NCBI GenBank assembly: GCA_018897875.1
Contig: JAHIKF010000156.1
Coordinates: 1 to 34,663 of the forward strand
DNA from: Pseudomonadota bacterium
GTDB lineage: Bacteria > Desulfobacterota > Desulfobaccia > Desulfobaccales > 0-14-0-80-60-11
Direction of reading: 5' to 3'
DNA length: 34,663 nucleotides
In this document: piece after piece, positions 1 through 34,663 of the stretch
Numbering within the stretch: the first letter of the stretch is position 1
Layout: every line of letters starts with the position of its first letter
Program-made: the position numbers and the translations under genes
The notes under the pieces: model-generated
The model's input: only the letters and a program-made list of their open reading frames with translations
Databases searched by the model: none
Told to the model about the DNA's origin: nothing

Positions 1-7
1 CAAGAAT

Positions 8-28
8 GGCGCGTGAGACGCGCCCTAC
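8..28. repeat. REP-like GC hairpin followed by CTAC (GGCGCG-tgaga-CGCGCC-CTAC)
   Basis: Perfect 6-bp stem at 8-13/19-24, then CTAC at 25-28. It lies just downstream of the minus-strand gene ending at 77. The same hairpin plus GTAG/CTAC design recurs elsewhere in the window. Confidence 0.5.
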
Positions 29-76
29 GGATTTTAGTTGCAGCCCCGGGCGGCTCCGGTCCGTTGAATCCCCACC

Positions 77-1453
77 CTACCAGTTGGTCCGCAGGCGGTA
101 TTTTTCGATCTTGTGGCTCAGAGTCTTGCGGTTGATCCTGAGGATGCGGGCGGCTTCCTGGCGCCGGCCCTTGGTGCGGCGCAGGATGAATTGAATGTAG
201 CGCTTTTCCAACTCCTCCAGCGAGTAGTTTTCATCCGAGAAGTCATGGAACTCGCCCTGACGCTGGGAAATGAAGCTCGGCAAATGTTCCGGCTGGATGA
301 CGGCCCCATCTTCCAGGATCACGATGCGCTCAATGGTGTGCTCCAGTTCCCGGACATTGCCCGGCCAGCCATAGTCTATGAACAATTTCAGGGCCTGGCT
401 GGAGATGCCGGTAATTTCCCGGTGGCCTTTCTGATTGTATTGGCGGAGAAAGTGATCCACCAGCAGGGCGATGTCCCCGGTGCGTTCCCTCAGAGGCGGT
501 AAGTGGATGGGAATGACGCTGAGCCGGTAGTAGAGGTCCTCCCGGAAGGCGCCCGCCTTGATGGCTTCCTTCAGGTCGCGGTTGGACGAGGCGATGATGC
601 GGATATCCAGTTTAATGCGTTTCTGGCTCCCCACCTGCATGAACTCCCGCTCCTGGATCACCCGCAGGAGCTTGGCCTGGATATTCAGGCTCAGGTTGCT
701 GATCTCGTCGAAGAAAAAGGTCCCGTGATTGGCCAGTTCGAAGAGCCCGTGTTTCGTCTGCAGGGCCCCGGTGAAAGAACCCTTGACGTGACCGAAAAGC
801 TCGCTTTCCAACAAGGTCTCCACCAGGGCGGAGCAATCCACCGGGACGAATTCCTGTCCGGCTCGCGGGCTGAGCAGGTGGATGGCCCGGGCCCCGAGCT
901 CTTTGCCGGTGCCGGATTCCCCGGTGAGCAGCACGGTGCTGTCGCTGGGCGCGGCCCGCTTGATCTTATCGAACACCCGCCGCATGGCGGGACTCTGGCC
1001 CAGAATAAAATCCAGGCCCAGGCCGCCGGCGGCTTCCGGTTCAGGTGCGACCGGCCGGTTTTTCTGGGCCAGGTGGTCCCGGGCCTTCTGTACCACCGCT
1101 TCCAGTTCCTCGATCCTAAACGGCTTGACCAGGTAGTCCAGGGCCCCGAGCCTGATACACTCTACCGCCCCGGCAATGGTGGGGTAACCGGTAATCATGA
1201 TGACTTCGGTGTCGGGAAAATCCTGACGGATATGTTTCAGCAACTGCATCCCGTCCATGTCCGGCAGCTTGATGTCCAGAAGGACGACGGCAAACGGCTG
1301 ACGGGCCAACTGGGCCAGCGCCTGGGTGGCGCCGGTTGCGGTGGTCACTGCAAGTCCCTGCGTGGTGAGCACCCGGGCGATGCCCTCGCGCAACGCGGCT
1401 TCATCATCCACCACCAGGATCTGCCGGTTTAAATCACTCCTTGGCATCCGCAC
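77..1453 (-). CDS. sigma54-dependent response regulator (NtrC family: receiver + AAA+ sigma54-interaction domain + Fis-type HTH)
   Basis: 458-aa ORF. Receiver motifs [25 protein letters not shown]. Walker [24 protein letters not shown] (GAFTGA-type loop), [10 protein letters not shown]-terminal [26 protein letters not shown]. Overlaps the upstream kinase gene by 20 nt. The start could instead be the Met at 1447. Confidence 0.9.
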
Positions 1454-2936
1454 CCTTTGCCGCGCCCACCGTAGGCAGCTTGACCCGGAAGGTGGTGCCC
1501 GCCCCGACTTCGCTGTCCACGTCCACCGACCCCCGGTGGGCCTCGATGAGCCCTTTGACCAGCGCCAGGCCTAACCCGGTCCCGATCACCTGCCGGGTCT
1601 TGGGGCTCTTGACCCGGTAGAACTTGTCAAAAATTTTGGAGATCTCCTCCGCCTCAATGCCGATGCCCTGGTCCTTCACCTCAACTTCCAGGTAGTCCCC
1701 GCGGGAGATGGCGGTAATCCTGACTTCGCCCCCATCCGGAGAGTAATTGATGGCATTGCTCACCAGGTTGCCGAACACTTCCTCCATGCTGCGGCGGTCG
1801 GCCTGGATGAGAGGCAGTCCGTCGGGCGCCACCAGCTTCAAGGTGACCTGCTGGCTGGCAGCCCTCTCCCGTAAGAGTTCCACCAGTTCGCCCAGAATTT
1901 CCGGCAAATTCAGCGGCACCTGCTCCAGTTGCCCGTAACCCGCTTCCATCTTGGCCACGTCCAACAGGTCGTTGATCAGGTCGAGCAAACCCTGGATCTT
2001 GGCATGGGCCCGGGTGAGCAGCTCCCGCTGCTTGGCGGTCAGATCCCCGGCCAAACCGTCCAGGATCACGGCATGCTGCTGCTTGATGGCGGCCAGGGGG
2101 GACCGGAGTTCGTGGGACACCATGCGCACGAAATCGTTCTTCATTTCATCCAGTTCTTTGAAGTGGGTGACGTCGTGGAATACGGTGACCGTGCCCAGCA
2201 CCTGGCTGTCCGGCCCGGAAAACGGGGCCGACAAGGCCCGCAGGTGAATGCGGTTTTGGCAAAGCTCCTGGGCGATAAACCGCGCCTCGCTCCGGCTGCC
2301 GCCCGCCAGCAGGGACTCGATGGCCACCTGAAAGTCGCGGTCGCCGACATAGGCCTGCACCGATCCGGGGTGAGGCGGCGGCGCCTGGACCCCCAAAAGC
2401 TGCATGAGGGTAGAGTTGCACAACACCACCTCGCCCTCCCGGTTGGTCACCAGCACCCCGTCGGCCATGCAGTTGACGATGGTGTGCATCCGGCTCTGTT
2501 CCATGGCCAGGTTGTAGAGGTTCCGGGCCTGCTCCTCCTGGAGCTGCCGGGTCTGCTGTTCCAGGAGATGCTTTTCCAGGGCCCGTTTGACCACCAAGAT
2601 GAGGTGGTCGATGCTGAAGGGCTTGGTGACGAAGTCATAGGCGCCCTTTTTCATGCACTCCACCGCGTCGGCCACAGTGCCCAGCCCGGTCATGATGATC
2701 ACCGGGATGCCGGGGTAGCGGACGGAGGTCTGCTCCAGGACCTCCAGGGCCCCCATCACCGGCATCTTCAGGTCGCAGAGGACCACGTTGACCAGCTCGG
2801 CGCCCAGTTTGTCCAGGGCCTCTTGGCCGTTGGCGGCCGTGAGCACCCGGTAGCCTTCGGGCTTGAGAACCAGGGTGCAACCATCCCGAAGCACCTTTTC
2901 GTCGTCCACCACCAATACGGTGTATTGGTCCGTCAT
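1434..2936 (-). CDS. hybrid two-component protein: N-terminal receiver + PAS + HisKA + HATPase_c
   Basis: 500-aa ORF. Receiver YTVLVVDDE...VVLCDLKMPVMG...FVTKPF. PAS-like middle region. H-box SHELRSPL, N-box NLVSNAINYS, G-boxes DQGIGI and GTGLGLALV. SD-like AAGGTG lies upstream of the ATG at 2936. Confidence 0.85.
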   Translation of the reverse strand: MTDQYTVLVVDDEKVLRDGCTLVLKPEGYRVLTAANGQEALDKLGAELVNVVLCDLKMPVMGALEVLEQTSVRYPGIPVIIMTGLGTVADAVECMKKGAYDFVTKPFSIDHLILVVKRALEKHLLEQQTRQLQEEQARNLYNLAMEQSRMHTIVNCMADGVLVTNREGEVVLCNSTLMQLLGVQAPPPHPGSVQAYVGDRDFQVAIESLLAGGSRSEARFIAQELCQNRIHLRALSAPFSGPDSQVLGTVTVFHDVTHFKELDEMKNDFVRMVSHELRSPLAAIKQQHAVILDGLAGDLTAKQRELLTRAHAKIQGLLDLINDLLDVAKMEAGYGQLEQVPLNLPEILGELVELLRERAASQQVTLKLVAPDGLPLIQADRRSMEEVFGNLVSNAINYSPDGGEVRITAISRGDYLEVEVKDQGIGIEAEEISKIFDKFYRVKSPKTRQVIGTGLGLALVKGLIEAHRGSVDVDSEVGAGTTFRVKLPTVGAAKGADAKE

Positions 2937-3031
2937 AATTCACCTTTTGATCAGCGGCCAGCTTCAGGAAGACCCTGGGGCTGCGCTATCTTGCTCATGG
3001 CTGATTGCCGACGGCTGACTGTTTGGCAGAC

Positions 3032-5344
3032 CTATTCCCAGTCCATCTGCTCCTGGTTTTCCTGAGCATCCAGGGGCAGTCTAATGGTGAAATCAGTGCC
3101 GCCACCGCGCGGGCTCTCCACCTCGATACTTCCGCCATGCCGTTGAATGACCCCATAGACGATGGATAGGCCCAGGCCGGTGCCTTTACCCGGAGGTTTG
3201 GTGGTAAAAAAGGGGTCAAAAATTTTATCCCGCAGTTCCGGTGGAATCCCACTGCCGGTATCCGCAAAAGTGATGATCACCCCATCTCTCTCAGGGGTAG
3301 CACAGCTGGTGATGGTGATCCTGCCCAGCCGGTTCATAGCGTCGGCGGCATTGAGCAGCAGGTTGGTAAAGACCTGCTGGAGTTCACCCGGATCGCCAAA
3401 AATCTGGGGCAGCTGGTGGTCCAGAGATAGTTTGATCTGGATATTTTGGAAAAGAAGCTGCTGGTCCATAAGCTTCACACACCGCGAGATGATTTCGTTT
3501 ATACTCAGGAGGGTTTTTTGCCCCAAAGACTGCCGGCTGAATTCCAGCAGGCGGGTGACAATTTGTTTACAACGCAGAGTTTGGTTGATGATTTCTTCTA
3601 TGTGGTCACGACCTGCGGCATTCGCCTCCATATGCCGCTGCAATAATTCAGCATAAATGAGGATGCCGGCCAGGGGATTATTGATTTCATGGGCCACCCC
3701 CGCGGCTAACTGCCCCAGGGAGGCAATCTTTTCAGCCTGCAAAAGTTGATTTTGGGTCTCTTCCAGTTTTTTTTGCATCCTTCGATGTTGGCGCAGGTCG
3801 GAAAAGATTCCGACGCTGCCGACTTCTTGCCCCTTGTCCCTGATAATCGCGGCCGAAAACCTCACCGGCACTTCCTCTCCATCTTTATTATAAAAGGTGA
3901 TCTCGGTGGTATTGAGTCGGTCAGGTTGACCGTATTCGCCACTGCGCATCCGGCGCATCATCTCTTTGGCCAATTCGAGCGGATAGAACCGGTGTAATCT
4001 TTTTCTATCGGCGATGACCTCCCCGGCCTGGTAACCCAGGATACGTTCGGCTCCTTCACTAAAAATTAAGGGGCTCCCTTTGGTGTCGATCACCACGATG
4101 CCGTCCACCGAACAACGGATTATATTGCTAAGAAAGATATTGGTTTTTTTAAGTTGTTCATGCATCCTGATGCGTTGGGTGAGGTCACGCAGGTAAATGC
4201 AGGTGAGAATATGTTTGCCGATCTGGGACGCCGCCATGCAGGTCTCGAAGACGCGGTTTTCCTCCGGGTGTATATACGTCCCGTTAAGGGTGGTGCAAAA
4301 TTGTACTTCTTCCTGGCGGTCTTGTTCTCCCATACTTGTCAGTTCCACCGCCATTTTATGATGCTGGGGGGTGAGGATTTCCTCCAGGCTCTTTCCGACC
4401 AGCTCCTCCTTGGACCGTCCGATTATTTCGGCCATCTTTGAGTTGGCAAAGATGATGCGCTGATTCTCATCAGCCATCAGCATGCCTTCTTGGGTCAACT
4501 CGGTGATCAAATCGAGCTTGCGTTCCGCCTCCACTATGGGAGTGATATCCCGAACCGCCTCAAAGCCGCCGATGACCCGGCCCTCGGGGTCGGTGATAAT
4601 GGAGGCGTAGACCGTCACCGGGACTTCCTGGCCGTGCCGGGTCCGCACTACCCGCCGCACCCCGGAGAAGGCCTTTTTCTGGAGCATAACCTGCTTGAGG
4701 ACGCAATCGGCGGTATTGCACTGGACGGTATTCAGCAACTCCCCGCAGGTCATGCGGCCCACCACCTCGCTCCGGGAGTAGCCGCTGAGCTTCTCCATGC
4801 GCTCGTTGAGGTGGGTGACCATTAGAAACGGGTCCACCATGAAGAAGGGTATGGGGAAATTTTCCAGGATGCTGGAGAGGGTCGCCATCTGCTGTGCCAT
4901 CACCGGGTGGGCCAGCAAATCGGCGTGCTCCCGGATGAGGATGAAACAGCCGGCCTTTTGGTTATCGGCGCCCCGGATGGGAGTGGCGCTGAGGGAGAGG
5001 GGGGCGCCCAGGGGCCACCGCGTCTTCAGCAGAACGGGCGCCTGCCGGTAGCTCTCCCCCAGCTGGGGGCACGGCTCGGGCCGGGAGGCGTCCTGGCCGG
5101 TCCCCTCAATAATGGCGGTTTTCGAACAGATGGGACAGGGGCCCCCCGGACGCAGGGACTCCCCAAAGAGTTTCTGTGCGGCGCAATTGAGAAAAACCAC
5201 CTCCCGGTCGCGGTTGGTGACCACCACCGGATCGGGGAACTCCTCCAGGAGCGGACCCAGGAACTCCACCGGCATGGCGGCGGCCCCGGTTAACGCCGGG
5301 GGCGCGTCAGGTCCGCTCGGGGGGGCATCGTGCTCTGATTTCAT
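3032..5344 (-). CDS. cytoplasmic multi-PAS sensor histidine kinase (about four PAS-like modules + HisKA + HATPase_c)
   Basis: The track ORF runs to 5440, but its first 32 codons read through an inverted-repeat element. The Met at 5344 (MKSEHD...) is preceded by GAGAAGGAAC (SD-like). H-box [12 protein letters not shown]-box [11 protein letters not shown]-boxes DTGSGIP and GTGLGLSIV. No hydrophobic TM segment seen. Confidence 0.85.
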
Positions 5345-5402
5345 GGTCCGTTCCTTCTCGCTGGCATAGAGCGAGAGATAAACTCGTTCCCGAGTTCCTG
5401 CC

Positions 5403-5580
5403 TTGAAAAGTGTCTCCGTAGGGTGCGTCCTACGCACCAACTAATCAGCGGAATTGGCGGGCAGTGCCCGCCCTACATATCTCTTCATCATTAGTGGCAC
5501 AGGCCTCTGGCCTGTGGGAAGCAGAGTATGACAGTGTAGCTATTGGTGCGTAGGACGCACCCTACGAAAGACTTTTCAGA
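5403..5580. repeat. MITE/REPIN-like element, about 180 bp, with terminal inverted repeats enclosing further GC hairpins
   Basis: 5417-5440 (CGTAGGGTGCGTCCTACGCACCAA) is the exact reverse complement of 5544-5567. The match extends outward through TGAAAAGT after a 4-5 nt divergent patch. Internal hairpins at 5457-5476 (GGCGGGCAGTGCCCGCC+CTAC) and 5497-5517 (CACAGGCC-tct-GGCCTGTG). No coding capacity. Confidence 0.5.
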
Positions 5581-5591
5581 AAAAACTCACC

Positions 5592-6647
5592 TCAGCGCTC
5601 GGCTGGCGCCGGAGCGCATTCCACCGGGGCGGCAAAGGTGTTCCCCAGGATTACCTGGGCCGCGGCCAGCTCGTGCTGGCGAATGATCAGCGAGATCGAC
5701 GAGATGGTGCAGCTCAGGGCCAACAGGGAGATGTGGGCCGTCTCCAGGGCCGCAACCAATGTGTGGGCGATGCCGTAGCGGTCGCCGAAATGGGGGCCGT
5801 GGAGAAAAATGCCCGCCACCGGGGTGAGGCGCATGGGCTGGAGATCCGGCAGATGGCTTGTCAAAACCCGCCGCACTTCGTCCCCGTGATCCAACCCGCC
5901 GGGTTGGCGCCGGGCCGTGGAAAACGACAGGATGAATTCTTGGCCTCCGAGCCCCGGCAGGGCCACCAAAAACGGTATGGCCAGGCCCAGTTTGCCCATC
6001 TCCATCAGCGCCGTGGCAAACCCGGCCAGGATGTCGGCGGTGGCAATGCTCATGCCCCAGAGGTCCAGGTCCGATTGCGGGATAATCCAGTACACCTTGT
6101 TGACCTTCTCCTGGTAGGTGGCCACCACTTTCTCCAGGTATTCCTTGGGAGGGGCCTGGGCGGAAAAAAATTCCTCGGGGGAGGCGAAACCCGGAAAGGT
6201 GAAATGCTCGAACAACTGTGCCACGGCGGGCTTGATACGCCGGGACGACAGCACCGCGGAGATGGCGGAGGGGGAGCTGGCCAGGCCGTGGATCACCACC
6301 CGGGCTCGGGCCAGGCTCCTGATGAACGTACCTATGACTTCGGGGCGCTTGTCATGGGGGTAAACGGCCAGGATCGAGGTGCCCGGCTGCAAGGCCAGCC
6401 AGGCGGCGGGGTCGGCCCGGGACTGCAGCAGGGTTAGAGCGGCTTCCCCATTGTGGCTGGCGGTGCACAGCACCTCGCGATCGCCAGACACGTGGGTAAA
6501 AAAGGTCAGGTTGAGGCGCTGTTGGGCCAGCGGCGCACACACCGAAGGCCCCAAGCGGTTATCTTCCAACGGGGAGGAAGACTCCACGCAGGCGCCCTCC
6601 TCCAGGACTTTAAGGCCACCTATCCTGATCCGTTCGAATTTTTTCAA
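5592..6647 (-). CDS. hypothetical protein built from ACT-like repeats (aspartokinase C-terminal-like regulatory fold)
   Basis: 351-aa ORF starting at TTG. The C-terminal segment GPHFGDRYGIAHTLVAALETAHISLLALSCTISSISLIIRQHELAAAQVILGNTF follows the ACT pattern of aspartokinase regulatory domains, and 2-3 weaker upstream repeats resemble it. Function is not assignable from sequence alone. Confidence 0.55.
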   Translation of the reverse strand: MKKFERIRIGGLKVLEEGACVESSSPLEDNRLGPSVCAPLAQQRLNLTFFTHVSGDREVLCTASHNGEAALTLLQSRADPAAWLALQPGTSILAVYPHDKRPEVIGTFIRSLARARVVIHGLASSPSAISAVLSSRRIKPAVAQLFEHFTFPGFASPEEFFSAQAPPKEYLEKVVATYQEKVNKVYWIIPQSDLDLWGMSIATADILAGFATALMEMGKLGLAIPFLVALPGLGGQEFILSFSTARRQPGGLDHGDEVRRVLTSHLPDLQPMRLTPVAGIFLHGPHFGDRYGIAHTLVAALETAHISLLALSCTISSISLIIRQHELAAAQVILGNTFAAPVECAPAPAER

Positions 6648-6672
6648 AGTTCGTCGGAGTCATGCCTGATGG

Positions 6673-7053
6673 TTAAAGTAATCTTTCGACCGCTTCCACC
6701 AGGGTGGCCGCATCCACGGGTTTGGGAATAAAATCTTCGGCTTCCACGCTCATCCCATCGGCATGGCTATAGCTGGTGGTAGGCACAGCCTCGCCCACCG
6801 CGGTGAGCAAAATGACCGGTATTTCCTTGGTCCACTTGTTGGATTTCAATTCCTTGCACAGCTCGTAGCCATTCTTTCTAGGCATCATCACGTCCAGAAT
6901 CAATACGTCCGGACGGCGTTTTTTAATGGCTTCCTCCCCTTCGATCCCGTCGTAAGCCTTCCCCACCTCAAAGCCCTTGGACTCCAGCATCATGGATACG
7001 GTTTCCACCAGATCCGGATCGTCGTCGACGATCAGTATGTACTTTGCAGACAT
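6673..7053 (-). CDS. single-domain CheY-like response regulator receiver
   Basis: 126-aa ORF with the canonical residues: ILIVDDDP (acidic pair), VLILDVMMP (phospho-Asp), VILLTAV (Thr), FIPKPV (Lys). SD-like GGGGAGG lies upstream of the ATG. Confidence 0.9.
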   Translation of the reverse strand: MSAKYILIVDDDPDLVETVSMMLESKGFEVGKAYDGIEGEEAIKKRRPDVLILDVMMPRKNGYELCKELKSNKWTKEIPVILLTAVGEAVPTTSYSHADGMSVEAEDFIPKPVDAATLVEAVERLL

Positions 7054-7166
7054 GAGACCTCCCCTTTCAAGATGATCGTACTGCCATTATGAACGCAAAC
7101 TGGATAAATTACAAGGCTCATGAGGCCTCTAACGGATTTGGCGAAATTTTATGGCTCTCCCCGGGC

Positions 7167-8102
7167 TTAGGCCAACTGGGGTCTGGGAAAGAGGCCGCCC
7201 CGTTCCACGATTTCCCCGACTTTTTCTTCCCACTCGATGGCCATGATGTGGAAGCCCCGCACGCCTTCCACCTCTTTCAGTTCCTGGATCTGCTCCACCG
7301 CCAGGGTGAGGCCTTCTTCGGCCTGCTTTTCCTTGGGGACGCCGCCGATGCGCCTGATGATGTCGTCGGGAACATCTATGCCCGGGACCCGTTTCTGCAT
7401 GTACTTGGCCATGCCGACGTTTTTCATGGGGGTGATCCCGGCCAGGATGGCCACTTTTTCATGCAAACCCCGGTCCACCATCAGTTTCATGAACTCTTTG
7501 AACGTGTCCATGTTGTAGATGCACTGGGTCTGGATAAACTGCACCCCGGCCGCCACTTTCTTGGCCAGCCGGGACACCCGCATGGCCACGTTGGGCCCGG
7601 CGAAGGGGTTGGCCGCGGCGCCGATGTACATCTGGGGGCGCACCGCAAATTCGTGGCCGCCCAACAGCTTGCCCTCATCCCGCATCATCTTCACGGTCTG
7701 GATGAGCTGGATGGAATCCAGGTCAAAGACGTTGGCGCACTTGGGGTGGTCCCCGAAGTGCTGGTGGTCCCCGGTGAGGCAGAGTATGTTGTTGATGCCG
7801 AAGGAGGCCGCCCCCAGAATATCGCTCTGGAGGGCGATGCGGTTTCGGTCCCTGGTCACCATCTGGAGACAGGCCTCCAGCCCCATGAGCTTGAGGCGGA
7901 TGCAGCAGGCCAGGCTACAGACCCGGCACACCGACGTCTGGTTGTCCGTCACGTTGATGGCATCGACGTAATCCTTGATCAGGTTGCCCTTGTGCTCGAT
8001 CACGGCGCCATCGGCGCTCCGGGGCGGACCCACCTCGGAAGTGACCGCAAAGTTGCCCGAGTCGATCATCTTCTGCAGTTTGCTGGGAGTAGTCACACTC
8101 AT
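7167..8102 (-). CDS. metF: methylenetetrahydrofolate reductase, acetogen/Wood-Ljungdahl type
   Basis: 311-aa ORF. MTHFR-family motifs FAVTSEVGPP, INVTDNQ, ILCLTGDHQ, VQFIQTQCIY. The start overlaps the metV stop (ATGA-type coupling at 8099-8102). Confidence 0.9.
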   Translation of the reverse strand: MSVTTPSKLQKMIDSGNFAVTSEVGPPRSADGAVIEHKGNLIKDYVDAINVTDNQTSVCRVCSLACCIRLKLMGLEACLQMVTRDRNRIALQSDILGAASFGINNILCLTGDHQHFGDHPKCANVFDLDSIQLIQTVKMMRDEGKLLGGHEFAVRPQMYIGAAANPFAGPNVAMRVSRLAKKVAAGVQFIQTQCIYNMDTFKEFMKLMVDRGLHEKVAILAGITPMKNVGMAKYMQKRVPGIDVPDDIIRRIGGVPKEKQAEEGLTLAVEQIQELKEVEGVRGFHIMAIEWEEKVGEIVERGGLFPRPQLA

Positions 8103-8767
8103 ATCCGTAAATCCTCTCTGACGATGGTGCGCGGCCCGCCGTCCCGGGAAGTGCTCCAGTCTTTGGGATCCACGGGTTTTTCAAAGCGGTCCAGTTGCCC
8201 CAGGGTTTTCAGCCGTTCATAGATCAGCTCCCAGCCGCAGGGGATATCTTTGTTGATTTCGCACTTGCCCGCATCAGAGCCGCCGCAGGGGCCGTTGAGC
8301 ATGCGCTTGGAACAGCGGGCGATGGGGCAGATGCCGCCGGTCTCGGCCAGGATGCAGCGGCCGCACGCCTGACAGCGCTCGACATAGAGCCCCCGCTCCT
8401 CGTTGACCCCCAAAAAGCAGGTGTCCACCCCGGGGTAGATGATTTTGTTGTTATACATCTCCGCCATGTACTGGACCCCGCAGCCGCAGGCCAGGGAGAC
8501 CACGGCGTCATAGATGTCCATCTTGTCGGAGAGTTGCGCCAGATATTCCTTTTCGCACTGCCGAGTCAGGCTGGTTTCGTCAATCTGGGCCTGCTTGCCG
8601 GCCTGGGTGAAGTAGAGCCTGAGAGCCGAAGCCAGCACCTTGGCTTCTTTCATGCCGCCGGCTTCGCACACGGTAACGCAACCGTCGCAACCGACAATCA
8701 GCACTTTGGTGAAGTCTTTGACCTGGCCGAGGACTTCTTCCAACGGTTTGGGCACTGCCTTTATCAT
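8099..8767 (-). CDS. metV: MetV: Cys-rich MTHFR C-terminal-domain-like partner subunit of MetF
   Basis: 222-aa ORF with the hallmark ICPIARCSKRMLNGPCGG motif plus further Cys clusters (GCDGCVTVCE, CQACGRC). The start overlaps the mvhD stop (ATGA at 8764-8767). Confidence 0.85.
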   Translation of the reverse strand: MIKAVPKPLEEVLGQVKDFTKVLIVGCDGCVTVCEAGGMKEAKVLASALRLYFTQAGKQAQIDETSLTRQCEKEYLAQLSDKMDIYDAVVSLACGCGVQYMAEMYNNKIIYPGVDTCFLGVNEERGLYVERCQACGRCILAETGGICPIARCSKRMLNGPCGGSDAGKCEINKDIPCGWELIYERLKTLGQLDRFEKPVDPKDWSTSRDGGPRTIVREDLRI

Positions 8768-9219
8768 GTGGTTACCTCCGCAATTGGCCCGGTGGCCTTG
8801 CCTGTCGCAACTCTGATGGGACTGGGACCCAGTTCCATTATTTTTTCAGTGATCTCCCGGACAATCTCGGCGAACCGCCCTCCCATCCCGGAAGACAGAT
8901 TATACATCGCCAGCCGTTCGCCGCCGACGCCGACTTTGTCCAGGATCTCTTTCACCCGGTTGACCCGTTTTTTGGCGTACAGATTTCCGGCGCTATAGTG
9001 GCAGTCTCCCTCCAGGCAGCCCACCACGATGACCCCGTCGGCCCCGTACTCAAACGCCATCAGCAGGTGCATAATATCCACCTTGCCGGTGCAGGGTACC
9101 TCGATGATGCGCACGTTGGGCGGGTACTGCAATCGCATCGAACCTGCCAGGTCCGCGGCGGAATAAGCTCAGTAGTGGCAGCAAAACCCGACAATCTTCG
9201 GCTCAAACGATTCCATCAT
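8764..9219 (-). CDS. mvhD: MvhD-like (methyl-viologen-reducing hydrogenase delta subunit family) protein with in-frame TGA at 9169-9171 read as selenocysteine
   Basis: The track ORF (8764-9138) starts inside the conserved MvhD N-terminus. Reading the same frame upstream gives ATG ATG GAA TCG TTT GAG CCG AAG ATT GTC GGG TTT TGC TGC CAC TAC TGA GCT TAT TCC GCC GCG GAC CTG GCA GGT TCG ATG, i.e. MMESFEPKIVGFCCHY-U-AYSAADLAGSMRLQYPPNVRII. This matches the family pattern FEPKIV.F.CNWCSYAGADLAG..R.QYPPN.RII, with TGA at the second Cys. A strong SD (TGAGGAG) sits 5 nt before the ATG at 9219, just after the hdrL stop at 9228. Confidence 0.8.
9139..9155 (-). other. candidate SECIS-like hairpin downstream of the mvhD UGA
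   Basis: The mRNA sequence CGGACCU-GGC-AGGUUCG forms a 7-bp stem including one G-U pair, starting 13 nt after the UGA. The position fits a bacterial SECIS, but the 3-nt loop is small and no covariance model was run. Confidence 0.3.
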
Positions 9220-9227
9220 CGGACTCC

Positions 9228-12200
9228 TCAGTATAAGGTTTTGATCTTGGCGCTGATCTGGTCGTCTTCAAAATGGGCCACCTGGATGACCTTGGCCGGA
9301 CATTCCGAGGCGCAGGTGCCGCAGCCCTGACACAGGGCCTCGTTGATCTCCGAGACGTTGTCCCGGTTGATCTGCGGGATGCCGTAAGGACAGGTCCGGA
9401 CGCACACCAGGCAGGCGGCGCACCGGTCCGGCTCCACATGCGCAGTGACCCCGCTGATGGTCTGGTTGACGTCCGCCAGGAACGCCCCGGCCCGGGCCGC
9501 CGCGGCCATGGCCTGGGCGATGCTCTCGCCGATAAGCTTGGGCGAATGCGCCATGCCGCACAGGAAGATGCCTTCCGAGGCAAAATCCACCGGCCGCAGC
9601 TTGGCGTGGGCCTCGATGAAAAACCCGTCGGCGTTCCGGGGGATTTTCAGGAGCGAGGCCAATTCCTCGGTATCATTGGCCCGGGCCCCGGCGCTCAACA
9701 CCACCGCGTCCACGGCCATGCTCACCGGGCGCTCCAGCACATGATCCACAAAGGTGACGCTCAACTGGCCGTTGTCATTAGTAACCTGGGGCAAACGGTC
9801 CGGATCGAACCGGGAAAAGAGCACCCCCTTGTCCCGGGCCTCCCGGTAAAAATCCTCCAGGAACCCATAGGTGCGCATGTCCCGGTAGAGGATCACCACG
9901 TCCATGTCGGGGTTGAGTTCCTTAAGCTGCAAGGCGTACTTCACCGCCCCCTGGCAGCAGATGCGGCTGCAGTTGGGGCTCTCCTCATTCCGGGAGCCCA
10001 CGCACTGCACCATGACCACCCGGTCCCACTTGGCGGCTTCATCCTTCGTTTTATGGAGAAAATCGCCCAGTTCCAATTGGGTCATCACCCGCGCGTGTTC
10101 CCCGTAGAGAAATTCCTTGGGGTGATACTCATGGGCGCCGGTGGCCACCACGGTGATCCCGTGGTCGATTTTCCGCTCGTACATGCCGGGCCCCACCAAA
10201 ACTTCGGTGGTGAAGTTGCCTTTGTAGCCGCTAAACCCCACCACCAGGGCCCCGGTGAGCACCTGGATCTTGGCGTGGCCCTTGACCCGCTCGATGAGCC
10301 CGTCCAGGTAGGCCTGAACGTCCAGGCCCTCGATAGTCTTGTGGACCCGGCGGCCTATGCCGCCCAACTGCGGCTCTTTCTCCAGGAGGATGGTCTCGAA
10401 TCCCTGGTCGCCCAGATTGAGGGCGGCGTTGAGGCCGGCGATGCCGCCGCCGATGACCAGGGCCCGCTGGTTGATGCTCAGGGGCTTTTCCAGCAACGGC
10501 TTGAGCAGGGAGGCCCGGGCCACCGCCATCCGCACCAGGTCTTTGGCCTTGTCCGTGGCCTTGTCGTGCTCCTTCATGTGCACCCATGAATCCTGGTTGC
10601 GGATGTTGGCCATCTCAAACAGATATTTGTTCAGGCCGGCGTCGATCAACGTATCCCGGAACAGGGCCTCGTGGGTGATGGGGGTGCAAGCCGCCACCAC
10701 CACCCGGTTGAGGTTGTGTTCCTCGATGATCCGGGTCATGGTGACCTGGGTGTCCTGGGAGCAGGTGAACAGGTTGTCTTCCACGTACGCCACGTTGGGC
10801 AGCGTCTTGGAGTATTCCGCCAGCGCCGGCACGTCTATGATACCGCCGATGTTGATGCCGCAGTTGCAGACGAACACCCCGATGCGTGGGGCGTCCTCCG
10901 GTTTGATGTCCTTGGGTGTGGGCGCCTGCCGGGTCTTGGTCTCGGTCCAGCGGACGTCCCCCAAAGAGGCGCTCACCGCCCCGGCCGCGGCGGATGCCTG
11001 CATGACCGATTCGGGAATGTCTTTGGGACCCTGCATGGCCCCGCAGACATAGATGCCAGGACGGCTTGCCGTCACCGGCGCCAAGGGCGAGGTGGCCACA
11101 AAATCGTGAGCGTTGGTCTCCACCTTCAGGGTCGCAGACAACTCCCGGGCGCCCTGGCTCACCTCCATGCCCACGGACAGCACGATCAGGTTAAAGGCCT
11201 CGGTCTTCTCGGCGCCGCTTTCATCCACAAACCGGATCTGCAAATCACCATCCGGCAAGGGATCGATGCTGTGGATGCGGGACCGGATAAACCGCACCCC
11301 GTGTTCGTCTTTGGCGCGGTTATAGTAGAGTTCGAAGTCTTTGCCGTAGGTCCGCATGTCCATGAAAAAGATGGCGGCGTCCAGCGGATACGGCGCGTGC
11401 TCCTTGGCGATCACCGCCTCTTTGATGGCGTACATGCAGCAGACCGAGGAGCAGTAGGTGTGGTATTTAACATCCCGGGAGCCCACGCATTGGAGCCAGG
11501 CGATCTTCTTGGGCTCGGCGTGGTCCGAAGGCCGGACCAGGTGGCCGCCGAAGGGCCCGGAGGCCGAGAGAATCCGCTCGAACTCCAGGGAGGTCACCAC
11601 ATTGGGCAAACTGGAGTAATGGTAAGTCTCGCACTTGACGGGACTGAAGGCCTCAAATCCCGGCGACAGGATCACGGCCCCCACCTGAACCTCTTTGGTT
11701 TCGGCGGCCATGGTGTGGTCGATGGCCCCGGCCTGGCAGGCGACGACGCACTGCATGCACTCGGAGCAGACCCCGCAATTGAGGCATCTCGCCGCCTCCC
11801 GCTGGGCCTGGTCCTCGGTGTAACCCTGGGCAATTTCATCAAAGCAGGCGCAGGTATGCTCCGGCGGCAGGGCCGCCATCACTTCCCGGGGCGCGCCGGT
11901 TTCATCTTTGGGAATCTCGGCCCAGCGTTTGTGGGCCTCCTCGCCGATGGCGCGGCCCTCAACCATGTCCACACGCCTAAGATAGCGGTCGATGGATTCC
12001 GCGGCTTCGATGCCGCCTCCCACCGCTTCGATGGCAATCCAGGGGCCGGTGTGCACATCGCCGGCGGCAAAGACCCCGGGCCGGGAGGTCTCGTAGGTTA
12101 CTTCATTGACTTCAATGGTGCCCCAGCGGCTCAGCTTGACGCCGCAGGCCGCTAAAGGCCCCTGGGCCGCTTCCTGGCCGATGGCCGGCACCACCATGTC

Positions 12201-13682
12201 CACCGGCAGTTCGAACTCGGCGCCTTCGATGGGCACCGGCTTGCGCCGCCCAGAGGCATCCGGTTCGCCTAATTCCATCTTTTGACAGATGAGGCCTGTG
12301 ACCTTGCCGTCGTGATCGGTGACCGTTCTCAAAGGCGCGGCCAAATAGACGATCTCTACCCCTTCGCAGGTGGCCTGCTCGACTTCATGAGCAAAGGCGG
12401 GCATTTCTTCCCGGGACCGGCGGTAGACGATGGTCACCTCGGAGCCCAGCCGCCGGGCGGTGCAGGCCACGTCGATGGCCACGTTGCCGCCGCCGATGAC
12501 CGCCAGCCGTTTCCCCACGGTCAGGGGTTCTTTCAGGTTCGCCCGGCGCAGAAATTCCACGCCCTGGATAACGCCCTGGGCCTCCTCCCTGGGAATCCCC
12601 AGGGGTTTGCCCACATGGCAGCCGATCCCCAGAAACACGGCCTTATAGCCTTCTTCCAGCAGCTCATCCAGGGTAAAATCCCGGCCCAGGGCGGTGTCGG
12701 TCTTCAGTTCCACCCCCAGGCGCAGGATGTTGTCGATTTCACGGTCCAGGATGTCCTTGGGCAGGCGGTAGTCGGGGATGCCCACCCGCAGCATGCCGCC
12801 GGCCTTAGGCAAGGCCTCCAGGATGGTGGGCCGGTAGCCTTTCAGCGCCAGGTGATAGGCGCAGGCCAAACCCGCCGGGCCGGAGCCGATGATGGCGACC
12901 CGGTCGCTTTTGGCCTCCACCAGCGGCGGCGAGATGGTGCTCAGGTCCACCTGGTCGGCGGCAAACCGCTTCAGATTGCAGATGGCCACGGACGCATCCA
13001 TTTCGGCCCGCCGGCACTTGTCCTCGCAGGGATGGGGGCAAACCCGGCCCAGGACCCCGGGCAGCGGCAGCCGCTCCATGATGAGCTTCACCGCCTCCTC
13101 GTATTTGCCCATCTTGATCAGCTGGACATAGCCCTGGACATTGATCTCCGCCGGACAGGTCAGGGAGCACGGGGCCCGGTCCAGCTTCTTGATGCCGAAG
13201 GCCGCCGGGATCGCCTGAGGATAGAGGCGATAGACCGCCTTCCAGTCGGCCAGGCCGGCGTTAAAGGCGTCCGACATGGTCACCGGGCAGACGTTGGCGC
13301 ACTCGCCGCACCCGGTGCACTTGGCAGGGTCAACATAGCGAGGCTGTTTCTTCAGGGTGACGCTGAGGTTTCCCGCCTCCCCGTCAATGGCCGCCACATC
13401 GGTGAGAGTGTGAATCTCGATATTCAAATGCCGGCCGCACTCCACCAGCTTGGGGGAGATAATGCACATGGAGCAGTCGTTGGTGGGGAAGGTCTTGTCC
13501 AACTGGGCCATAACCCCGCCGATGGCCGGCTTGGTTTCCACCAGATGAACATAGAAGCCCGAGTTGGCCATATCCAGGGCCGCCTGGATGCCGGCGACGC
13601 CGCCGCCCACCACCATCACCGCGCCCACGTTGCCGGAACGCTGGGTTGATTCCTGAGCCGTCACGTCTTTTTCTTGGGGCAT
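9228..13682 (-). CDS. hdrL: giant HdrA-family fusion flavoprotein (HdrL-like): HdrA-like FAD domain with inserted NfnB/GltD-like NAD(P)H:FAD module, followed by a complete second HdrA unit with C-terminal 2x[4Fe-4S] ferredoxin domain
   Basis: 1484-aa uninterrupted ORF. Unit 1: VVGGGVAGIQAALDMANSG, GGVMAQLDKTFPTNDCSMCIISPK, CTGCGECANVCP. Insert: GRVCPHPCEDKCRR, VAIIGSGPAGLACAYHL, LAVIGGGNVAIDVACTARRLG..VTIVYRRSREEMPA, VFAAGDV. Unit 1 continued: WLQCVGSRD...YCSSVCCMYAIKEA. Unit 2: RIGVFVCNCGINIGG, LVIGGGIAGLNAALNL, MVQCVGSRNEESPNCSRICCQGAVKYA, CAACLVCVRTCP, CQGCGTCASECP. Confidence 0.9.
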   Translation of the reverse strand: MPQEKDVTAQESTQRSGNVGAVMVVGGGVAGIQAALDMANSGFYVHLVETKPAIGGVMAQLDKTFPTNDCSMCIISPKLVECGRHLNIEIHTLTDVAAIDGEAGNLSVTLKKQPRYVDPAKCTGCGECANVCPVTMSDAFNAGLADWKAVYRLYPQAIPAAFGIKKLDRAPCSLTCPAEINVQGYVQLIKMGKYEEAVKLIMERLPLPGVLGRVCPHPCEDKCRRAEMDASVAICNLKRFAADQVDLSTISPPLVEAKSDRVAIIGSGPAGLACAYHLALKGYRPTILEALPKAGGMLRVGIPDYRLPKDILDREIDNILRLGVELKTDTALGRDFTLDELLEEGYKAVFLGIGCHVGKPLGIPREEAQGVIQGVEFLRRANLKEPLTVGKRLAVIGGGNVAIDVACTARRLGSEVTIVYRRSREEMPAFAHEVEQATCEGVEIVYLAAPLRTVTDHDGKVTGLICQKMELGEPDASGRRKPVPIEGAEFELPVDMVVPAIGQEAAQGPLAACGVKLSRWGTIEVNEVTYETSRPGVFAAGDVHTGPWIAIEAVGGGIEAAESIDRYLRRVDMVEGRAIGEEAHKRWAEIPKDETGAPREVMAALPPEHTCACFDEIAQGYTEDQAQREAARCLNCGVCSECMQCVVACQAGAIDHTMAAETKEVQVGAVILSPGFEAFSPVKCETYHYSSLPNVVTSLEFERILSASGPFGGHLVRPSDHAEPKKIAWLQCVGSRDVKYHTYCSSVCCMYAIKEAVIAKEHAPYPLDAAIFFMDMRTYGKDFELYYNRAKDEHGVRFIRSRIHSIDPLPDGDLQIRFVDESGAEKTEAFNLIVLSVGMEVSQGARELSATLKVETNAHDFVATSPLAPVTASRPGIYVCGAMQGPKDIPESVMQASAAAGAVSASLGDVRWTETKTRQAPTPKDIKPEDAPRIGVFVCNCGINIGGIIDVPALAEYSKTLPNVAYVEDNLFTCSQDTQVTMTRIIEEHNLNRVVVAACTPITHEALFRDTLIDAGLNKYLFEMANIRNQDSWVHMKEHDKATDKAKDLVRMAVARASLLKPLLEKPLSINQRALVIGGGIAGLNAALNLGDQGFETILLEKEPQLGGIGRRVHKTIEGLDVQAYLDGLIERVKGHAKIQVLTGALVVGFSGYKGNFTTEVLVGPGMYERKIDHGITVVATGAHEYHPKEFLYGEHARVMTQLELGDFLHKTKDEAAKWDRVVMVQCVGSRNEESPNCSRICCQGAVKYALQLKELNPDMDVVILYRDMRTYGFLEDFYREARDKGVLFSRFDPDRLPQVTNDNGQLSVTFVDHVLERPVSMAVDAVVLSAGARANDTEELASLLKIPRNADGFFIEAHAKLRPVDFASEGIFLCGMAHSPKLIGESIAQAMAAAARAGAFLADVNQTISGVTAHVEPDRCAACLVCVRTCPYGIPQINRDNVSEINEALCQGCGTCASECPAKVIQVAHFEDDQISAKIKTLY

Positions 13683-13724
13683 AATTCTATCCCTTATAAG
13701 CCTGATAAAATTCTCTGGAGTCCG

Positions 13725-14597
13725 CTATAAACCGGCCGCCGCCAGGATCGACGGTAGTTTGTCCTCCCACCCGATGGTGGAGACGAGCACTCCCGGGAAT
13801 CCCTGCTTTTTGACCGCAGCCAGGAATTCCGAGGCGATCTGCACACACTCCCGCACCCGGTCGGAGCTTTTATGAATCCGGGTGACGAAAGCTTCCGGGA
13901 TTTTCATCTCCATGTGGGCGTTGATGTAGCGGGCCATGCCCACACTCTTCAAGAGCATAACCGTGGGGATGATGGCCGCCTGGCGCTTGCCCACCTGATG
14001 CCGGAAATTTTTCAGAACTTCCACGTCGAAAACCGGCTGGGTGGTGAAAAACCGGGCCCCGGCGGCAATCTTTTGATCCAGGTCCGCCAACTCCTGCTTC
14101 AAGGCTCCGGCCTCGCTGGTCACCTTGACGGTGGCGCCCACCAGGAATTGCGGCGACCCTTTGAGATCCACCCCGGCCAGGTCCCGGCCGGTCTGCAAGG
14201 TTTGAATGGCCGCCAGCAAGTCCAGGAGATTTAGGTCGTTAACCGCCTTGGCCTGATGATGGTCGCCATGGGTGATTTCATCGCCGGACACCACCATGAC
14301 ATTGGCAACCCCCAGGGCCTGCGCCGCCAACAGGTCGCCTTGCAGCGCCAGGCGGTTGCGGTCCCGGCAGCAGACCTGCAGCACCGTTTCCAGCCCCTTG
14401 GTCTGCAACAGGAGCGCCCCGCCCAGAGAACTCAAGCGCATCACGGCGTTGTTCATCTCCGGGACCACAAAGGCGTCCACCATGCGTTTGACGCTGGTGG
14501 CGGCTCCCACCATGTCGGAAACATCCGTGCCTTTGGGCGGCTCGATCTCCGCCAGAATGACGAATTCGCCGGAAGTCAATTTCTCTTGTAATGGCAT
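13725..14597 (-). CDS. second methylenetetrahydrofolate reductase family paralog, with no adjacent MetV-like partner
   Basis: 290-aa ORF. MTHFR-like FVILAEIEPPKG, QVCCRDRNRLALQGDLL, VMVVSGDE, RFFTTQPVF. Clearly diverged from the 311-aa metF at 7167-8102. Confidence 0.85.
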   Translation of the reverse strand: MPLQEKLTSGEFVILAEIEPPKGTDVSDMVGAATSVKRMVDAFVVPEMNNAVMRLSSLGGALLLQTKGLETVLQVCCRDRNRLALQGDLLAAQALGVANVMVVSGDEITHGDHHQAKAVNDLNLLDLLAAIQTLQTGRDLAGVDLKGSPQFLVGATVKVTSEAGALKQELADLDQKIAAGARFFTTQPVFDVEVLKNFRHQVGKRQAAIIPTVMLLKSVGMARYINAHMEMKIPEAFVTRIHKSSDRVRECVQIASEFLAAVKKQGFPGVLVSTIGWEDKLPSILAAAGL

Positions 14598-14615
14598 CGC
14601 GGTCCCTCTCTGAGA

Positions 14616-15035
14616 TTATTGGGATGATCGCACCATGGCGTTCGAGATAGCTAAAATCAGATCATCCGGGCCAAAGGAGTTCACATGATAGTAAAAAATC
14701 CCCTGTTGCCGGATACGGCTTTCCTGTTCCGGATTGTTTTCATCCGCAGTAATGATGATGGGCAGCTTGCGGTCCAGGCCCTTGATGATGGAGATGGCCT
14801 CGTAACCCATATCTTCCGGCAGGCGCACATCCATGACCAGCACATTGATCTTTTCACTCTGCAGGGTCATGAGCAGGTCTTTGATGTTGTCCACGGCTTT
14901 GAGCCGGTGTCCCTGTTCGGTGACCCAGAAATCCAGATTCTGCGACAAGGCCCCGCCGCGTTCGGCGATCAACAGTGTGCCACCCTTTTCCGTCATCATT
15001 GGCGTCCCGGAATTCCCGAACCGAGTTACTGCCAC
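14616..15035 (-). CDS. degenerate (pseudo-)receiver domain protein, first gene of the operon
   Basis: Receiver-like fold: VLVMDVRLPEDMG keeps the Asp and PIIITAD keeps the Thr. The N-terminal acidic pair is replaced (LLIAERGG) and the conserved Lys position reads YHVNSF. The start is ambiguous: GTG at 15035 has no SD, and the ATG ATG at 14999 has only a weak SD. Confidence 0.6.
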   Translation of the reverse strand: MAVTRFGNSGTPMMTEKGGTLLIAERGGALSQNLDFWVTEQGHRLKAVDNIKDLLMTLQSEKINVLVMDVRLPEDMGYEAISIIKGLDRKLPIIITADENNPEQESRIRQQGIFYYHVNSFGPDDLILAISNAMVRSSQ

Positions 15036-15238
15036 TGTGATTGGTTGGTAATTGGTTCTTGTTTAAATAATGCAAGGCCTATGCCCTGAAGCGGGCGGCG
15101 GAAACCCCGCGCCCAGACTCATCCTTGGGAAAATAAGTTCAAGCTGTCAGGGGAGAATGCGGGAAGTTTTGGGGCAGAGAAAATAAGGCTACTTACATAT
15201 CTCATTGATATTGCAGCTTTTTAATAGATATGGGTAAA

Positions 15239-15266
15239 ATTGCCACATTTGTTACCATATTGCCAC
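15239..15266. promoter_or_regulatory. direct repeat ATTGCCAC x2 with 20-nt phasing in the operon leader (candidate regulator site)
   Basis: ATTGCCAC at 15239-15246 and at 15259-15266. A third TTTGCCAC is at 15558-15565. No function can be assigned. Confidence 0.25.
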
Positions 15267-15370
15267 GTGGCTCAGGAGGCCTAGGCCCAGGTTTGGTTTC
15301 CGGGCCAGGCGCCCCAGCCGGAGTCTCAATCGCTAAACCAGATGGCTATTAGCTAACCGGAGCCTTTGGT

Positions 15371-15408
15371 GTTCCCCGGCGCTGCCGGCGCCAGGGAACA
15401 ACGGCTAC
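15371..15408. repeat. REP-like hairpin (GTTCCCCGGCGC-tgcc-GGCGCCAGGGAAC) followed by CTAC
   Basis: Imperfect palindrome at 15371-15398, CTAC at 15405-15408. Same design as the other GC hairpins in the window. Confidence 0.4.
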
Positions 15409-15531
15409 GGAAAAAATCTTTTTTTTCTGTCCCCCGAAACCGCGCCAATGGCATCAACACATTGATATAATGCGCTATTTCCCTTCTCACCGCCATACCT
15501 GACGATTCCGCGGGTTTTTCCTCAACCTGCC

Positions 15532-15561
15532 AGATTATTTGACAACCCGCTAGATTATTTG
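15532..15561. promoter_or_regulatory. direct repeat AGATTATTTG x2 with 20-nt phasing (candidate regulator site)
   Basis: AGATTATTTG at 15532-15541 and at 15552-15561, inside the 666-bp non-coding leader. Confidence 0.25.
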
Positions 15562-15643
15562 CCACTGCGCGGCTGCCTCGGACCATCATCTGACACCGGG
15601 CAACACTGTGACGTCACCATATACCAGATTGCAGTCAAAGGGT

Positions 15644-15692
15644 GGCACAGGCTTTCCAGCCTGTGCCGGGGCAGGCTAAAGCCTGCGGCTAC
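15644..15692. repeat. tandem REP-like hairpins with GTAG/CTAC, immediately downstream of trmO
   Basis: GGCACAGGC-tttcca-GCCTGTGCC (15644-15667), GCAGGC-taaa-GCCTGC (15671-15686), CTAC at 15689-15692. The first stem is related to the 5497-5517 hairpin. It may double as a transcription stop for trmO, but no U-tract follows on the minus strand. Confidence 0.45.
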
Positions 15693-15701
15693 AAAAAATA
15701 G

Positions 15702-16190
15702 TCAGTCCATAAACCGGCCGTCGTCCCTGGCGCCTTGGAGCCGGTCCAGATTTTCAGCCAGCCAGCCGCTGGTCGCCCCGTCCCGGCGATCAAACCGGTC
15801 CACGTAAGGCTTGATGTCCAAAAGCGGCGTGCCGTCCACGATATCCACCTCCCGGATGTAGAGCCGCGTGCCGTCGATGCGCTCCAACCGCACGGTGGAA
15901 ATGCCGATGGGGTTCGGTCGGGCCGGCGCCCGGGTGGCAAACAGGCCGCGTTTTTGGTCATCCAGAAAGGGCTGCACCAGGAGGGAAAATCCCGGGGCCA
16001 GATGAAAGTAGTAGACCAAAATGAGGTGGGAAAAACCTTCCAGGTCTCTAAGGCCCTCCCCATATTCCGGGAACACCTCCACCATCCCCTGGGTCCCGGC
16101 CGCCGCGCCCGGTTGAATAGGCGTGCCCGGCGGTGCCTTAAAAGGCGAACGCACCGTGCCGATGGGCCTTAAAACAATCTCGGTTGGCAT
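15702..16190 (-). CDS. trmO: tRNA (t6A37) methyltransferase TrmO/TsaA (YaeB) family
   Basis: IVLRPIGTVRSPF...EGFSHLILVYYFH...RAPARPNPIGISTVRLERIDG..LYIREVDIVDGTPLLDIKPYV is the TsaA-like fold signature. The Met at 16190 has GGAG 7 nt upstream. The track ORF extends to 16304 without family support. Confidence 0.85.
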   Translation of the reverse strand: MPTEIVLRPIGTVRSPFKAPPGTPIQPGAAAGTQGMVEVFPEYGEGLRDLEGFSHLILVYYFHLAPGFSLLVQPFLDDQKRGLFATRAPARPNPIGISTVRLERIDGTRLYIREVDIVDGTPLLDIKPYVDRFDRRDGATSGWLAENLDRLQGARDDGRFMD

Positions 16191-16473
16191 ATGACTCCGG
16201 GCTTGAACCCGGCCCGCGTCCCTCACGGTTCTGGTCCGCGGGCCGGACCATGATAGGTGAACCGCCGGTTTGCCGCCTTTCGCCTGCATCCCGGCAAACC
16301 GCACCGGCGACCGGTGCCGCCGGTTCCGGTGACTGGCCGCTTAGCCTCCTGCCAACATCAGTTTACCGCCCTTTACCGCGACTGGCAATAGAGCCATCCT
16401 GGCCATCCTGGCCCCCAGGCCATATAGCCGGTACCCGCGCCCCTGGATAGGGCTTGGTTGCGCTCCGGCTGCT

Positions 16474-17066
16474 TCAATGGTCGTGATTCAAACGCCCGTC
16501 TTTCAGATGGTAGACGGAGTCGAAACCCTCGATCATCCGCACGTCATGGGTCACCACGATGACCGCCGACTGGTTCTCTTTGGCGATCTTCTTCAGCAGT
16601 TCCATGACCCTTTTGCCGCGCCCGGTATCCAGCGACGCGGTGGGTTCATCAGCCAGGATGAGCCGGGGATTGTTGGCCAGGGCCCGGGCGATGGCGACCC
16701 GCTGTTGTTCGCCGCCGAAGAGGAGGGCCGGGAGATAATCGGCCCGCTCACTGATTTCCATGTATTCCAGGAGTTCCCGGACCCGGGCCTCGGCCGCCTC
16801 GCCTTTTATGCCCACCAGGCTTAACGGGAAGAGCACGTTCTGGCGCGCGGTCAAAAAGGGGATGAGGTTATGGGATTGGAAAATAAAGCCCATCTTTTCC
16901 CGGCGGATACGGCGGATATCAACGCCGGCCCAGCCGTTTTGTTGGTGGATGGTCTCGCCGTCGAAGACGATCTTGCCGCTGGTGGGCTCCAAAATCAGGC
17001 TGGCGCAGAGCAGCATGGTGGTTTTGCCCGAACCGCTGGGTCCCAGGAGCGCCACCAAATCGCCGC
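16474..17066 (-). pseudogene. ABC transporter ATP-binding protein (MacB/LolD-type), 5'-truncated
   Basis: Intact from the Walker A onward: GDLVALLGPSGSGKTT, Q-loop, [31 protein letters not shown]. The roughly 30 codons before Walker A (MGNRWCTCRCPTPRKSCFSGTMRKSATSAG) are the out-of-frame reading of permease-coding DNA. Confidence 0.65.
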
Positions 17067-17068
17067 CC

Positions 17069-17665
17069 GCGCTGGTTGCGGATTTCCTCATTGTCCCGCT
17101 GAAACAGGACTTCCTGGGCGTCGGGCAGCGACAGGTACACCAGCGGTTCCCCATCGGGCGAGATCGCCTCTCGGGTCAAACCCACCACCGTATAGGTATG
17201 GAGCCCCAGGGGGACCTGGTCTCCCAGCTTCACCCCCAGCTTTTCGTGAGCCACCATCTCGTAGTGGGCCCGGGCGATACTCCGGCCGGCGTGAATCTTT
17301 TGCGGGCCGCCCAACCCGTCAAAGACGTCATAGCCGATGATGCTGAAATGCCGGCTCTGGCCGCCCACCTGTCTTTCCACGGTATAAAAAATAAAGGGGC
17401 TGGCCTGCTCCACCCCGGGGATGGCCTTGACGCTGTAATGGTAAAACTCCGGCATGGTGGACGTTTCATTGAACGGCCCGCCGCGCTGCCGTTCCACCAC
17501 CCACAGATCGGGATTCGTGGCCTTGATAACCGCCAGGCCTTCGTGAATGTTGCCCCGGTACAGGCCATTCATGGCCAGGACGATGGTAAATAAAAGGCCC
17601 ACGCCGATCACGGTGGCGATAAACCGGCCCTTATGCAGCTTCAGGTCGTGGACGGCCAGATCCAT
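17069..17665 (-). pseudogene. FtsX/MacB-type ABC permease, N-terminal fragment only (TM1 + periplasmic domain)
   Basis: MDLAVHDLKLHKGRFIATVIGVGLLFTIVLAMNG (TM1) is followed by a periplasmic-domain-like sequence up to ...LSLPDAQEVLFQRDNEEIRNQR. The frame then runs into ATPase DNA out of frame. The C-terminal three-TM FtsX domain (about 200 aa) is absent. Confidence 0.65.
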
Positions 17666-18746
17666 TAATTGCCCTGGGCCGCGGCGGGCTGGAGTTCCGG
17701 CCGGATCTTTTTCCCCGGTGCCATGCCGATGGGGTTAAGGATGACCAATTCCCCGGCCTTCAGGCCCGTTAGCACCGCGGTCTGTTTGCCATCGTTAAGC
17801 CCAGGGTAACCTTCCGGAAGCGCACCAGGCCCTTATCCGCCACCAGGACGCCCTGTAGGCCGTTTTGGCTCCTCAGGGCCGACAAGGGAATGCCGGGGCC
17901 AGTCTGGCGCCCGGTATCAATATCCACTTCGGCTTCCTCGCCCATGACCAGGGGTTCGGGCAGTTGGGCGAATTTTACATTCACCTCCAATTCCCGGGTA
18001 ACGGTGTCCGCCTCCTGGTTGAGCCGGGCGACTTCACCCTGAAATAACCGCCCGGAGCGCAGCTTGATGGCCGCGGGCTGACCGGCCTGCAATTGGGCCA
18101 CCTGGGTGGCATCGATCCAGGCCGCCACCCAGATCTGGTTCAGGTCCACCATTTGGAAGATGGGACTGCCCGAGGGCACCGTGGTTCCCACTTCCGCCTT
18201 GCGCACGGTAATCAAGCCGTCCATGGGGGCGACGATCCGGGTATAGCCGTGCAGCGCCTCAGCCGCATGGGTTTCCGATTCCGCCTGTTTGACTGAGGCC
18301 TGCATGGCCGTTACCGCGGCCTGAAACGCCGCGACTTCGCTTTCGGCTACCCGGAGTTGGGCCTTGGTGGTGTCAAAGGAGGCTTTAGAGATGTCGCCGG
18401 GTTTGAATACCTCCAGGTCCCGCTGGTAATTGCTTCGGGCCAGGCCCAAGTTGGCCTGGGCCTTGACCAGGTCGGCCTGGGACCGGGCCAGGTCCCGTTG
18501 GGCCCGGCTCCTGGCCCCCTGATCGGCATAGAGTTTTTCCAGGATGCCGGTGATCTTGGGGCTCACGGTTACCGGCACCTTGCACTGCACCGTACCCGGG
18601 CCGTGCACCCGGCCGTGAATTTCCACCTGCTGGACCGCGATGACCGGCACCGGCGGCCTATACCAGACCAGGCGGTAGCCCAGCAGAATGATGATGAGAA
18701 TGCCGCTGCCGGCCCACACCGCCTTCTTGCCATGCGGCATTTTCAC
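17665..18746 (-). pseudogene. HlyD-family periplasmic adaptor (membrane fusion protein) with a 3' frameshift
   Basis: The track ORF stops at 17769 (..VTLGLTMANRPRC*). Shifting one base near 17793-17800 continues as DGKQTAVLTGLKAGELVILNPIGMAPGKKIRPELQPAAAQGN*, the canonical MFP C-terminus. That reading ends in TAATG overlapping the permease start at 17665. Confidence 0.7.
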
Positions 18747-20098
18747 TGCTTCTGACCTCCCCTGCCGCTCTCCGGCAAAGACTCCACGGCCTTGGAACCG
18801 GCGATCTGCTTGAGCCGCGCCCGGCCGATCTCATAGGCCACGGCATATTTGATGTAGGTAAACCGGGAACTGGTCAGATCGACCTGGGCTTGGAACACAT
18901 CCAGGCCGATGGGCTTGCCATGCCGGTACAGGGCCTCGGCACTGGCATAGGCCTCTTGGTTGGTGGCTATGGTCTGCCGGGTGGTAGCCACTCCCTGGCG
19001 AGCGTTCTCCTGGTCTTTCCAGGCCGTGGTCAGATCCACCTTGATGCCGTTGAGACGATCCCGCTTTTTCTCCAGCAGTTGCAGGCTCTGGGAGTGGGCT
19101 TTGGCCACCTGGGCCTTGGTCAGGCCCCCTTCAAAAAAGGGATACTCCATGAAAACCCCGGCGATCCACTCCGCCTTAGTGCCTCCCAGATCCCGGTGGC
19201 GGACGTCGCTGCCCGCCTGCAGGCTGACTTCGGGCAAATAAGACCCCCGGGCCGCCTTGACCAGGGTCTGGCTCTGCTCGATCTCCAAACTGAGCCTCTT
19301 CAATTCAGGATTGGTTTTCAACGTTTCTTGCCACAGGGTATTGATCGCCGCCGCGGCAGCAAACTCCCGGGGCAGTTCGCCCTTAATATCCACCGGCGCC
19401 GGATCCTTTAACCCCATGGTGCGTGACAGGATTTCCCGGGCCAGGCGCACCGCGTTGTCCGCCTCCACCACCGCCTGCTCCGCCTCTGAAACCTGGGACT
19501 GGGCCCGGAACGAATCCAGGTGAGTGATTTTGCCGGCCTGGAAAAAGGCTTGCGTGAGTTTGGCGAACTCCTGCCGCTGCCCCAAGGCCTCCCGGGCCAC
19601 CTTTAGATTCTCCTTGGCCTCGATGAGGCGATAGAAGGCCTCGGTCACCGCAAACGCCACTTCATCCCAAGTGCGTTGGACCTCCTCCTTCTGGGCCTCG
19701 CTGCCGTATCTGGCCGCCCGGGTATTGTTGTAGGTTTTTAAGCCGTCAAAGATGATCTGCTTGCCCGTAACCGCAGTTAAGCCCTCTCGCTTGAACAACT
19801 CCTGGTTGGTGAGGGCTCCGGCAGTGAACCGGTTAGGCGGCACCCGATCATAATAGGACGTCAGGACGAGCCGGGGAAAGAACTTGGAACGGGCCGCGTT
19901 ATAGTCTGCCAGCAATTCCCGGATTTTTTCCCGGGAGGCGCTGAGCACCGGGTTTTTTCCCGGGCCAGACCCAGGCATTCATCCAGGCTCAAGGCGCGGT
20001 AATCTTGCCCCAGGGCCATGAACCGGATAGAGCAGAACCAGGATCATGACCCAGACCAAGGCTGGAATCGGCCGGATACGGTTTAATCCGAAGTGCAT
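18743..20098 (-). pseudogene. TolC-like outer membrane efflux protein (OEP family) with a disrupted 5' region
   Basis: The ATG at 20098 has an SD (GGGAG) and encodes a signal-peptide-like MHFGLNRIRPIPALVWVMILVLLYPVHG. The canonical OEP N-terminal motif (QDYRALSLDECLGLAREK) is present only in a different frame, between a G4 run (20008-20011) and an A6 run (19953-19958). The actual frame hits TGA at 19979-19981. The rest (18743-19978) is an intact OEP-like ORF. Confidence 0.65.
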
Positions 20099-20334
20099 GC
20101 AGGGCTCCCGGAGGCTGAAGGTCCCGGAGAGGGCACCGGGGTTGTCTGTTAAACCCCAAGCGTCTAAAAAACCGGCGCGCCCCCAAAGATTTTTTCGCCA
20201 GGCTGACGCCTCTATCGGTTGCCAAAAATTATTGCCCCTTGAACCAATGATAATATTTCCATAAACAAAAATCACCCGGAGCCGCCAGCGCCGGGTTTAT
20301 GCAACCCCTCCGAGTCTGCCCCCGAAAAATTTAT

Positions 20335-20475
20335 GGCTAAGCGTTCAGCTTTCAGCGGTAAGCGGTAAGCTTTATGTACCATAACAATTGGTTGCATTAT
20401 TCCAGTAAATCAATCTTTATCGACCCGATTTGGTAACTCCTTGTTTTGGCAAGCTGACTGCTTAACGCTGAAGGC
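20335..20475. repeat. inverted blocks of degenerate heptamer repeats (GCTGAAA/GCTGAAC/GCTTACC-like) flanking an AT-rich spacer
   Basis: 20335-20370 is gctaagcgttcagctttcagcggtaagcggtaagc, and 20448-20475 is ggcaagctgactgcttaacgctgaaggc. The two blocks are in opposite orientation and have 7-nt periodicity. AAATTTATGG is also directly repeated (20328 and 20478 regions). Confidence 0.3.
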
Positions 20476-20511
20476 ATAAATTTATGGTATGATGCCATAA
20501 TGGTCATATAG

Positions 20512-22242
20512 ATGCGCCGCCTCGCTACCTTTTGCCTCCTCCTGGGTTATCTTCTCTGCGGCTGCGGCCAAAACGCCGCGGCGCCGGCAGGGGCCTTTCC
20601 GCCCTTTTATCCCGAGGCGCAGCCCTTTCGGAGCGCCATTGGCCTGACCAAAAACACTCCCTTGCCCCTTCGCATCACCGGTCTGACCGTGCCGCATCAC
20701 CTGCTGGCCGCCGACCTCATCGCCGACGCCTTCGCCCTGGCCTCCGGCCAGGCTTACCGGCGGATCATTATCCTCAGCCCCGATCACTTTGAACGGAGTT
20801 CGACGCCGTTCGCCGTAGCCATACGCAACTTTCAGACGGTCATGGGCGAGGTCCCCATCGATGCCGCCGCCGTAGACATCCTCCGGGAAAACCCCCTGGT
20901 GTCGGCGTCCAATCTCTTTTCCCACGAACATGGCGTCCGGGCGCTTCTGCCGTTTGTGGCGCATTATTTTCCCGGCGCCTGGGTCGTGGCCGTGGCGATA
21001 CACCGGGACAGCCAGCCCTCCCAGTGGGATTCCCTGGCCCAAACCATGGCCCCGCTCCTGACCTCCGACACCCTCGTGCTCCAAAGCACGGACTTTTCAC
21101 ACTACCTCCCCTGGCCCCAGGCCCGGCGGCATGACCAGGAAACCCTGCGGGTCCTGAGCGCCGGCGACCCCGACGCGGTACTCGGCCTCAAGCAACCGCA
21201 GCATCTGGATTCCCGGGGGGGCCAATACCTCCAGCTCCGGCTCCAAAAACAGGTGCATCAGGCCCGGCCAACGGTGATGGCGTCCCGCAACTCTCAGGAA
21301 TATACGGCCCAGCCGCTTGAATCCACCACCAGCTACCTGGTCCAGGTCTATAGCCCCGAAAACCTGCTTGTTCACGGGGTCCAGAGGTTCTTCTTCGCCG
21401 GCGACACCTTCTTTGGCCGCTACCTGGCCGCCAAACTGGCCCGGCAGCCGTGGCGGGAGGGGCTGGTCAAACGGGTGCGGCAGCTCACCGGCGGCGCCCC
21501 CCTCATCGTCAACCTGGAAGGCGTCGTGATGGCCCAGTGCCCTGCCGACCCCGGCCCCCTGAAGTTGTGCATGGCCGCCCGCCCGACCCTGGATATACTC
21601 CGGGACCTCAACGTGGTGGCGGTGAGCCTGGCCAACAATCACACCCATGACTTCGGCGAGTCTTCCTACCGCACCATGCAGCGCCTCCTTATCGATGCCG
21701 GCATCACCGGGCTGGAACACGGCACCGTGAAAGATCTGGGGCCTTTCCAATTGGCCGCCGCAACCGACCTGGACAACCGGGAAAAACCCGTGCGGGCCTT
21801 GCTCACCGATGCCGATCTGCGCCGCTTCGATGCCATGCCGCCGGACAAGCCCCGCTTCGCCTTCCTGCACTGGGGCCAGGAGTTCACGGCCACCCCCGGC
21901 CCCCGGGAACAGGCCCTGGCAGCCAGGCTCAACGCGGGAGGCGTCGAACTCATCATCGGCAGCCATCCCCACCGGGCCGGCGCTCTCTACGGCGACCGCC
22001 AGCTGTGCCTGGTCTACTCCCTGGGCAACTTCATCTTTGACCAGCGCCGGCCGGAGGTTTCCGGGGCCCTTCTGGAAGTCATTTTCTTCCCCCAGGGAAC
22101 GTATTTTCTGCGGCTACACCCCCTGGGCAATCTCTATGAGGAAAATTTTTCGGCCCGCCAGGATACCGCGCCTTTCTCTCAGGTCACCGCGCTGCGCCTA
22201 TCCGGCTGGGGCCAGGAATCAAGAGCTTATCTCAATAAGTAA
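20512..22242 (+). CDS. secreted/lipoprotein fusion: MEMO/LigB-superfamily-like N-terminal domain + CapA (PGA_cap, metallophosphatase-like) C-terminal domain
   Basis: 576-aa ORF. Signal peptide with a lipobox-like LLCGCG. N-domain LTVPHHLLAADL...RIIILSPDHF...FSHEHG. C-domain FFFAGDTFFGRY, VNLEG, VSLANNHTHDFG, FLHWGQEF, LIIGSHPHR, YSLGNFIFDQ (CapA family pattern). Confidence 0.8.
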   Translation: MRRLATFCLLLGYLLCGCGQNAAAPAGAFPPFYPEAQPFRSAIGLTKNTPLPLRITGLTVPHHLLAADLIADAFALASGQAYRRIIILSPDHFERSSTPFAVAIRNFQTVMGEVPIDAAAVDILRENPLVSASNLFSHEHGVRALLPFVAHYFPGAWVVAVAIHRDSQPSQWDSLAQTMAPLLTSDTLVLQSTDFSHYLPWPQARRHDQETLRVLSAGDPDAVLGLKQPQHLDSRGGQYLQLRLQKQVHQARPTVMASRNSQEYTAQPLESTTSYLVQVYSPENLLVHGVQRFFFAGDTFFGRYLAAKLARQPWREGLVKRVRQLTGGAPLIVNLEGVVMAQCPADPGPLKLCMAARPTLDILRDLNVVAVSLANNHTHDFGESSYRTMQRLLIDAGITGLEHGTVKDLGPFQLAAATDLDNREKPVRALLTDADLRRFDAMPPDKPRFAFLHWGQEFTATPGPREQALAARLNAGGVELIIGSHPHRAGALYGDRQLCLVYSLGNFIFDQRRPEVSGALLEVIFFPQGTYFLRLHPLGNLYEENFSARQDTAPFSQVTALRLSGWGQESRAYLNK

Positions 22243-22267
22243 CCTGACCGGAGGTTATGACCACCCC

Positions 22268-23053
22268 ATGAAAAAAATCGGATTGGCGCTGGGTTCGGGC
22301 GGAGCCAAAGGAATCAGCCACATAGCTTTTCTCAAGGCCCTGGATGAATTGGGCGTGCGGCCGGCGGTCATCGCCGGTACCAGTATTGGGGCCGTCATCG
22401 GCGGCTTTTATGCCGCCGGGGTCTCCGGGGCTCGGCTGGAGCAACTGCTCAAGGAAATCGGTTTCCGGGACCTCTACAAGATTGTCCTGGACTTCTCCAT
22501 TCTGAGCCAGTCCGCCATCTTCACCGGCAAAGGCGTGGAAGATTTTCTCTCCCGTGAGATTCCGGCCCGCACCTTCGAAGAAATGGAGATTCCCTTTAAA
22601 GTCGTAGCCACGAATTTTTGGGACCGCGGCCAGGTGGTATTCGAAAGCGGCAGCCTCACCAACGCCATCCGGGCCTCCATGGCCATGCCGGCAGTATTCG
22701 AACCGGTGCGCCTCAACGACATGGTCCTGGTTGACGGCGGCGCAGTGAACCCCTTGCCTTACGACCTCATTCAATCGCAGTGTGATCTGACCATTGCCAT
22801 TGATGTCTCCGGCGAAAAGACCTATGCCCCGGGTAATCCGGTCCCCAATATGGTGGAAAGCATCCTGTCCACCTTCCAGATCATGCAAGCCTCCATTGTG
22901 GAGGCCAAGAGGAAACTGTTGCCGCCGGATATCTATGTCAAACCGGCTTTGACCAATATCCGGGTGCTGGACTTTTACCGCTATAAAGCAATCCTGGCGG
23001 GAGTGCAGGAAGAAGTGCAACGCTTTAAGGAAGACTTGCAAAACCTGCTTTAG
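22268..23053 (+). CDS. patatin-like phospholipase (RssA-type)
   Basis: Start at MKKIGLALGSGGAKG (oxyanion GGxK/R), nucleophile elbow GTSIGA, catalytic Asp in LVDGGAVNPLP. GGAGG lies upstream. The longer track ORF (from 21809) overlaps the preceding gene in another frame. Confidence 0.9.
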   Translation: MKKIGLALGSGGAKGISHIAFLKALDELGVRPAVIAGTSIGAVIGGFYAAGVSGARLEQLLKEIGFRDLYKIVLDFSILSQSAIFTGKGVEDFLSREIPARTFEEMEIPFKVVATNFWDRGQVVFESGSLTNAIRASMAMPAVFEPVRLNDMVLVDGGAVNPLPYDLIQSQCDLTIAIDVSGEKTYAPGNPVPNMVESILSTFQIMQASIVEAKRKLLPPDIYVKPALTNIRVLDFYRYKAILAGVQEEVQRFKEDLQNLL

Positions 23054-23178
23054 AATTGGGTTGCAAGAATATTTTTATAACATCATTATTCCATCTACAG
23101 AGGGAAGGCGGAGCGTATCCGCGGGTGCGCCCCGACGTTTATAGCATTTGCCAAAAATTCCTTCCCATTGATAATTTT

Positions 23179-23274
23179 TAAATCCCCCTAAATCCCCCTT
23201 TTTCAAAGGGGGACTTTCAAGGGAATTCCGCCAAGTTCCCCCCTTTGGTAAAGGGGGGGTAGGGGGGATTTAGG
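23179..23274. repeat. pair of inverted G5/C5-rich units of about 37 nt (AAATCCCCCTAAATCCCCCTTTTTCAAAGGGGGACTT family)
   Basis: The unit at 23180-23216 (+) and its inverted copy at 23238-23274 each contain a CCCCC-TTTxxAAA-GGGGG hairpin. The same unit pair occurs at 29346-29430. Confidence 0.6.
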
Positions 23275-23421
23275 TTCTTGGAGTATGTGCCATAAAGGAA
23301 AAAACTTTTGGCAACTGCTATAATTCGTTCTTTTTTACATGCAGCTCGTTGATATTTTCTCTGGTTTGGAACCCCGGTCATGAGGGACGGGAGGCCGGCA
23401 GCACCGGACAGGGAGGCAGGT

Positions 23422-24405
23422 ATGGGGCAAGAGACCTGGGCTATCGGGGTTGACTTGGGCGGCACCAAGGTGGAAGTGGCGGTGGTGGACGCGGGCGGCA
23501 AAATTCTCCAGCGGCTCAAGCAGCCCACCCACGTTGAGACCGGCCCGGAGCGCATCATGGCGGCCATCGCCGGAATGGTGCGGCAGTTGCAGGACCGGGG
23601 CCCGCAGACGCCCCCCGCCGGCGTCGGGGTGGGAGTGGCCGGCCAGGTCAACGCGGCCACCGGGGTGGTCAGGTTTGCGCCCAACCTCAACTGGCGCGAG
23701 GTGCCTTTACAAGACCGGCTCCAGACGGCCCTCACGTTGCCGGTGGTGGTCACCAACGACGTCAGGGCCGCGACCTGGGGCGAATGGCGCCACGGCGCCG
23801 GCCAGGGAGCCCAGGACCTCATCTGCCTGTTTATCGGCACCGGCATCGGCGGCGGGGTGGTGAGCGGCGGCCGGATGCTCGAAGGCTGCACTAACACCGC
23901 CGGGGAACTGGGGCACATCACCACCGACCTCAACGGCCCCCCCTGCACCTGCGGCCACCGGGGCTGCCTCGAGGCCCTGGCCGGGGGCTGGGCCATTGCC
24001 CGCCGGGCCCGGGAGGCCATCCGGGACGCCCCCGCCGCGGGCAAGGCCTTCCTTCAAGCCGCGGGGCTCAAAGAACCGGTGGCGCCCGAAGACGTCAACG
24101 CCCGGGTGGTGGCCGCCGCGGCCCGGGCCCACGACCCCCTGGCCCGCATCCTGGTGGACGAGGTGGCCCGGGCCCTGATCGCCGGGACGGTAAGCCTGGT
24201 CAACGCCTTTAACCCCTGCCGCCTGATCCTGGGCGGCGGCGTCATGCAGGGGCTGCCGGAGCTTACGGAGCGCATCGAGGCGGGCATCCGTGGCGCCGCA
24301 CTGAACGCCGCCATAGAGGGCTTAGAGGTCCTGCCGGCCAGGCTTAAAGGTGATGCCGGGGTAGTGGGGGCCGCCACCCTGGCCATCCGGTCCTTCGCAC
24401 CCTAA
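23422..24405 (+). CDS. ROK-family sugar kinase (glucokinase-like)
   Basis: IGVDLGGTKVEVAVVD (ATP-binding N-terminus), NDVRAATWGE, IGTGIGGGVV, ROK Zn motif GELGHITTDLNGPPCTCGHRGCLEALAGG. GGGAGG lies 7 nt before the ATG at 23422. Confidence 0.85.
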   Translation: MGQETWAIGVDLGGTKVEVAVVDAGGKILQRLKQPTHVETGPERIMAAIAGMVRQLQDRGPQTPPAGVGVGVAGQVNAATGVVRFAPNLNWREVPLQDRLQTALTLPVVVTNDVRAATWGEWRHGAGQGAQDLICLFIGTGIGGGVVSGGRMLEGCTNTAGELGHITTDLNGPPCTCGHRGCLEALAGGWAIARRAREAIRDAPAAGKAFLQAAGLKEPVAPEDVNARVVAAAARAHDPLARILVDEVARALIAGTVSLVNAFNPCRLILGGGVMQGLPELTERIEAGIRGAALNAAIEGLEVLPARLKGDAGVVGAATLAIRSFAP

Positions 24406-24483
24406 AATAATCCGACAAAGACCCCTCAGACCTCGAGCCCGACGCCCTGCGCCAGTTCCTTTCTTTCTAACTTGTTAACAATA

Positions 24484-24524
24484 AAAAAGCCCCGATCCTG
24501 ATTTTGGAACGGGGTTTTATTTTG
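24484..24524. terminator. bidirectional rho-independent terminator between the convergent ROK kinase and molybdoenzyme genes
   Basis: AAAAAAGCCCCGATCC-tgatttt-GGAACGGGGTTTTATTTT: the stem is flanked by an A-run upstream and a T-run downstream, so it can terminate both strands. Confidence 0.6.
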
Positions 24525-24781
24525 CGGTTGCCCTGTGCCTAAGAGAAATTAATAAACAAAAAATCTAAATATGCATATCCTCCATGGTGGTTGGAGCAAA
24601 GCATATCAGAGACTCTCTGTAAACATCAACTAATTAAGGGGTCATTATCCAATTACAAGAATCAAGAATAATGACCTGCCGGCCAAGTTCACACTCTGCT
24701 ATTCTTGTTTTAGAAATTTGCTTCCCAAATTCATGCAAGGATAAGCCAATGCTTCTTTCTTGATTTCAGTATCTGGGAGAG

Positions 24782-26977
24782 TCACACTTTACCCCCTTTG
24801 CACATGATTCCCCTCATCTGATGATGCCCGTTGAATTCTTCGAATGGAGGGCCATCCGAAATGATCGTATTCACGTTGTATTCGTAGATGCCGTGATCCG
24901 GACTGGTGATCTCCGGGTACCACCATCCTTGAGAAATGGAGACCACATGGGGGTGCATTTCAGGCACAAGGCGGGCCTTGCCCTTTACCCTCTCTCCCTT
25001 CATCTGGTAGGACTCCAGCCACATCCAGTCCCCTTCTTTGATACCCAGGCCTTGAGCTGTCTGGGGATGGACCTCGATCTCAGGCTCAGAGGCCAGCTTC
25101 CGTAATGATGGACAATCAAATCGTTCCGAATTTTGATAGAACCGGAGCCGGTGGTGCACCATGATGAGGGGATATTCTTTCCAGATATCAGGTCTGCTCA
25201 GAGGGCTCACCGGGTCTTCCCGGTAATTGGGCAGCGGGTCGTAATTTAGTTTTTTAAACCAATACGAATAAAGTTCAACCTTACCTGTGGGGGTATTCCA
25301 TTTCCAACCAGGAAGTTCATATTTTTTAAAGTCCATTGGGAATATCATTTGGTGTTGGGGCTGCGCCATGAGCTCTTGATATGTGGTCCCGACAGGCTCA
25401 AGCATCCAGTCGTGGAACTCCTCTATGTTTTCCCATGGAACATCTGCCCCCATCCTCTTGCCCAGCTCAATGACGATTCTCATATCGTCCCAGGCCTCGC
25501 CCGGAGGGTCGACCACTTTCGGGCATGCTACGATGCTGTTCCCATAGGGAGCCCCGGGCGCCCCACTTAGCGTGTGATTGAGGGAGTCGATCTCGGCTGC
25601 GTGCGCTGCAGGCAGCACCAAGTCAGCAACTTCGCATGTTGGCGTCATGAAAAGATCGGCCACTACCATGAAGTCAAGTCCCTTGAGGATATTCCACAGC
25701 CTTTTGGGGTTGGCGTAATGCGCCATAGGATTGGTGCCGGGGACGTAGAGCCCTCGCACTTTCCCCTCTTCCATATACTCCAGGAGCGTCGGGTAGTGAC
25801 TGTTGTAGTCGAACCAGCTGATCTCCTGGGGGCCATTGTAGATAGGGTAATCTCTGTAGCCGGGCCTCTTGGCCTCCAAGTCGGGCGACCGGCGCCAGTT
25901 GCGCATCATCCAATAGATGTTTCTAAACCCGTTGAGAGTACCGTTTAGATACTCCCTAGGCCCAAGGGCGGCGGCCGTGGGAATATCTCCCGGTGTGTGA
26001 AGGATGTTTCCTCCGACGGAATCCAGATCCCCCTTGATGCTGAATATGCATGTGATGGCCCGGCAAGTCTGTGTGGAATTGAGGGATTGGCCGTCCACGC
26101 CCAGCCGGGTATGAATGCACGAGGGCCGCGTCCTGCCGTATAGCCTCGCAGCCTCGATGATCTGCTCCTTAGGCACCCAGGTAATTTGTTGAGCCCGCTC
26201 TGGAGTCCACTCGGCCACCCTTTGCTTGAGTTCCTCAAAGCCGAGGCACTGCTGAGCTACGAATTCTCTATCGTAAAGACCTTCCTCGATCATCACGTTG
26301 AGCCAGGCTAGGGCCAGGGCGCCGTCCGACTGAGGCCGAACCCTGAGCCACATGTCCGCCCTCTTAGCGGTCTCTGTGAAACGGGGATCGATCACAATCA
26401 CCTTGGCCCCCCTTTTCTGGGCCTCAAAGATGCGCCTCGCCTTGACGGGCCGGGTATCAACCACGTTGGCGCCCCAGATGACGATGCACTTGCTGTTCTC
26501 GTAATCGATCCGGGTCTCCCAGGTGGTCCATTCTCCAAAGGTCATGAAATCGGAGATGCAGCTGCACTGAGAGCACTGGTAGTTGGCATCCAGGATGTTG
26601 GGAGTGTTCAGGAACTTTGCCAAGGAGTGGCTGGCGTCACAGGTTCTTTCCTTGTGGTGGGAGGATATTCCAACGCAGTTTGCCTCAGGACCAAAGCGGT
26701 CCCTGATGTCGGCAAATTTGCCGGCCATAAGATCCAGAGCCTCATCCCAGCTAATCCGAACCCATTTGCCAGTTCCCTTTTCCCCCGTGGCCTTTAATGG
26801 GTATTTGAGCCGGCGGGGATGATGTAGGGTTTCAGCCATATAAAGGCCTTTTTCACACCCGGGATGCAAAACCTTCGCAAGCTGGCCATCCTTGACCTTG
26901 CACTCCAGAAAGCATCTCTCATGGCAGACTTGACAAACGGTCTCCACAGTAGCGGTAAATTTATTATTTCTGTCCAT
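24782..26977 (-). CDS. cytoplasmic molybdopterin/tungstopterin-guanine-dinucleotide enzyme (DMSO-reductase/MopB superfamily), acetylene-hydratase-like clade
   Basis: 731-aa ORF with a perfect SD (GGAGGTGATC). N-terminal [4Fe-4S] motif CQVCHERC...C and no twin-arginine signal. Several blocks resemble my recollection of Pelobacter acetylenicus acetylene hydratase: LYDREFVAQQCLGFEELKQRV, PTGKVELYSYWFKKLNYDPLPNYREDP, KEYPLIM, HPQTAQGLGIKEGDWMWLES. Monocistronic. Confidence 0.85.
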   Translation of the reverse strand: MDRNNKFTATVETVCQVCHERCFLECKVKDGQLAKVLHPGCEKGLYMAETLHHPRRLKYPLKATGEKGTGKWVRISWDEALDLMAGKFADIRDRFGPEANCVGISSHHKERTCDASHSLAKFLNTPNILDANYQCSQCSCISDFMTFGEWTTWETRIDYENSKCIVIWGANVVDTRPVKARRIFEAQKRGAKVIVIDPRFTETAKRADMWLRVRPQSDGALALAWLNVMIEEGLYDREFVAQQCLGFEELKQRVAEWTPERAQQITWVPKEQIIEAARLYGRTRPSCIHTRLGVDGQSLNSTQTCRAITCIFSIKGDLDSVGGNILHTPGDIPTAAALGPREYLNGTLNGFRNIYWMMRNWRRSPDLEAKRPGYRDYPIYNGPQEISWFDYNSHYPTLLEYMEEGKVRGLYVPGTNPMAHYANPKRLWNILKGLDFMVVADLFMTPTCEVADLVLPAAHAAEIDSLNHTLSGAPGAPYGNSIVACPKVVDPPGEAWDDMRIVIELGKRMGADVPWENIEEFHDWMLEPVGTTYQELMAQPQHQMIFPMDFKKYELPGWKWNTPTGKVELYSYWFKKLNYDPLPNYREDPVSPLSRPDIWKEYPLIMVHHRLRFYQNSERFDCPSLRKLASEPEIEVHPQTAQGLGIKEGDWMWLESYQMKGERVKGKARLVPEMHPHVVSISQGWWYPEITSPDHGIYEYNVNTIISDGPPFEEFNGHHQMRGIMCKGGKV

Positions 26978-27145
26978 AGATCACCTCCCTGTAAACTGAG
27001 ATTATGCGGCAATCTTGTCCGCCGCAGTCCAAAAATGGTCTTGGGGACCTCATCTTGCAGGACTTTCACGGATAATGCACCGGGAACGCAACATTGTCCA
27101 TTGAAATTTTTCAGGGGTATAAATAATGGGGCAGCAGGCATCTCT

Positions 27146-27161
27146 TGCTACCGATTGGCCA
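27146..27161 (-). promoter_or_regulatory. candidate sigma54 (-24/-12) promoter upstream of the molybdoenzyme gene
   Basis: The minus strand reads TGGCCAATCGGTAGCA against the consensus TGGCACG-N4-TTGCW. The GG and GC dinucleotides are at the correct spacing and 9 of 12 defined positions match. It lies about 170 nt upstream of the ATG. Confidence 0.3.
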
Positions 27162-27183
27162 GCCAACGGCAATTTTCTTGGAG

Positions 27184-27268
27184 GGGCGGACCTATGTGTC
27201 CGCCCTGAATTGAGGCCGCACAGGTTGAAAACCTGCGCCACCAAAGGCGGCGGGCGCACAAGCCCGCC
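27184..27268. repeat. cluster of three REP-like GC hairpins
   Basis: GGGCGGAC-ctatgt-GTCCGCCC (27184-27205), an imperfect CGCACAGGTT-gaaa-AACCTGCGC (27216-27238), and GGCGGGC-gcacaa-GCCCGCC (27247-27268). Confidence 0.5.
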
Positions 27269-27293
27269 CACGGGAAAACCAGACCGGCCCGCC

Positions 27294-28427
27294 TCAGTCC
27301 TTTTCTTCTAATTCCACCTTGAGAGAGAAGAAATCCAACAGGTCTTTCAAGCTTACCAGCCCCACCAGGCGGCCGTTTTCCACCACCATCAGCCGGCTGG
27401 CCGCGCTCTGGTTCATCATGGACAGGGCCTTGATGGCGTCGGTGTCAGGCGAGATGGTATTTTCCTCCGAACAGGGGCTGGCCGCTTCCCGGATGGTCTC
27501 CCGGTCCCACGCCTCCCGGGGAATATCCTTCACCTGCCGGGTGGTGATGCAGCCCGCCAGCTTATCCCCGGCCATGACCGGAAACATCTTATGATGATAT
27601 TTGTAGATATAATCTTCCACCAGTTGGGCCACGGTGATGGAATCCGGTACCGTCACCGGGTGGGCGTTCATGAAGCGGCGCACCGGTTCGCCCTCCAAGG
27701 CCTTGCGCACCAAAAGCTGCTGGTACGACATCTGGGCCGCGCTCCTTAAAAACATGCCGATCAAGAACATCCACACCCCGCCGATAACGTTGCCGCCGAT
27801 GAACTGCAGGACGCCCAGGAAGATGAGTCCGAGGCCGAAGGCGGTGCCGATGGACGAAGAGACCCGGGTAGCCCAGCGCAGGTTGTCCTTGGCGCCCCAC
27901 AGGATGGAGCGCAGCACCCGCCCGCCGTCCAGGGGAAAAGCCGGTAGGAGATTAAAGGCCGCCAGGATGAGGTTGATATAGAACAGGTAATAGGTGACGG
28001 CATTGACCGGAGTACTCCAGCCGCCAGCCTCTCCCCCACGGTAGACCAGGTAAAATACGCCCCCGATGGCGAGGCTGGACAGGGGGCCGGCGATGGCCAT
28101 CATGAATTCGGCCTTGGCGGTGGGGGGCTCATCCCCCATCTCCGCCACCCCGCCGAAGATGAACAGGGTGATGCCCTTCATGGACATGCCGTATTGCCGG
28201 GCCACCAGAGAATGACAGAACTCATGGGCCACGATGGAGACGAAGAGCCCCAGGGCCCCCACCACCCCCATGGTCCAGTAAGTCATCGGGGTGAGGTTCG
28301 GATACCAGTCGGGAAAGGCCCCTTTGGCCAGGGACCAGGTGACCAGCACCGCGATGACGAGCCAACTTGCATCGATCTTGACCTCGAACCCGAAAAGCTT
28401 AAACAGTTTCATGGACCTGCCGAACAT
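27294..28427 (-). CDS. site-2 protease family (peptidase M50) membrane metalloprotease with C-terminal CBS pair
   Basis: HEFCHSLVARQYG (HExxH), AFNLLPAFPLDGGRVL (second metal-ligand motif), multiple TM segments, then two CBS-like repeats. The SD GGGAGG is embedded in the end of the upstream gene. Confidence 0.9.
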   Translation of the reverse strand: MFGRSMKLFKLFGFEVKIDASWLVIAVLVTWSLAKGAFPDWYPNLTPMTYWTMGVVGALGLFVSIVAHEFCHSLVARQYGMSMKGITLFIFGGVAEMGDEPPTAKAEFMMAIAGPLSSLAIGGVFYLVYRGGEAGGWSTPVNAVTYYLFYINLILAAFNLLPAFPLDGGRVLRSILWGAKDNLRWATRVSSSIGTAFGLGLIFLGVLQFIGGNVIGGVWMFLIGMFLRSAAQMSYQQLLVRKALEGEPVRRFMNAHPVTVPDSITVAQLVEDYIYKYHHKMFPVMAGDKLAGCITTRQVKDIPREAWDRETIREAASPCSEENTISPDTDAIKALSMMNQSAASRLMVVENGRLVGLVSLKDLLDFFSLKVELEEKD

Positions 28428-28430
28428 CTC

Positions 28431-29294
28431 TTACCTCCCGCCGCCGCGTTTGAGCAGCGCTTCCAGTTCCCGGGCTTCCTGCTCCTGTCCCCGGGTCTGG
28501 TAGAGGCCCAACAGGAGATTGCCGTTGAGATCCGCCTCCTGCCGGTCGCCCCGGGCCAGGGCCAGAAGGGTCAGGCCCTTGAGGCTGGCGGCAATGCCAT
28601 CGGTATCCTGGAGGCGGCGGAATTCGCGTAAGGCCTCCTTGAGATACATTGCGGCCCGGTCATAGTCCTTCAGGTCCAGGAAGGTGCGCCCCAGGCGCTC
28701 CTGGCGCAGGGCCTGGCCCCGCGGGTCTTTGGCGCCCGTATCGGCCATGAGGGCCTGGTGGTAATAATTCAGGGCCAGCGTATAGTCCTTATGGACCCGG
28801 GCCACATCCCCCAGGTGGGTCAGGGTCAGGGCCAAAAGCGCCCCCGGGGGCAGCTGCCGGGCCTGATCCAGGGCCTCCAGGTAGGCGGCGTTGGCCTCCG
28901 GAAGACGGCCCTGGCCTTGATAAGCCATACCCAGGTTGTTCAGGGTCTCGGCCATGGCGGCGGGGTCGTTACGTTCCCGGTTCACGGCCAGGGCTTCCTG
29001 AAAGCGGCGGCCGGCCTGCTCCAGGTTCCCCTGGGCCTGGGCGATCACCCCGAGGTTGTTGAGGTTGGCGGCGATGCCTTCCCTCCGGTCGATGAGCCGG
29101 TTGTAGTCCAGGGCCTTTTCGAACTTTCCCCGGGCCAGGTCAAAGCGGCTCTGCCGGTAATACTGATACCCCGCGTCATTGAAGGCGATGGCTTCACTTT
29201 TAAGGTCCACGCCGGTCTTGGCGGGCCCGCCGCAGCCCAACAGGAAAACCAGAACCCACAGCCATCGCCACCGGTTGTTCACAGCTAAGGTCAC
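28431..29294 (-). CDS. TPR-repeat lipoprotein
   Basis: Signal peptide with lipobox (VFLLGCG). Repeated 34-aa TPR-like units with the A..LNNLG..Y...G....A...Y..AL pattern. Confidence 0.85.
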   Translation of the reverse strand: MTLAVNNRWRWLWVLVFLLGCGGPAKTGVDLKSEAIAFNDAGYQYYRQSRFDLARGKFEKALDYNRLIDRREGIAANLNNLGVIAQAQGNLEQAGRRFQEALAVNRERNDPAAMAETLNNLGMAYQGQGRLPEANAAYLEALDQARQLPPGALLALTLTHLGDVARVHKDYTLALNYYHQALMADTGAKDPRGQALRQERLGRTFLDLKDYDRAAMYLKEALREFRRLQDTDGIAASLKGLTLLALARGDRQEADLNGNLLLGLYQTRGQEQEARELEALLKRGGGR

Positions 29295-29345
29295 CCTCCA
29301 TGTACGTCTAAAATTTAAAAGCTATTTCTTGAAGGCCGGTTTTTT

Positions 29346-29430
29346 AAGTCCCACTTTTCTTAAGGGGGATTTAGGGGGATTATTAAGCACTTATTAATCC
29401 CCCCTACCCCCCTTTACAAAGGGGGGAGGA
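29346..29430. repeat. second locus of the inverted G5/C5-rich unit pair
   Basis: AAGTCCCACTTTTCTTAAGGGGGATTTAGGGGGATT ... AATCCCCCCTACCCCCCTTTACAAAGGGGGGAGG. Both halves are homologous to the units at 23179-23274, but the two units face the opposite way relative to each other. Confidence 0.6.
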
Positions 29431-29476
29431 AAATCGCGGTTTTAAATGCCATTTTAGTCAGTTATAAAACGTTACC

Positions 29477-30490
29477 CTAATCCTTTCCCGGTGCCGCATC
29501 CATCCGGATGGTGTGCTCCTGGGGTCGGGGCACATAGTTGCGCAGCGGCCATAATTGCTTCGCCGCCTTGGCCGCCTGGTCGGCGTCCCCGAACAGCGTC
29601 TGGCCTTCGGTGACCAAACCCGGCAGCCCCTTGCCGGCCTTATCCAGGTTCGCCACGAAACTCTCCAATTTCTTTGCTATGTCCGGCAGCCGGGCCATGG
29701 CTTCCTTTAAATCCGCCGAGGTTAAATTGAGTTTGGCAAAAGTGGCCTGCAACTCCGCCATGGTCTTGACGGTCTGGTCTTTGAAGGCCTGGTCATGCAA
29801 CAGCGTGCTAACCACGCCCTTGCCTTTTTCCAGGCCGTCGGCGAATTTTCGTAGTTGCGCCACGGCGTCGGCGGTATCCCGGTAGAGGCCGGGATCGTTC
29901 ACCAGCTGTCCCATGCTCCCCGTGCCGGCGTTGATCTTGGAGACGATGTCCCTGACTTCGGCCAGGATCTTCCTGGTATCACTTGCCGGTTCCGCCAGGT
30001 CATCGGTGACGGTCCTCAGGTTACCGAGGATTTTTTGCAGATCATCCAGGGCGGGGCCCGCCTGGGCCATGATCTGGGTGATATCCAGGGGCTCCACCGA
30101 AGTCACGAGGCCTGCCGGGGGAATCGGCGCTTTACTGAGGGACCCAGCGGTCAGGTCCAGGCTCTTGTCGCCCAGCAACCCCAGGAAACCGATGGTGGAC
30201 CGGGTATCCTCCCGGATTCGGTCGCTGTTCTTTTTCATAACATGGAAGGTAACCGCGATGCTGCCCTCGGCATTGACGGTGGTGCTAAGGACAGTGCCGA
30301 CCGTGACCCCGGCCAGGTGGACCTCGGAGCCGGGCTTGAGGCCGCTGACATTCTTGAAAATGGTCCGGTAGGTGACGTACTCCTGAAAGAGTCCTTCCTG
30401 CTGGGCCACAATCAAGGCCATGACGAGGAGGGCCGCCATGGAGGCCACAACAAAGATGCCGACGACAGTTTCATATCTGCGTGCGATCAT
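29477..30490 (-). CDS. mlaD: MlaD/MCE-domain protein (ABC lipid-transport periplasmic component)
   Basis: Start at MIARRYETVVGIFVVASMAALLV (TM anchor), then the MCE domain (FKNVSGLKPGSEVHLAGVTVGTV) and a long helical C-terminal region. The ATG at 30490 overlaps the upstream stop (ATGA). The track ORF extension to 30586 is not supported. Confidence 0.85.
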   Translation of the reverse strand: MIARRYETVVGIFVVASMAALLVMALIVAQQEGLFQEYVTYRTIFKNVSGLKPGSEVHLAGVTVGTVLSTTVNAEGSIAVTFHVMKKNSDRIREDTRSTIGFLGLLGDKSLDLTAGSLSKAPIPPAGLVTSVEPLDITQIMAQAGPALDDLQKILGNLRTVTDDLAEPASDTRKILAEVRDIVSKINAGTGSMGQLVNDPGLYRDTADAVAQLRKFADGLEKGKGVVSTLLHDQAFKDQTVKTMAELQATFAKLNLTSADLKEAMARLPDIAKKLESFVANLDKAGKGLPGLVTEGQTLFGDADQAAKAAKQLWPLRNYVPRPQEHTIRMDAAPGKD

Positions 30491-31326
30491 GGGGTCGTTT
30501 CCCCCTGGGGCTCCCGGTGGAGAAAGCGCAGGACCTCGGGGTGGGAGGAGTGCAGGAATTCCTCGTAGGTCCCCTGAAAGGCCCACTGGCCCTGGTCGAG
30601 GAGGACCAGCCGGTTGGCCACCAGTTCAGTCAGGCGCAGGTCATGGGTGACCACGATGGAGGTGACCTGCAAGGCCTGCTGAAGGCCCCGGAGCAGGCCA
30701 CCGATCTCGTCCCCGGTAATGGGGTCCAGCCCGGAGGTGGGCTCGTCATAGATGATGATCTGGGGGTCCAGGGCCAGGCTGCGGGCCAGGGCGGCCCGGC
30801 GCTGCATGCCGCCGGATAGGGCGGTGGGCTCGAGGCCCTCCGCCCCCGCCAGCCCCACCTGCCCCAGTTTCTCCACCACCCGGCGCTCGATCTCTTCGTC
30901 ACTCCAATCGGTATGTTGCACCATGGGAAAGGCGACGTTTTCCCCCACGGTCATGGAGTCATACAGGGCCGAGCCCTGGAACAGGTAGCCGGTCTTCAGT
31001 CTCAGGCTCCTCCAGTCGGTATCGGTGACAAACTCGGTAATTTCCACCCCTTCCACCGTGATGCCGCCGGTATCCGGGGTGTTCAGCCCCACCAGCATGC
31101 TGGTCAACACGGTCTTGCCGGAACCGCTGCGGCCTAAAATTACCATGGTTTCCCCCGGGTAGACCTCCAGGTCTACCCCGATCAGCACCTTATTTTCCCC
31201 AAAAGATTTGTGGATCCCCCGGAAGGAAATCAAGGGGCTACCGGGCTCCGGGATGGCCCGGGCAGAGGCTCCTTCCCCCCTAAGGCCAGAGGAATATGGT
31301 GAGTTTGGTGAGAAAGACATCGGCAA
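30487..31326 (-). CDS. mlaF: ABC transporter ATP-binding protein (MlaF-like)
   Basis: ISFRGIHKSFGENKVL, Walker A GRSGSGKT, LSGGMQRRAALARSL, IIYDEPTSGLD. The start is uncertain: TTG 31326 or ATG 31320 would overlap mlaE, while TTG 31233 gives the family-typical N-terminus MISFRG. Confidence 0.85.
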   Translation of the reverse strand: MPMSFSPNSPYSSGLRGEGASARAIPEPGSPLISFRGIHKSFGENKVLIGVDLEVYPGETMVILGRSGSGKTVLTSMLVGLNTPDTGGITVEGVEITEFVTDTDWRSLRLKTGYLFQGSALYDSMTVGENVAFPMVQHTDWSDEEIERRVVEKLGQVGLAGAEGLEPTALSGGMQRRAALARSLALDPQIIIYDEPTSGLDPITGDEIGGLLRGLQQALQVTSIVVTHDLRLTELVANRLVLLDQGQWAFQGTYEEFLHSSHPEVLRFLHREPQGETTP

Positions 31327-32083
31327 TCAGGATCAGCAGGATGGACCGCACCACCGAAGTCTTGGTGGCCTGGCCCACCCCGAACGTGCCATGTTCGGTG
31401 TTATAGCCGTGATAACAGCCCACGGTGCCCACAATCAGCCCAAAGATAGCGGTCTTGCCGATGCCCGGCAAGACATCCTTCAGCGTCAGATACTTGATGG
31501 TCAGGGTGTAGTAATAGGCGGGGCTCATACCCACCTGGGTCACGCCGATGATCATGCCTCCCAGGATGCCCACGAGGTTGGCGGCCACGGTCAACAGCGG
31601 CAAGATCAGCATGCAGGCCAGAATCCGGCTGACCACCAGGTATTTCATGGGGTTGACGGCGGAGACGGTGAGGGCGTCGATCTGGTTAGTGACCCGCATG
31701 GAACCCAGCTCGGCGCCCATCCCGGCTCCCCCGCGAGATGCCAACATGATGCCGGCGATCAGGGGGCCCAACCCGCGCACAAAGGTGAAGGCCACGCTGG
31801 TGGCAATGTAATTGGCCGCGCCAAACAATTTCAAGACACTGAGGCCCTGCATAGCCAGGACCAGGCCCAACGCAAAGGAGGCCACGGCCACCAGGGAGAA
31901 GGATTTCACCCCCAGGTGGTACATCTGGGCGATAACCTCCCGGACGAACCAGGGCGGGTGGAGCAGGCTGCGGCAGGCATCCACAAAAAAGAGGAACAAG
32001 TCCCCCATGTAATCGACGAAAGCCATCGTCTGATGGCCGACCCGATAAAACAAGCCCTCTTTCATCAGCCTCGCCCCATGCAA
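31280..32083 (-). CDS. mlaE: ABC transporter permease (MlaE family)
   Basis: 267-aa polytopic membrane ORF whose length and pattern are typical of MlaE (..AMQGLSVLKLFGA..., ..GAELGSMRVTNQIDAL...). First gene of the mlaEFD-TPR-M50 string. Confidence 0.85.
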   Translation of the reverse strand: MHGARLMKEGLFYRVGHQTMAFVDYMGDLFLFFVDACRSLLHPPWFVREVIAQMYHLGVKSFSLVAVASFALGLVLAMQGLSVLKLFGAANYIATSVAFTFVRGLGPLIAGIMLASRGGAGMGAELGSMRVTNQIDALTVSAVNPMKYLVVSRILACMLILPLLTVAANLVGILGGMIIGVTQVGMSPAYYYTLTIKYLTLKDVLPGIGKTAIFGLIVGTVGCYHGYNTEHGTFGVGQATKTSVVRSILLILIADVFLTKLTIFLWP

Positions 32084-32155
32084 CCCTCACGGAGGCCAAA
32101 GCTAGGTCCGGGGCAACCTGACCTGCCACGCCTCGCCATGGGTTACAACGTATTA

Positions 32156-32184
32156 AAACTACCTAAAAATCAGGCTTGTGTCAA
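32156..32184 (-). promoter_or_regulatory. candidate sigma70-type promoter for the mlaE operon
   Basis: The minus strand reads TTGACA-N17-TAGTTT, about 70 nt upstream of the mlaE ATG. Confidence 0.35.
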
Positions 32185-32275
32185 GCAGAAAGCCCGGGTT
32201 GCGGCCCCATACGCCGCCGTGTCCCTGGGAAGCGATAACAAATCACAATTTCGTATAACATTACTATCATTATTG

Positions 32276-32304
32276 TTGCTAAATATACGAAAATGGAATA
32301 TAAT
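32276..32304 (+). promoter_or_regulatory. candidate sigma70-type promoter for the GAF-sigma54 activator gene
   Basis: TTGCTA-N17-TATAAT read directly in the AT-rich divergent intergenic region, about 150 nt upstream of the ATG at 32454. Confidence 0.4.
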
Positions 32305-32453
32305 AAGATGAATATAACGGGCTCAACCGGCCGGATGGACGAGGGGTCCAGGCACTGGCGGGGGAAAGTTCGGGGCCGGGTCACCGGCGGTTTACCTGAG
32401 ATCACCCCAGTGAAACACACAAACAGCCTAGCCGTCTAACAGCGAGTCACCTG

Positions 32454-33965
32454 ATGAACGACCTAAACCTGCTGTACGAAATTACCGAAACCCTGGGCTC
32501 CCTTGGCCCATTGCCCCGCATCCTGCAACGGGTGCTCCAGATTTTGGCCCAGAGCATGGGCATGCGCCGGGGCACCGTCACCATCCTCAACCCGGAGACC
32601 GCGGAATTGCAGATCGAAGTGGCCCACGGCCTCACGGCGGAAGCCCGGCGCCGGGGGCGCTACAAGCTGGGGGAAGGCATCACCGGCCGGGTGGTGGAGA
32701 CCGGGGAACCGGCGGTGGTCCCCCGGGTGAGCAAAGAGCCGCTCTTTTTAAACCGGACCCGGTCCCGGGGCAGCCGGGAGAAGGACGAACTCTCCTTCCT
32801 GTGCGTGCCCATCAAAATTAACAACAAGACCATCGGCGCCCTCTCCGTGGACAAACTCCACCGGGACCTGGACCTGGACCGGGACCTCAGGCTGCTCACC
32901 ATCATCGCCTCTATCATCGCCCAGACGGTCAACAACCTGCTGCTCATCGACCGGGAGAAGGAACGCCTGCACAACGAGAACGTGAAGCTCAAAGGCCAGT
33001 TGCAGGAGCGTTACCAGATGGGCAATATCATCGGCACTTCGGGGCGCATGCGCGAGGTGTTCGAGATGATCGAACGGGTGGCCAAGAGCAACGCCACCAT
33101 CCTGATCCGGGGCGAATCCGGCACCGGCAAGGAGATGGTGGCCTCGGCCCTGCACTATAACTCGCTGCGGGCCGACAAGCCCTTCATCAAGGTAAACTTG
33201 GCGAGTCTGCCGGAGACCCTGGTGGAGAGCGAACTCTTCGGCCACGAGCGCGGGGCCTTCACCGGGGCCATGCAGCGCAAGCAGGGCCGCTTCGAACTGG
33301 CCCAGGGGGGTACGATCTTTCTGGATGAAATCGGCGACTTGAGCCTTAATGTGCAGCTCAAACTCTTGCGGGTCATCCAGGAACGCGAGTATACCCGCTT
33401 GGGCGGCACGGCCACCTTAAAGGCCGACATACGCCTGCTGGCAGCCACCCACCGGGATCTGGAGCAGGCCATGTCTCAAGGGGTTTTCCGGGAAGACCTC
33501 TACTACCGCCTCAACGTCTTTCCCATCTATCTGCCACCCCTCCGGGAGCGCATGGCCGACATCCCGGCCCTGTCGGAATACTTCCTAAACAAGTACGGTG
33601 AGGAGCACGCCAAGCCGGTGAAGCGCCTGTCGGCCCCGGCCCTGGACCTGCTCATGCAGTACCCCTGGCCCGGCAACGTGCGGGAACTGGAAAACATCAT
33701 CGAGCGGGCGGTGCTGGTGTGCGACGAAGACACCATCTTAAGCGTCCACCTGCCTCCCACCTTACAGCGCCAGGAGCCGGGCGGGGACCACCGGGGTCTG
33801 GCCGCCCAGGTGGCGCACCTGGAGCGGGAACTCATCACCGAGGCCCTGCGCCAGACCCGGGGCAACCAGAGCCAGGCGGCCCAAATCCTGGACACCAGCC
33901 TCAGGATCCTGGGTTACAAGATCAAGCAGTACGCCATCGAAGCCAAACGGTTCCGGGCGACGTAA
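32454..33965 (+). CDS. sigma54-dependent transcriptional activator with N-terminal GAF domain (NifA-like architecture: GAF + AAA+ + Fis HTH)
   Basis: 503-aa ORF. GAF-like N-terminus ([23 protein letters not shown]...[14 protein letters not shown]...[17 protein letters not shown]). [59 protein letters not shown]. No receiver domain. Confidence 0.9.
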
Positions 33966-34030
33966 CGGGGAACGGATAACCTTGGAGATTGATGAAGTTC
34001 CGTTGATTCAAAGGGCAGGGAGAATTATCA

Positions 34031-34062
34031 TAAAGGGTGGGCCAGGCCCACCCTTTATTTAT
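34031..34062. terminator. rho-independent terminator (bidirectional geometry) after the sigma54 activator gene
   Basis: TAAAGGGTGGGCC-a-GGCCCACCCTTTATTTAT: a long GC stem flanked by an A-run and a T-run. Confidence 0.6.
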
Positions 34063-34211
34063 CGGTAATCAATAGAAATTTATCTGGCCACGGTCAAATA
34101 AAGATCATAGTAAATCTGATATGCATAATTATAACCCAAACTGGATCTGAGATGCAGGTATGCTCTGTATATCAGCATCAGCATGATGCCATCAAAGACT
34201 GGAGGTGGAGC

Positions 34212-34325
34212 ATGAAAGTTTCCAAGGCCGTCAACCTATTTTATAGCTTCATCAGGCTTTTCCCAAAGACCAAAAACCGAAAATCATTTTCATCTGACAG
34301 CTTCAGGTCACCCGGTTACCAACCG
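34212..34325 (+). CDS. possible small basic protein (37 aa), unsupported beyond its RBS
   Basis: GGAGGTGGAGC precedes ATG: MKVSKAVNLFYSFIRLFPKTKNRKSFSSDSFRSPGYQP*. It overlaps the 3' end of the convergent ORF by 10 nt. No family recognised. Confidence 0.2.
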
Positions 34326-34663
34326 TAATCGAAAGGTCCCCACAGGCCCCAATTCATCGCGGCGTCCATATTCATCTCCGCGGTCATGCGCTGCTCATCG
34401 GCAATCCGCTCCTGGATCATCAACTGCTGGTAGCGTTGATAATTCTCCTCGTTGCCGATATACAGGCATTTGCAGGACAGTGCATCGGCGTAAATATAAT
34501 AGACTTTATCACCACGCTGGTGGGATGTCAGCTTCCGCTGGGTCATGGTCTGGAGATGGTCCGCCTTCTCGGGGGTATCGGCATACTGCACCCTGAACCC
34601 GGCGGCCGCCAGCCAAACCTCCGTACCCTTGGCATCACTCTTCTTGACCTCTTGGACCACGGC
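34316..34663 (-). CDS. hypothetical protein, 5'-truncated by the window edge
   Basis: Open frame from the window end to the stop at 34316 (...YIYADALSCKCLYIGNEENYQRYQQLMIQERIADEQRMTAEMNMDAAMNWGLWGPFDYGW*). GC is lower than in the core genes. No family recognised. Confidence 0.5.
   Translation of the reverse strand, partial: AVVQEVKKSDAKGTEVWLAAAGFRVQYADTPEKADHLQTMTQRKLTSHQRGDKVYYIYADALSCKCLYIGNEENYQRYQQLMIQERIADEQRMTAEMNMDAAMNWGLWGPFDYGW

Follow-up and report, generated by a model that had tools for sequence, protein, structure and literature searches.

A predicted HdrBC-less methylene-THF reductase operon with a selenium-containing MvhD in an uncultured Desulfobaccales-like sulfate reducer

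The 34.6-kb window (the whole stretch of DNA analyzed here) carries six minus-strand open reading frames (ORFs), at positions 14616-15035, 13725-14597, 9228-13682, 8764-9138, 8099-8767, and 7167-8102. Their Pfam matches are, in this order, Response_reg; MTHFR; Pyr_redox_2, Fer4_20, Fer4, and FAD domains; FlpD (MvhD); DUF5981 (MetV); and MTHFR. ORF coordinates and Pfam matches agree with the six tightly packed genes described in an earlier sequence-only reading, and both of the ATGA stop/start overlaps it had reported, at 8099-8102 and 8764-8767, could be seen by direct reading of the sequence. REC and metF2 are separated by 18 nt, metF2 and hdrL by 42 nt, and hdrL and mvhD, with the mvhD start corrected to 9219, by 8 nt. 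In a survey of gene neighborhoods, which that reading had proposed, synteny of the hdrL-mvhD-metV-metF core was seen at 47 of the 79 related loci, spread over Desulfobacterota, Bacillota, Anaerolineae, and Aminicenantes; because the core is syntenic across so many lineages, the gene arrangement is not due to chance. Loci L001 to L007 and L009 show the full order REC-metF2-hdrL-mvhD-metV-metF, with L002 and L004 partly truncated.

The metF gene (7167-8102, minus strand) encodes the 311-aa catalytic MTHFR subunit (Pfam MTHFR, 7e-38), in which the equivalents of E28, D120, and Q183 (E. coli numbering) are present and invariant across 46 to 47 orthologs (D120 equivalent in 47/47 and Q183 equivalent in 46/47). 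Together with the Fe-S/zinc subunit MetV (8099-8767, minus strand; 222 aa, 24.5 kDa; Pfam DUF5981, MTHFR C-terminal, 1.9e-37), whose gene has an ATGA overlap at each end, MetF is predicted to form the catalytic core. MetF2 (13725-14597, minus strand; 290 aa) is a divergent MTHFR-family paralog that matches the Pfam MTHFR model over its full length (7e-31) and shares 29% identity with MetF. In about 19 loci its gene immediately precedes hdrL, at a distance of 37 to 202 bp, and about 28 metVF-linked loci lack it; the HdrL proteins linked to MetF2 form one clade. Throughout the MetF2 clade the RDRNR and GDH motifs are kept, as is the counterpart of E28. The D120 position, in contrast, holds E, G, V, Q, or K, an acidic residue being found one position away, and the Q183 position holds P, N, T, H, G, or S. 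The window copy, with GD and TQ at these sites, keeps the equivalents of E28, D120, and Q183. Since two canonical folate-site residues that are nearly invariant in MetF are not conserved in the MetF2 clade, the earlier claim of two catalytic MTHFR paralogs is weak, and the presence of two catalytic MTHFRs appears doubtful.

The mvhD gene (8764-9219, minus strand) is predicted to encode a 151-aa selenoprotein, MMESFEPKIVGFCCHY-U-AYSAADLAGSMRL..., by in-frame read-through of a UGA selenocysteine codon (codon 17; 9169-9171, minus strand). The 124-aa ORF at 8764-9138 was rejected as too short, its start falling after this codon; at full length the protein covers positions 1 to 131 of the 132 in the VhuD model, and the gene called at the mvhD place in NCBI contig JAHIMJ010000470.1, which encodes an identical MetF, has a 150-residue product. 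Codon 17 is TGA in 43 of 48 metVF-linked mvhD genes, and 29 other hdrL-linked mvhD genes encode C(N/H)WC, with Cys at the selenocysteine position. Beginning 13 nt after the UGA, a SECIS-like hairpin, CGGACCUGGCAGGUUCG (9139-9155, minus strand), forms a 7-bp stem, predicted by RNAalifold, with a GGC loop. Its central 15 nt (GGACCUGGCAGGUUC) are identical, synonymous sites included, in 40 of 41 distinct UGA-form sequences, the exceptions being one change in L037 and a final base that is G or C; five Cys-form mvhD genes are variable at these sites.

The hdrL (hdrA) gene (9228-13682, minus strand) encodes a protein of 1484 aa and 160.9 kDa that, judging from its Pfam matches and from PDB entries (HdrA, matched by four stretches, and NfnB/GltD-like chains), consists of two HdrA units fused into a pseudo-dimer, with three flavins and an NAD(P)H module. 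FAD motifs lie at residues 26, 266, and 1078 and an NAD(P)H motif at 397, those at 266 and 397 being GxGxxG motifs, and 36 cysteines are kept in at least 90% of 80 HdrL sequences. Unit 1 comes without the N-terminal domain. Its first part (aa 22-166; 13185-13619, minus strand), aligning to HdrA residues 146-290 / 154-296, comprises the FAD-binding start of the TrxR-like domain and the first half of the inserted ferredoxin domain (C122-C132), and retains C70 and C73, the equivalents of HdrA C194/C197. This ferredoxin insert is split by a GltD/NfnB-like module (aa 168-648; 11739-13181, minus strand) with a [4Fe-4S] domain, an FAD site, and an NAD(P)H site (VYRRS after beta-2). The module matches StnA/NfnA/NfnB/GltD chains (9bov_A, 9n5u_A, and 8oh5_C at 1e-111 to 1e-130; NfnB 4ylf_B at 2.5e-93; also GltD) and the Pfam families Fer4_20, Pyr_redox_2, and Pyr_redox, bearing out the NAD(P)H:FAD module that had been proposed within the HdrA-like protein. 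The YRR motif is found in 63/80 sequences, and YRRS hints that NADPH rather than NADH may be the substrate. The second part of unit 1 (aa 649-907; 10962-11738, minus strand), aligning to HdrA 293-516, contains the rest of the TrxR-like domain, a C732/C744/C748/C749 cluster, and E702 and K754, the counterparts of E356 and K409 in M. thermolithotrophicus HdrA; this E/K pair, which is used as a bifurcation signature, is invariant in 80/80 HdrL sequences. Unit 2 (aa 930-1484; 9231-10895, minus strand), with aa 930-1108 aligning to HdrA 3-188 and aa 1338-1481 to HdrA 501-650, consists of an N-terminal-type [4Fe-4S] domain, a second TrxR-like FAD domain (E1204, K1248) without the inserted ferredoxin domain, and a C-terminal 2x[4Fe-4S] ferredoxin domain.

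This domain plan is common to HdrL and the HdrA of Moorella thermoacetica, a protein of 1487 aa and 162.8 kDa with three FAD, one NAD(P)H, and the E/K pairs E696/K750 and E1204/K1246 (Kremp et al. 2022, PMC9430772). The 1484-aa protein is thus not a new fusion, and the GltD module does not distinguish the cluster from that of Moorella; in composition the two differ only in that HdrBC is missing here and MetF2 and REC are extra. Compared with methanogen HdrA, the ferredoxin-binding inserted domain is interrupted by GltD in unit 1 and missing from unit 2. The Moorella HdrA complex oxidizes NADH and reduces methylene-THF with viologen (PMC9430772, PMC5861303), and pull-downs in Sporomusa showed that MetVF, MvhD, and HdrA interact (PMC9430772).

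The first gene of the operon encodes REC, a stand-alone degenerate receiver (14616-15035, minus strand; Pfam Response_reg, 1.9e-12), which probably starts at ATG 14999 rather than GTG 15035, since aligned tblastn matches to orthologs begin there. In place of the acidic DD pocket it has E-R, and its orthologs all have E-[R/H/Q]; an equivalent of D57 is retained, and the K109 equivalent is N in the window copy. Upstream lies a sigma-54-type -24/-12 element, GGGCAT-N5-TTGCA (15071-15086, minus strand), a match that alone is not significant window-wide; GGCA[CT]-N5-TTGC occurs at the matching place 5' of the REC ortholog, within flanks that do not align, in L001, L003 to L007, and L009. Beyond metF follow a canonical single-domain response regulator (6673-7053, minus strand; Pfam 5e-27; DD, D57, T87, and K109 all present), found there in about 20 loci, and an ACT-domain protein (5592-6647, minus strand; weak ACT_7 and ACT_9 matches), syntenic after the regulator in L001 to L003, L005 to L007, L009, L011, L013, L019, and L071. 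Next to these lies a signalling cassette (77-5440, minus strand) composed, according to Pfam, of a PAS histidine kinase (3032-5440), a hybrid REC-PAS kinase (1434-2936), and a sigma-54 activator with REC-AAA+-HTH domains (77-1453). The same cassette is present downstream of the operon in L001, L003, L005, and L007, and in about 16 loci a metVF-hdrL cluster has PAS and hybrid histidine kinases linked to it. The sigma-54 promoter would probably drive expression of the operon under control of the adjacent cassette.

Pfam analysis of all large ORFs, a scan for the CCG motif, and a CCG HMM search of all six-frame ORFs 60 aa or longer detected no CCG (HdrB) domain in the 34.6-kb window; hdrL apart, the window also contained no ferredoxin motif CxxCxxCxxxC[P/A/G]. 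Consistent with this absence of hdrB and hdrC, which had been noted before, no CCG or HdrC genes were found in the flanks of the closest relatives, L001 to L007. We read the locus as encoding the sulfate-reducer version of the Hdr-type (type IV) MTHFR of the acetyl-CoA pathway, in a variant that lacks HdrBC; its host is an uncultured Desulfobaccales-like sulfate reducer.

Our preferred interpretation, to which we assign a probability of roughly 0.4, is an NAD(P)H-linked and probably bifurcating or confurcating enzyme, with MetF2 as an accessory, remodelled paralog and sigma-54-driven expression. Electrons would pass reversibly between NAD(P)H, the GltD-type FAD, the [4Fe-4S] chain, and the HdrA FAD (E702/K754), and from there through the MvhD [2Fe-2S] cluster, MetV, and the MetF flavin to methylene/methyl-THF. 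Reduction of NAD(P)+ (-320 mV) by methyl-THF (-200 mV; PMC5861303, PMC6295475) is endergonic. For the oxidative acetyl-CoA pathway our proposal is accordingly a confurcation at the HdrA flavin, in which methyl-THF and a low-potential donor together would supply the electrons for NAD(P)+; during CO2 fixation the reaction would run in reverse. At a locus without a CCG module, the simplest third partner would be reduced ferredoxin docked on the C-terminal ferredoxin domain. Against this interpretation, the orthologous Moorella complex neither used ferredoxin nor showed NADH-dependent methylene-THF reduction (PMC13040438, PMC6295475), and the insert that binds ferredoxin in methanogen HdrA is split in unit 1 and missing from unit 2. 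Oxidative-direction confurcation has been proposed before for syntrophic acetate oxidizers (PMC6295475), and the NAD(P)H/ferredoxin/methylene-THF scheme of the sequence-only reading is not new but the hypothesis of Mock 2014, with the direction reversed by Timmers 2018. That reading is supported in the absence of HdrBC and in the NAD(P)H:FAD module, beside which HdrL also carries two TrxR-like FAD domains with the E/K pair; a GltD module that sets the cluster apart from Moorella, two catalytic MTHFR paralogs, and a self-contained complex are not supported in the form given.

Self-containment is not established because CCG modules (HdrCB, HdrD-like, or DsrMK-like) lie beside the core in 10 of 48 metVF-linked loci, one of them in the sister lineage of the window clade, which also makes it plausible that a partner is encoded in trans, elsewhere in the genome. 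It is possible, if somewhat less probable than our preferred interpretation, that the HdrL-MvhD-MetVF core requires such a partner (HdrBC, an HdrD-like protein, or a DsrMK-like membrane module). Along the lines of current proposals for Moorella and Sporomusa, the partner would link methylene/methyl-THF and NAD(P)H either to menaquinone or to a thiol/disulfide such as DsrC. HdrC-like and CCG genes lie directly 3' of metF in the sister lineage (L036) and downstream of the core in L020, which has metF2 too; hdrC and hdrB lie upstream in L075, and an HdrD-like gene in L060 and L064. In L022, metF is followed by a NarI/DsrM-like membrane protein gene and then Fer4_8, CCG, and cytochrome c3 genes, with a CCG ORF at the matching position in L028. 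Moreover, HdrABC is often not co-located with MetFV-MvhD genes (Poudel 2018), HdrABC genes adjoin the HdrL gene in Syntrophobacter fumaroxidans, in Sporomusa the MTHFR is found partly at the membrane and couples to quinone analogues (PMC9430772), and menaquinone is now favored as the third carrier in Moorella, models of which use menaquinol (PMC13040438). Against such a requirement, the window and the L001 to L007 flanks yielded no CCG or HdrC genes, the operon encodes no membrane subunit, and 38/48 metVF-linked loci have no CCG module nearby, so that the core is itself a conserved unit.

An unlikely alternative is a non-bifurcating NAD(P)H-dependent MTHFR, in which the GltD module would feed MetVF through an Fe-S/flavin chain, the HdrA flavins acting as wires, analogous to RnfC2 in the Acetobacterium type III enzyme. 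In glutamate synthase and in Stn/NfnABC-type enzymes, which gave the best structural matches here, GltD-type modules do no more than admit NADPH electrons; HdrL has its canonical ferredoxin-binding insert occupied or missing, and HdrA homologs that do not bifurcate are known (Appel 2021, cited in PMC9430772). However, a wire would need far less than three flavins with eight or nine clusters and an E/K signature that is invariant, and Moorella preparations containing HdrA oxidize NADH yet do not use it to reduce methylene-THF (PMC13040438, PMC6295475). The oxidative direction, expected in an acetate-oxidizing sulfate reducer, would also be endergonic by about 23 kJ/mol, as calculated from the quoted standard potentials. 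More improbable still is that MetF2 provides a second active site, either as an alternative catalytic subunit for the other direction or another pterin or in functional replacement of the HdrBC acceptor arm, which would give the complex two folate sites: despite the residues kept in the window copy, the single clade of MetF2-linked HdrL proteins, and the location of metF2 in the slot that hdrB or hdrD holds in L075, L060, and L064, the clade-wide variability of the D120 and Q183 equivalents, the lack of a second metV, and the many metVF-linked loci without metF2 argue against it, and since L020 has both metF2 and an HdrC-like/CCG pair, MetF2 is no simple substitute for HdrBC.

The Hdr-type methylene-THF reductase is a large and as yet poorly understood enzyme. 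Although precedents exist, a version without HdrBC whose MvhD contains selenium and which has an additional, altered copy of the reductase is thus a useful test case.

Six minus-strand genes made up the operon, in the order of a receiver domain gene (REC, 14616-15035, 139 aa), an MTHFR gene here called metF2 (13725-14597, 290 aa), hdrL for a multidomain flavo-iron-sulfur protein (9228-13682, 1484 aa), a gene of the FlpD/MvhD type (8764-9138, called too short at 124 aa), metV (DUF5981; 8099-8767, 222 aa) and the MTHFR gene metF (7167-8102, 311 aa). These ORFs and their Pfam assignments agreed with the sequence-only reading of this DNA, and both of the ATGA overlaps that it had described, between mvhD and metV and between metV and metF, were confirmed by reading the sequence; the remaining intergenic gaps of the as-called models were 18 and 42 nt. 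MetF matched PF02219 (7e-38) and MetV, encoded immediately 5' of metF, matched PF12225 (1.9e-37), and mvhD, with an FlpD match of 2.2e-39, lay between hdrL and metV.

As had been claimed, neither hdrB (two CCG domains) nor hdrC (2x[4Fe-4S]) was found within the 34.6-kb window by motif, Pfam or HMM scans. Pfam searches of all large ORFs and a CCG motif scan detected no CCG domain in the window, an HMM built from the CCG proteins of related loci matched none of the six-frame window ORFs of at least 60 aa, and the ferredoxin motif CxxCxxCxxxC[P/A/G] occurred nowhere in the window except in hdrL. The motif and HMM scans of the 34.6 kb thus ruled out hdrB, hdrC or ferredoxin genes hidden in small or alternative-frame ORFs. 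Since 7 kb of signalling genes flank the operon on one side and a 660-bp intergenic region followed by unrelated genes on the other, a continuation of the transcript into hdrBC genes beyond the window edge could be excluded as well. The window held no tRNA genes, and an Rfam search of the whole window at gathering threshold, the 660-bp leader included, returned no riboswitch or other RNA.

HdrL was divided into domains by its matches to solved structures. Residues 22-166 matched HdrA 146-290, that is, the FAD-binding start of the TrxR-like domain and the first half of the inserted ferredoxin domain. They were followed by a GltD/NfnB-type [4Fe-4S]-FAD-NAD(P)H module (residues 168-648), which is of the kind found in NfnAB, GltD and Stn/NfnABC and whose best matches were NADPH subunits of the Stn/NfnABC type (9bov, 9n5u and 8oh5), then NfnB and GltD. 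The remainder of the first HdrA domain (637-907), an HdrA N-terminal domain with the start of a second FAD domain (930-1108) and a C-terminal ferredoxin domain (1338-1481) completed the protein. GxGxxG motifs of the FAD type at 26, 266 and 1078 and of the NAD(P)H type at 397, together with the Pfam and structure matches, bore out the FAD and NAD(P)H signatures and the NfnB/GltD-like module proposed for the large ORF. An identity as Nfn transhydrogenase was rejected despite this module, because the large ORFs of the window include no NfnA/PyrK-like partner (NAD_binding_1/DHODB_Fe-S_bind).

A scan of one genome per species yielded more than 593 HdrL relatives, of which the best 80 were kept, and the neighbouring genes in their loci were found by tblastn with the window proteins. 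Within these best 80 of >593 family members, 36 cysteines of HdrL were kept in at least 90%, which we estimate to be enough for eight or nine [4Fe-4S] clusters. E356 and K409, which flank the bifurcating flavin of methanogen HdrA, correspond to E702 and K754 of HdrL, and both were invariant in 80/80 of the same sequences (best 80 of >593); the second HdrA unit of the window protein has E1204 and K1248. Unit 1 keeps C70 and C73 (Cys194/Cys197 of HdrA) but no N-terminal domain; the converse holds for unit 2, which has that domain and no equivalents of Cys194/Cys197. This matches the complementary pseudo-dimer noted by Chadwick et al. for Moorella HdrA. The end of beta-2 in the NAD(P)H Rossmann fold (residues 419-424, ∼12411-12428) reads VYRRS, an NADPH-like pattern. 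Among the best 80 of >593 sequences, YRR was present in 63, including the window, and the NADH-like [C/M/S]LE in 17, all of them metVF-linked, which suggests a nucleotide-specificity switch within the HdrL family.

The large protein, described in the sequence-only reading as an HdrA-family fusion, is not a new one, as its domain plan is the same as that published for Moorella HdrA (PMC9430772). We compared the two by the published description and coordinates of the Moorella protein and by the Bacillota loci L060, L064 and L077. HdrA of M. thermoacetica has 1487 aa and 162.8 kDa, with eight clusters, three FAD, one NAD(P)H and the E/K pairs E696/K750 and E1204/K1246 (PMC9430772); HdrL of the window, at 1484 aa and 160.9 kDa, has its E/K pairs at nearly the same positions. 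In both, an Fd-TrxR unit is split by the GltD FAD/NAD(P)H module and followed by the N-domain, TrxR and the C-terminal Fd, and the inserted Fd domain does not recur. The gene order hdrA-mvhD-metV-metF is that of the Moorella MetFV-HdrABC-MvhD cluster (Mock et al. 2014; Moth_1191-1196). Because these landmarks match Moorella HdrA and because the Bacillota relatives, full length and 50-52% identical to HdrL, adjoin mvhD-metV-metF, the window protein is, as judged from its sequence, the HdrA of a type IV (Hdr-type) methylene-THF reductase. The true differences from Moorella apparent at the gene level are that the locus lacks hdrB and hdrC, that metF2 and a degenerate REC are added upstream, and that MvhD contains selenocysteine. 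The two systems also differ in the sigma-54 and two-component control predicted for the window and in its host, a Desulfobaccales-like sulfate reducer that probably runs the pathway oxidatively.

A further parallel is HdrCBA-MvhD-MetVF of Sporomusa ovata (Kremp 2022, PMC9430772), which shares the MetVF core, MvhD and an HdrA with two TrxR domains. There, contacts among MetVF, MvhD and HdrA/B were shown by experiment, and one flavin carries the E/K signature (PMC9430772). However, the S. ovata HdrA (101 kDa) has no GltD/NAD(P)H module and is accompanied by HdrCB, the opposite of the window on both counts, and the S. ovata enzyme is partly membrane-bound and coupled to H2 and quinone, whereas no gene for a membrane link is present in the window. 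HdrL consists of HdrA with a glutamate-synthase-type NAD(P)H module and is followed by mvhD, as in the definition of HdrL (Strittmatter 2009) and as in HdrL-MvhD of Desulfobacterium autotrophicum HRM2 and HdrABC/HdrL of Syntrophobacter fumaroxidans. Several MvhD proteins of that group likewise contain selenocysteine, but the HdrL of the window has Cys, not Sec, and in the papers on the group HdrL is connected with sulfite reduction, DsrC or NADH cycling rather than with MetF. The window HdrL is thus the metVF-linked paralog, in contrast to 32 non-linked paralogs among the best 80 of >593 relatives, which mostly precede a Cys-type C-[N/H]-W-C MvhD. With the methanogen MvhAGD-HdrABC complex (PDB 5ODC, 8RVU), HdrL has in common the HdrA fold units, the cluster cysteines and the E356/K409 FAD site; MvhD serves as [2Fe-2S] connector there and would do so here, and the fused pseudo-dimer mimics the HdrA homodimer. 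In contrast, the window has no hydrogenase and no HdrBC, its ferredoxin-binding inserted domain is split by the NAD(P)H module, and the acceptor would be a folate enzyme instead of a heterodisulfide. In HdrA9-11 of ANME-1 (Chadwick et al. 2022), an insertion of this kind lies in the corresponding ferredoxin domain; these HdrA-NfnB fusions, unlike the window HdrL, have no metFV linkage.

The start of mvhD was placed at ATG 9219, with a gap of 8 nt to the hdrL stop and a preceding GGAG, and the same-frame translation 5' of the called start reads MMESFEPKIVGFCCHY*AYSAADLAGSMRLQ... The in-frame UGA (9171-9169) takes the position of the second Cys of the N-terminal CxxC in MvhD proteins. Among the best 80 of >593 relatives, the codon was TGA in 43/48 mvhD genes that precede metV and Cys in 5/48, whereas C(N/H)WC, with Cys at this place, is encoded by the 29 mvhD genes located after hdrL paralogs that have no metVF. 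A 17-nt putative SECIS hairpin on the minus strand (9155-9139; 7-bp stem, GGC loop) begins 13 nt past the UGA. Fifteen nucleotides within it, GGACCUGGCAGGUUC, were identical in 40/41 distinct UGA-form sequences, synonymous sites included; the lone exception, locus L037, has one change, and the five Cys-form genes vary at the hairpin nucleotides. We relied on this comparison of synonymous sites across orthologs in place of single-sequence folding, which gave a z-score of 0.38 (not significant), and Rfam around mvhD at E<=5 gave no match to a catalogued SECIS. The full-length Sec-form protein matched the NCBI VhuD model end to end, and in NCBI contig JAHIMJ010000470.1, with an identical MetF, a gene with a 150-residue product is called at the mvhD position. 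From the conserved UGA, the conservation of the hairpin in UGA forms only, the VhuD match and this gene call, we conclude that MvhD of the window is a predicted 151-aa selenoprotein. The distribution of UGA and Cys codons among these best 80 of >593 relatives makes the selenocysteine form look like a subfamily specific to metVF clusters. A second selenoprotein candidate, the molybdopterin oxidoreductase at 24782-26977, was rejected, having a normal start and no in-frame UGA.

In the survey of gene neighbourhoods for the six-gene order, the core hdrL-mvhD-metV-metF was present in 47/79 loci from the best 80 of >593, in Desulfobaccales, Desulfobacterales, Syntrophobacteria, Desulfarculales, strain NaphS2, Bacillota, Anaerolineae and Aminicenantes, and metF2 stood immediately 5' of hdrL in about 19 loci, with gaps of 37-202 bp. 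What lies beside the core varied. Upstream of it, locus L075 has hdrC and hdrB, and L060 and L064 have an HdrD-like Fer4-CCG fusion. After metF, HdrC-like and CCG genes were found in L020 (9312-10607) and L036 (16721-18050), the latter from the sister lineage of the window clade; genes for a NarI/DsrM-like membrane protein, Fer4_8, CCG and cytochrome c3 proteins in L022 (8121-10113 and 12435-13652); and a CCG ORF at the matching position in L028 (17705-18241). The modules of these last four loci hint that the same core enzyme may connect to a quinone or to DsrC. A CCG gene occurred in the retrieved flanks of 10/48 metVF-linked loci (best 80 of >593), and the CCG HMM found none in those of the window and its closest relatives (L001-L007). 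Because the slot beside the core varies and CCG genes are this infrequent, the four-gene core is, on this comparative evidence, the conserved unit, with CCG modules optional or encoded elsewhere. The same assumption was made by Poudel et al. 2018, who assigned MetF of Desulfobacca acetoxidans a basal position within the Met lineage regarded as putatively bifurcating. In L064, genes for an NfnA/PyrK-like FAD/[2Fe-2S]/NAD protein, two Fe-S proteins and an HdrD-like protein (5784-9926) lie directly upstream of hdrL; with the NfnB-like insert, these would form a complete Nfn-like unit.

Six-protein preparations from Moorella oxidised NADH with viologen and reduced methylene-THF with reduced viologen, yet the two reactions were uncoupled and ferredoxin was not used (PMC5861303, PMC13040438, PMC6295475); the third carrier of type IV MTHFR was still unknown as of April 2026 (PMC13040438). 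The bifurcation reaction is already in the literature as the hypothesis of Mock 2014, as given by the papers that quote it, and Timmers et al. (PMC6295475) proposed the reverse, confurcating reaction for syntrophic acetate oxidisers. Sequence analysis established the parts list and cofactor motifs of the core. NAD(P)H would enter at the GltD-type FAD of HdrL, and electrons would pass through a [4Fe-4S] chain to the E702/K754 flavin and on through the MvhD [2Fe-2S] cluster and MetV to the MetF flavin. An acetate-oxidising sulfate reducer would run the Mock 2014 reaction backwards, confurcating methyl-THF and a low-potential donor, reduced ferredoxin from CODH, onto NAD(P)+, since methyl-THF (-200 mV) cannot alone reduce NAD(P)+ (-320 mV). 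As the locus is without any CCG module, the simplest choice of third partner would be a ferredoxin docking at the C-terminal 2x[4Fe-4S] domain of HdrL. We give a probability of roughly 40% to this reading, in which the HdrBC-less core is a con- or bifurcating NAD(P)H-linked MTHFR with ferredoxin as third partner.

A CCG or DsrMK-type partner encoded in trans might instead couple the core to DsrC or menaquinone; such modules do occur in relatives, the window locus itself has none, and we consider this alternative possible but tentative. More doubtful is a fuller version of the ferredoxin reading, in which the four-subunit core would be a complete, soluble and reversible NAD(P)H/ferredoxin/methylene-THF bifurcating enzyme, with MetF2 docking at the place of HdrBC as a second folate/flavin site; if true, complete-oxidising sulfate reducers would have in this core the energy-coupling MTHFR long sought for their acetyl-CoA pathway. 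Given that GltD modules of other enzymes simply let NADPH electrons in, the enzyme could also be a plain NAD(P)H-dependent methylene-THF reductase, which appears unlikely for a core that keeps the E/K pair of a bifurcating flavin. Least probable is a second folate site in MetF2, a reading that overlaps with the others, given that metF2 is accompanied by no second metV and that folate-pocket residues vary across its clade.

MetF2 has a full-length Pfam MTHFR match, and in the window copy E. coli E28, D120 and Q183 all have their equivalents. Across 27 MetF2-type sequences, however, the D120 position holds E, G, V, Q or K and is followed directly by an acidic residue, and the Q183 position holds P, N, T, H, G or S; in the MetF comparison set, S/T-G-D was found in 47/47 and T-Q-C in 46/47. 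Since the clade retains the E28 equivalent and the RDRNR and GDH motifs while these two positions vary, MetF2 is a conserved paralog that probably binds flavin and has a remodelled folate pocket. An AlphaFold2 model from a shallow alignment (79-93% identity) reached a mean pLDDT of 47, too low for use. MetF2 as a straightforward replacement for HdrBC was ruled out by locus L020, which carries metF2 and also a CCG pair; with this and the single metV, the proposed pair of catalytic MTHFR paralogs, like a substitution of HdrBC by MetF2, is kept as a possibility only. The HdrL proteins of metF2-containing loci form one clade. The REC gene probably starts at ATG 14999 and not at the called start, because aligned tblastn matches to orthologs begin there. 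In place of the acidic DD pocket its product has E-R, one form of the E-[R/H/Q] seen in all nine sequences; Asp57 and Thr are retained, and the position of the conserved Lys holds N in the window and N, I or K across orthologs, which makes the earlier label of pseudo-receiver a fair one.

A predicted sigma-54-type promoter element, GGGCAT-N5-TTGCA (15086-15071, minus strand), lies just upstream of REC, the first gene, with GG at -24, GC at -12 and the correct spacing. GGCA[C/T]-N5-TTGC stands at the same position in seven relatives (eight loci with the window), although the flanking sequence is unalignable. The site gains its weight from this conserved position, as window-wide matches to the sigma-54 consensus (12 found, about 19 expected) were not above chance. 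On the 3' side, the minus strand (77-7053) encodes a canonical response regulator, an ACT protein, a PAS kinase, a hybrid kinase and a sigma-54 activator (bacterial enhancer-binding protein by Pfam, 77-1453). This cassette is syntenic with the operon in many relatives: among the best 80 of >593, a response regulator lies 3' of metF in about 20 loci, followed by an ACT-domain protein in 11, and PAS and hybrid kinases are nearby in about 16. The functional unit is therefore probably larger than the six genes and spans 77-15086. A 20-nt sequence directly repeated in tandem, CAACCTGCCAGATTATTTGA / CAACCCGCTAGATTATTTGC (15523-15562), lies about 450 nt 5' of the putative promoter and may be an activator binding site; GC-rich inverted repeats lie at 15370-15400 and 15644-15667. 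Farther out, in an HlyD/OEP efflux cluster, a MacB_PCD permease ORF (16919-17665, minus, 248 aa) has no FtsX-domain match and overlaps the next ABC ATPase ORF (16474-17154) by 236 nt, which may reflect a frameshift or a truncated permease. At 20512-23053 (plus), a 576-aa ORF that fuses Memo and PGA_cap shares about 430 nt with a patatin-like ORF; the GC skew is unusually negative (-0.11 to -0.14) and the gene models look uncertain.

The type IV MTHFR, HdrL and Sec-MvhD families were already known, as was the bifurcation hypothesis. Specific here are the HdrBC-less, metF2-containing arrangement, the near-exclusive association of Sec-MvhD with metVF and the modular CCG/DsrMK accessories of relatives; the literature that we searched, with incomplete coverage, held no account of the hdrL-mvhD-metVF(+metF2) arrangement in Desulfobacterota, of the Sec-MvhD/metVF link or of CCG/DsrMK modularity. 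Should HdrBC be encoded elsewhere and the enzyme prove an ordinary type IV one, the locus would add one more member to a known family. A widespread natural version free of HdrBC narrows the candidate partners and thus offers a cleaner target for purification and cryo-EM, with the metVF-specific Sec-MvhD subfamily, the YRR versus [C/M/S]LE switch and the swappable CCG/DsrMK modules as experimental handles. The locus is unsurprising to a specialist, but it gives a good handle on the open bioenergetic question of the MTHFR step.

Follow-up and report, generated by a model that had tools for sequence, protein, structure and literature searches.

Organization of the hdrL-mvhD-metV-metF locus

The stretch of DNA analysed, hereafter the window, comprises 34,663 nucleotides of contig JAHIKF010000156.1 (assembly GCA_018897875.1) from a bacterium placed in the Desulfobaccales. 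Its minus strand carries a translationally coupled block of four genes, hdrL, mvhD, metV and metF (Table 1), in which both the mvhD/metV and the metV/metF junctions are ATGA overlaps. The ORFs scanned in the window gave no match to an HdrB- or HdrC-type domain. HdrL contains no selenocysteine codon, and both of its CVGSR...CSxxCC motifs are written in Cys codons, in agreement with the first-pass annotation of this DNA, which had named MvhD as the only selenocysteine candidate of the operon. Cys codons also encode the CSMC pair at HdrL residues 70 and 73, which the match coordinates to the M. maripaludis HdrA chain 9sfi_A, taken by position rather than residue by residue, would place on the selenocysteine site of HdrA, Sec197 in that organism.

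Table 1. Features of the mvhD locus and coordinates in the window
Feature	Position	Strand	Description and basis
hdrL	9228..13682	-	1484 aa; rearranged HdrA segments with an inserted NfnB/GltD-like NAD(P)H module; Pfam and PDB matches
Shine-Dalgarno GAGGAG of mvhD	9224..9229	-	overlaps the hdrL stop TGA (9230-9228)
Predicted full mvhD CDS	8764..9216	-	150 codons including stop, from the conserved second ATG; FlpD match and ATG conservation
In-frame UGA, probable selenocysteine codon	9169..9171	-	residue 17 from the first ATG, 16 from the second
Probable bacterial SECIS hairpin CGGACCU-GGC-AGGUUCG	9139..9155	-	13 nt 3' of the UGA, within the A-D-L-A-G-S codons
Internal Met codon, taken as start by gene callers	9136..9138	-	ORF list; public 124-aa gene calls
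metV	8099..8767	-	DUF5981, MTHFR C-terminal-like; start overlaps the mvhD stop (ATGA)
metF (methylenetetrahydrofolate reductase)	7167..8102	-	closes the coupled hdrL-mvhD-metV-metF block

The mechanical ORF list gives mvhD as an ORF of 124 codons (8764-9138, minus strand) that starts at the Met at 9138, which is Met28 of the longer frame. The same frame is open further upstream to a tandem ATG ATG (9219-9214), and between these codons and the stop at 8764 the sole internal stop is the TGA at 9171-9169, so that coordinates and sequence are correct as the first-pass annotation had described them. Translation of the minus-strand frame 9219-8764 gives MMESFEPKIVGFCCHY*AYSAADLAGSMRLQYPP..., and with the UGA read as selenocysteine the peptide across it becomes IVGFCCHY-U-AYSAADLAGSMR.

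The hdrL/mvhD junction reads ACTGAGGAGTCCGATGATGG. The ribosome-binding sequence GAGGAG reported there is present, but it had been placed 5 nt upstream of the gene and after the hdrL stop; in fact it overlaps that stop, which leaves a spacer of 4 nt to the first ATG and of 7 nt to the second. An A/GGAG motif is kept at the same place in relatives. Only the second of the two ATGs in the window (9216-9214) is kept as well; it corresponds to codon -15 counted from the UGA, which is ATG in 68 of 81 distinct relatives. Because of this conservation the second ATG is favoured and is probably the start of mvhD. The hidden 5' extension proposed earlier thus stands, with a probable length of 26 rather than 27 codons. 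The first ATG, at 9219-9217, is an alternative start in the window.

The hidden extension completes the MvhD domain

For profile searches the UGA of the full-length product (151 aa) was read as Cys. The product matches the Pfam FlpD/MvhD family PF02662 with 170.4 bits (cutoff 22.3), residues 9-131 covering profile positions 1-123 of 123. In the NCBIfam VhuD model NF045873 it covers positions 1-131 of 132, whereas the called ORF covers only 24-131. The first 23 profile positions, and with them the CC..C cysteines, are therefore absent from the called 124-aa ORF. As had been proposed from the translation, the extension is the missing N-terminus of MvhD, and the FlpD profile is covered in full once the UGA is read through.

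When 11 full-length Cys-type homologs are aligned, six cysteines show no variation: C13, C14, C17, C43, C68 and C73. The window protein has all six of these family cysteines, with position 17 supplied by the UGA, and the first three fall within the hidden extension. Cys-type homologs carry FCC[HY]YCAY[ST]AADLAG at this region, and an archaeal locus carries FLCNWCSYAGADLAG, which is of the CNWC type; both bear out the earlier placement of the UGA at the second Cys of a CxxC motif. C14-H-Y-U17 of the window protein aligns with C-x-x-C in 39 Cys-type loci and in 11 database proteins. Database matches that are 140-201 aa long and cover 87-99% of the query are at most 73% identical to it, and the 11 of them that were retrieved all have Cys at this column. 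In the wider comparison with Cys-containing and Sec-containing MvhD/VhuD homologs that had been suggested for this gene, the UGA column holds either Cys or a non-standard residue.

Conservation of the UGA and coding selection on its two sides

Related loci were gathered from 49 species-representative genomes and 80 metagenome contigs, which gave 129 loci. The 49 genomes are mostly MAGs labelled Desulfobaccales or Syntrophobacterales, with Desulfobacula and Desulfobacterales in addition. At the position of the UGA, TGA was found 89 times and TGC or TGT 39 times, with no case of TAA or TAG. TGA is also the codon in every one of the 46 motif-bearing genome loci. The 89 TGA sequences comprise about 80 distinct ones from many independent MAGs and metagenomes. 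The sequence on either side of the TGA is under coding selection. Upstream, the residues F, P, C and C never change while their third positions vary, and the coding signal ends at the ATG of codon -15. On the downstream side the amino acids of codons +1 to +4 are preserved, again with variable third positions.

These data bear first on the possibility that the TGA arose by a sequencing or assembly error or marks a recent pseudogene. Frameshift-like breaks do occur elsewhere in the operon in three long-read MAG loci (L038, L046 and L048), but recurrence of the same TGA at the same codon in so many independent sources, and purifying selection on both flanks, make an artefact or a decayed gene so improbable that it can practically be set aside.

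A second possibility is that the TGA is a true stop, in which case a 16-residue upstream peptide would be made, MvhD would be translated separately from Met 9138, and the conserved nucleotides would represent an internal ribosome-binding site (..CAGGUUCG AUG). Gene callers do pick the Met 9138 model; furthermore, an AGG stands 5 nt before this AUG, and the AUG is invariant in TGA forms. However, codons +1 to +4, located between the TGA and the AUG, evolve as coding sequence, and the 15 upstream codons keep the FlpD N-terminus with its invariant F, P, C and C. The shortened product would also be deprived of 23 profile positions, among them the CC..C cysteines shared without exception by all homologs, and the codon is always TGA, with TAA or TAG in none of the 89 sequences. 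Termination at this codon is hence regarded as very improbable.

Elsewhere in the window TGA is an ordinary stop, ending 11 of the 24 well-supported genes, hdrL and mvhD itself included. An alternative genetic code was rejected on this ground, and a local recoding signal is required at the UGA of mvhD. A six-frame screen of the window for other TGA-interrupted genes left mvhD as the sole credible case, and the molybdopterin oxidoreductase gene at 24782-26977 shows no TGA split of this sort.

A candidate SECIS hairpin downstream of the UGA

The first-pass annotation had reported a 7-bp hairpin starting 13 nt after the UGA, and such a hairpin is present at 9155-9139; its sequence is found once in the window. 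In TGA forms its 17 nt, GCGGACCTGGCAGGTTC (= GCGGACCUGGCAGGUUC), do not vary, even at third codon positions. Third-position entropy was compared between 79 distinct Sec-type (TGA) and 38 Cys-type sequences (Table 2).

Table 2. Entropy of third codon positions downstream of the UGA (bits)
Codon	Sec-type	Cys-type
+4 (Ala, flanking control)	1.93	1.89
+5 (Ala, GCG)	0.10	1.93
+6 (Asp, GAC)	0	0.93
+7 (Leu, CTG)	0	1.15
+8 (Ala, GCA)	0	1.84
+9 (Gly, GGT)	0	1.83

A-D-L-A-G is encoded in both groups, yet the synonymous sites are frozen only in TGA forms. Codon +4 varies equally in the two groups, so relatedness is controlled for. Codons +5 to +9 are accordingly under a constraint at the RNA level that is specific to UGA forms, and both this synonymous freeze and the conservation of the TGA were confirmed to lie far beyond chance.

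The structure is kept along with the sequence. Of 70 distinct TGA-type sequences, 52 form a stem of 7 bp and another 16 a stem of 6 bp, and the loop is GGC in all 70; a conserved structure 3' of the UGA among TGA orthologs, which had been named as a decisive point for the selenocysteine reading, is thus found, with 6-7 bp formed by 68 of these 70. In Cys forms the homologous stem positions mostly pair at only 2-4 of 7. The bacterial SECIS consensus calls for a loop of 3-9 nt with at least one G in its first two positions, an upper stem of 4-16 bp, a distance of 16-37 nt from the UGA to the apical loop and an energy of at most -7.5 kcal/mol (PMC13188914). The window hairpin has a loop of 3 nt that starts with GG and a stem of 7 bp; its loop lies 20 nt from the UGA (a 13-nt spacer plus the 7-nt stem arm), and its energy is -8.2 kcal/mol over 24 nt and -13.6 kcal/mol over 39 nt. 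These values agree with all four published criteria for bacterial SECIS elements.

The stability of the hairpin is no greater than that of shuffled sequence. A 39-nt piece, whose fold gives the hairpin, has z = -1.18, and a 76-nt piece has z = +0.60, with a minimum-energy fold that is a structure other than the hairpin. Because the thermodynamics are not significant, the SECIS argument rests on the comparative data. Covariation was not seen in the stem among the 70 distinct sequences, in which the stem is constant except for the outermost pair and two singletons. An invariant stem offers no compensatory changes to back the pairing itself, and the backing comes from the synonymous freeze relative to Cys forms. 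A search of the whole window against Rfam gave no match at gathering thresholds, and at the mvhD locus only chance-level matches to unrelated families appeared at E <= 10. A 3-bp lower stem was also predicted in the window and was dropped, as it uses positions that vary in relatives (the third position of codon +3, and Arg codons CGN/AGR).

Identity of the residue at the UGA

The residue encoded at this position has known counterparts. In the VhuD chain of PDB entry 9sfi (9sfi_K), a non-standard residue (X) stands at the UGA column, FVCYQ-X-GYGAADLAG being aligned with FCCHY-U-AYSAADLAG of the window protein; from the VhuD literature this X is taken to be selenocysteine. The column also corresponds to Cys16 of M. 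marburgensis MvhD (chain 9sw2_D). Structural papers describe the residue as an additional conserved Cys beside the [2Fe-2S] cluster, not as an ordinary cluster ligand, and recent ones raise the possibility that the extra Cys takes part in passing electrons to the bifurcating flavin. A recent review places MvhD/VhuD (PF02662) among the CxxU selenoprotein families and gives two selenocysteines for the archaeal example. A preprint on the class II benzoyl-CoA reductase of Geobacter states that the Cys near the MvhD [2Fe-2S] cluster is Sec19 in BamF. The earlier statement that MvhD/VhuD-type proteins are known selenoproteins in methanogens and deltaproteobacteria is therefore supported by the literature. 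The UGA thus falls at a position already known as selenocysteine in archaeal and in bacterial members, and the thiol or selenol redox role assigned to it, next to the cluster, is a hypothesis of the cited papers.

A survey of 2006 ranked FrhD (PF02662) as the third most frequent bacterial selenoprotein family; Syntrophobacter fumaroxidans had 8 copies and Syntrophus aciditrophicus had 4. Desulfobacterium autotrophicum HRM2 has four Sec-mvhD genes (mvhD1, 2, 3 and 5), and mvhD genes follow every hdrA and hdrL gene of this organism except hdrA4. A literature search on selenoproteins of Desulfobacca or Desulfobaccales returned nothing relevant.

Read-through of the UGA without selenium, by which Cys or Trp would be inserted through near-cognate or reassigned decoding independently of SelB, has to be weighed at this point. 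The window itself shows no selenocysteine machinery: no selA, selB or selD turned up in Pfam scans that covered 28 ORFs of the 34.7 kb, and ARAGORN found no tRNA of any kind, tRNA-Sec included. On the other hand, TGA terminates 11 of 24 window genes and hence is not reassigned; the hairpin that agrees with the bacterial SECIS criteria is frozen only in TGA forms; and the same position is reported as selenocysteine in characterised family members. Selenium-free decoding is accordingly held to have only a slight chance of being correct. By the sequence evidence, mvhD (8764-9216, minus strand) is very probably a selenoprotein gene of about 150 codons in which the UGA is recoded to selenocysteine.

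Comparison with characterised MvhD homologs

The window protein and VhuD belong to the same FlpD fold family (E 1.8e-40), and VhuD is a [2Fe-2S] adaptor bound to an HdrA-type flavoprotein, as is predicted for the window protein. They differ in that the second selenocysteine of VhuD falls at the column of Cys68 of the window protein, and in that SECIS elements lie in the 3' UTR in archaea (PMC13188914) but the candidate element of the window mvhD lies inside the coding region. Against the model for VhuD proper (NF045873) the window protein scores 162.1 bits with a cutoff of 215, which makes it a relative and not a VhuD equivalog. The partners also differ, being a hydrogenase for VhuD and HdrL with MetVF for the window MvhD.

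BamF is a bacterial MvhD homolog with selenocysteine beside its [2Fe-2S] cluster, an equivalence taken from the statement of that paper and not from direct alignment. Its partner BamE is a rearranged and duplicated HdrA-like protein; in a similar way, HdrL of the window contains HdrA-type segments in two sets, and the CVGSR..CSxxCC motif occurs in it twice. In contrast, BamF is more than 100 residues longer, has extra domains and serves in aromatic-ring reduction rather than in reduction of methylene-THF.

In D. autotrophicum HRM2, Sec-mvhD1, 2, 3 and 5 stand directly downstream of hdrA or of hdrL, an HdrA/glutamate-synthase fusion, as mvhD does here. Two differences were noted: hdrL1 and hdrL3 of that organism encode selenoproteins themselves whereas HdrL of the window is all-Cys, and the window operon runs on into metV and metF.

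The MetFV-HdrABC-MvhD clusters of acetogens (Moorella and Sporomusa type) share with the window the succession of an HdrA-type gene, mvhD, metV and metF. The closest Cys-type homologs among the matches listed include Moorella, Desulfosporosinus and Thermanaeromonas, with 65-72% identity. Unlike the window protein, MvhD of the acetogen clusters has Cys at the UGA column; the window also differs in that no hdrB or hdrC was seen among the ORFs scanned and in having its HdrA joined to an NAD(P)H-binding module of the NfnB/GltD type.

Proposed mechanism and operon context

In the proposed mechanism, the UGA at 9171-9169 would be recoded to selenocysteine, the signal being the hairpin that begins 13 nt downstream within the coding sequence. 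From the known bacterial mechanism, this hairpin would be expected to recruit SelB-GTP-Sec-tRNA(Sec) to the ribosome. The product would be a complete MvhD/FlpD [2Fe-2S] adaptor, with selenocysteine in place of the extra conserved Cys beside the cluster. Gene order, and on this basis the analogy to acetogens, suggests that MvhD may relay electrons between the HdrA-like HdrL and MetVF. Dependence on SelB, incorporation of selenium and a redox role of the residue are inferred, while the open frame, the complete domain, the Cys/UGA alignment, the conserved UGA with coding selection around it and the RNA-level constraint are shown by the sequences.

Among 88 Sec-type loci, 74 show the order hdrL-mvhD-metV-metF, as do 20 of 38 Cys-type loci; a locus with both a TGA copy and a TGT copy (L050) was counted as Sec-type, and the 38 are Cys-only. 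Loci without the full order mostly miss one or more flanking genes and are often short. In the metagenome contig L050 the Sec-type and the Cys-type mvhD lie side by side. As for sequence beyond the window, the public contig that holds the right-hand edge protein ends at the same point, and the left-hand edge protein was found unrecorded.

A wider joint reading may be formulated, in which Sec-type MvhD marks a dedicated variant of the HdrL-MvhD-MetVF methylene-THF reductase spanning several orders, its selenol acts at the electron hand-over, and its hairpin forms a distinct class of SECIS element. The Sec form was found in MAGs labelled Desulfobaccales, Syntrophobacterales, Syntrophales, Desulfobacula and Desulfobacterales. 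A selenol next to the [2Fe-2S] cluster might then carry out the hand-over from one-electron to two-electron transfer toward the bifurcating flavin. Taken as a whole this reading is speculative and rather unlikely. If it were true, Sec-type and Cys-type homologs in the same context, including the contig with both, would provide a natural bacterial pair for tests of the mechanism, and the invariant 17-nt SECIS with its GGC triloop would be a distinct and very constrained class, usable as a probe for such genes.

Mis-annotation of Sec-type mvhD in public data

Selenocysteine-containing MvhD, under the name "FrhD", has counted among the recognised selenoprotein families of bacteria since 2006, and the window gene is therefore a known sort of selenoprotein, a mis-annotated addition to the family from uncultured lineages. 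The family, the position of the selenocysteine and the recoding mechanism were already known, and knowledge of selenoproteins is unaltered in this respect. The window gene adds a bacterial, MetVF-linked case of probable selenocysteine in place of the extra Cys beside the MvhD [2Fe-2S] cluster.

The prediction that gene callers would shorten such genes proved right, as the public calls are of 122-124 aa and the nearest database clusters likewise lack the N-terminus. Among the protein-database matches listed, those above about 80% identity are 122-128 aa long, so that the close relatives listed from public protein sets are fragments without the N-terminal cysteines, including the putatively redox-active position. 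As a consequence, metabolic reconstructions of sulfate reducers and syntrophs that use the Wood-Ljungdahl pathway hold a broken MvhD and overlook the need for selenium. In assembly GCA_022013585.1 and in three metagenomes, the exact 124-aa product was called, with a gap of 89 nt after hdrL.

Internal Met codon and related mvhD loci

The Met codon that gene callers take as the start of mvhD directly adjoins the 3' end of the hairpin, the probable bacterial SECIS. At this position, ATG was found in all 79 sequences of the Sec-type (TGA at the Sec/Cys codon) versus 25 of 38 of the Cys-type (TGC or TGT there).

Two mvhD paralogs lie on a single metagenome contig, L050 (FWPV01026158.1), at positions ~1027 and ~1548 with a spacing of ~520 nt, one carrying TGA and the other TGT at the Sec/Cys codon, and could constitute a Sec/Cys backup pair comparable to Vhu/Vhc. 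Frameshift-like breaks in the mvhD or metV alignments were observed for three related loci from long-read MAGs named MFD... (L038, L046 and L048), as exemplified by ..QYPPGCAHYRG... in L048; such breaks appear to stem from indels in the assemblies and not to be biological.

HdrL architecture and neighboring genes

HdrL is a mosaic in which HdrA-type segments (residues 22-164, 637-853, 930-1108 and 1340-1481) occur in permuted order together with an NfnB/GltD-like NAD(P)H module (residues ~169-648), and the CVGSR..CSxxCC motif is present in two copies. This mosaic is reminiscent of Geobacter BamE, the HdrA-like subunit of class II benzoyl-CoA reductase, described as a fused HdrA dimer. Since a second MTHFR-family gene lies directly upstream of hdrL, two MetF-like genes flank hdrL-mvhD-metV.

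Table. Features of the window.
Feature	Position	Strand	Remark
Met codon taken as start	9136-9138	-	codon +11 after UGA
hdrL	9228-13682	-	1484 aa
MTHFR-family gene	13725-14597	-	290 aa
Response-regulator gene	14616-15035	-	precedes MTHFR-family gene
Memo-like/PGA_cap ORF	20512-22242	+	long
Patatin-like ORF	21809-23053	+	long
Molybdopterin oxidoreductase	24782-26977	-	731 aa

Other genes in the window

The Memo-like/PGA_cap and patatin-like ORFs overlap by ~430 nt; because the patatin domain begins only at residue 159, the true start of the latter is probably further downstream than 21809. The molybdopterin oxidoreductase was searched for an in-frame TGA split and none was found, thereby ruling out its identity as a Sec-type formate dehydrogenase. 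Signalling genes are dense at 77-5440 (-) and 32454-33965 (+), and the signalling set of the window includes two sigma-54 activators, two PAS/histidine-kinase hybrids, and single-domain response regulators adjoining the metF operon.

Follow-up and report, generated by a model that had tools for sequence, protein, structure and literature searches.

A giant HdrA-type flavoprotein with an embedded NAD(P)H module, encoded among methylene-tetrahydrofolate reductase genes of a Desulfobaccales bacterium

The DNA stretch analysed here (the window, 34,663 nucleotides of a Desulfobaccales genome) carries one very long reading frame which seems to unite two HdrA-type units and a pyridine nucleotide oxidoreductase in a single polypeptide. 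Such a frame raises the question whether it is a real gene and, if so, which reaction its product may catalyse.

hdrL is a genuine, widely conserved gene

The frame, with its stop codon included in the span, lies as follows.

9228-13682, minus strand: hdrL, giant HdrA of 1484 aa, recognised by domain and PDB matches and by full-length homologues

The original prediction had described an uninterrupted multi-module frame without giving its strand. A single open frame of 1484 codons was found on the minus strand, and all the motifs quoted for it were located in the translation. The HdrA FAD-domain signature GGVMAQLDKTFPTNDCSMC occupies residues 55-73; the others are GRVCPHPCEDKCRR, GSGPAGL, GGGNVAID, YRRSREEMPA and CVGSRD...CSSVCC, as well as VFVCNCGINIGG, EKEPQLGGIGRRVHKT, CVGSRN...CSRICC and a terminal 2x CxxCxxCxxxCP.

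Homologues of HdrL form more than 120 protein clusters of 1440-1520 aa (coverage 98-100%), and at 72 loci the orthologous frames, 1406-1514 aa long, contain either no stop codon or one TGA at the Cys73 position. A full-length HdrL frame (1470-1515 aa) is present in at least 73 of the 201 sampled Desulfobacterota genomes (at least 36% of species genomes), and all three module junctions are crossed by exact unitigs from independent groundwater metagenomes, with no frame-breaking indel. Since the frames are conserved and the junctions spanned, an assembly- or annotation-level fusion of separate genes, a danger raised with the original prediction, is practically out of the question. Thus hdrL is a genuine and widely conserved flavoprotein gene, belonging to a family already known and having a few local twists: hdrBC is missing from the contig, MvhD contains selenocysteine, and there is an additional MetF paralogue of divergent sequence. 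The architecture itself has been published, for the HdrA of Moorella thermoacetica and the "HdrL" of Desulfobacterium autotrophicum, and the window adds none that is new.

Domain architecture of HdrL

The following parts of the protein could be delimited.

13191-13631, minus strand: HdrA unit 1, first part, residues 18-164, aligning with residues 154-296 of HdrA 8rvu
11775-13190, minus strand: NfnB/GltD-like NAD(P)H-FAD insert, residues 165-636 (PRK12771, Fer4_20, Pyr_redox_2), with two predicted [4Fe-4S] clusters
10968-11774, minus strand: HdrA unit 1, second part, residues 637-905, aligning with 299-568 of HdrA 8rvu
10503-10892, minus strand: N-terminal (MvhD-like) cluster domain of HdrA unit 2, residues 931-1060, aligning with HdrA 4-130
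9453-10502, minus strand: TrxR-like FAD domain of HdrA unit 2, residues 1061-1410, from the HdrA chain alignment
9231-9452, minus strand: C-terminal 2x[4Fe-4S] ferredoxin domain of HdrA unit 2, residues 1411-1484 (Fer4_10/Fer4_21), aligning with HdrA 570-650

The HdrA family models NF040770 and NF041778 matched in 4 stretches each with 937 and 711 bits, against equivalog cut-offs of 1100 and 1400, so the hdrL product is a derived, fused relative and not an equivalog of the CoB-CoM heterodisulfide reductase. The PDB sequence matches were to HdrA (8rvu/5odc, E ~1e-180, HMMER) and NfnB, and no solved structure of the HdrL fusion type was among them. An AF2 model of residues 1-1200 (pLDDT 84.9, pTM 0.76) superposed on HdrA with a Foldseek TM of up to 0.94 of the target and on NfnB with 0.80 (2.2 A), the two comparisons which had been proposed earlier. 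The three flavin-type dinucleotide folds and many Fe-S sites predicted originally were confirmed; there is also one fold for NAD(P)H, and the [4Fe-4S] sites number 8-9, for which the 37 invariant Cys of the HdrL family suffice. The GxGxxG TrxR-like fold and CX(10-12)CX3CC are invariant in both units (C732/C744/C748/C749 and C1227/C1238/C1242/C1243).

The first part of unit 1 holds the FAD Rossmann fold, the FPTNDC70SMC73 loop and the first CxxCxxCxxxCP of the inserted ferredoxin domain; the second part contributes the second Cys motif of that domain, the remainder of the TrxR-like FAD domain, the CX11CX3CC cluster and E702/K754. The latter pair corresponds to E356/K409, the signature of bifurcating HdrA, and is invariant in 72 of 72 orthologues, in unit 1 only. 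Cys73 (codon 13464-13466) is the counterpart of HdrA Cys197. It is Cys in the window and TGA (Sec) in 32 of the 72 orthologues, an alternation which marks residue 73 as a functional redox or ligand position. Unit 1 has neither an N-terminal domain nor a C-terminal ferredoxin domain.

The insert splits the inserted ferredoxin domain of unit 1 between its two Cys motifs (HdrA residues 296/299). It was originally taken for an NfnB/GltD-like module of about 400 aa behind the first of these motifs; its nature and place proved right, but its size is about 470 aa. In the domain search PRK12771 (GltD/NfnB-type) scored 574 bits over residues 169-668, above its cut-off of 516, with Fer4_20 (PF14691) at 169-245 (2.9e-20) and Pyr_redox_2 (PF07992) at 261-555 (1.5e-60). 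The best PDB matches were the A-subunits of NfnABC/StnABC (9bov_A, 9n5u_A and 8oh5_C, residues 101-575) and NfnB 4ylf_B (E 1e-93, 43% identity, TM 0.80 by Foldseek with the AF2 model). Over NfnB of T. maritima (4YLF/4YRY) and P. furiosus (5JCA) and the NfnABC/StnABC module (9BOV, 9N5U, 8OH5) the identity was 37-44%, the TM 0.78-0.80 and the rmsd 2.2-2.7 A. All of these have YRR(S/T), two [4Fe-4S] sites and the Rossmann folds for FAD and NAD(P)H in common with HdrL, and the "RCLxCG" ligand motif that follows the HdrL insert is likewise present in the NfnABC/StnABC A-subunits. The invariant residues of the region are C172, C176, C215, C219, C223, C633, C636, G266/G268/G271, G397-399 and R306, the last being equivalent to NfnB Arg187, which contacts flavin N5.

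Unlike the Nfn systems, HdrL is accompanied by no NfnA, NfnB(Bfu) or NfnC, and the module lies within HdrA instead of being a subunit or an N-terminal domain. It is inserted internally and no NfnA- or GltB-like partner gene was found in the window, so that the module is NfnB-like by fold and cofactors without being a subunit of either Nfn or GOGAT. In the NfnABC/StnABC A-subunits, which are structurally nearest to the insert, the FAD module is the entry of NADPH, and single electrons travel via FeS clusters to a separate bifurcating site (PMC11829005). YRR(S/T) is common to the characterised NADPH-binding relatives, and this one motif, VYRRS in HdrL, predicts NADPH rather than NADH as the coenzyme.

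In unit 2, C939, C941, C974 and C999 of the N-terminal domain and GxGxxG plus CX10CX3CC of the FAD domain are invariant, and eight of eight Cys are conserved in the C-terminal ferredoxin domain. The equivalents of E356/K409 vary across the family, being G1206 and K1248 in the window. The second HdrA had been called complete; its N-terminal and C-terminal domains are indeed there, but the inserted ferredoxin domain of about 90 aa (the alignment passes from query 232 to 247 against HdrA chain 235 to 324) and Cys194/Cys197 are missing. The two units are thus complementary by sequence: unit 1 offers Cys73 without an N-domain, unit 2 an N-domain with four invariant Cys and without Cys197. The phylogeny of the halves, suggested earlier for setting duplication against fusion, placed them in two distinct clades, each with full support, whose internal topologies run parallel. 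Since the halves are only 31.5% identical to each other, while unit 1 and unit 2 are 44% and 37% identical to archaeal HdrA 8RVU (TrxR core), and since they fall into separate clades, a recent tandem duplication was rejected.

Gene neighbourhood and related systems

The operon metF'-hdrL-mvhD(Sec)-metV-metF lies entirely on the minus strand, its genes overlapping or nearly abutting.

13725-14597, minus strand: metF', 290-aa divergent paralogue of the MTHFR family heading the operon (PF02219, 7e-31, full length; PRK08645, 184 bits)
8764-9219, minus strand: mvhD (FlpD), 151 aa with an in-frame TGA at 9169-9171 (PF02662, 2e-39)
8099-8767, minus strand: metV, MetVF-type MTHFR FeS subunit, 222 aa (PF12225, 2e-37), its start overlapping the mvhD stop
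7167-8102, minus strand: metF, canonical MetVF-type MTHFR catalytic subunit, 311 aa (PRK08645, 205 bits; PDB MTHFR matches)

These four neighbours, which the original prediction did not use, allow the functional assignment of hdrL. The order hdrL-mvhD-metV(-metF) recurs in several phyla, at about 50 of the 80 loci, metV following mvhD in each, and about 20 of the 80 hdrL loci are without metV. The metF gene overlaps the metV stop by 4 nt and is kept after metV across loci. The product of metF' is 30% identical to the downstream MetF, its gene stands directly upstream of hdrL in 17 of 73 aligned loci (the window included), and the flavin-region motif N.TDNQT of canonical MetF is replaced by vPEMnnA.

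ORF callers give mvhD as 8764-9138 only, the TGA standing in the context MMESFEPKIVGFCCHY-TGA-AYSAADLAGSMRLQYP. At the same position homologous MvhD genes have U in 17 cases and C in 28, and it is this alternation, rather than the small SECIS-like hairpin after the UGA (z-score 0.26, not significant), on which the Sec reading is based. No tRNA-Sec was detected among 43 tRNAs by ARAGORN, which is not proof of absence since the MAG is fragmented and 95% complete. An NtrC-type activator downstream gave reason for a sigma-54 promoter search (TGGCAC-N5-TTGCW), in which the single match lay on the opposite strand and was no more than chance would give; counts from a sigma-70 promoter and terminator scan of 6500-15800 were at shuffle level and uninformative on operon boundaries.

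In a tblastn search with HdrB, HdrC and fused HdrCB queries the 34.7-kb contig of the window (C487) gave no hit, and the loci of the closest relatives (L001-L007) contain neither hdrB nor hdrC over +/-6 kb. The giant HdrA of Desulfobacterota occurs very often with MvhD and MetVF and without HdrBC. Elsewhere in the genome hits were confined to contigs C432, C247, C260 and a few others; the three named contigs carry hdrC-hdrB pairs and fused HdrCB-like genes, those on C432 adjoining a tandem hdrA of their own. A strict rule that MetF' replaces HdrBC was discarded, since three loci (L043, L046, L075) carry both. The same genome encodes a second HdrL, at least 8 other HdrA-like genes and at least 3 MetV/MetF pairs, so that this hdrL copy need not be the catabolic one. 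AcsB/CdhC and DsrAB are also encoded by this Desulfobaccales genome.

A close and partly characterised counterpart is the HdrA of M. thermoacetica (1487 aa, 162.8 kDa; Mock et al. 2014, as described in PMC9430772 and PMC5861303), which differs from HdrL by 3 aa in length. In it a GltD-type FeS/FAD/NAD(P)H domain splits the first TrxR-like domain, likewise interrupted in HdrL, and the second HdrA has no inserted ferredoxin domain (PMC9430772). Its gene too is followed by mvhD-metV-metF, and Bacillota loci of this type (L060, L064) show 52% full-length identity to the window HdrL. It belongs to an NADH-oxidising MetFV-HdrABC-MvhD methylene-THF reductase; the complex oxidised NADH and reduced methylene-THF with viologen dye, and its HdrA holds 2 FAD (PMC9430772, PMC5861303). 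The original statement that neither a structure nor a reaction was known stands for the structure, as far as the PDB matches go, but not for the reaction, which was proposed as 2 NADH + CH2-H4F + Fd(?), although ferredoxin reduction could not be demonstrated (PMC5861303). The Moorella operon is hdrCBA-mvhD-metVF, whereas in the window no hdrC or hdrB adjoins and MetF' is added upstream. As judged from the published description and the Bacillota homologues, the unit 2 equivalent of E356 is Glu in Moorella and Gly in the window, and the Sec of the window MvhD has no parallel there. The coenzyme is NADH in Moorella, whereas VYRRS predicts NADPH for the window HdrL.

The name HdrL, given with the original prediction for similar proteins of D. 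autotrophicum, is correct (Strittmatter 2009, PMC2702500). HdrL1-HdrL3 of strain HRM2 are HdrA/glutamate-synthase fusions that contain an NADH-binding site, and mvhD comes after each of their genes (PMC2702500), and the window gene, an HdrA with a glutamate-synthase-like NAD(P)H domain and then mvhD, agrees with this definition. Selenoprotein variants exist among the former, whereas the window HdrL has Cys and the Sec sits in MvhD; they lie near dsrABC or fdh, with a proposed feed to sulfite reduction and no metVF link noted (PMC2702500). In ANME-1 HdrA9-11 an NfnB-like insertion of about 500 aa breaks the inserted ferredoxin domain as in HdrL, and in the fused HdrA3/4 Cys197 and the N-terminal domain are lost in a complementary manner, each fused pair having been suggested to serve as its own heterodimer (Chadwick et al. 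2022, PMC9012536). These proteins are archaeal, insertion and fusion reside in different proteins with no metVF linkage (PMC9012536), and in HdrA3/4 the order is reversed, the unit with the N-domain coming first. The methanogen HdrA (5ODC, 8RVU, 7BKB) has in common with HdrL the TrxR-like FAD domain, CX(10-12)CX3CC, the Cys194/Cys197 loop, E356/K409 and the N-terminal, inserted and C-terminal FeS domains. It is, however, a homodimer of complete 650-aa chains whose partners are HdrBC and MvhAG or Fdh and whose substrate is CoM-S-S-CoB, while HdrL joins two partial, mutually complementary units to an NAD(P)H module in one chain and has neither HdrBC nor hydrogenase.

Proposed role and alternatives

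An Hdr-type (type IV) MTHFR, MetFV-HdrABC-MvhD, is marked by a GltD-containing giant HdrA beside mvhD, metV and metF, a combination which was found here, and by HdrB and HdrC, for which no gene was found on the window contig. The hdrL product is probably the NAD(P)H-binding HdrA-type subunit of such a methylene-THF reductase, which would be bifurcating, with ferredoxin as the likeliest carrier. The architecture, conserved ligands, operon and distribution are what we observed; complex formation, substrates, direction and bifurcation are what we infer. As partners we propose the products of the neighbouring genes, which are co-oriented and tightly packed: MvhD (a [2Fe-2S] selenoprotein), MetV (2x[4Fe-4S]), MetF (flavin and folate site) and perhaps MetF'. 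In Sporomusa ovata, HdrA, MvhD, MetV and MetF interact in pulldowns (PMC9430772).

The two HdrA units would form an intramolecular pseudo-dimer with one copy of each accessory domain, in which Cys73 of unit 1 may complete the [4Fe-4S] cluster of the unit 2 N-terminal domain. The hydride of NAD(P)H would pass to the FAD of the insert and continue as single electrons over its two [4Fe-4S] clusters and the two clusters of the unit 1 inserted ferredoxin domain to the HdrA flavin of unit 1, the one flavin site to bear the E/K "bifurcating" signature invariantly. From there one branch would run over FeS clusters, MetV and MetF to methylene-THF (E0' -200 mV), the other through the C-terminal ferredoxin domain of unit 2 and MvhD to a carrier of low potential, for which ferredoxin is the likeliest candidate. 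The predicted reaction is 2 NAD(P)H + CH2-THF + Fd(ox) <-> 2 NAD(P)+ + CH3-THF + Fd(red). With DsrAB and AcsB in the host, the reverse direction may operate, in the oxidation of acetyl-CoA, where methyl-THF could be oxidised by NAD(P)+ with the help of confurcation. The methanogen Hdr uses its inserted ferredoxin domain as the low-potential exit towards ferredoxin (PMC9012536); since that of HdrL carries the NAD(P)H module, the assignment of the branches may differ from this scheme.

It is unlikely that the enzyme is a non-bifurcating NAD(P)H:methylene-THF oxidoreductase, in which HdrL and MvhD would be a dehydrogenase and FeS wire to MetVF with no third substrate, like RnfC2 of the Acetobacterium woodii type-III MTHFR. 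Such MTHFRs and such HdrA complexes are known (PMC9430772, PMC5861303), the Moorella complex showed no ferredoxin reduction (PMC5861303), and the NfnB-like module of NfnABC is a plain input module (PMC11829005). However, E702/K754, the signature by which bifurcating HdrA is discriminated (PMC9430772), is retained throughout, and a linear wire would make the second HdrA unit, its C-terminal ferredoxin domain and MvhD superfluous. Oxidation of methyl-THF with NAD(P)+ alone would also be endergonic by about 23 kJ/mol (-200 vs -320 mV; PMC5861303).

We regard it as rather improbable that the enzyme is of the Moorella type with a third partner other than ferredoxin, i.e. HdrBC, an HdrD-like/DsrC-linked module or a membrane quinone partner reached via MvhD, encoded elsewhere and coupling the reaction to a disulfide (e.g. 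DsrC) or to the membrane. The hdrC-hdrB and HdrCB-like genes on other contigs would fit, as would a 61%-identical relative, labelled Desulfobacca acetoxidans, with hdrC-hdrB directly upstream of hdrL-mvhD-metV-metF. Published surveys take HdrABC as encoded apart from MetFVD (PMC6085437), and in S. ovata MvhD is mostly membrane-associated and the Hdr-type enzyme was proposed to connect with a membrane chain instead (PMC9430772). These arguments are weakened by the lack of hdrB and hdrC on the contig and around the hdrL of the closest relatives, by the tandem hdrA already standing beside the hdrCB of C432, and by the loss of the unit 2 E356-equivalent in this clade (G1206), a residue mostly retained at loci with neighbouring hdrC/B.

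A general NAD(P)H hub unrelated to folate, e.g. NAD(P)H:DsrC/sulfite or NAD(P)H:ferredoxin, with an incidental metVF linkage, was the role first proposed for D. autotrophicum HdrL, whose paralogues lie with dsr genes (PMC2702500), and it can appeal to paralogues with hdrABC in Syntrophobacter or with fdh/WLP genes and to the loci devoid of metV, but it is very improbable here, since throughout the clade hdrL lies between two MTHFR genes and metV with overlapping stops and starts and the order recurs across several clades and phyla.

A bolder and less probable reading would make the HdrBC-less five-gene set a self-contained NADPH/ferredoxin-coupled confurcating methyl-THF dehydrogenase/bifurcating MTHFR, with the divergent MetF' taking the structural or catalytic position of HdrBC, e.g. 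by giving the pseudo-dimer a second folate site. If true, sulfate reducers would have in it the energy-coupled MTHFR long sought for their (reverse) Wood-Ljungdahl pathway.

The hdrL gene in its own right is ordinary, given the share of sampled Desulfobacterota species that carry one. The second acceptor of the Moorella enzyme has been a question mark since 2014 (PMC5861303), and a set without HdrBC leaves fewer candidate acceptors and would make a simpler test case, for which the mutable sites are mapped: E702/K754 of unit 1, Cys/Sec73 and the coenzyme motif (YRR vs CLE). The matter bears on energy conservation at the Hdr-type MTHFR step in acetogens and in acetate-oxidising sulfate reducers.

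The HdrL polypeptide and its two HdrA halves

The giant HdrA fusion, HdrL, is encoded at 9228-13682 by 1484 uninterrupted codons, as had been originally predicted; the frame lies on the minus strand and starts with ATG, and all of the motifs quoted in that prediction were found in the translation. In the Pfam and NCBIfam searches HdrA-type sequence was recognised in four stretches of the protein (NF040770, 937 bits; NF041778, 711 bits). The NfnB/GltD-like nature proposed for the inserted region was upheld, residues 169-668 scoring 574 bits with PRK12771, over the cut-off of 516, with Fer4_20 at 169-245 and Pyr_redox_2 at 261-555. Three groups of PDB sequences matched best: methanogen HdrA with E about 1e-180 (8rvu, 5odc), the A-subunits of NfnABC/StnABC, which are NfnB-like (9bov_A, 9n5u_A, 8oh5_C), and NfnB itself (4ylf_B at 1e-93, 5jca_L at 1e-85). 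A solved structure of the fused type was not found among these matches. The module boundaries were determined from residue-level HMMER alignments.

Modules of HdrL (residue numbers)
22-164: unit 1 (first HdrA-type half), first part; aligns with HdrA 154-296; FAD fold, FPTNDCSMC loop and first CxxCxxCxxxCP of the inserted ferredoxin domain
165-636: insert, the 470-aa NAD(P)H-FAD module
637-903: unit 1, second part; aligns with HdrA 299-568
About 927-1484: unit 2 (second HdrA-type half); aligns with HdrA 4-235 and 324-650

Because its flanks align with HdrA 154-296 and 299-568, the insert could be placed between the two cluster motifs of the HdrA inserted ferredoxin domain. In the HMMER alignment unit 1 is devoid of the N-terminal domain and of the C-terminal ferredoxin domain. 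Both are present in unit 2, as an N-terminal cluster domain and a C-terminal 2x[4Fe-4S] domain, but the inserted ferredoxin domain of roughly 90 aa is missing there, as are Cys194 and Cys197 (methanogen HdrA numbering). The equivalent of Cys197 is Cys73 in unit 1; in the methanogen HdrA dimer Cys197 is supplied by the partner protomer and ligates the cluster of the N-terminal domain (PMC9012536). Since the domains and Cys197 are distributed in a complementary manner between the units, the HdrL chain looks, from the alignments, like a covalent pseudo-dimer having one copy of each accessory domain. Such complementarity has already been published for fused HdrAs, the Moorella protein included (PMC9012536).

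The structure of HdrL residues 1-1200 was modelled with AF2 using an alignment of 82 rows, and the model was confident (pLDDT 84.9, pTM 0.76). In the Foldseek comparison the match of the insert to NfnB had a TM of 0.78-0.80 at an rmsd of 2.2-2.7 A; for unit 1 and HdrA the TM, taken relative to the target, went up to 0.94. This structural comparison, proposed with the original prediction, agrees with its assignment of both modules.

The TrxR cores of the two units are 31.5% identical to each other, and their identity to M. marburgensis HdrA is 43.6% (unit 1) and 36.8% (unit 2). In the maximum-likelihood tree all unit-1 sequences formed one clade (support 100/99), as did all unit-2 sequences (100/100), and the internal topologies of the two clades were broadly parallel. 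A recent duplication of the halves is ruled out by the low identity and the separate, strongly supported clades. The separate clades with their parallel topologies thus show a single origin of the tandem arrangement before the radiation of the family, followed by asymmetric divergence of the halves.

Distribution of the family and conserved residues

In order to exclude an assembly-level fusion of separate genes, the frame was followed in other genomes and in metagenomes. It was 1406-1514 aa long in 72 loci, either open or having one in-frame TGA, and a full-length frame was present in at least 73 of the 201 genomes of an even sample of the same phylum, including all seven sampled genomes of the same order. 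Groundwater metagenomes of several studies also contained the hdrL sequence: all three junctions between modules were crossed by exact unitigs, in which no frame-breaking indel was seen. With the frame open or having one TGA in 72 loci and the junctions spanned, the probability that an assembly or annotation artefact explains the fusion is negligible. The protein search gave at least 120 protein clusters of about 1480 aa, 60-95% identical to HdrL at 98-100% coverage and labelled Desulfobaccales, Thermodesulfobacteriota or 'Deltaproteobacteria', and in the species-genome scan 593 of 600 stretches among the matches listed encoded a relative. Proteins of this kind are very widespread and already known, and the window copy adds one member.

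Conservation was scored on an alignment of 73 sequences, in which 37 Cys residues were invariant. These are found in both HdrA CX(10-12)CX3CC motifs, in the inserted ferredoxin domain (eight), in the NfnB-like module (seven: C172, C176, C215, C219, C223, C633, C636), in the N-terminal (four) and C-terminal (eight) domains and at C70/C73; their number fits 8-9 [4Fe-4S] clusters. At position 73, the Cys197 equivalent (window codon 13464-13466), 32 of the 72 orthologues, from loci within L009-L080, have an in-frame TGA in the context NDCAM-U-IISP, so that many database entries for HdrL are broken into pieces of about 76 and 1400 aa. This alternation is the classic Cys/Sec pattern at a functional residue.

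The beta-strand of the NAD(P)H fold ends in VYRR(S/T) in 54 of 72 sequences (HdrL residues 419-424, window about 12411-12428), the VYRRS ending being common to the NADPH-binding NfnB, NfnABC and StnABC relatives. The other 18, nearly all from metVF-linked or incompletely sampled loci, have (C/M/S)LE, and the difference may reflect an NADPH/NADH coenzyme switch in some lineages of this one enzyme family.

The operon and its neighbourhood

The gene neighbours had been left unused in the original prediction. On the same strand hdrL is flanked by metF', mvhD, metV and metF, which overlap or are separated by short gaps.

Genes around hdrL
14616-15035, minus: single-domain receiver (rr), upstream flank
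13725-14597, minus: metF', divergent paralogue of the methylene-THF reductase (MTHFR) family, 290 aa
8764-9219, minus: mvhD, true extent, ATG at 9219
8099-8767, minus: metV (PF12225)
7167-8102, minus: metF, second and canonical, 311 aa
6673-7053, minus: single-domain receiver (rr), downstream flank

The mvhD gene is clipped by ORF callers, the missed part (9139-9219, minus) comprising 27 extra codons upstream of the called ATG. Its codon 17 is an in-frame TGA (9169-9171); homologous MvhD genes have TGA/U in 17 cases and Cys in 28, and in the motif FCCxY(U/C)AYSAADLAG it probably encodes selenocysteine. The window HdrL has Cys at the position which is often Sec in the orthologues, while the MvhD of the operon has the probable Sec. 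MetF', encoded directly upstream of hdrL, is 30% identical to the canonical MetF of the operon; it retains the E.EPPKG and RDRNRLALQ motifs, and N.TDNQT and sGDHQ are replaced or not conserved.

Neighbours were counted by phmmer searches of the window proteins against the ORFs of 80 loci. The order hdrL-mvhD-metV(-metF) was found in about 50 of these, and three or more Desulfobacterota clades have the complete rr-metF'-hdrL-mvhD-metV-metF-rr. The operon is also carried by a cultured strain, NaphS2 (L009). The rr bracket is kept in many loci having the metF'-hdrL-mvhD-metV-metF order (L001-L011, L071, L075), which suggests a dedicated regulation of the operon. Histidine kinases and a sigma-54 activator are encoded at 77-5440, beyond the downstream rr gene.

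Genes for HdrC/HdrB stand directly upstream of hdrL in only about 12 of the 80 loci, mostly of Bacillota, Chloroflexota and other phyla; in the relative labelled Desulfobacca acetoxidans (61% identity) the genes are arranged as in Moorella, hdrC-hdrB-hdrL-mvhD-metV-metF. Since metF' and hdrCB occur together in a few loci (L043, L046, L075), metF' is no simple substitute of HdrCB.

Relation to known systems and proposed electron transfer

The name HdrL, cited in the original prediction, was indeed given in D. autotrophicum to an HdrA/glutamate-synthase fusion followed by mvhD (PMC2702500). Its domain order is shared by the 1487-aa HdrA of Moorella thermoacetica (PMC9430772, PMC5861303), and the NfnB insertion recurs in the ANME-1 HdrAs (PMC9012536). 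The architecture had thus been correctly recognised and is not new; the view that no reaction had been assigned did not stand, as it is partly assigned in the Moorella homologue. For the MetFV-HdrABC-MvhD complex containing that protein, oxidation of NADH and, with a viologen dye, reduction of methylene-THF are described; its proposed reaction involves 2 NADH + CH2-H4F + Fd(?), the question mark denoting a tentative second acceptor (PMC9430772, PMC5861303). The noteworthy local features of the window are the operon without HdrBC, the extra divergent MetF' and the probable Sec in MvhD.

The architecture, conserved ligands, operon and distribution of HdrL are direct observations, and we are highly confident that it serves an MTHFR-linked system as the Moorella-type/HdrL subunit. 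For the full proposal, in which this system also bifurcates with ferredoxin, our confidence is moderate. The E356/K409 pair is a literature marker of bifurcating HdrA flavins (cited in PMC9430772), and its unit-1 equivalents, E702 and K754, are invariant (72/72). The strongest of the alternatives, a simple NAD(P)H-dependent MTHFR that does not bifurcate, is unlikely.

In unit 2 the corresponding positions are variable (G1206 and K1248 in the window): E and K are kept mainly where hdrC/hdrB adjoin hdrL (L043, L046, L055, L075, L079), and Glu is replaced by G, A or D in the clades devoid of HdrBC, the window among them. Neither hdrB nor hdrC was found on the 34,663-nt contig. The genome (4.0 Mb, 537 contigs, 95% complete) encodes AcsB/CdhC and DsrAB, many tandem HdrAs without the insert, a hdrC-hdrB-tandem-hdrA set also lacking it (contig C432) and a second full-length HdrL with mvhD, 55% identical (C453). 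It has at least three MetV/MetF pairs in all, at least two besides that of the window, one of them after hdrA-mvhD (C515); the paralogous Hdr/MetVF sets lie on contigs C453, C515, C432, C322/C473 and C247, with HdrBC encoded on C432 and C247. Coupling to a third partner by way of HdrBC, DsrC or a membrane complex whose genes lie elsewhere seems slightly less probable still than the plain reductase, and an electron hub unrelated to folate is very improbable beside the recurrent hdrL-mvhD-metV order.

In the proposed MTHFR-linked bifurcating system, HdrL, MvhD, MetV, MetF and possibly MetF' would form one complex. The structures most closely related to the insert are those of NfnABC, in which NADPH enters at the FAD module and single electrons are relayed from it, via FeS clusters, to a bifurcating site in another place (PMC11829005). 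The FAD of the insert would be reduced by NAD(P)H, with NADPH as the predicted coenzyme, and the electrons would reach the unit-1 flavin through four [4Fe-4S] clusters and then the Cys73/N-domain cluster. Here they would bifurcate, one branch leading to MetV/MetF (methylene-THF, -200 mV), the other to a low-potential carrier, probably ferredoxin, through MvhD and the ferredoxin domain at the C-terminus. Running in reverse, by confurcation, the system would lift the thermodynamic block on the oxidation of methyl-THF with NAD(P)+ in a sulfate reducer that oxidises acetyl-CoA.

Follow-up and report, generated by a model that had tools for sequence, protein, structure and literature searches.

Acetylene hydratase (AH) of Pelobacter/Syntrophotalea acetylenica is a Mo/W enzyme of the MopB superfamily that has neither a Tat signal nor a partner subunit and carries one N-terminal [4Fe-4S] cluster on a C-x2-C-x3-C...C motif. 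It keeps this cluster, and a conserved Lys, without net redox chemistry. Acetylene is reportedly positioned by a hydrophobic ring, which Seiffert and co-workers are said to have defined in 2007 as Ile14, Ile113, Ile142, Trp179, Trp293 and Trp472. Trp179 and Trp472 are named as well in a study that described Asp13 as specific to a small AH subfamily and the D13A enzyme as inactive (PMC12096430), and a phylogeny of MopB enzymes has taken the 'AH family' as evidence of ancient acetylene use (PMC10100899). The soluble catechol dehydroxylases of Gordonibacter, Cldh and Dodh, also have no Tat signal. They have a His after the second Fe-S cysteine, are paired with a small 4Fe-4S protein, and are encoded by transporter-adjacent genes with many substrate-specific paralogues per genome; dodh was described with an adjacent transporter, and homologues were noted in environmental aromatic degraders (PMC7028382). 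A working precedent for a redox MopB enzyme without partners is provided by NarB/NasA and FdhF, single-subunit cytoplasmic proteins that use soluble electron carriers and have a single [4Fe-4S] cluster, with Cys or SeCys as ligand.

We have analyzed a gene of this superfamily in the window, that is, the whole stretch of 34,663 nucleotides (Table 1). Its domains (PF00384, 4e-43, 148 bits over a cut-off of 24; PF01568, 8e-12, 45.6 bits over 26.8), its motif and its predicted four-domain fold place the product in the MopB / DMSO reductase superfamily. The AF2 model had a pLDDT of 93.7, and Foldseek gave 179 PDB matches at E <= 0.001, the best 50 of which were all MopB enzymes. AH (2e7z) was the best match both in fold (TM 0.86, 3.5 A rmsd) and in sequence (E = 2.7e-83, query residues 13-695, 29-32% identity), which bears out the resemblance proposed in the initial annotation. 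No Tat signal was found in the protein and no RR motif could be read ahead of Cys15, the first Fe-S cysteine; in the window there is no gene for a partner subunit. The ORF, the Pfam domains and the neighbours in the window therefore agree with the stand-alone, cytoplasmic MopB protein described initially.

Table 1. Features of the MopB gene, its predicted ligands and its surroundings (positions in the window)
Feature	Position	Strand	Remarks
ROK kinase gene	23380-24405	+	convergent neighbour of the MopB gene
AT-rich non-coding spacer	24406..24781		376 bp, 40.7% GC
Largest segment shared with other genomes	24412..27122		2711 bp; 52.1% GC vs 60.4% in the rest of the window; the unit transferred horizontally
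Candidate bidirectional intrinsic terminator	24480..24524		hairpin 24486-24518, A-run before, T-run after
Indel junction	24730..24731		site of the TauE/TSUP permease stretch in L008, absent from the window
MopB CDS	24782..26977	-	731 aa, ATG start; PF00384 and PF01568
Cys135 codon, predicted Mo/W ligand	26573..26575	-	aligns with AH Cys141
His107-His108-Lys109 codons ('SSHHK')	26651..26659	-	invariant alignment columns in the query's clade
Cys41 codon, predicted fourth cluster Cys	26855-26857	-	Lys43 after it
Predicted [4Fe-4S] (FS0) motif Cys15-x2-Cys18-His19-Glu20-x-Cys22	26912..26935	-	HMMER alignment to 2e7z, column tallies
His19 codon	26921-26923	-	column of AH Asp13
Shine-Dalgarno GGGAGGTGA	26981..26989	-	strong; 3 nt before ATG; read from the sequence
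Sigma-70-like promoter candidate TGGACA-17 nt-CATTAT	27072..27100	-	weak evidence
Three GC-rich hairpins	about 27183..27268		-12 to -20 kcal/mol; directly after the M50/CBS gene
M50/CBS peptidase gene	27294-28427	-	upstream neighbour of the MopB gene

The label 'AH-like', which had been set above all others, did not survive the comparison of scores. In BLASTP the protein gave 327 bits with Gor3, 296 with Cldh and 282 with Dodh, against 285 with AH, and its identity to the soluble catechol dehydroxylases was 28.6-30.9%, so that it is as similar to these as to AH. Pyrogallol transhydroxylase was a distant match (E = 9e-11), and the transhydroxylase relationship suggested initially is not supported. 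Other families were scored against the curated cut-offs of NCBIfam. The formate dehydrogenase alpha model (TIGR01591) gave 302.6 bits for a cut-off of 666, and Cys135 is followed by Ser136 and not by the His that in formate dehydrogenases adjoins the SeCys/Cys metal ligand. For the thiosulfate/polysulfide reductases PhsA/PsrA the score was 243.5 bits (cut-off 694), there is no Tat signal, and the PsrB/PsrC partner genes are absent from the window. The assimilatory nitrate reductases NasC/NasA/NarB gave 189.7 of 1100 bits (NasC) and 107 of 1000 bits; NarB/NasA and FdhF differ from the query in this respect, which scores far under the cut-offs of their families. Relatives are publicly labelled 'acetylene hydratase' or 'thiosulfate/polysulfide reductase' (the latter is the JGI label of P0001), tempting annotations that are corrected here, as the window protein falls outside both families.

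In the alignment with AH, Cys15/18/22/41, Lys43 and Cys135 fall on Cys9/12/16/46, Lys48 and Cys141, and Arg606 is conserved too; the two proteins are of similar length. The window protein is thus predicted to carry a Mo- or W-bis-pterin cofactor and one [4Fe-4S] cluster. Cys135, the first Cys of CSQCSC within 'YQCSQCSC', lies in the Cys-rich stretch that had been pointed out as the probable site of the metal ligand, and the alignment agrees. The ligand Cys is conserved in 116 of 120 homologues, while the two extra cysteines appear only in the nearest relatives and most other members of the clade have CSKGG. The motif CQVC-H-ERC aligns with CQSC-D-INC of AH, so the His does appear homologous to Asp13, as was claimed, but the idea that it replaces a catalytic Asp has to be turned around. 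His was found in this column in 100 of 109 aligned homologues (from the top 120), and also in Cldh, Dodh and Gor3; it is the norm of the wider group, with the Asp of the AH subfamily as the exception. The whole triplet C-H-E is common to the window protein, Cldh and Gor3. Furthermore, the AH ring I14/I113/I142/W179/W293/W472 is replaced by E20/H107/S136/P177/T290/L470, polar or small residues with 0/6 conserved, which together with the change from Asp13 to His19 supports the altered active site that had been proposed, the roles of these residues being read from the alignment with AH. His107, in the column of Ile113, is unique to the query's clade, where C-H-E and SSHHK form what appears to be a distinct and invariant active-site signature.

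These residues bear directly on the possibility of a genuine acetylene hydratase. AH is the best PDB match, and the Cys ligand, the absence of a Tat signal and of a partner gene in the window, the cytoplasmic location and the presumed monomeric state are all shared with it. Nevertheless, Asp13 is a His (and D13A AH is inactive), all six ring residues are replaced and the tree sets AH apart from the query's clade, so this reading is effectively refuted by the sequence and the protein is predicted not to hydrate acetylene. The data suggest that most of the AH neighbourhood has His, not Asp, and no acetylene pocket.

The query's clade, with about 15 clusters at 57-96% identity among 5.8 billion, is a rare and well-defined branch inside a large uncharacterised 'C-x2-C-H' group. 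In the neighbour-joining (NJ) tree, which includes few reference sequences, the clade had 100% bootstrap; the query clade together with a sister clade had 93%, and a clade of GltD fusions joined them at 78%. AH grouped weakly with L012 and Cldh/Dodh, apart from the query clade and its sisters. The 'C-x2-C-H' group may thus be sister to the branch holding AH and the soluble gut catechol dehydroxylases, at deep nodes that are weak (39-60%). To our knowledge, characterised members of the His-type group are found only among Coriobacteriia dehydroxylases. Taken as a whole, this large group consists of cytoplasmic Mo/W enzymes that stand alone and are linked to transporters. It occurs in anaerobes (Desulfobacterota, Thermodesulfovibrionia, Bathyarchaeia and Chloroflexi), and has the gut catechol dehydroxylases as its only characterised cousins.

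In one branch of this group the Fe-S domain is interrupted by an unusual flavoprotein insertion. These GltD-fused proteins, among them P0035 and P0055, are about 1180 aa long and share the C-x2-C-H motif, the Lys and the Cys ligand with the query, but differ by an NAD(P)H/FAD/2x[4Fe-4S] module within the Fe-S domain, which in P0055 separates the third cysteine of the Fe-S motif from the fourth. Their operon codes for a LivK-type ABC importer, a corrinoid protein, an MttB-family methyltransferase and a pterin methyltransferase. In the MopB part their identity to the query is only about 40%, and their function may differ. Even so, such a module in a nearby clade points to redox chemistry and weakens the hydratase-type, non-redox chemistry implied initially. 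The conserved cluster and Lys are no proof of redox activity, since AH has both without it. An AH-like hydratase or hydrolase for a polar or anionic substrate, in which the cluster would tune the metal and His19 would act as general base, would fit the closest solved structure, the matching Fe-S motif, Lys and Cys ligand, the cytoplasmic and supposedly monomeric protein without partner gene in the window, and the lack of an adjacent electron-transfer gene in most related loci. We consider it possible but rather unlikely, as the Asp and the hydrophobic ring that define AH are missing, the characterised enzymes with His in the Asp13 column are reductive dehydroxylases only, a flavoprotein module is fused nearby, and AH is the only non-redox member of the superfamily that we know of.

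We have examined the gene neighbourhoods of the related loci, in most of which a transporter gene adjoins the MopB gene. An SSF transporter was found near the clade member in L001, PhnS-like ABC transporters in L002, L003, L009, L013, L023 and L025, an NMT1/SsuA-like ABC system in L013 and TctABC in L014; among the related clusters there are SSF, TctABC and TRAP importers with CoA-ligase/transferase neighbours, and binding proteins of the NMT1 and SBP_bac_11 types. The ortholog with 85% identity belongs to a cluster under sigma-54 regulation that also has a paralogue, two ABC importers, two Amidohydro_2 genes and one sulfotransferase gene, and beside it are a SsuA/TauA-like protein of 450 aa and PhnS-like binding proteins. 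These transporters resemble sulfonate and phosphonate binding proteins only weakly, with scores far under the curated cut-offs. An electron-donor or partner gene was found neither in the window nor in most related loci; small ferredoxin genes appear in the clusters of L001 and L017 only, not directly next to the MopB gene.

With a probability of roughly one half, the window protein is a soluble, cytoplasmic, single-subunit Mo/W enzyme that reduces imported small organic anions. The solute would enter through a dedicated transporter, and two electrons would pass from a soluble donor of the ferredoxin type to the [4Fe-4S] cluster on Cys15/18/22/41 and, by way of Lys43, which would connect the cluster to the pterin, to a Mo- or W-bis(pyranopterin guanine dinucleotide) centre with Cys135 as ligand. 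The metal may then take an oxygen atom or a hydroxyl group off the substrate, with His19/Glu20 and the clade-specific His107-His108-Lys109 probably supplying protons and binding the anion.

Two narrower reductases have to be weighed against this general one. The first is a soluble dehydroxylase of catechols or phenols like Cldh and Dodh of Gordonibacter, which would take a ring hydroxyl off an aromatic acid. Its bit scores equal or exceed that of AH, and the C-H-E motif, the lack of a Tat signal and the transporters that adjoin MopB in the relatives, as for dodh, are in its favour. The cluster of the 85% ortholog has a sulfotransferase gene and Amidohydro_2 genes, a family that includes hydroxybenzoate decarboxylases, and near-identical copies of the gene were found in a MAG of the Desulfatiglandaceae, a lineage of aromatic-compound degraders. 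We still regard this assignment as unlikely, because the query is not monophyletic with Cldh and Dodh in the NJ tree, with an identity of only about 30%, and differs from them in several positions. Trp293, common to AH and the dehydroxylases, is a Thr in the query; its clade has Lys and not Arg at AH position 48, retains the first Fe-S cysteine missing in Cldh and Dodh, and alone has the HHK segment. In addition, Cldh and Dodh are about 60-70 aa longer, and no gene for a small 4Fe-4S partner is adjacent in the window. A transporter gene is missing from the window as well, but adjoins MopB in most related loci.

The second is a cytoplasmic, ferredoxin-dependent reductase of an inorganic oxyanion, like NarB/NasA, which together with a permease would make up a two-gene cassette for detoxification or assimilation. 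A single-subunit MopB protein with one Fe-S cluster recalls NarB, the minimal mobile pair of MopB and anion permease (see below) resembles resistance cassettes, and the NMT1-type and SBP_bac_11-type binding proteins are compatible with it. Against the low NasC and PhsA scores, and with SSF, TctABC, TRAP and CoA-ligase/transferase neighbours that point to organic acids, we find it very unlikely; that multiple paralogues of one genome come with separate transporters likewise suggests a diversity of organic substrates.

The same stretch of roughly 2.3-2.7 kb, with the MopB gene in it, turned up in at least seven genomic contexts that are unrelated to each other, its copies being about 95-99% identical in nucleotide sequence. 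The window aligned by blastn with L007 over 24684-27119 (98.5%) and with L008 over 24730-27122 (97.6%) and 24412-24730 (96.2%). The shared segment has ragged ends in L018-L022, and adjoins tyrosine recombinase genes in L021 and a Prim-Pol gene in L008. Horizontal transfer of the MopB gene, already suspected initially, is strongly supported by this recurrence, which is better evidence than GC content. The low-GC pocket itself is real, the gene having the lowest GC of the window (54.2% vs 62.1 +/- 3.4% in the 19 other genes, z = -2.3; 63.3% in the HdrL-like gene) and a GC3 of 65.7% vs 78.3% (z = -1.9). The anomaly did not extend to codon usage, where the distance of the gene was ordinary for the window (z = 0.29).

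At the indel junction, L008 has roughly 1.2 kb with a TauE/TSUP-family permease gene, and L018, L021, L022 and L030 diverge from the window at the same point, where a TauE/TSUP gene then follows; in all five the permease gene is directly downstream of MopB. The MopB gene moves on a small unit, either alone or together with the gene of a TauE/TSUP anion permease, and the window has the permease-less form, inserted between the ROK kinase and M50/CBS peptidase genes. This lack of a permease gene in the window copy is an observation against a view based on import. The distinct signature and the tiny cassette make the query's clade a tractable target in the search for new ways in which anaerobes transform small organic anions.

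The missing permease, and the absence of a regulator or partner nearby, could also indicate a decaying passenger gene, functionless in the window host. However, the ORF is intact and has a strong ribosome binding site, dN/dS values against the L007 and L008 copies were 0.13-0.22, and three independent assemblies show the identical protein in the same surroundings. Purifying selection maintains the gene, and decay is most improbable. The promoter candidate lies in a stretch common to the window, L007, L008 and L022, and is conserved in L007 and L008 in the junction alignment, although the scan gave 2 hits vs 2.5 expected by chance; L018, L019 and L021 do not have it, as their shared sequence begins only at 27044/27055.

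A more specific and quite unlikely proposal is that the clade represents a new class of Mo/W enzymes for organosulfur anions, spread as a minimal two-gene cassette of enzyme and TauE/TSUP permease. Sulfonates, for instance taurine, isethionate, sulfoacetate or arylsulfonates, might be reduced or cleaved, and the resulting sulfinate or sulfite would serve Desulfobacterota and Thermodesulfovibrionia that respire sulfite. Several independent hints, each individually weak, go in this direction: the TauE/TSUP genes of the five copies, the NMT1/SsuA-like system of L013, the SsuA/TauA-like and PhnS-like proteins and the sulfotransferase gene by the 85% ortholog, and a predicted pocket rich in His and Lys. 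The PhnS ligand, 2-aminoethylphosphonate, is the phosphonate analogue of taurine. We know of no Mo/W-dependent enzyme described as transforming sulfonates, and a literature search found none.

The non-coding DNA at both sides of the gene was also analyzed. The hairpins of the upstream side, initially called REP-like, are real, but have no repeat copies elsewhere in the window; they belong to the host sequence and not to the transferred segment. On the other side, the spacer had rightly been described as non-coding and AT-rich (no ORF in it exceeds 34 aa, and Rfam gave no match), but had been put at about 250 bp, shorter than it is. A bidirectional terminator for the convergent ROK and MopB genes, as proposed initially, is plausible here. 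The hairpin was absent from the list of a simple consensus terminator scan; RNA folding gave it -18.3 kcal/mol on one strand and -14.8 kcal/mol on the other, and it lies inside the transferred segment.

The molybdenum/tungsten (Mo/W) protein of the MopB superfamily encoded in the window is a stand-alone enzyme, as the initial annotation had described. Both MopB domains were recognized by Pfam (PF00384, E = 4e-43; PF01568, E = 8e-12), and no gene for an Fe-S or membrane subunit was found near it in the window. A gap of 3 nt separates the start codon from a strong Shine-Dalgarno sequence (GGGAGGTGA) upstream of it. No twin-arginine motif stands ahead of the first Fe-S cysteine (residue 15), which makes the protein cytoplasmic. 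Of 20 window genes, the MopB gene is the one with the lowest GC (54.2% versus 62.1 +/- 3.4%, z = -2.3); for GC3 the values are 65.7% versus 78.3% in the other genes (z = -1.9). The low GC noticed before was thus real, but the codon-usage distance was ordinary (z = 0.29) and is uninformative as a signal of horizontal transfer. Other stretches of lower GC (Table) include part of a PAS histidine kinase gene and the patatin/ROK intergenic region.

Horizontal transfer is nevertheless the best-supported part of the earlier inference, and the evidence from shared segments is stronger than that from GC content. A 'Deltaproteobacteria' MAG from the PowLak16 sample (L007) has only window positions 24684-27119 in common, at 98.5% nucleotide identity. 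In a Desulfatiglandaceae MAG (L008) the common segment is 24730-27122 (97.6%). Next comes a stretch of 1.2 kb with the gene for a TauE/SafE (TSUP) permease (Pfam E = 2.7e-32), after which the match resumes with 24412-24730 (96.2%). Since the window matches both sides of this stretch, the two differ there by a clean 1.2-kb indel at ~24730. Beyond these matches the sequences of both MAGs are unrelated to the window. Five metagenome contigs (L018-L022) likewise have only the MopB segment in common with it, at 95-96% and with ragged ends. The flanks differ in every copy compared (Table), and the gene is carried on a small mobile unit. No att site, target duplication or defined cassette end was seen at the L007 and L008 junctions, and from copy to copy the ends are ragged. 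The three MopB copies compared gave dN/dS values of 0.13-0.22, indicating that the gene is under purifying selection. An identical protein was found in the same M50-MopB-ROK context in GCA_022013585.1, GCA_018896435.1 (NCBI) and one Logan assembly; this arrangement is therefore not an assembly artefact.

The permease gene directly follows MopB in L008, L018, L021, L022 and L030, with 96-97% amino-acid identity, and is absent from the window, L007, L019, L020 and L026. The reading that the clade acts on organosulfonates as a Mo/W enzyme and spreads in the form of a MopB-plus-TauE cassette seems to us quite improbable.

Positions of the features in the window and in the loci carrying relatives
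Feature	Sequence	Position	Strand	Remarks
MopB gene	window	24782..26977	-	731 aa, ATG start
ROK kinase gene	window	23380-24405		convergent with MopB gene
M50/CBS peptidase gene	window	27294-28427		upstream of MopB gene
AT-rich spacer	window			downstream of MopB gene; 376 bp, 40.7% GC
Hairpin in spacer	window	24486-24518		A-run on one side, T-run on the other; -18.3 and -14.8 kcal/mol on the two strands
Three GC-rich hairpins	window	~27183-27268		upstream of MopB gene
Sigma-70-like TGGACA-17-CATTAT	window	27100-27072	-	weak match
Inverted repeat GCGGC-N10-GCCGC	window	27010-27030	-	predicted MopB 5' leader
Lower-GC stretches	window	3201-4600, 14401-15800, 22801-23400, 34001-34600		48-55% GC
377-aa ORF	window	7089-8222	+	
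HdrL-like gene	window	9228-14597	-	1484 aa
TauE gene	L008	9215-10231		
TauE gene	L018	7530-8681		
TauE gene	L021	8240-9400		
TauE gene	L022	8248-9394		
TauE gene	L030	589-1713		
Flank of MopB segment	L008	756-3222		Prim-Pol/AAA_25 replication protein and HNH endonuclease genes
Flank of MopB segment	L021	3616-5506		two tandem tyrosine recombinases
Flank of MopB segment	L018			acyl-CoA dehydrogenase and CobA
Flank of MopB segment	L019			histidine kinases
Flank of MopB segment	L007			HD and Usp proteins
Tandem close-clade paralogues	L001	1-12181		
Tandem close-clade paralogues	L002	7665-12172		
Tandem close-clade paralogues	L013	2633-10653		
P0026 cluster	L015	7001-15863		also in L016
P0055-type fusion gene	L004	8001-11552		also in L005 and L006

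Acetylene hydratase (AH, PDB 2e7z) is the nearest solved relative, as had been proposed. Both by sequence (E = 2.7e-83 over residues 13-695, 32% identity) and by fold it came first among PDB entries; the AF2 model (pLDDT 93.7, pTM 0.93) superposed on it with a TM of 0.86 and an rmsd of 3.5 A, against a TM of 0.76 for FdhH in second place. The alignment places CQVC-H-ERC over the CQSC-D-INC of AH, making His19 homologous to Asp13, and Cys135, the first Cys of CSQCSC, over the tungsten ligand Cys141. The four cluster cysteines of AH, Lys48 and Arg606 are all conserved. The six hydrophobic residues of the acetylene pocket, I14, I113, I142, W179, W293 and W472, are all replaced, by E, H, S, P, T and L respectively. 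The active site is altered as suspected, and on the strength of its residues we reject the protein's being an acetylene hydratase.

The His itself turned out to be the rule. We searched the protein against 5.8 billion protein clusters, and the matches fell in three tiers: one cluster at 96% identity, fourteen at 57-71% (the close clade) and hundreds at 36-47%, from Desulfobacteraceae, Bathyarchaeia, Chloroflexi and Thaumarchaeota MAGs. These relatives are far nearer than AH (476+ bits versus about 285). Among the top 120 homologues, 109 aligned at the Asp13 column, 100 of them with His and none with Asp, so His19 is no peculiarity of this gene and its description as a replacement of the AH Asp does not hold. 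The same position is His (G-C-H-E/N-G-C) in the catechol dehydroxylases Cldh and Dodh and in a third, Gordonibacter-type sequence that we call Gor3; all three come from the supplementary alignment of PMC7028382, where Gor3 stands directly before Cldh. Gordonibacter-type dehydroxylases also lack a Tat signal, are paired with a small 4Fe-4S protein and have transporters adjacent (PMC7028382).

BLASTP scores were similar for Gor3 (327 bits), Cldh (296), AH (285) and Dodh (282), versus 109 for a Psr-like outgroup. In a neighbour-joining tree (Kimura distances, 693 columns, 100 bootstraps) the close clade, with our protein in it, had 100% bootstrap; it joined a sister clade (P0016-P0040) at 93%, and a clade of GltD fusions joined both at 78%. 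AH, a Coriobacteriia protein (L012), Cldh/Dodh/Gor3 and P0103/P0113 formed a separate weak group (39%). These groupings place the protein outside the AH subfamily, against the first placement, and equally outside the characterised dehydroxylase clade. Its own clade has an invariant signature (C-H-E/D, S-S-H107-H108-K109, S136, T290). Its C-H-E recurs in Cldh and Gor3; the first Fe-S cysteine is kept here, whereas Cldh and Dodh lack it, and Trp293, common to AH and the dehydroxylases, is absent. No NCBIfam model reached its cut-off (Fdh-alpha 303/666 bits, PhsA 243/694, NasC 190/1100), and FDH, PhsA/PsrA, NasC, DmsA, BisC and the other equivalogs were all far below theirs. Kinship with pyrogallol transhydroxylase, also proposed before, was distant (E = 9e-11). 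The literature searched contained nothing relevant on a characterised member of the group. By its sequence, the protein is assigned to a rare, distinct clade; the His-type group that includes this clade is large and uncharacterised, with kinship to both AH and the catechol dehydroxylases.

The gene neighbourhoods of the relatives gave a recurring picture of a partner-less cytoplasmic MopB within clusters for uptake and catabolism of small organic anions. Close-clade genes adjoin PhnS-like ABC systems in L002, L003, L009, L013, L023 and L025, an NMT1/SsuA-like ABC system in L013, and LysR with TctBCA in L014. In L001 two SSF symporters adjoin three close-clade paralogues, and the same locus has MobA, MobB, MoaA, two MoeA genes, a 93-aa ferredoxin gene and FdhD; the FdhD gene is a hint that the cofactor has a sulfido ligand. 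Two to three tandem paralogues, each with its own importer (SSF, PhnS-like or NMT1-like ABC), are seen in L001, L002 and L013. Several substrate-specific paralogues occur per genome, a parallel to the catechol dehydroxylases. The 731-aa MopB upstream of P0005 (L002/L003) is the 85% ortholog of our protein, and its cluster runs in order: sigma-54 activator, SsuA-like 450-aa protein, ABC importer, ortholog, paralogue, second ABC importer, Amidohydro_2, sulfotransferase, Amidohydro_2. In the sister clade, P0030 adjoins small ferredoxin, xanthine-dehydrogenase-family and MFS transporter genes, and P0026 has a GntR regulator gene on one side and CoA-ligase, TRAP transporter and CoA-transferase genes on the other. 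This GntR-regulated cluster (SucCD-like CoA ligase, TRAP DctPQM, family III CoA-transferase, URO-D-family protein) is a candidate organic-acid catabolic pathway needing a stand-alone MopB; upstream of it lie two CoA-transferases, an OYE flavoprotein and a TauE gene.

GltD-like domains (Fer4_20, Pyr_redox_2) occur in about a dozen relatives with a length of ~1180 aa. In P0055 the module lies between C7-x2-C10-H11-x2-C14 and the fourth cluster cysteine (C514-I-K-G), so that a flavin/NAD(P)H/2x[4Fe-4S] unit sits inside the MopB Fe-S domain, an arrangement that would be meaningless without electron flow to the Mo/W centre. The fusion operon is conserved; it also encodes a LivK-type ABC importer, a corrinoid protein, an MttB-family methyltransferase that is full-length and non-pyrrolysine, a pterin methyltransferase and a 190-aa unknown protein, and it seems to provide an uncharacterised Mo/W step connected with the metabolism of methylated amines. 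The predicted pocket of our protein has many His and Lys residues (H19, H107, H108, K109) in place of hydrophobic ones, which fits a polar or anionic substrate. The fusions, the transporter and sister-clade contexts and the pocket chemistry favour a ferredoxin-fed reduction: an organic anion would be imported and taken as substrate, a putative ferredoxin donor would feed two electrons, and the anion would be reduced by deoxygenation or dehydroxylation. We give this reading about even odds (roughly 0.5). Its main rival, an AH-style non-redox reaction on another substrate, towards which the initial annotation had leaned, has AH as nearest solved relative in its favour, and the missing AH pocket and the GltD module in a related clade against it; we consider it unlikely.

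The non-coding flanks were only partly as first described. The AT-rich spacer held no meaningful ORF; its hairpin, read before as a bidirectional terminator, does fold on both strands, but was not among the matches of a consensus terminator scan. The upstream hairpins exist, but their region has no second copy within the window and the label 'REP-like' is not supported. Rfam gave no match at E <= 1 in the MopB flanks (no Moco or other riboswitch, no sRNA), and by eye no sigma-54 -24/-12 element with correct spacing was seen on the minus strand of 26978-27293. Sigma-70-like matches occur in our scan at chance frequency; the one in the Table is conserved in L007 and L008, and it lies within the stretch common to L022 and outside that common to L018, L019 and L021. 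The inverted repeat between this promoter-like site and the ribosome-binding site may serve as an operator or form a leader structure.

Elsewhere in the window, Pfam gave no match for the 377-aa ORF, whose GC3 (0.606) is the lowest of the window and whose codon-usage distance is high; it may be foreign or no real gene. The HdrL-like gene encodes a multidomain flavo/Fe-S protein (Pyr_redox_2, Fer4_20, FAD_binding_2, Fer4); its immediate downstream neighbour is a gene for a MetF-type methylenetetrahydrofolate reductase.
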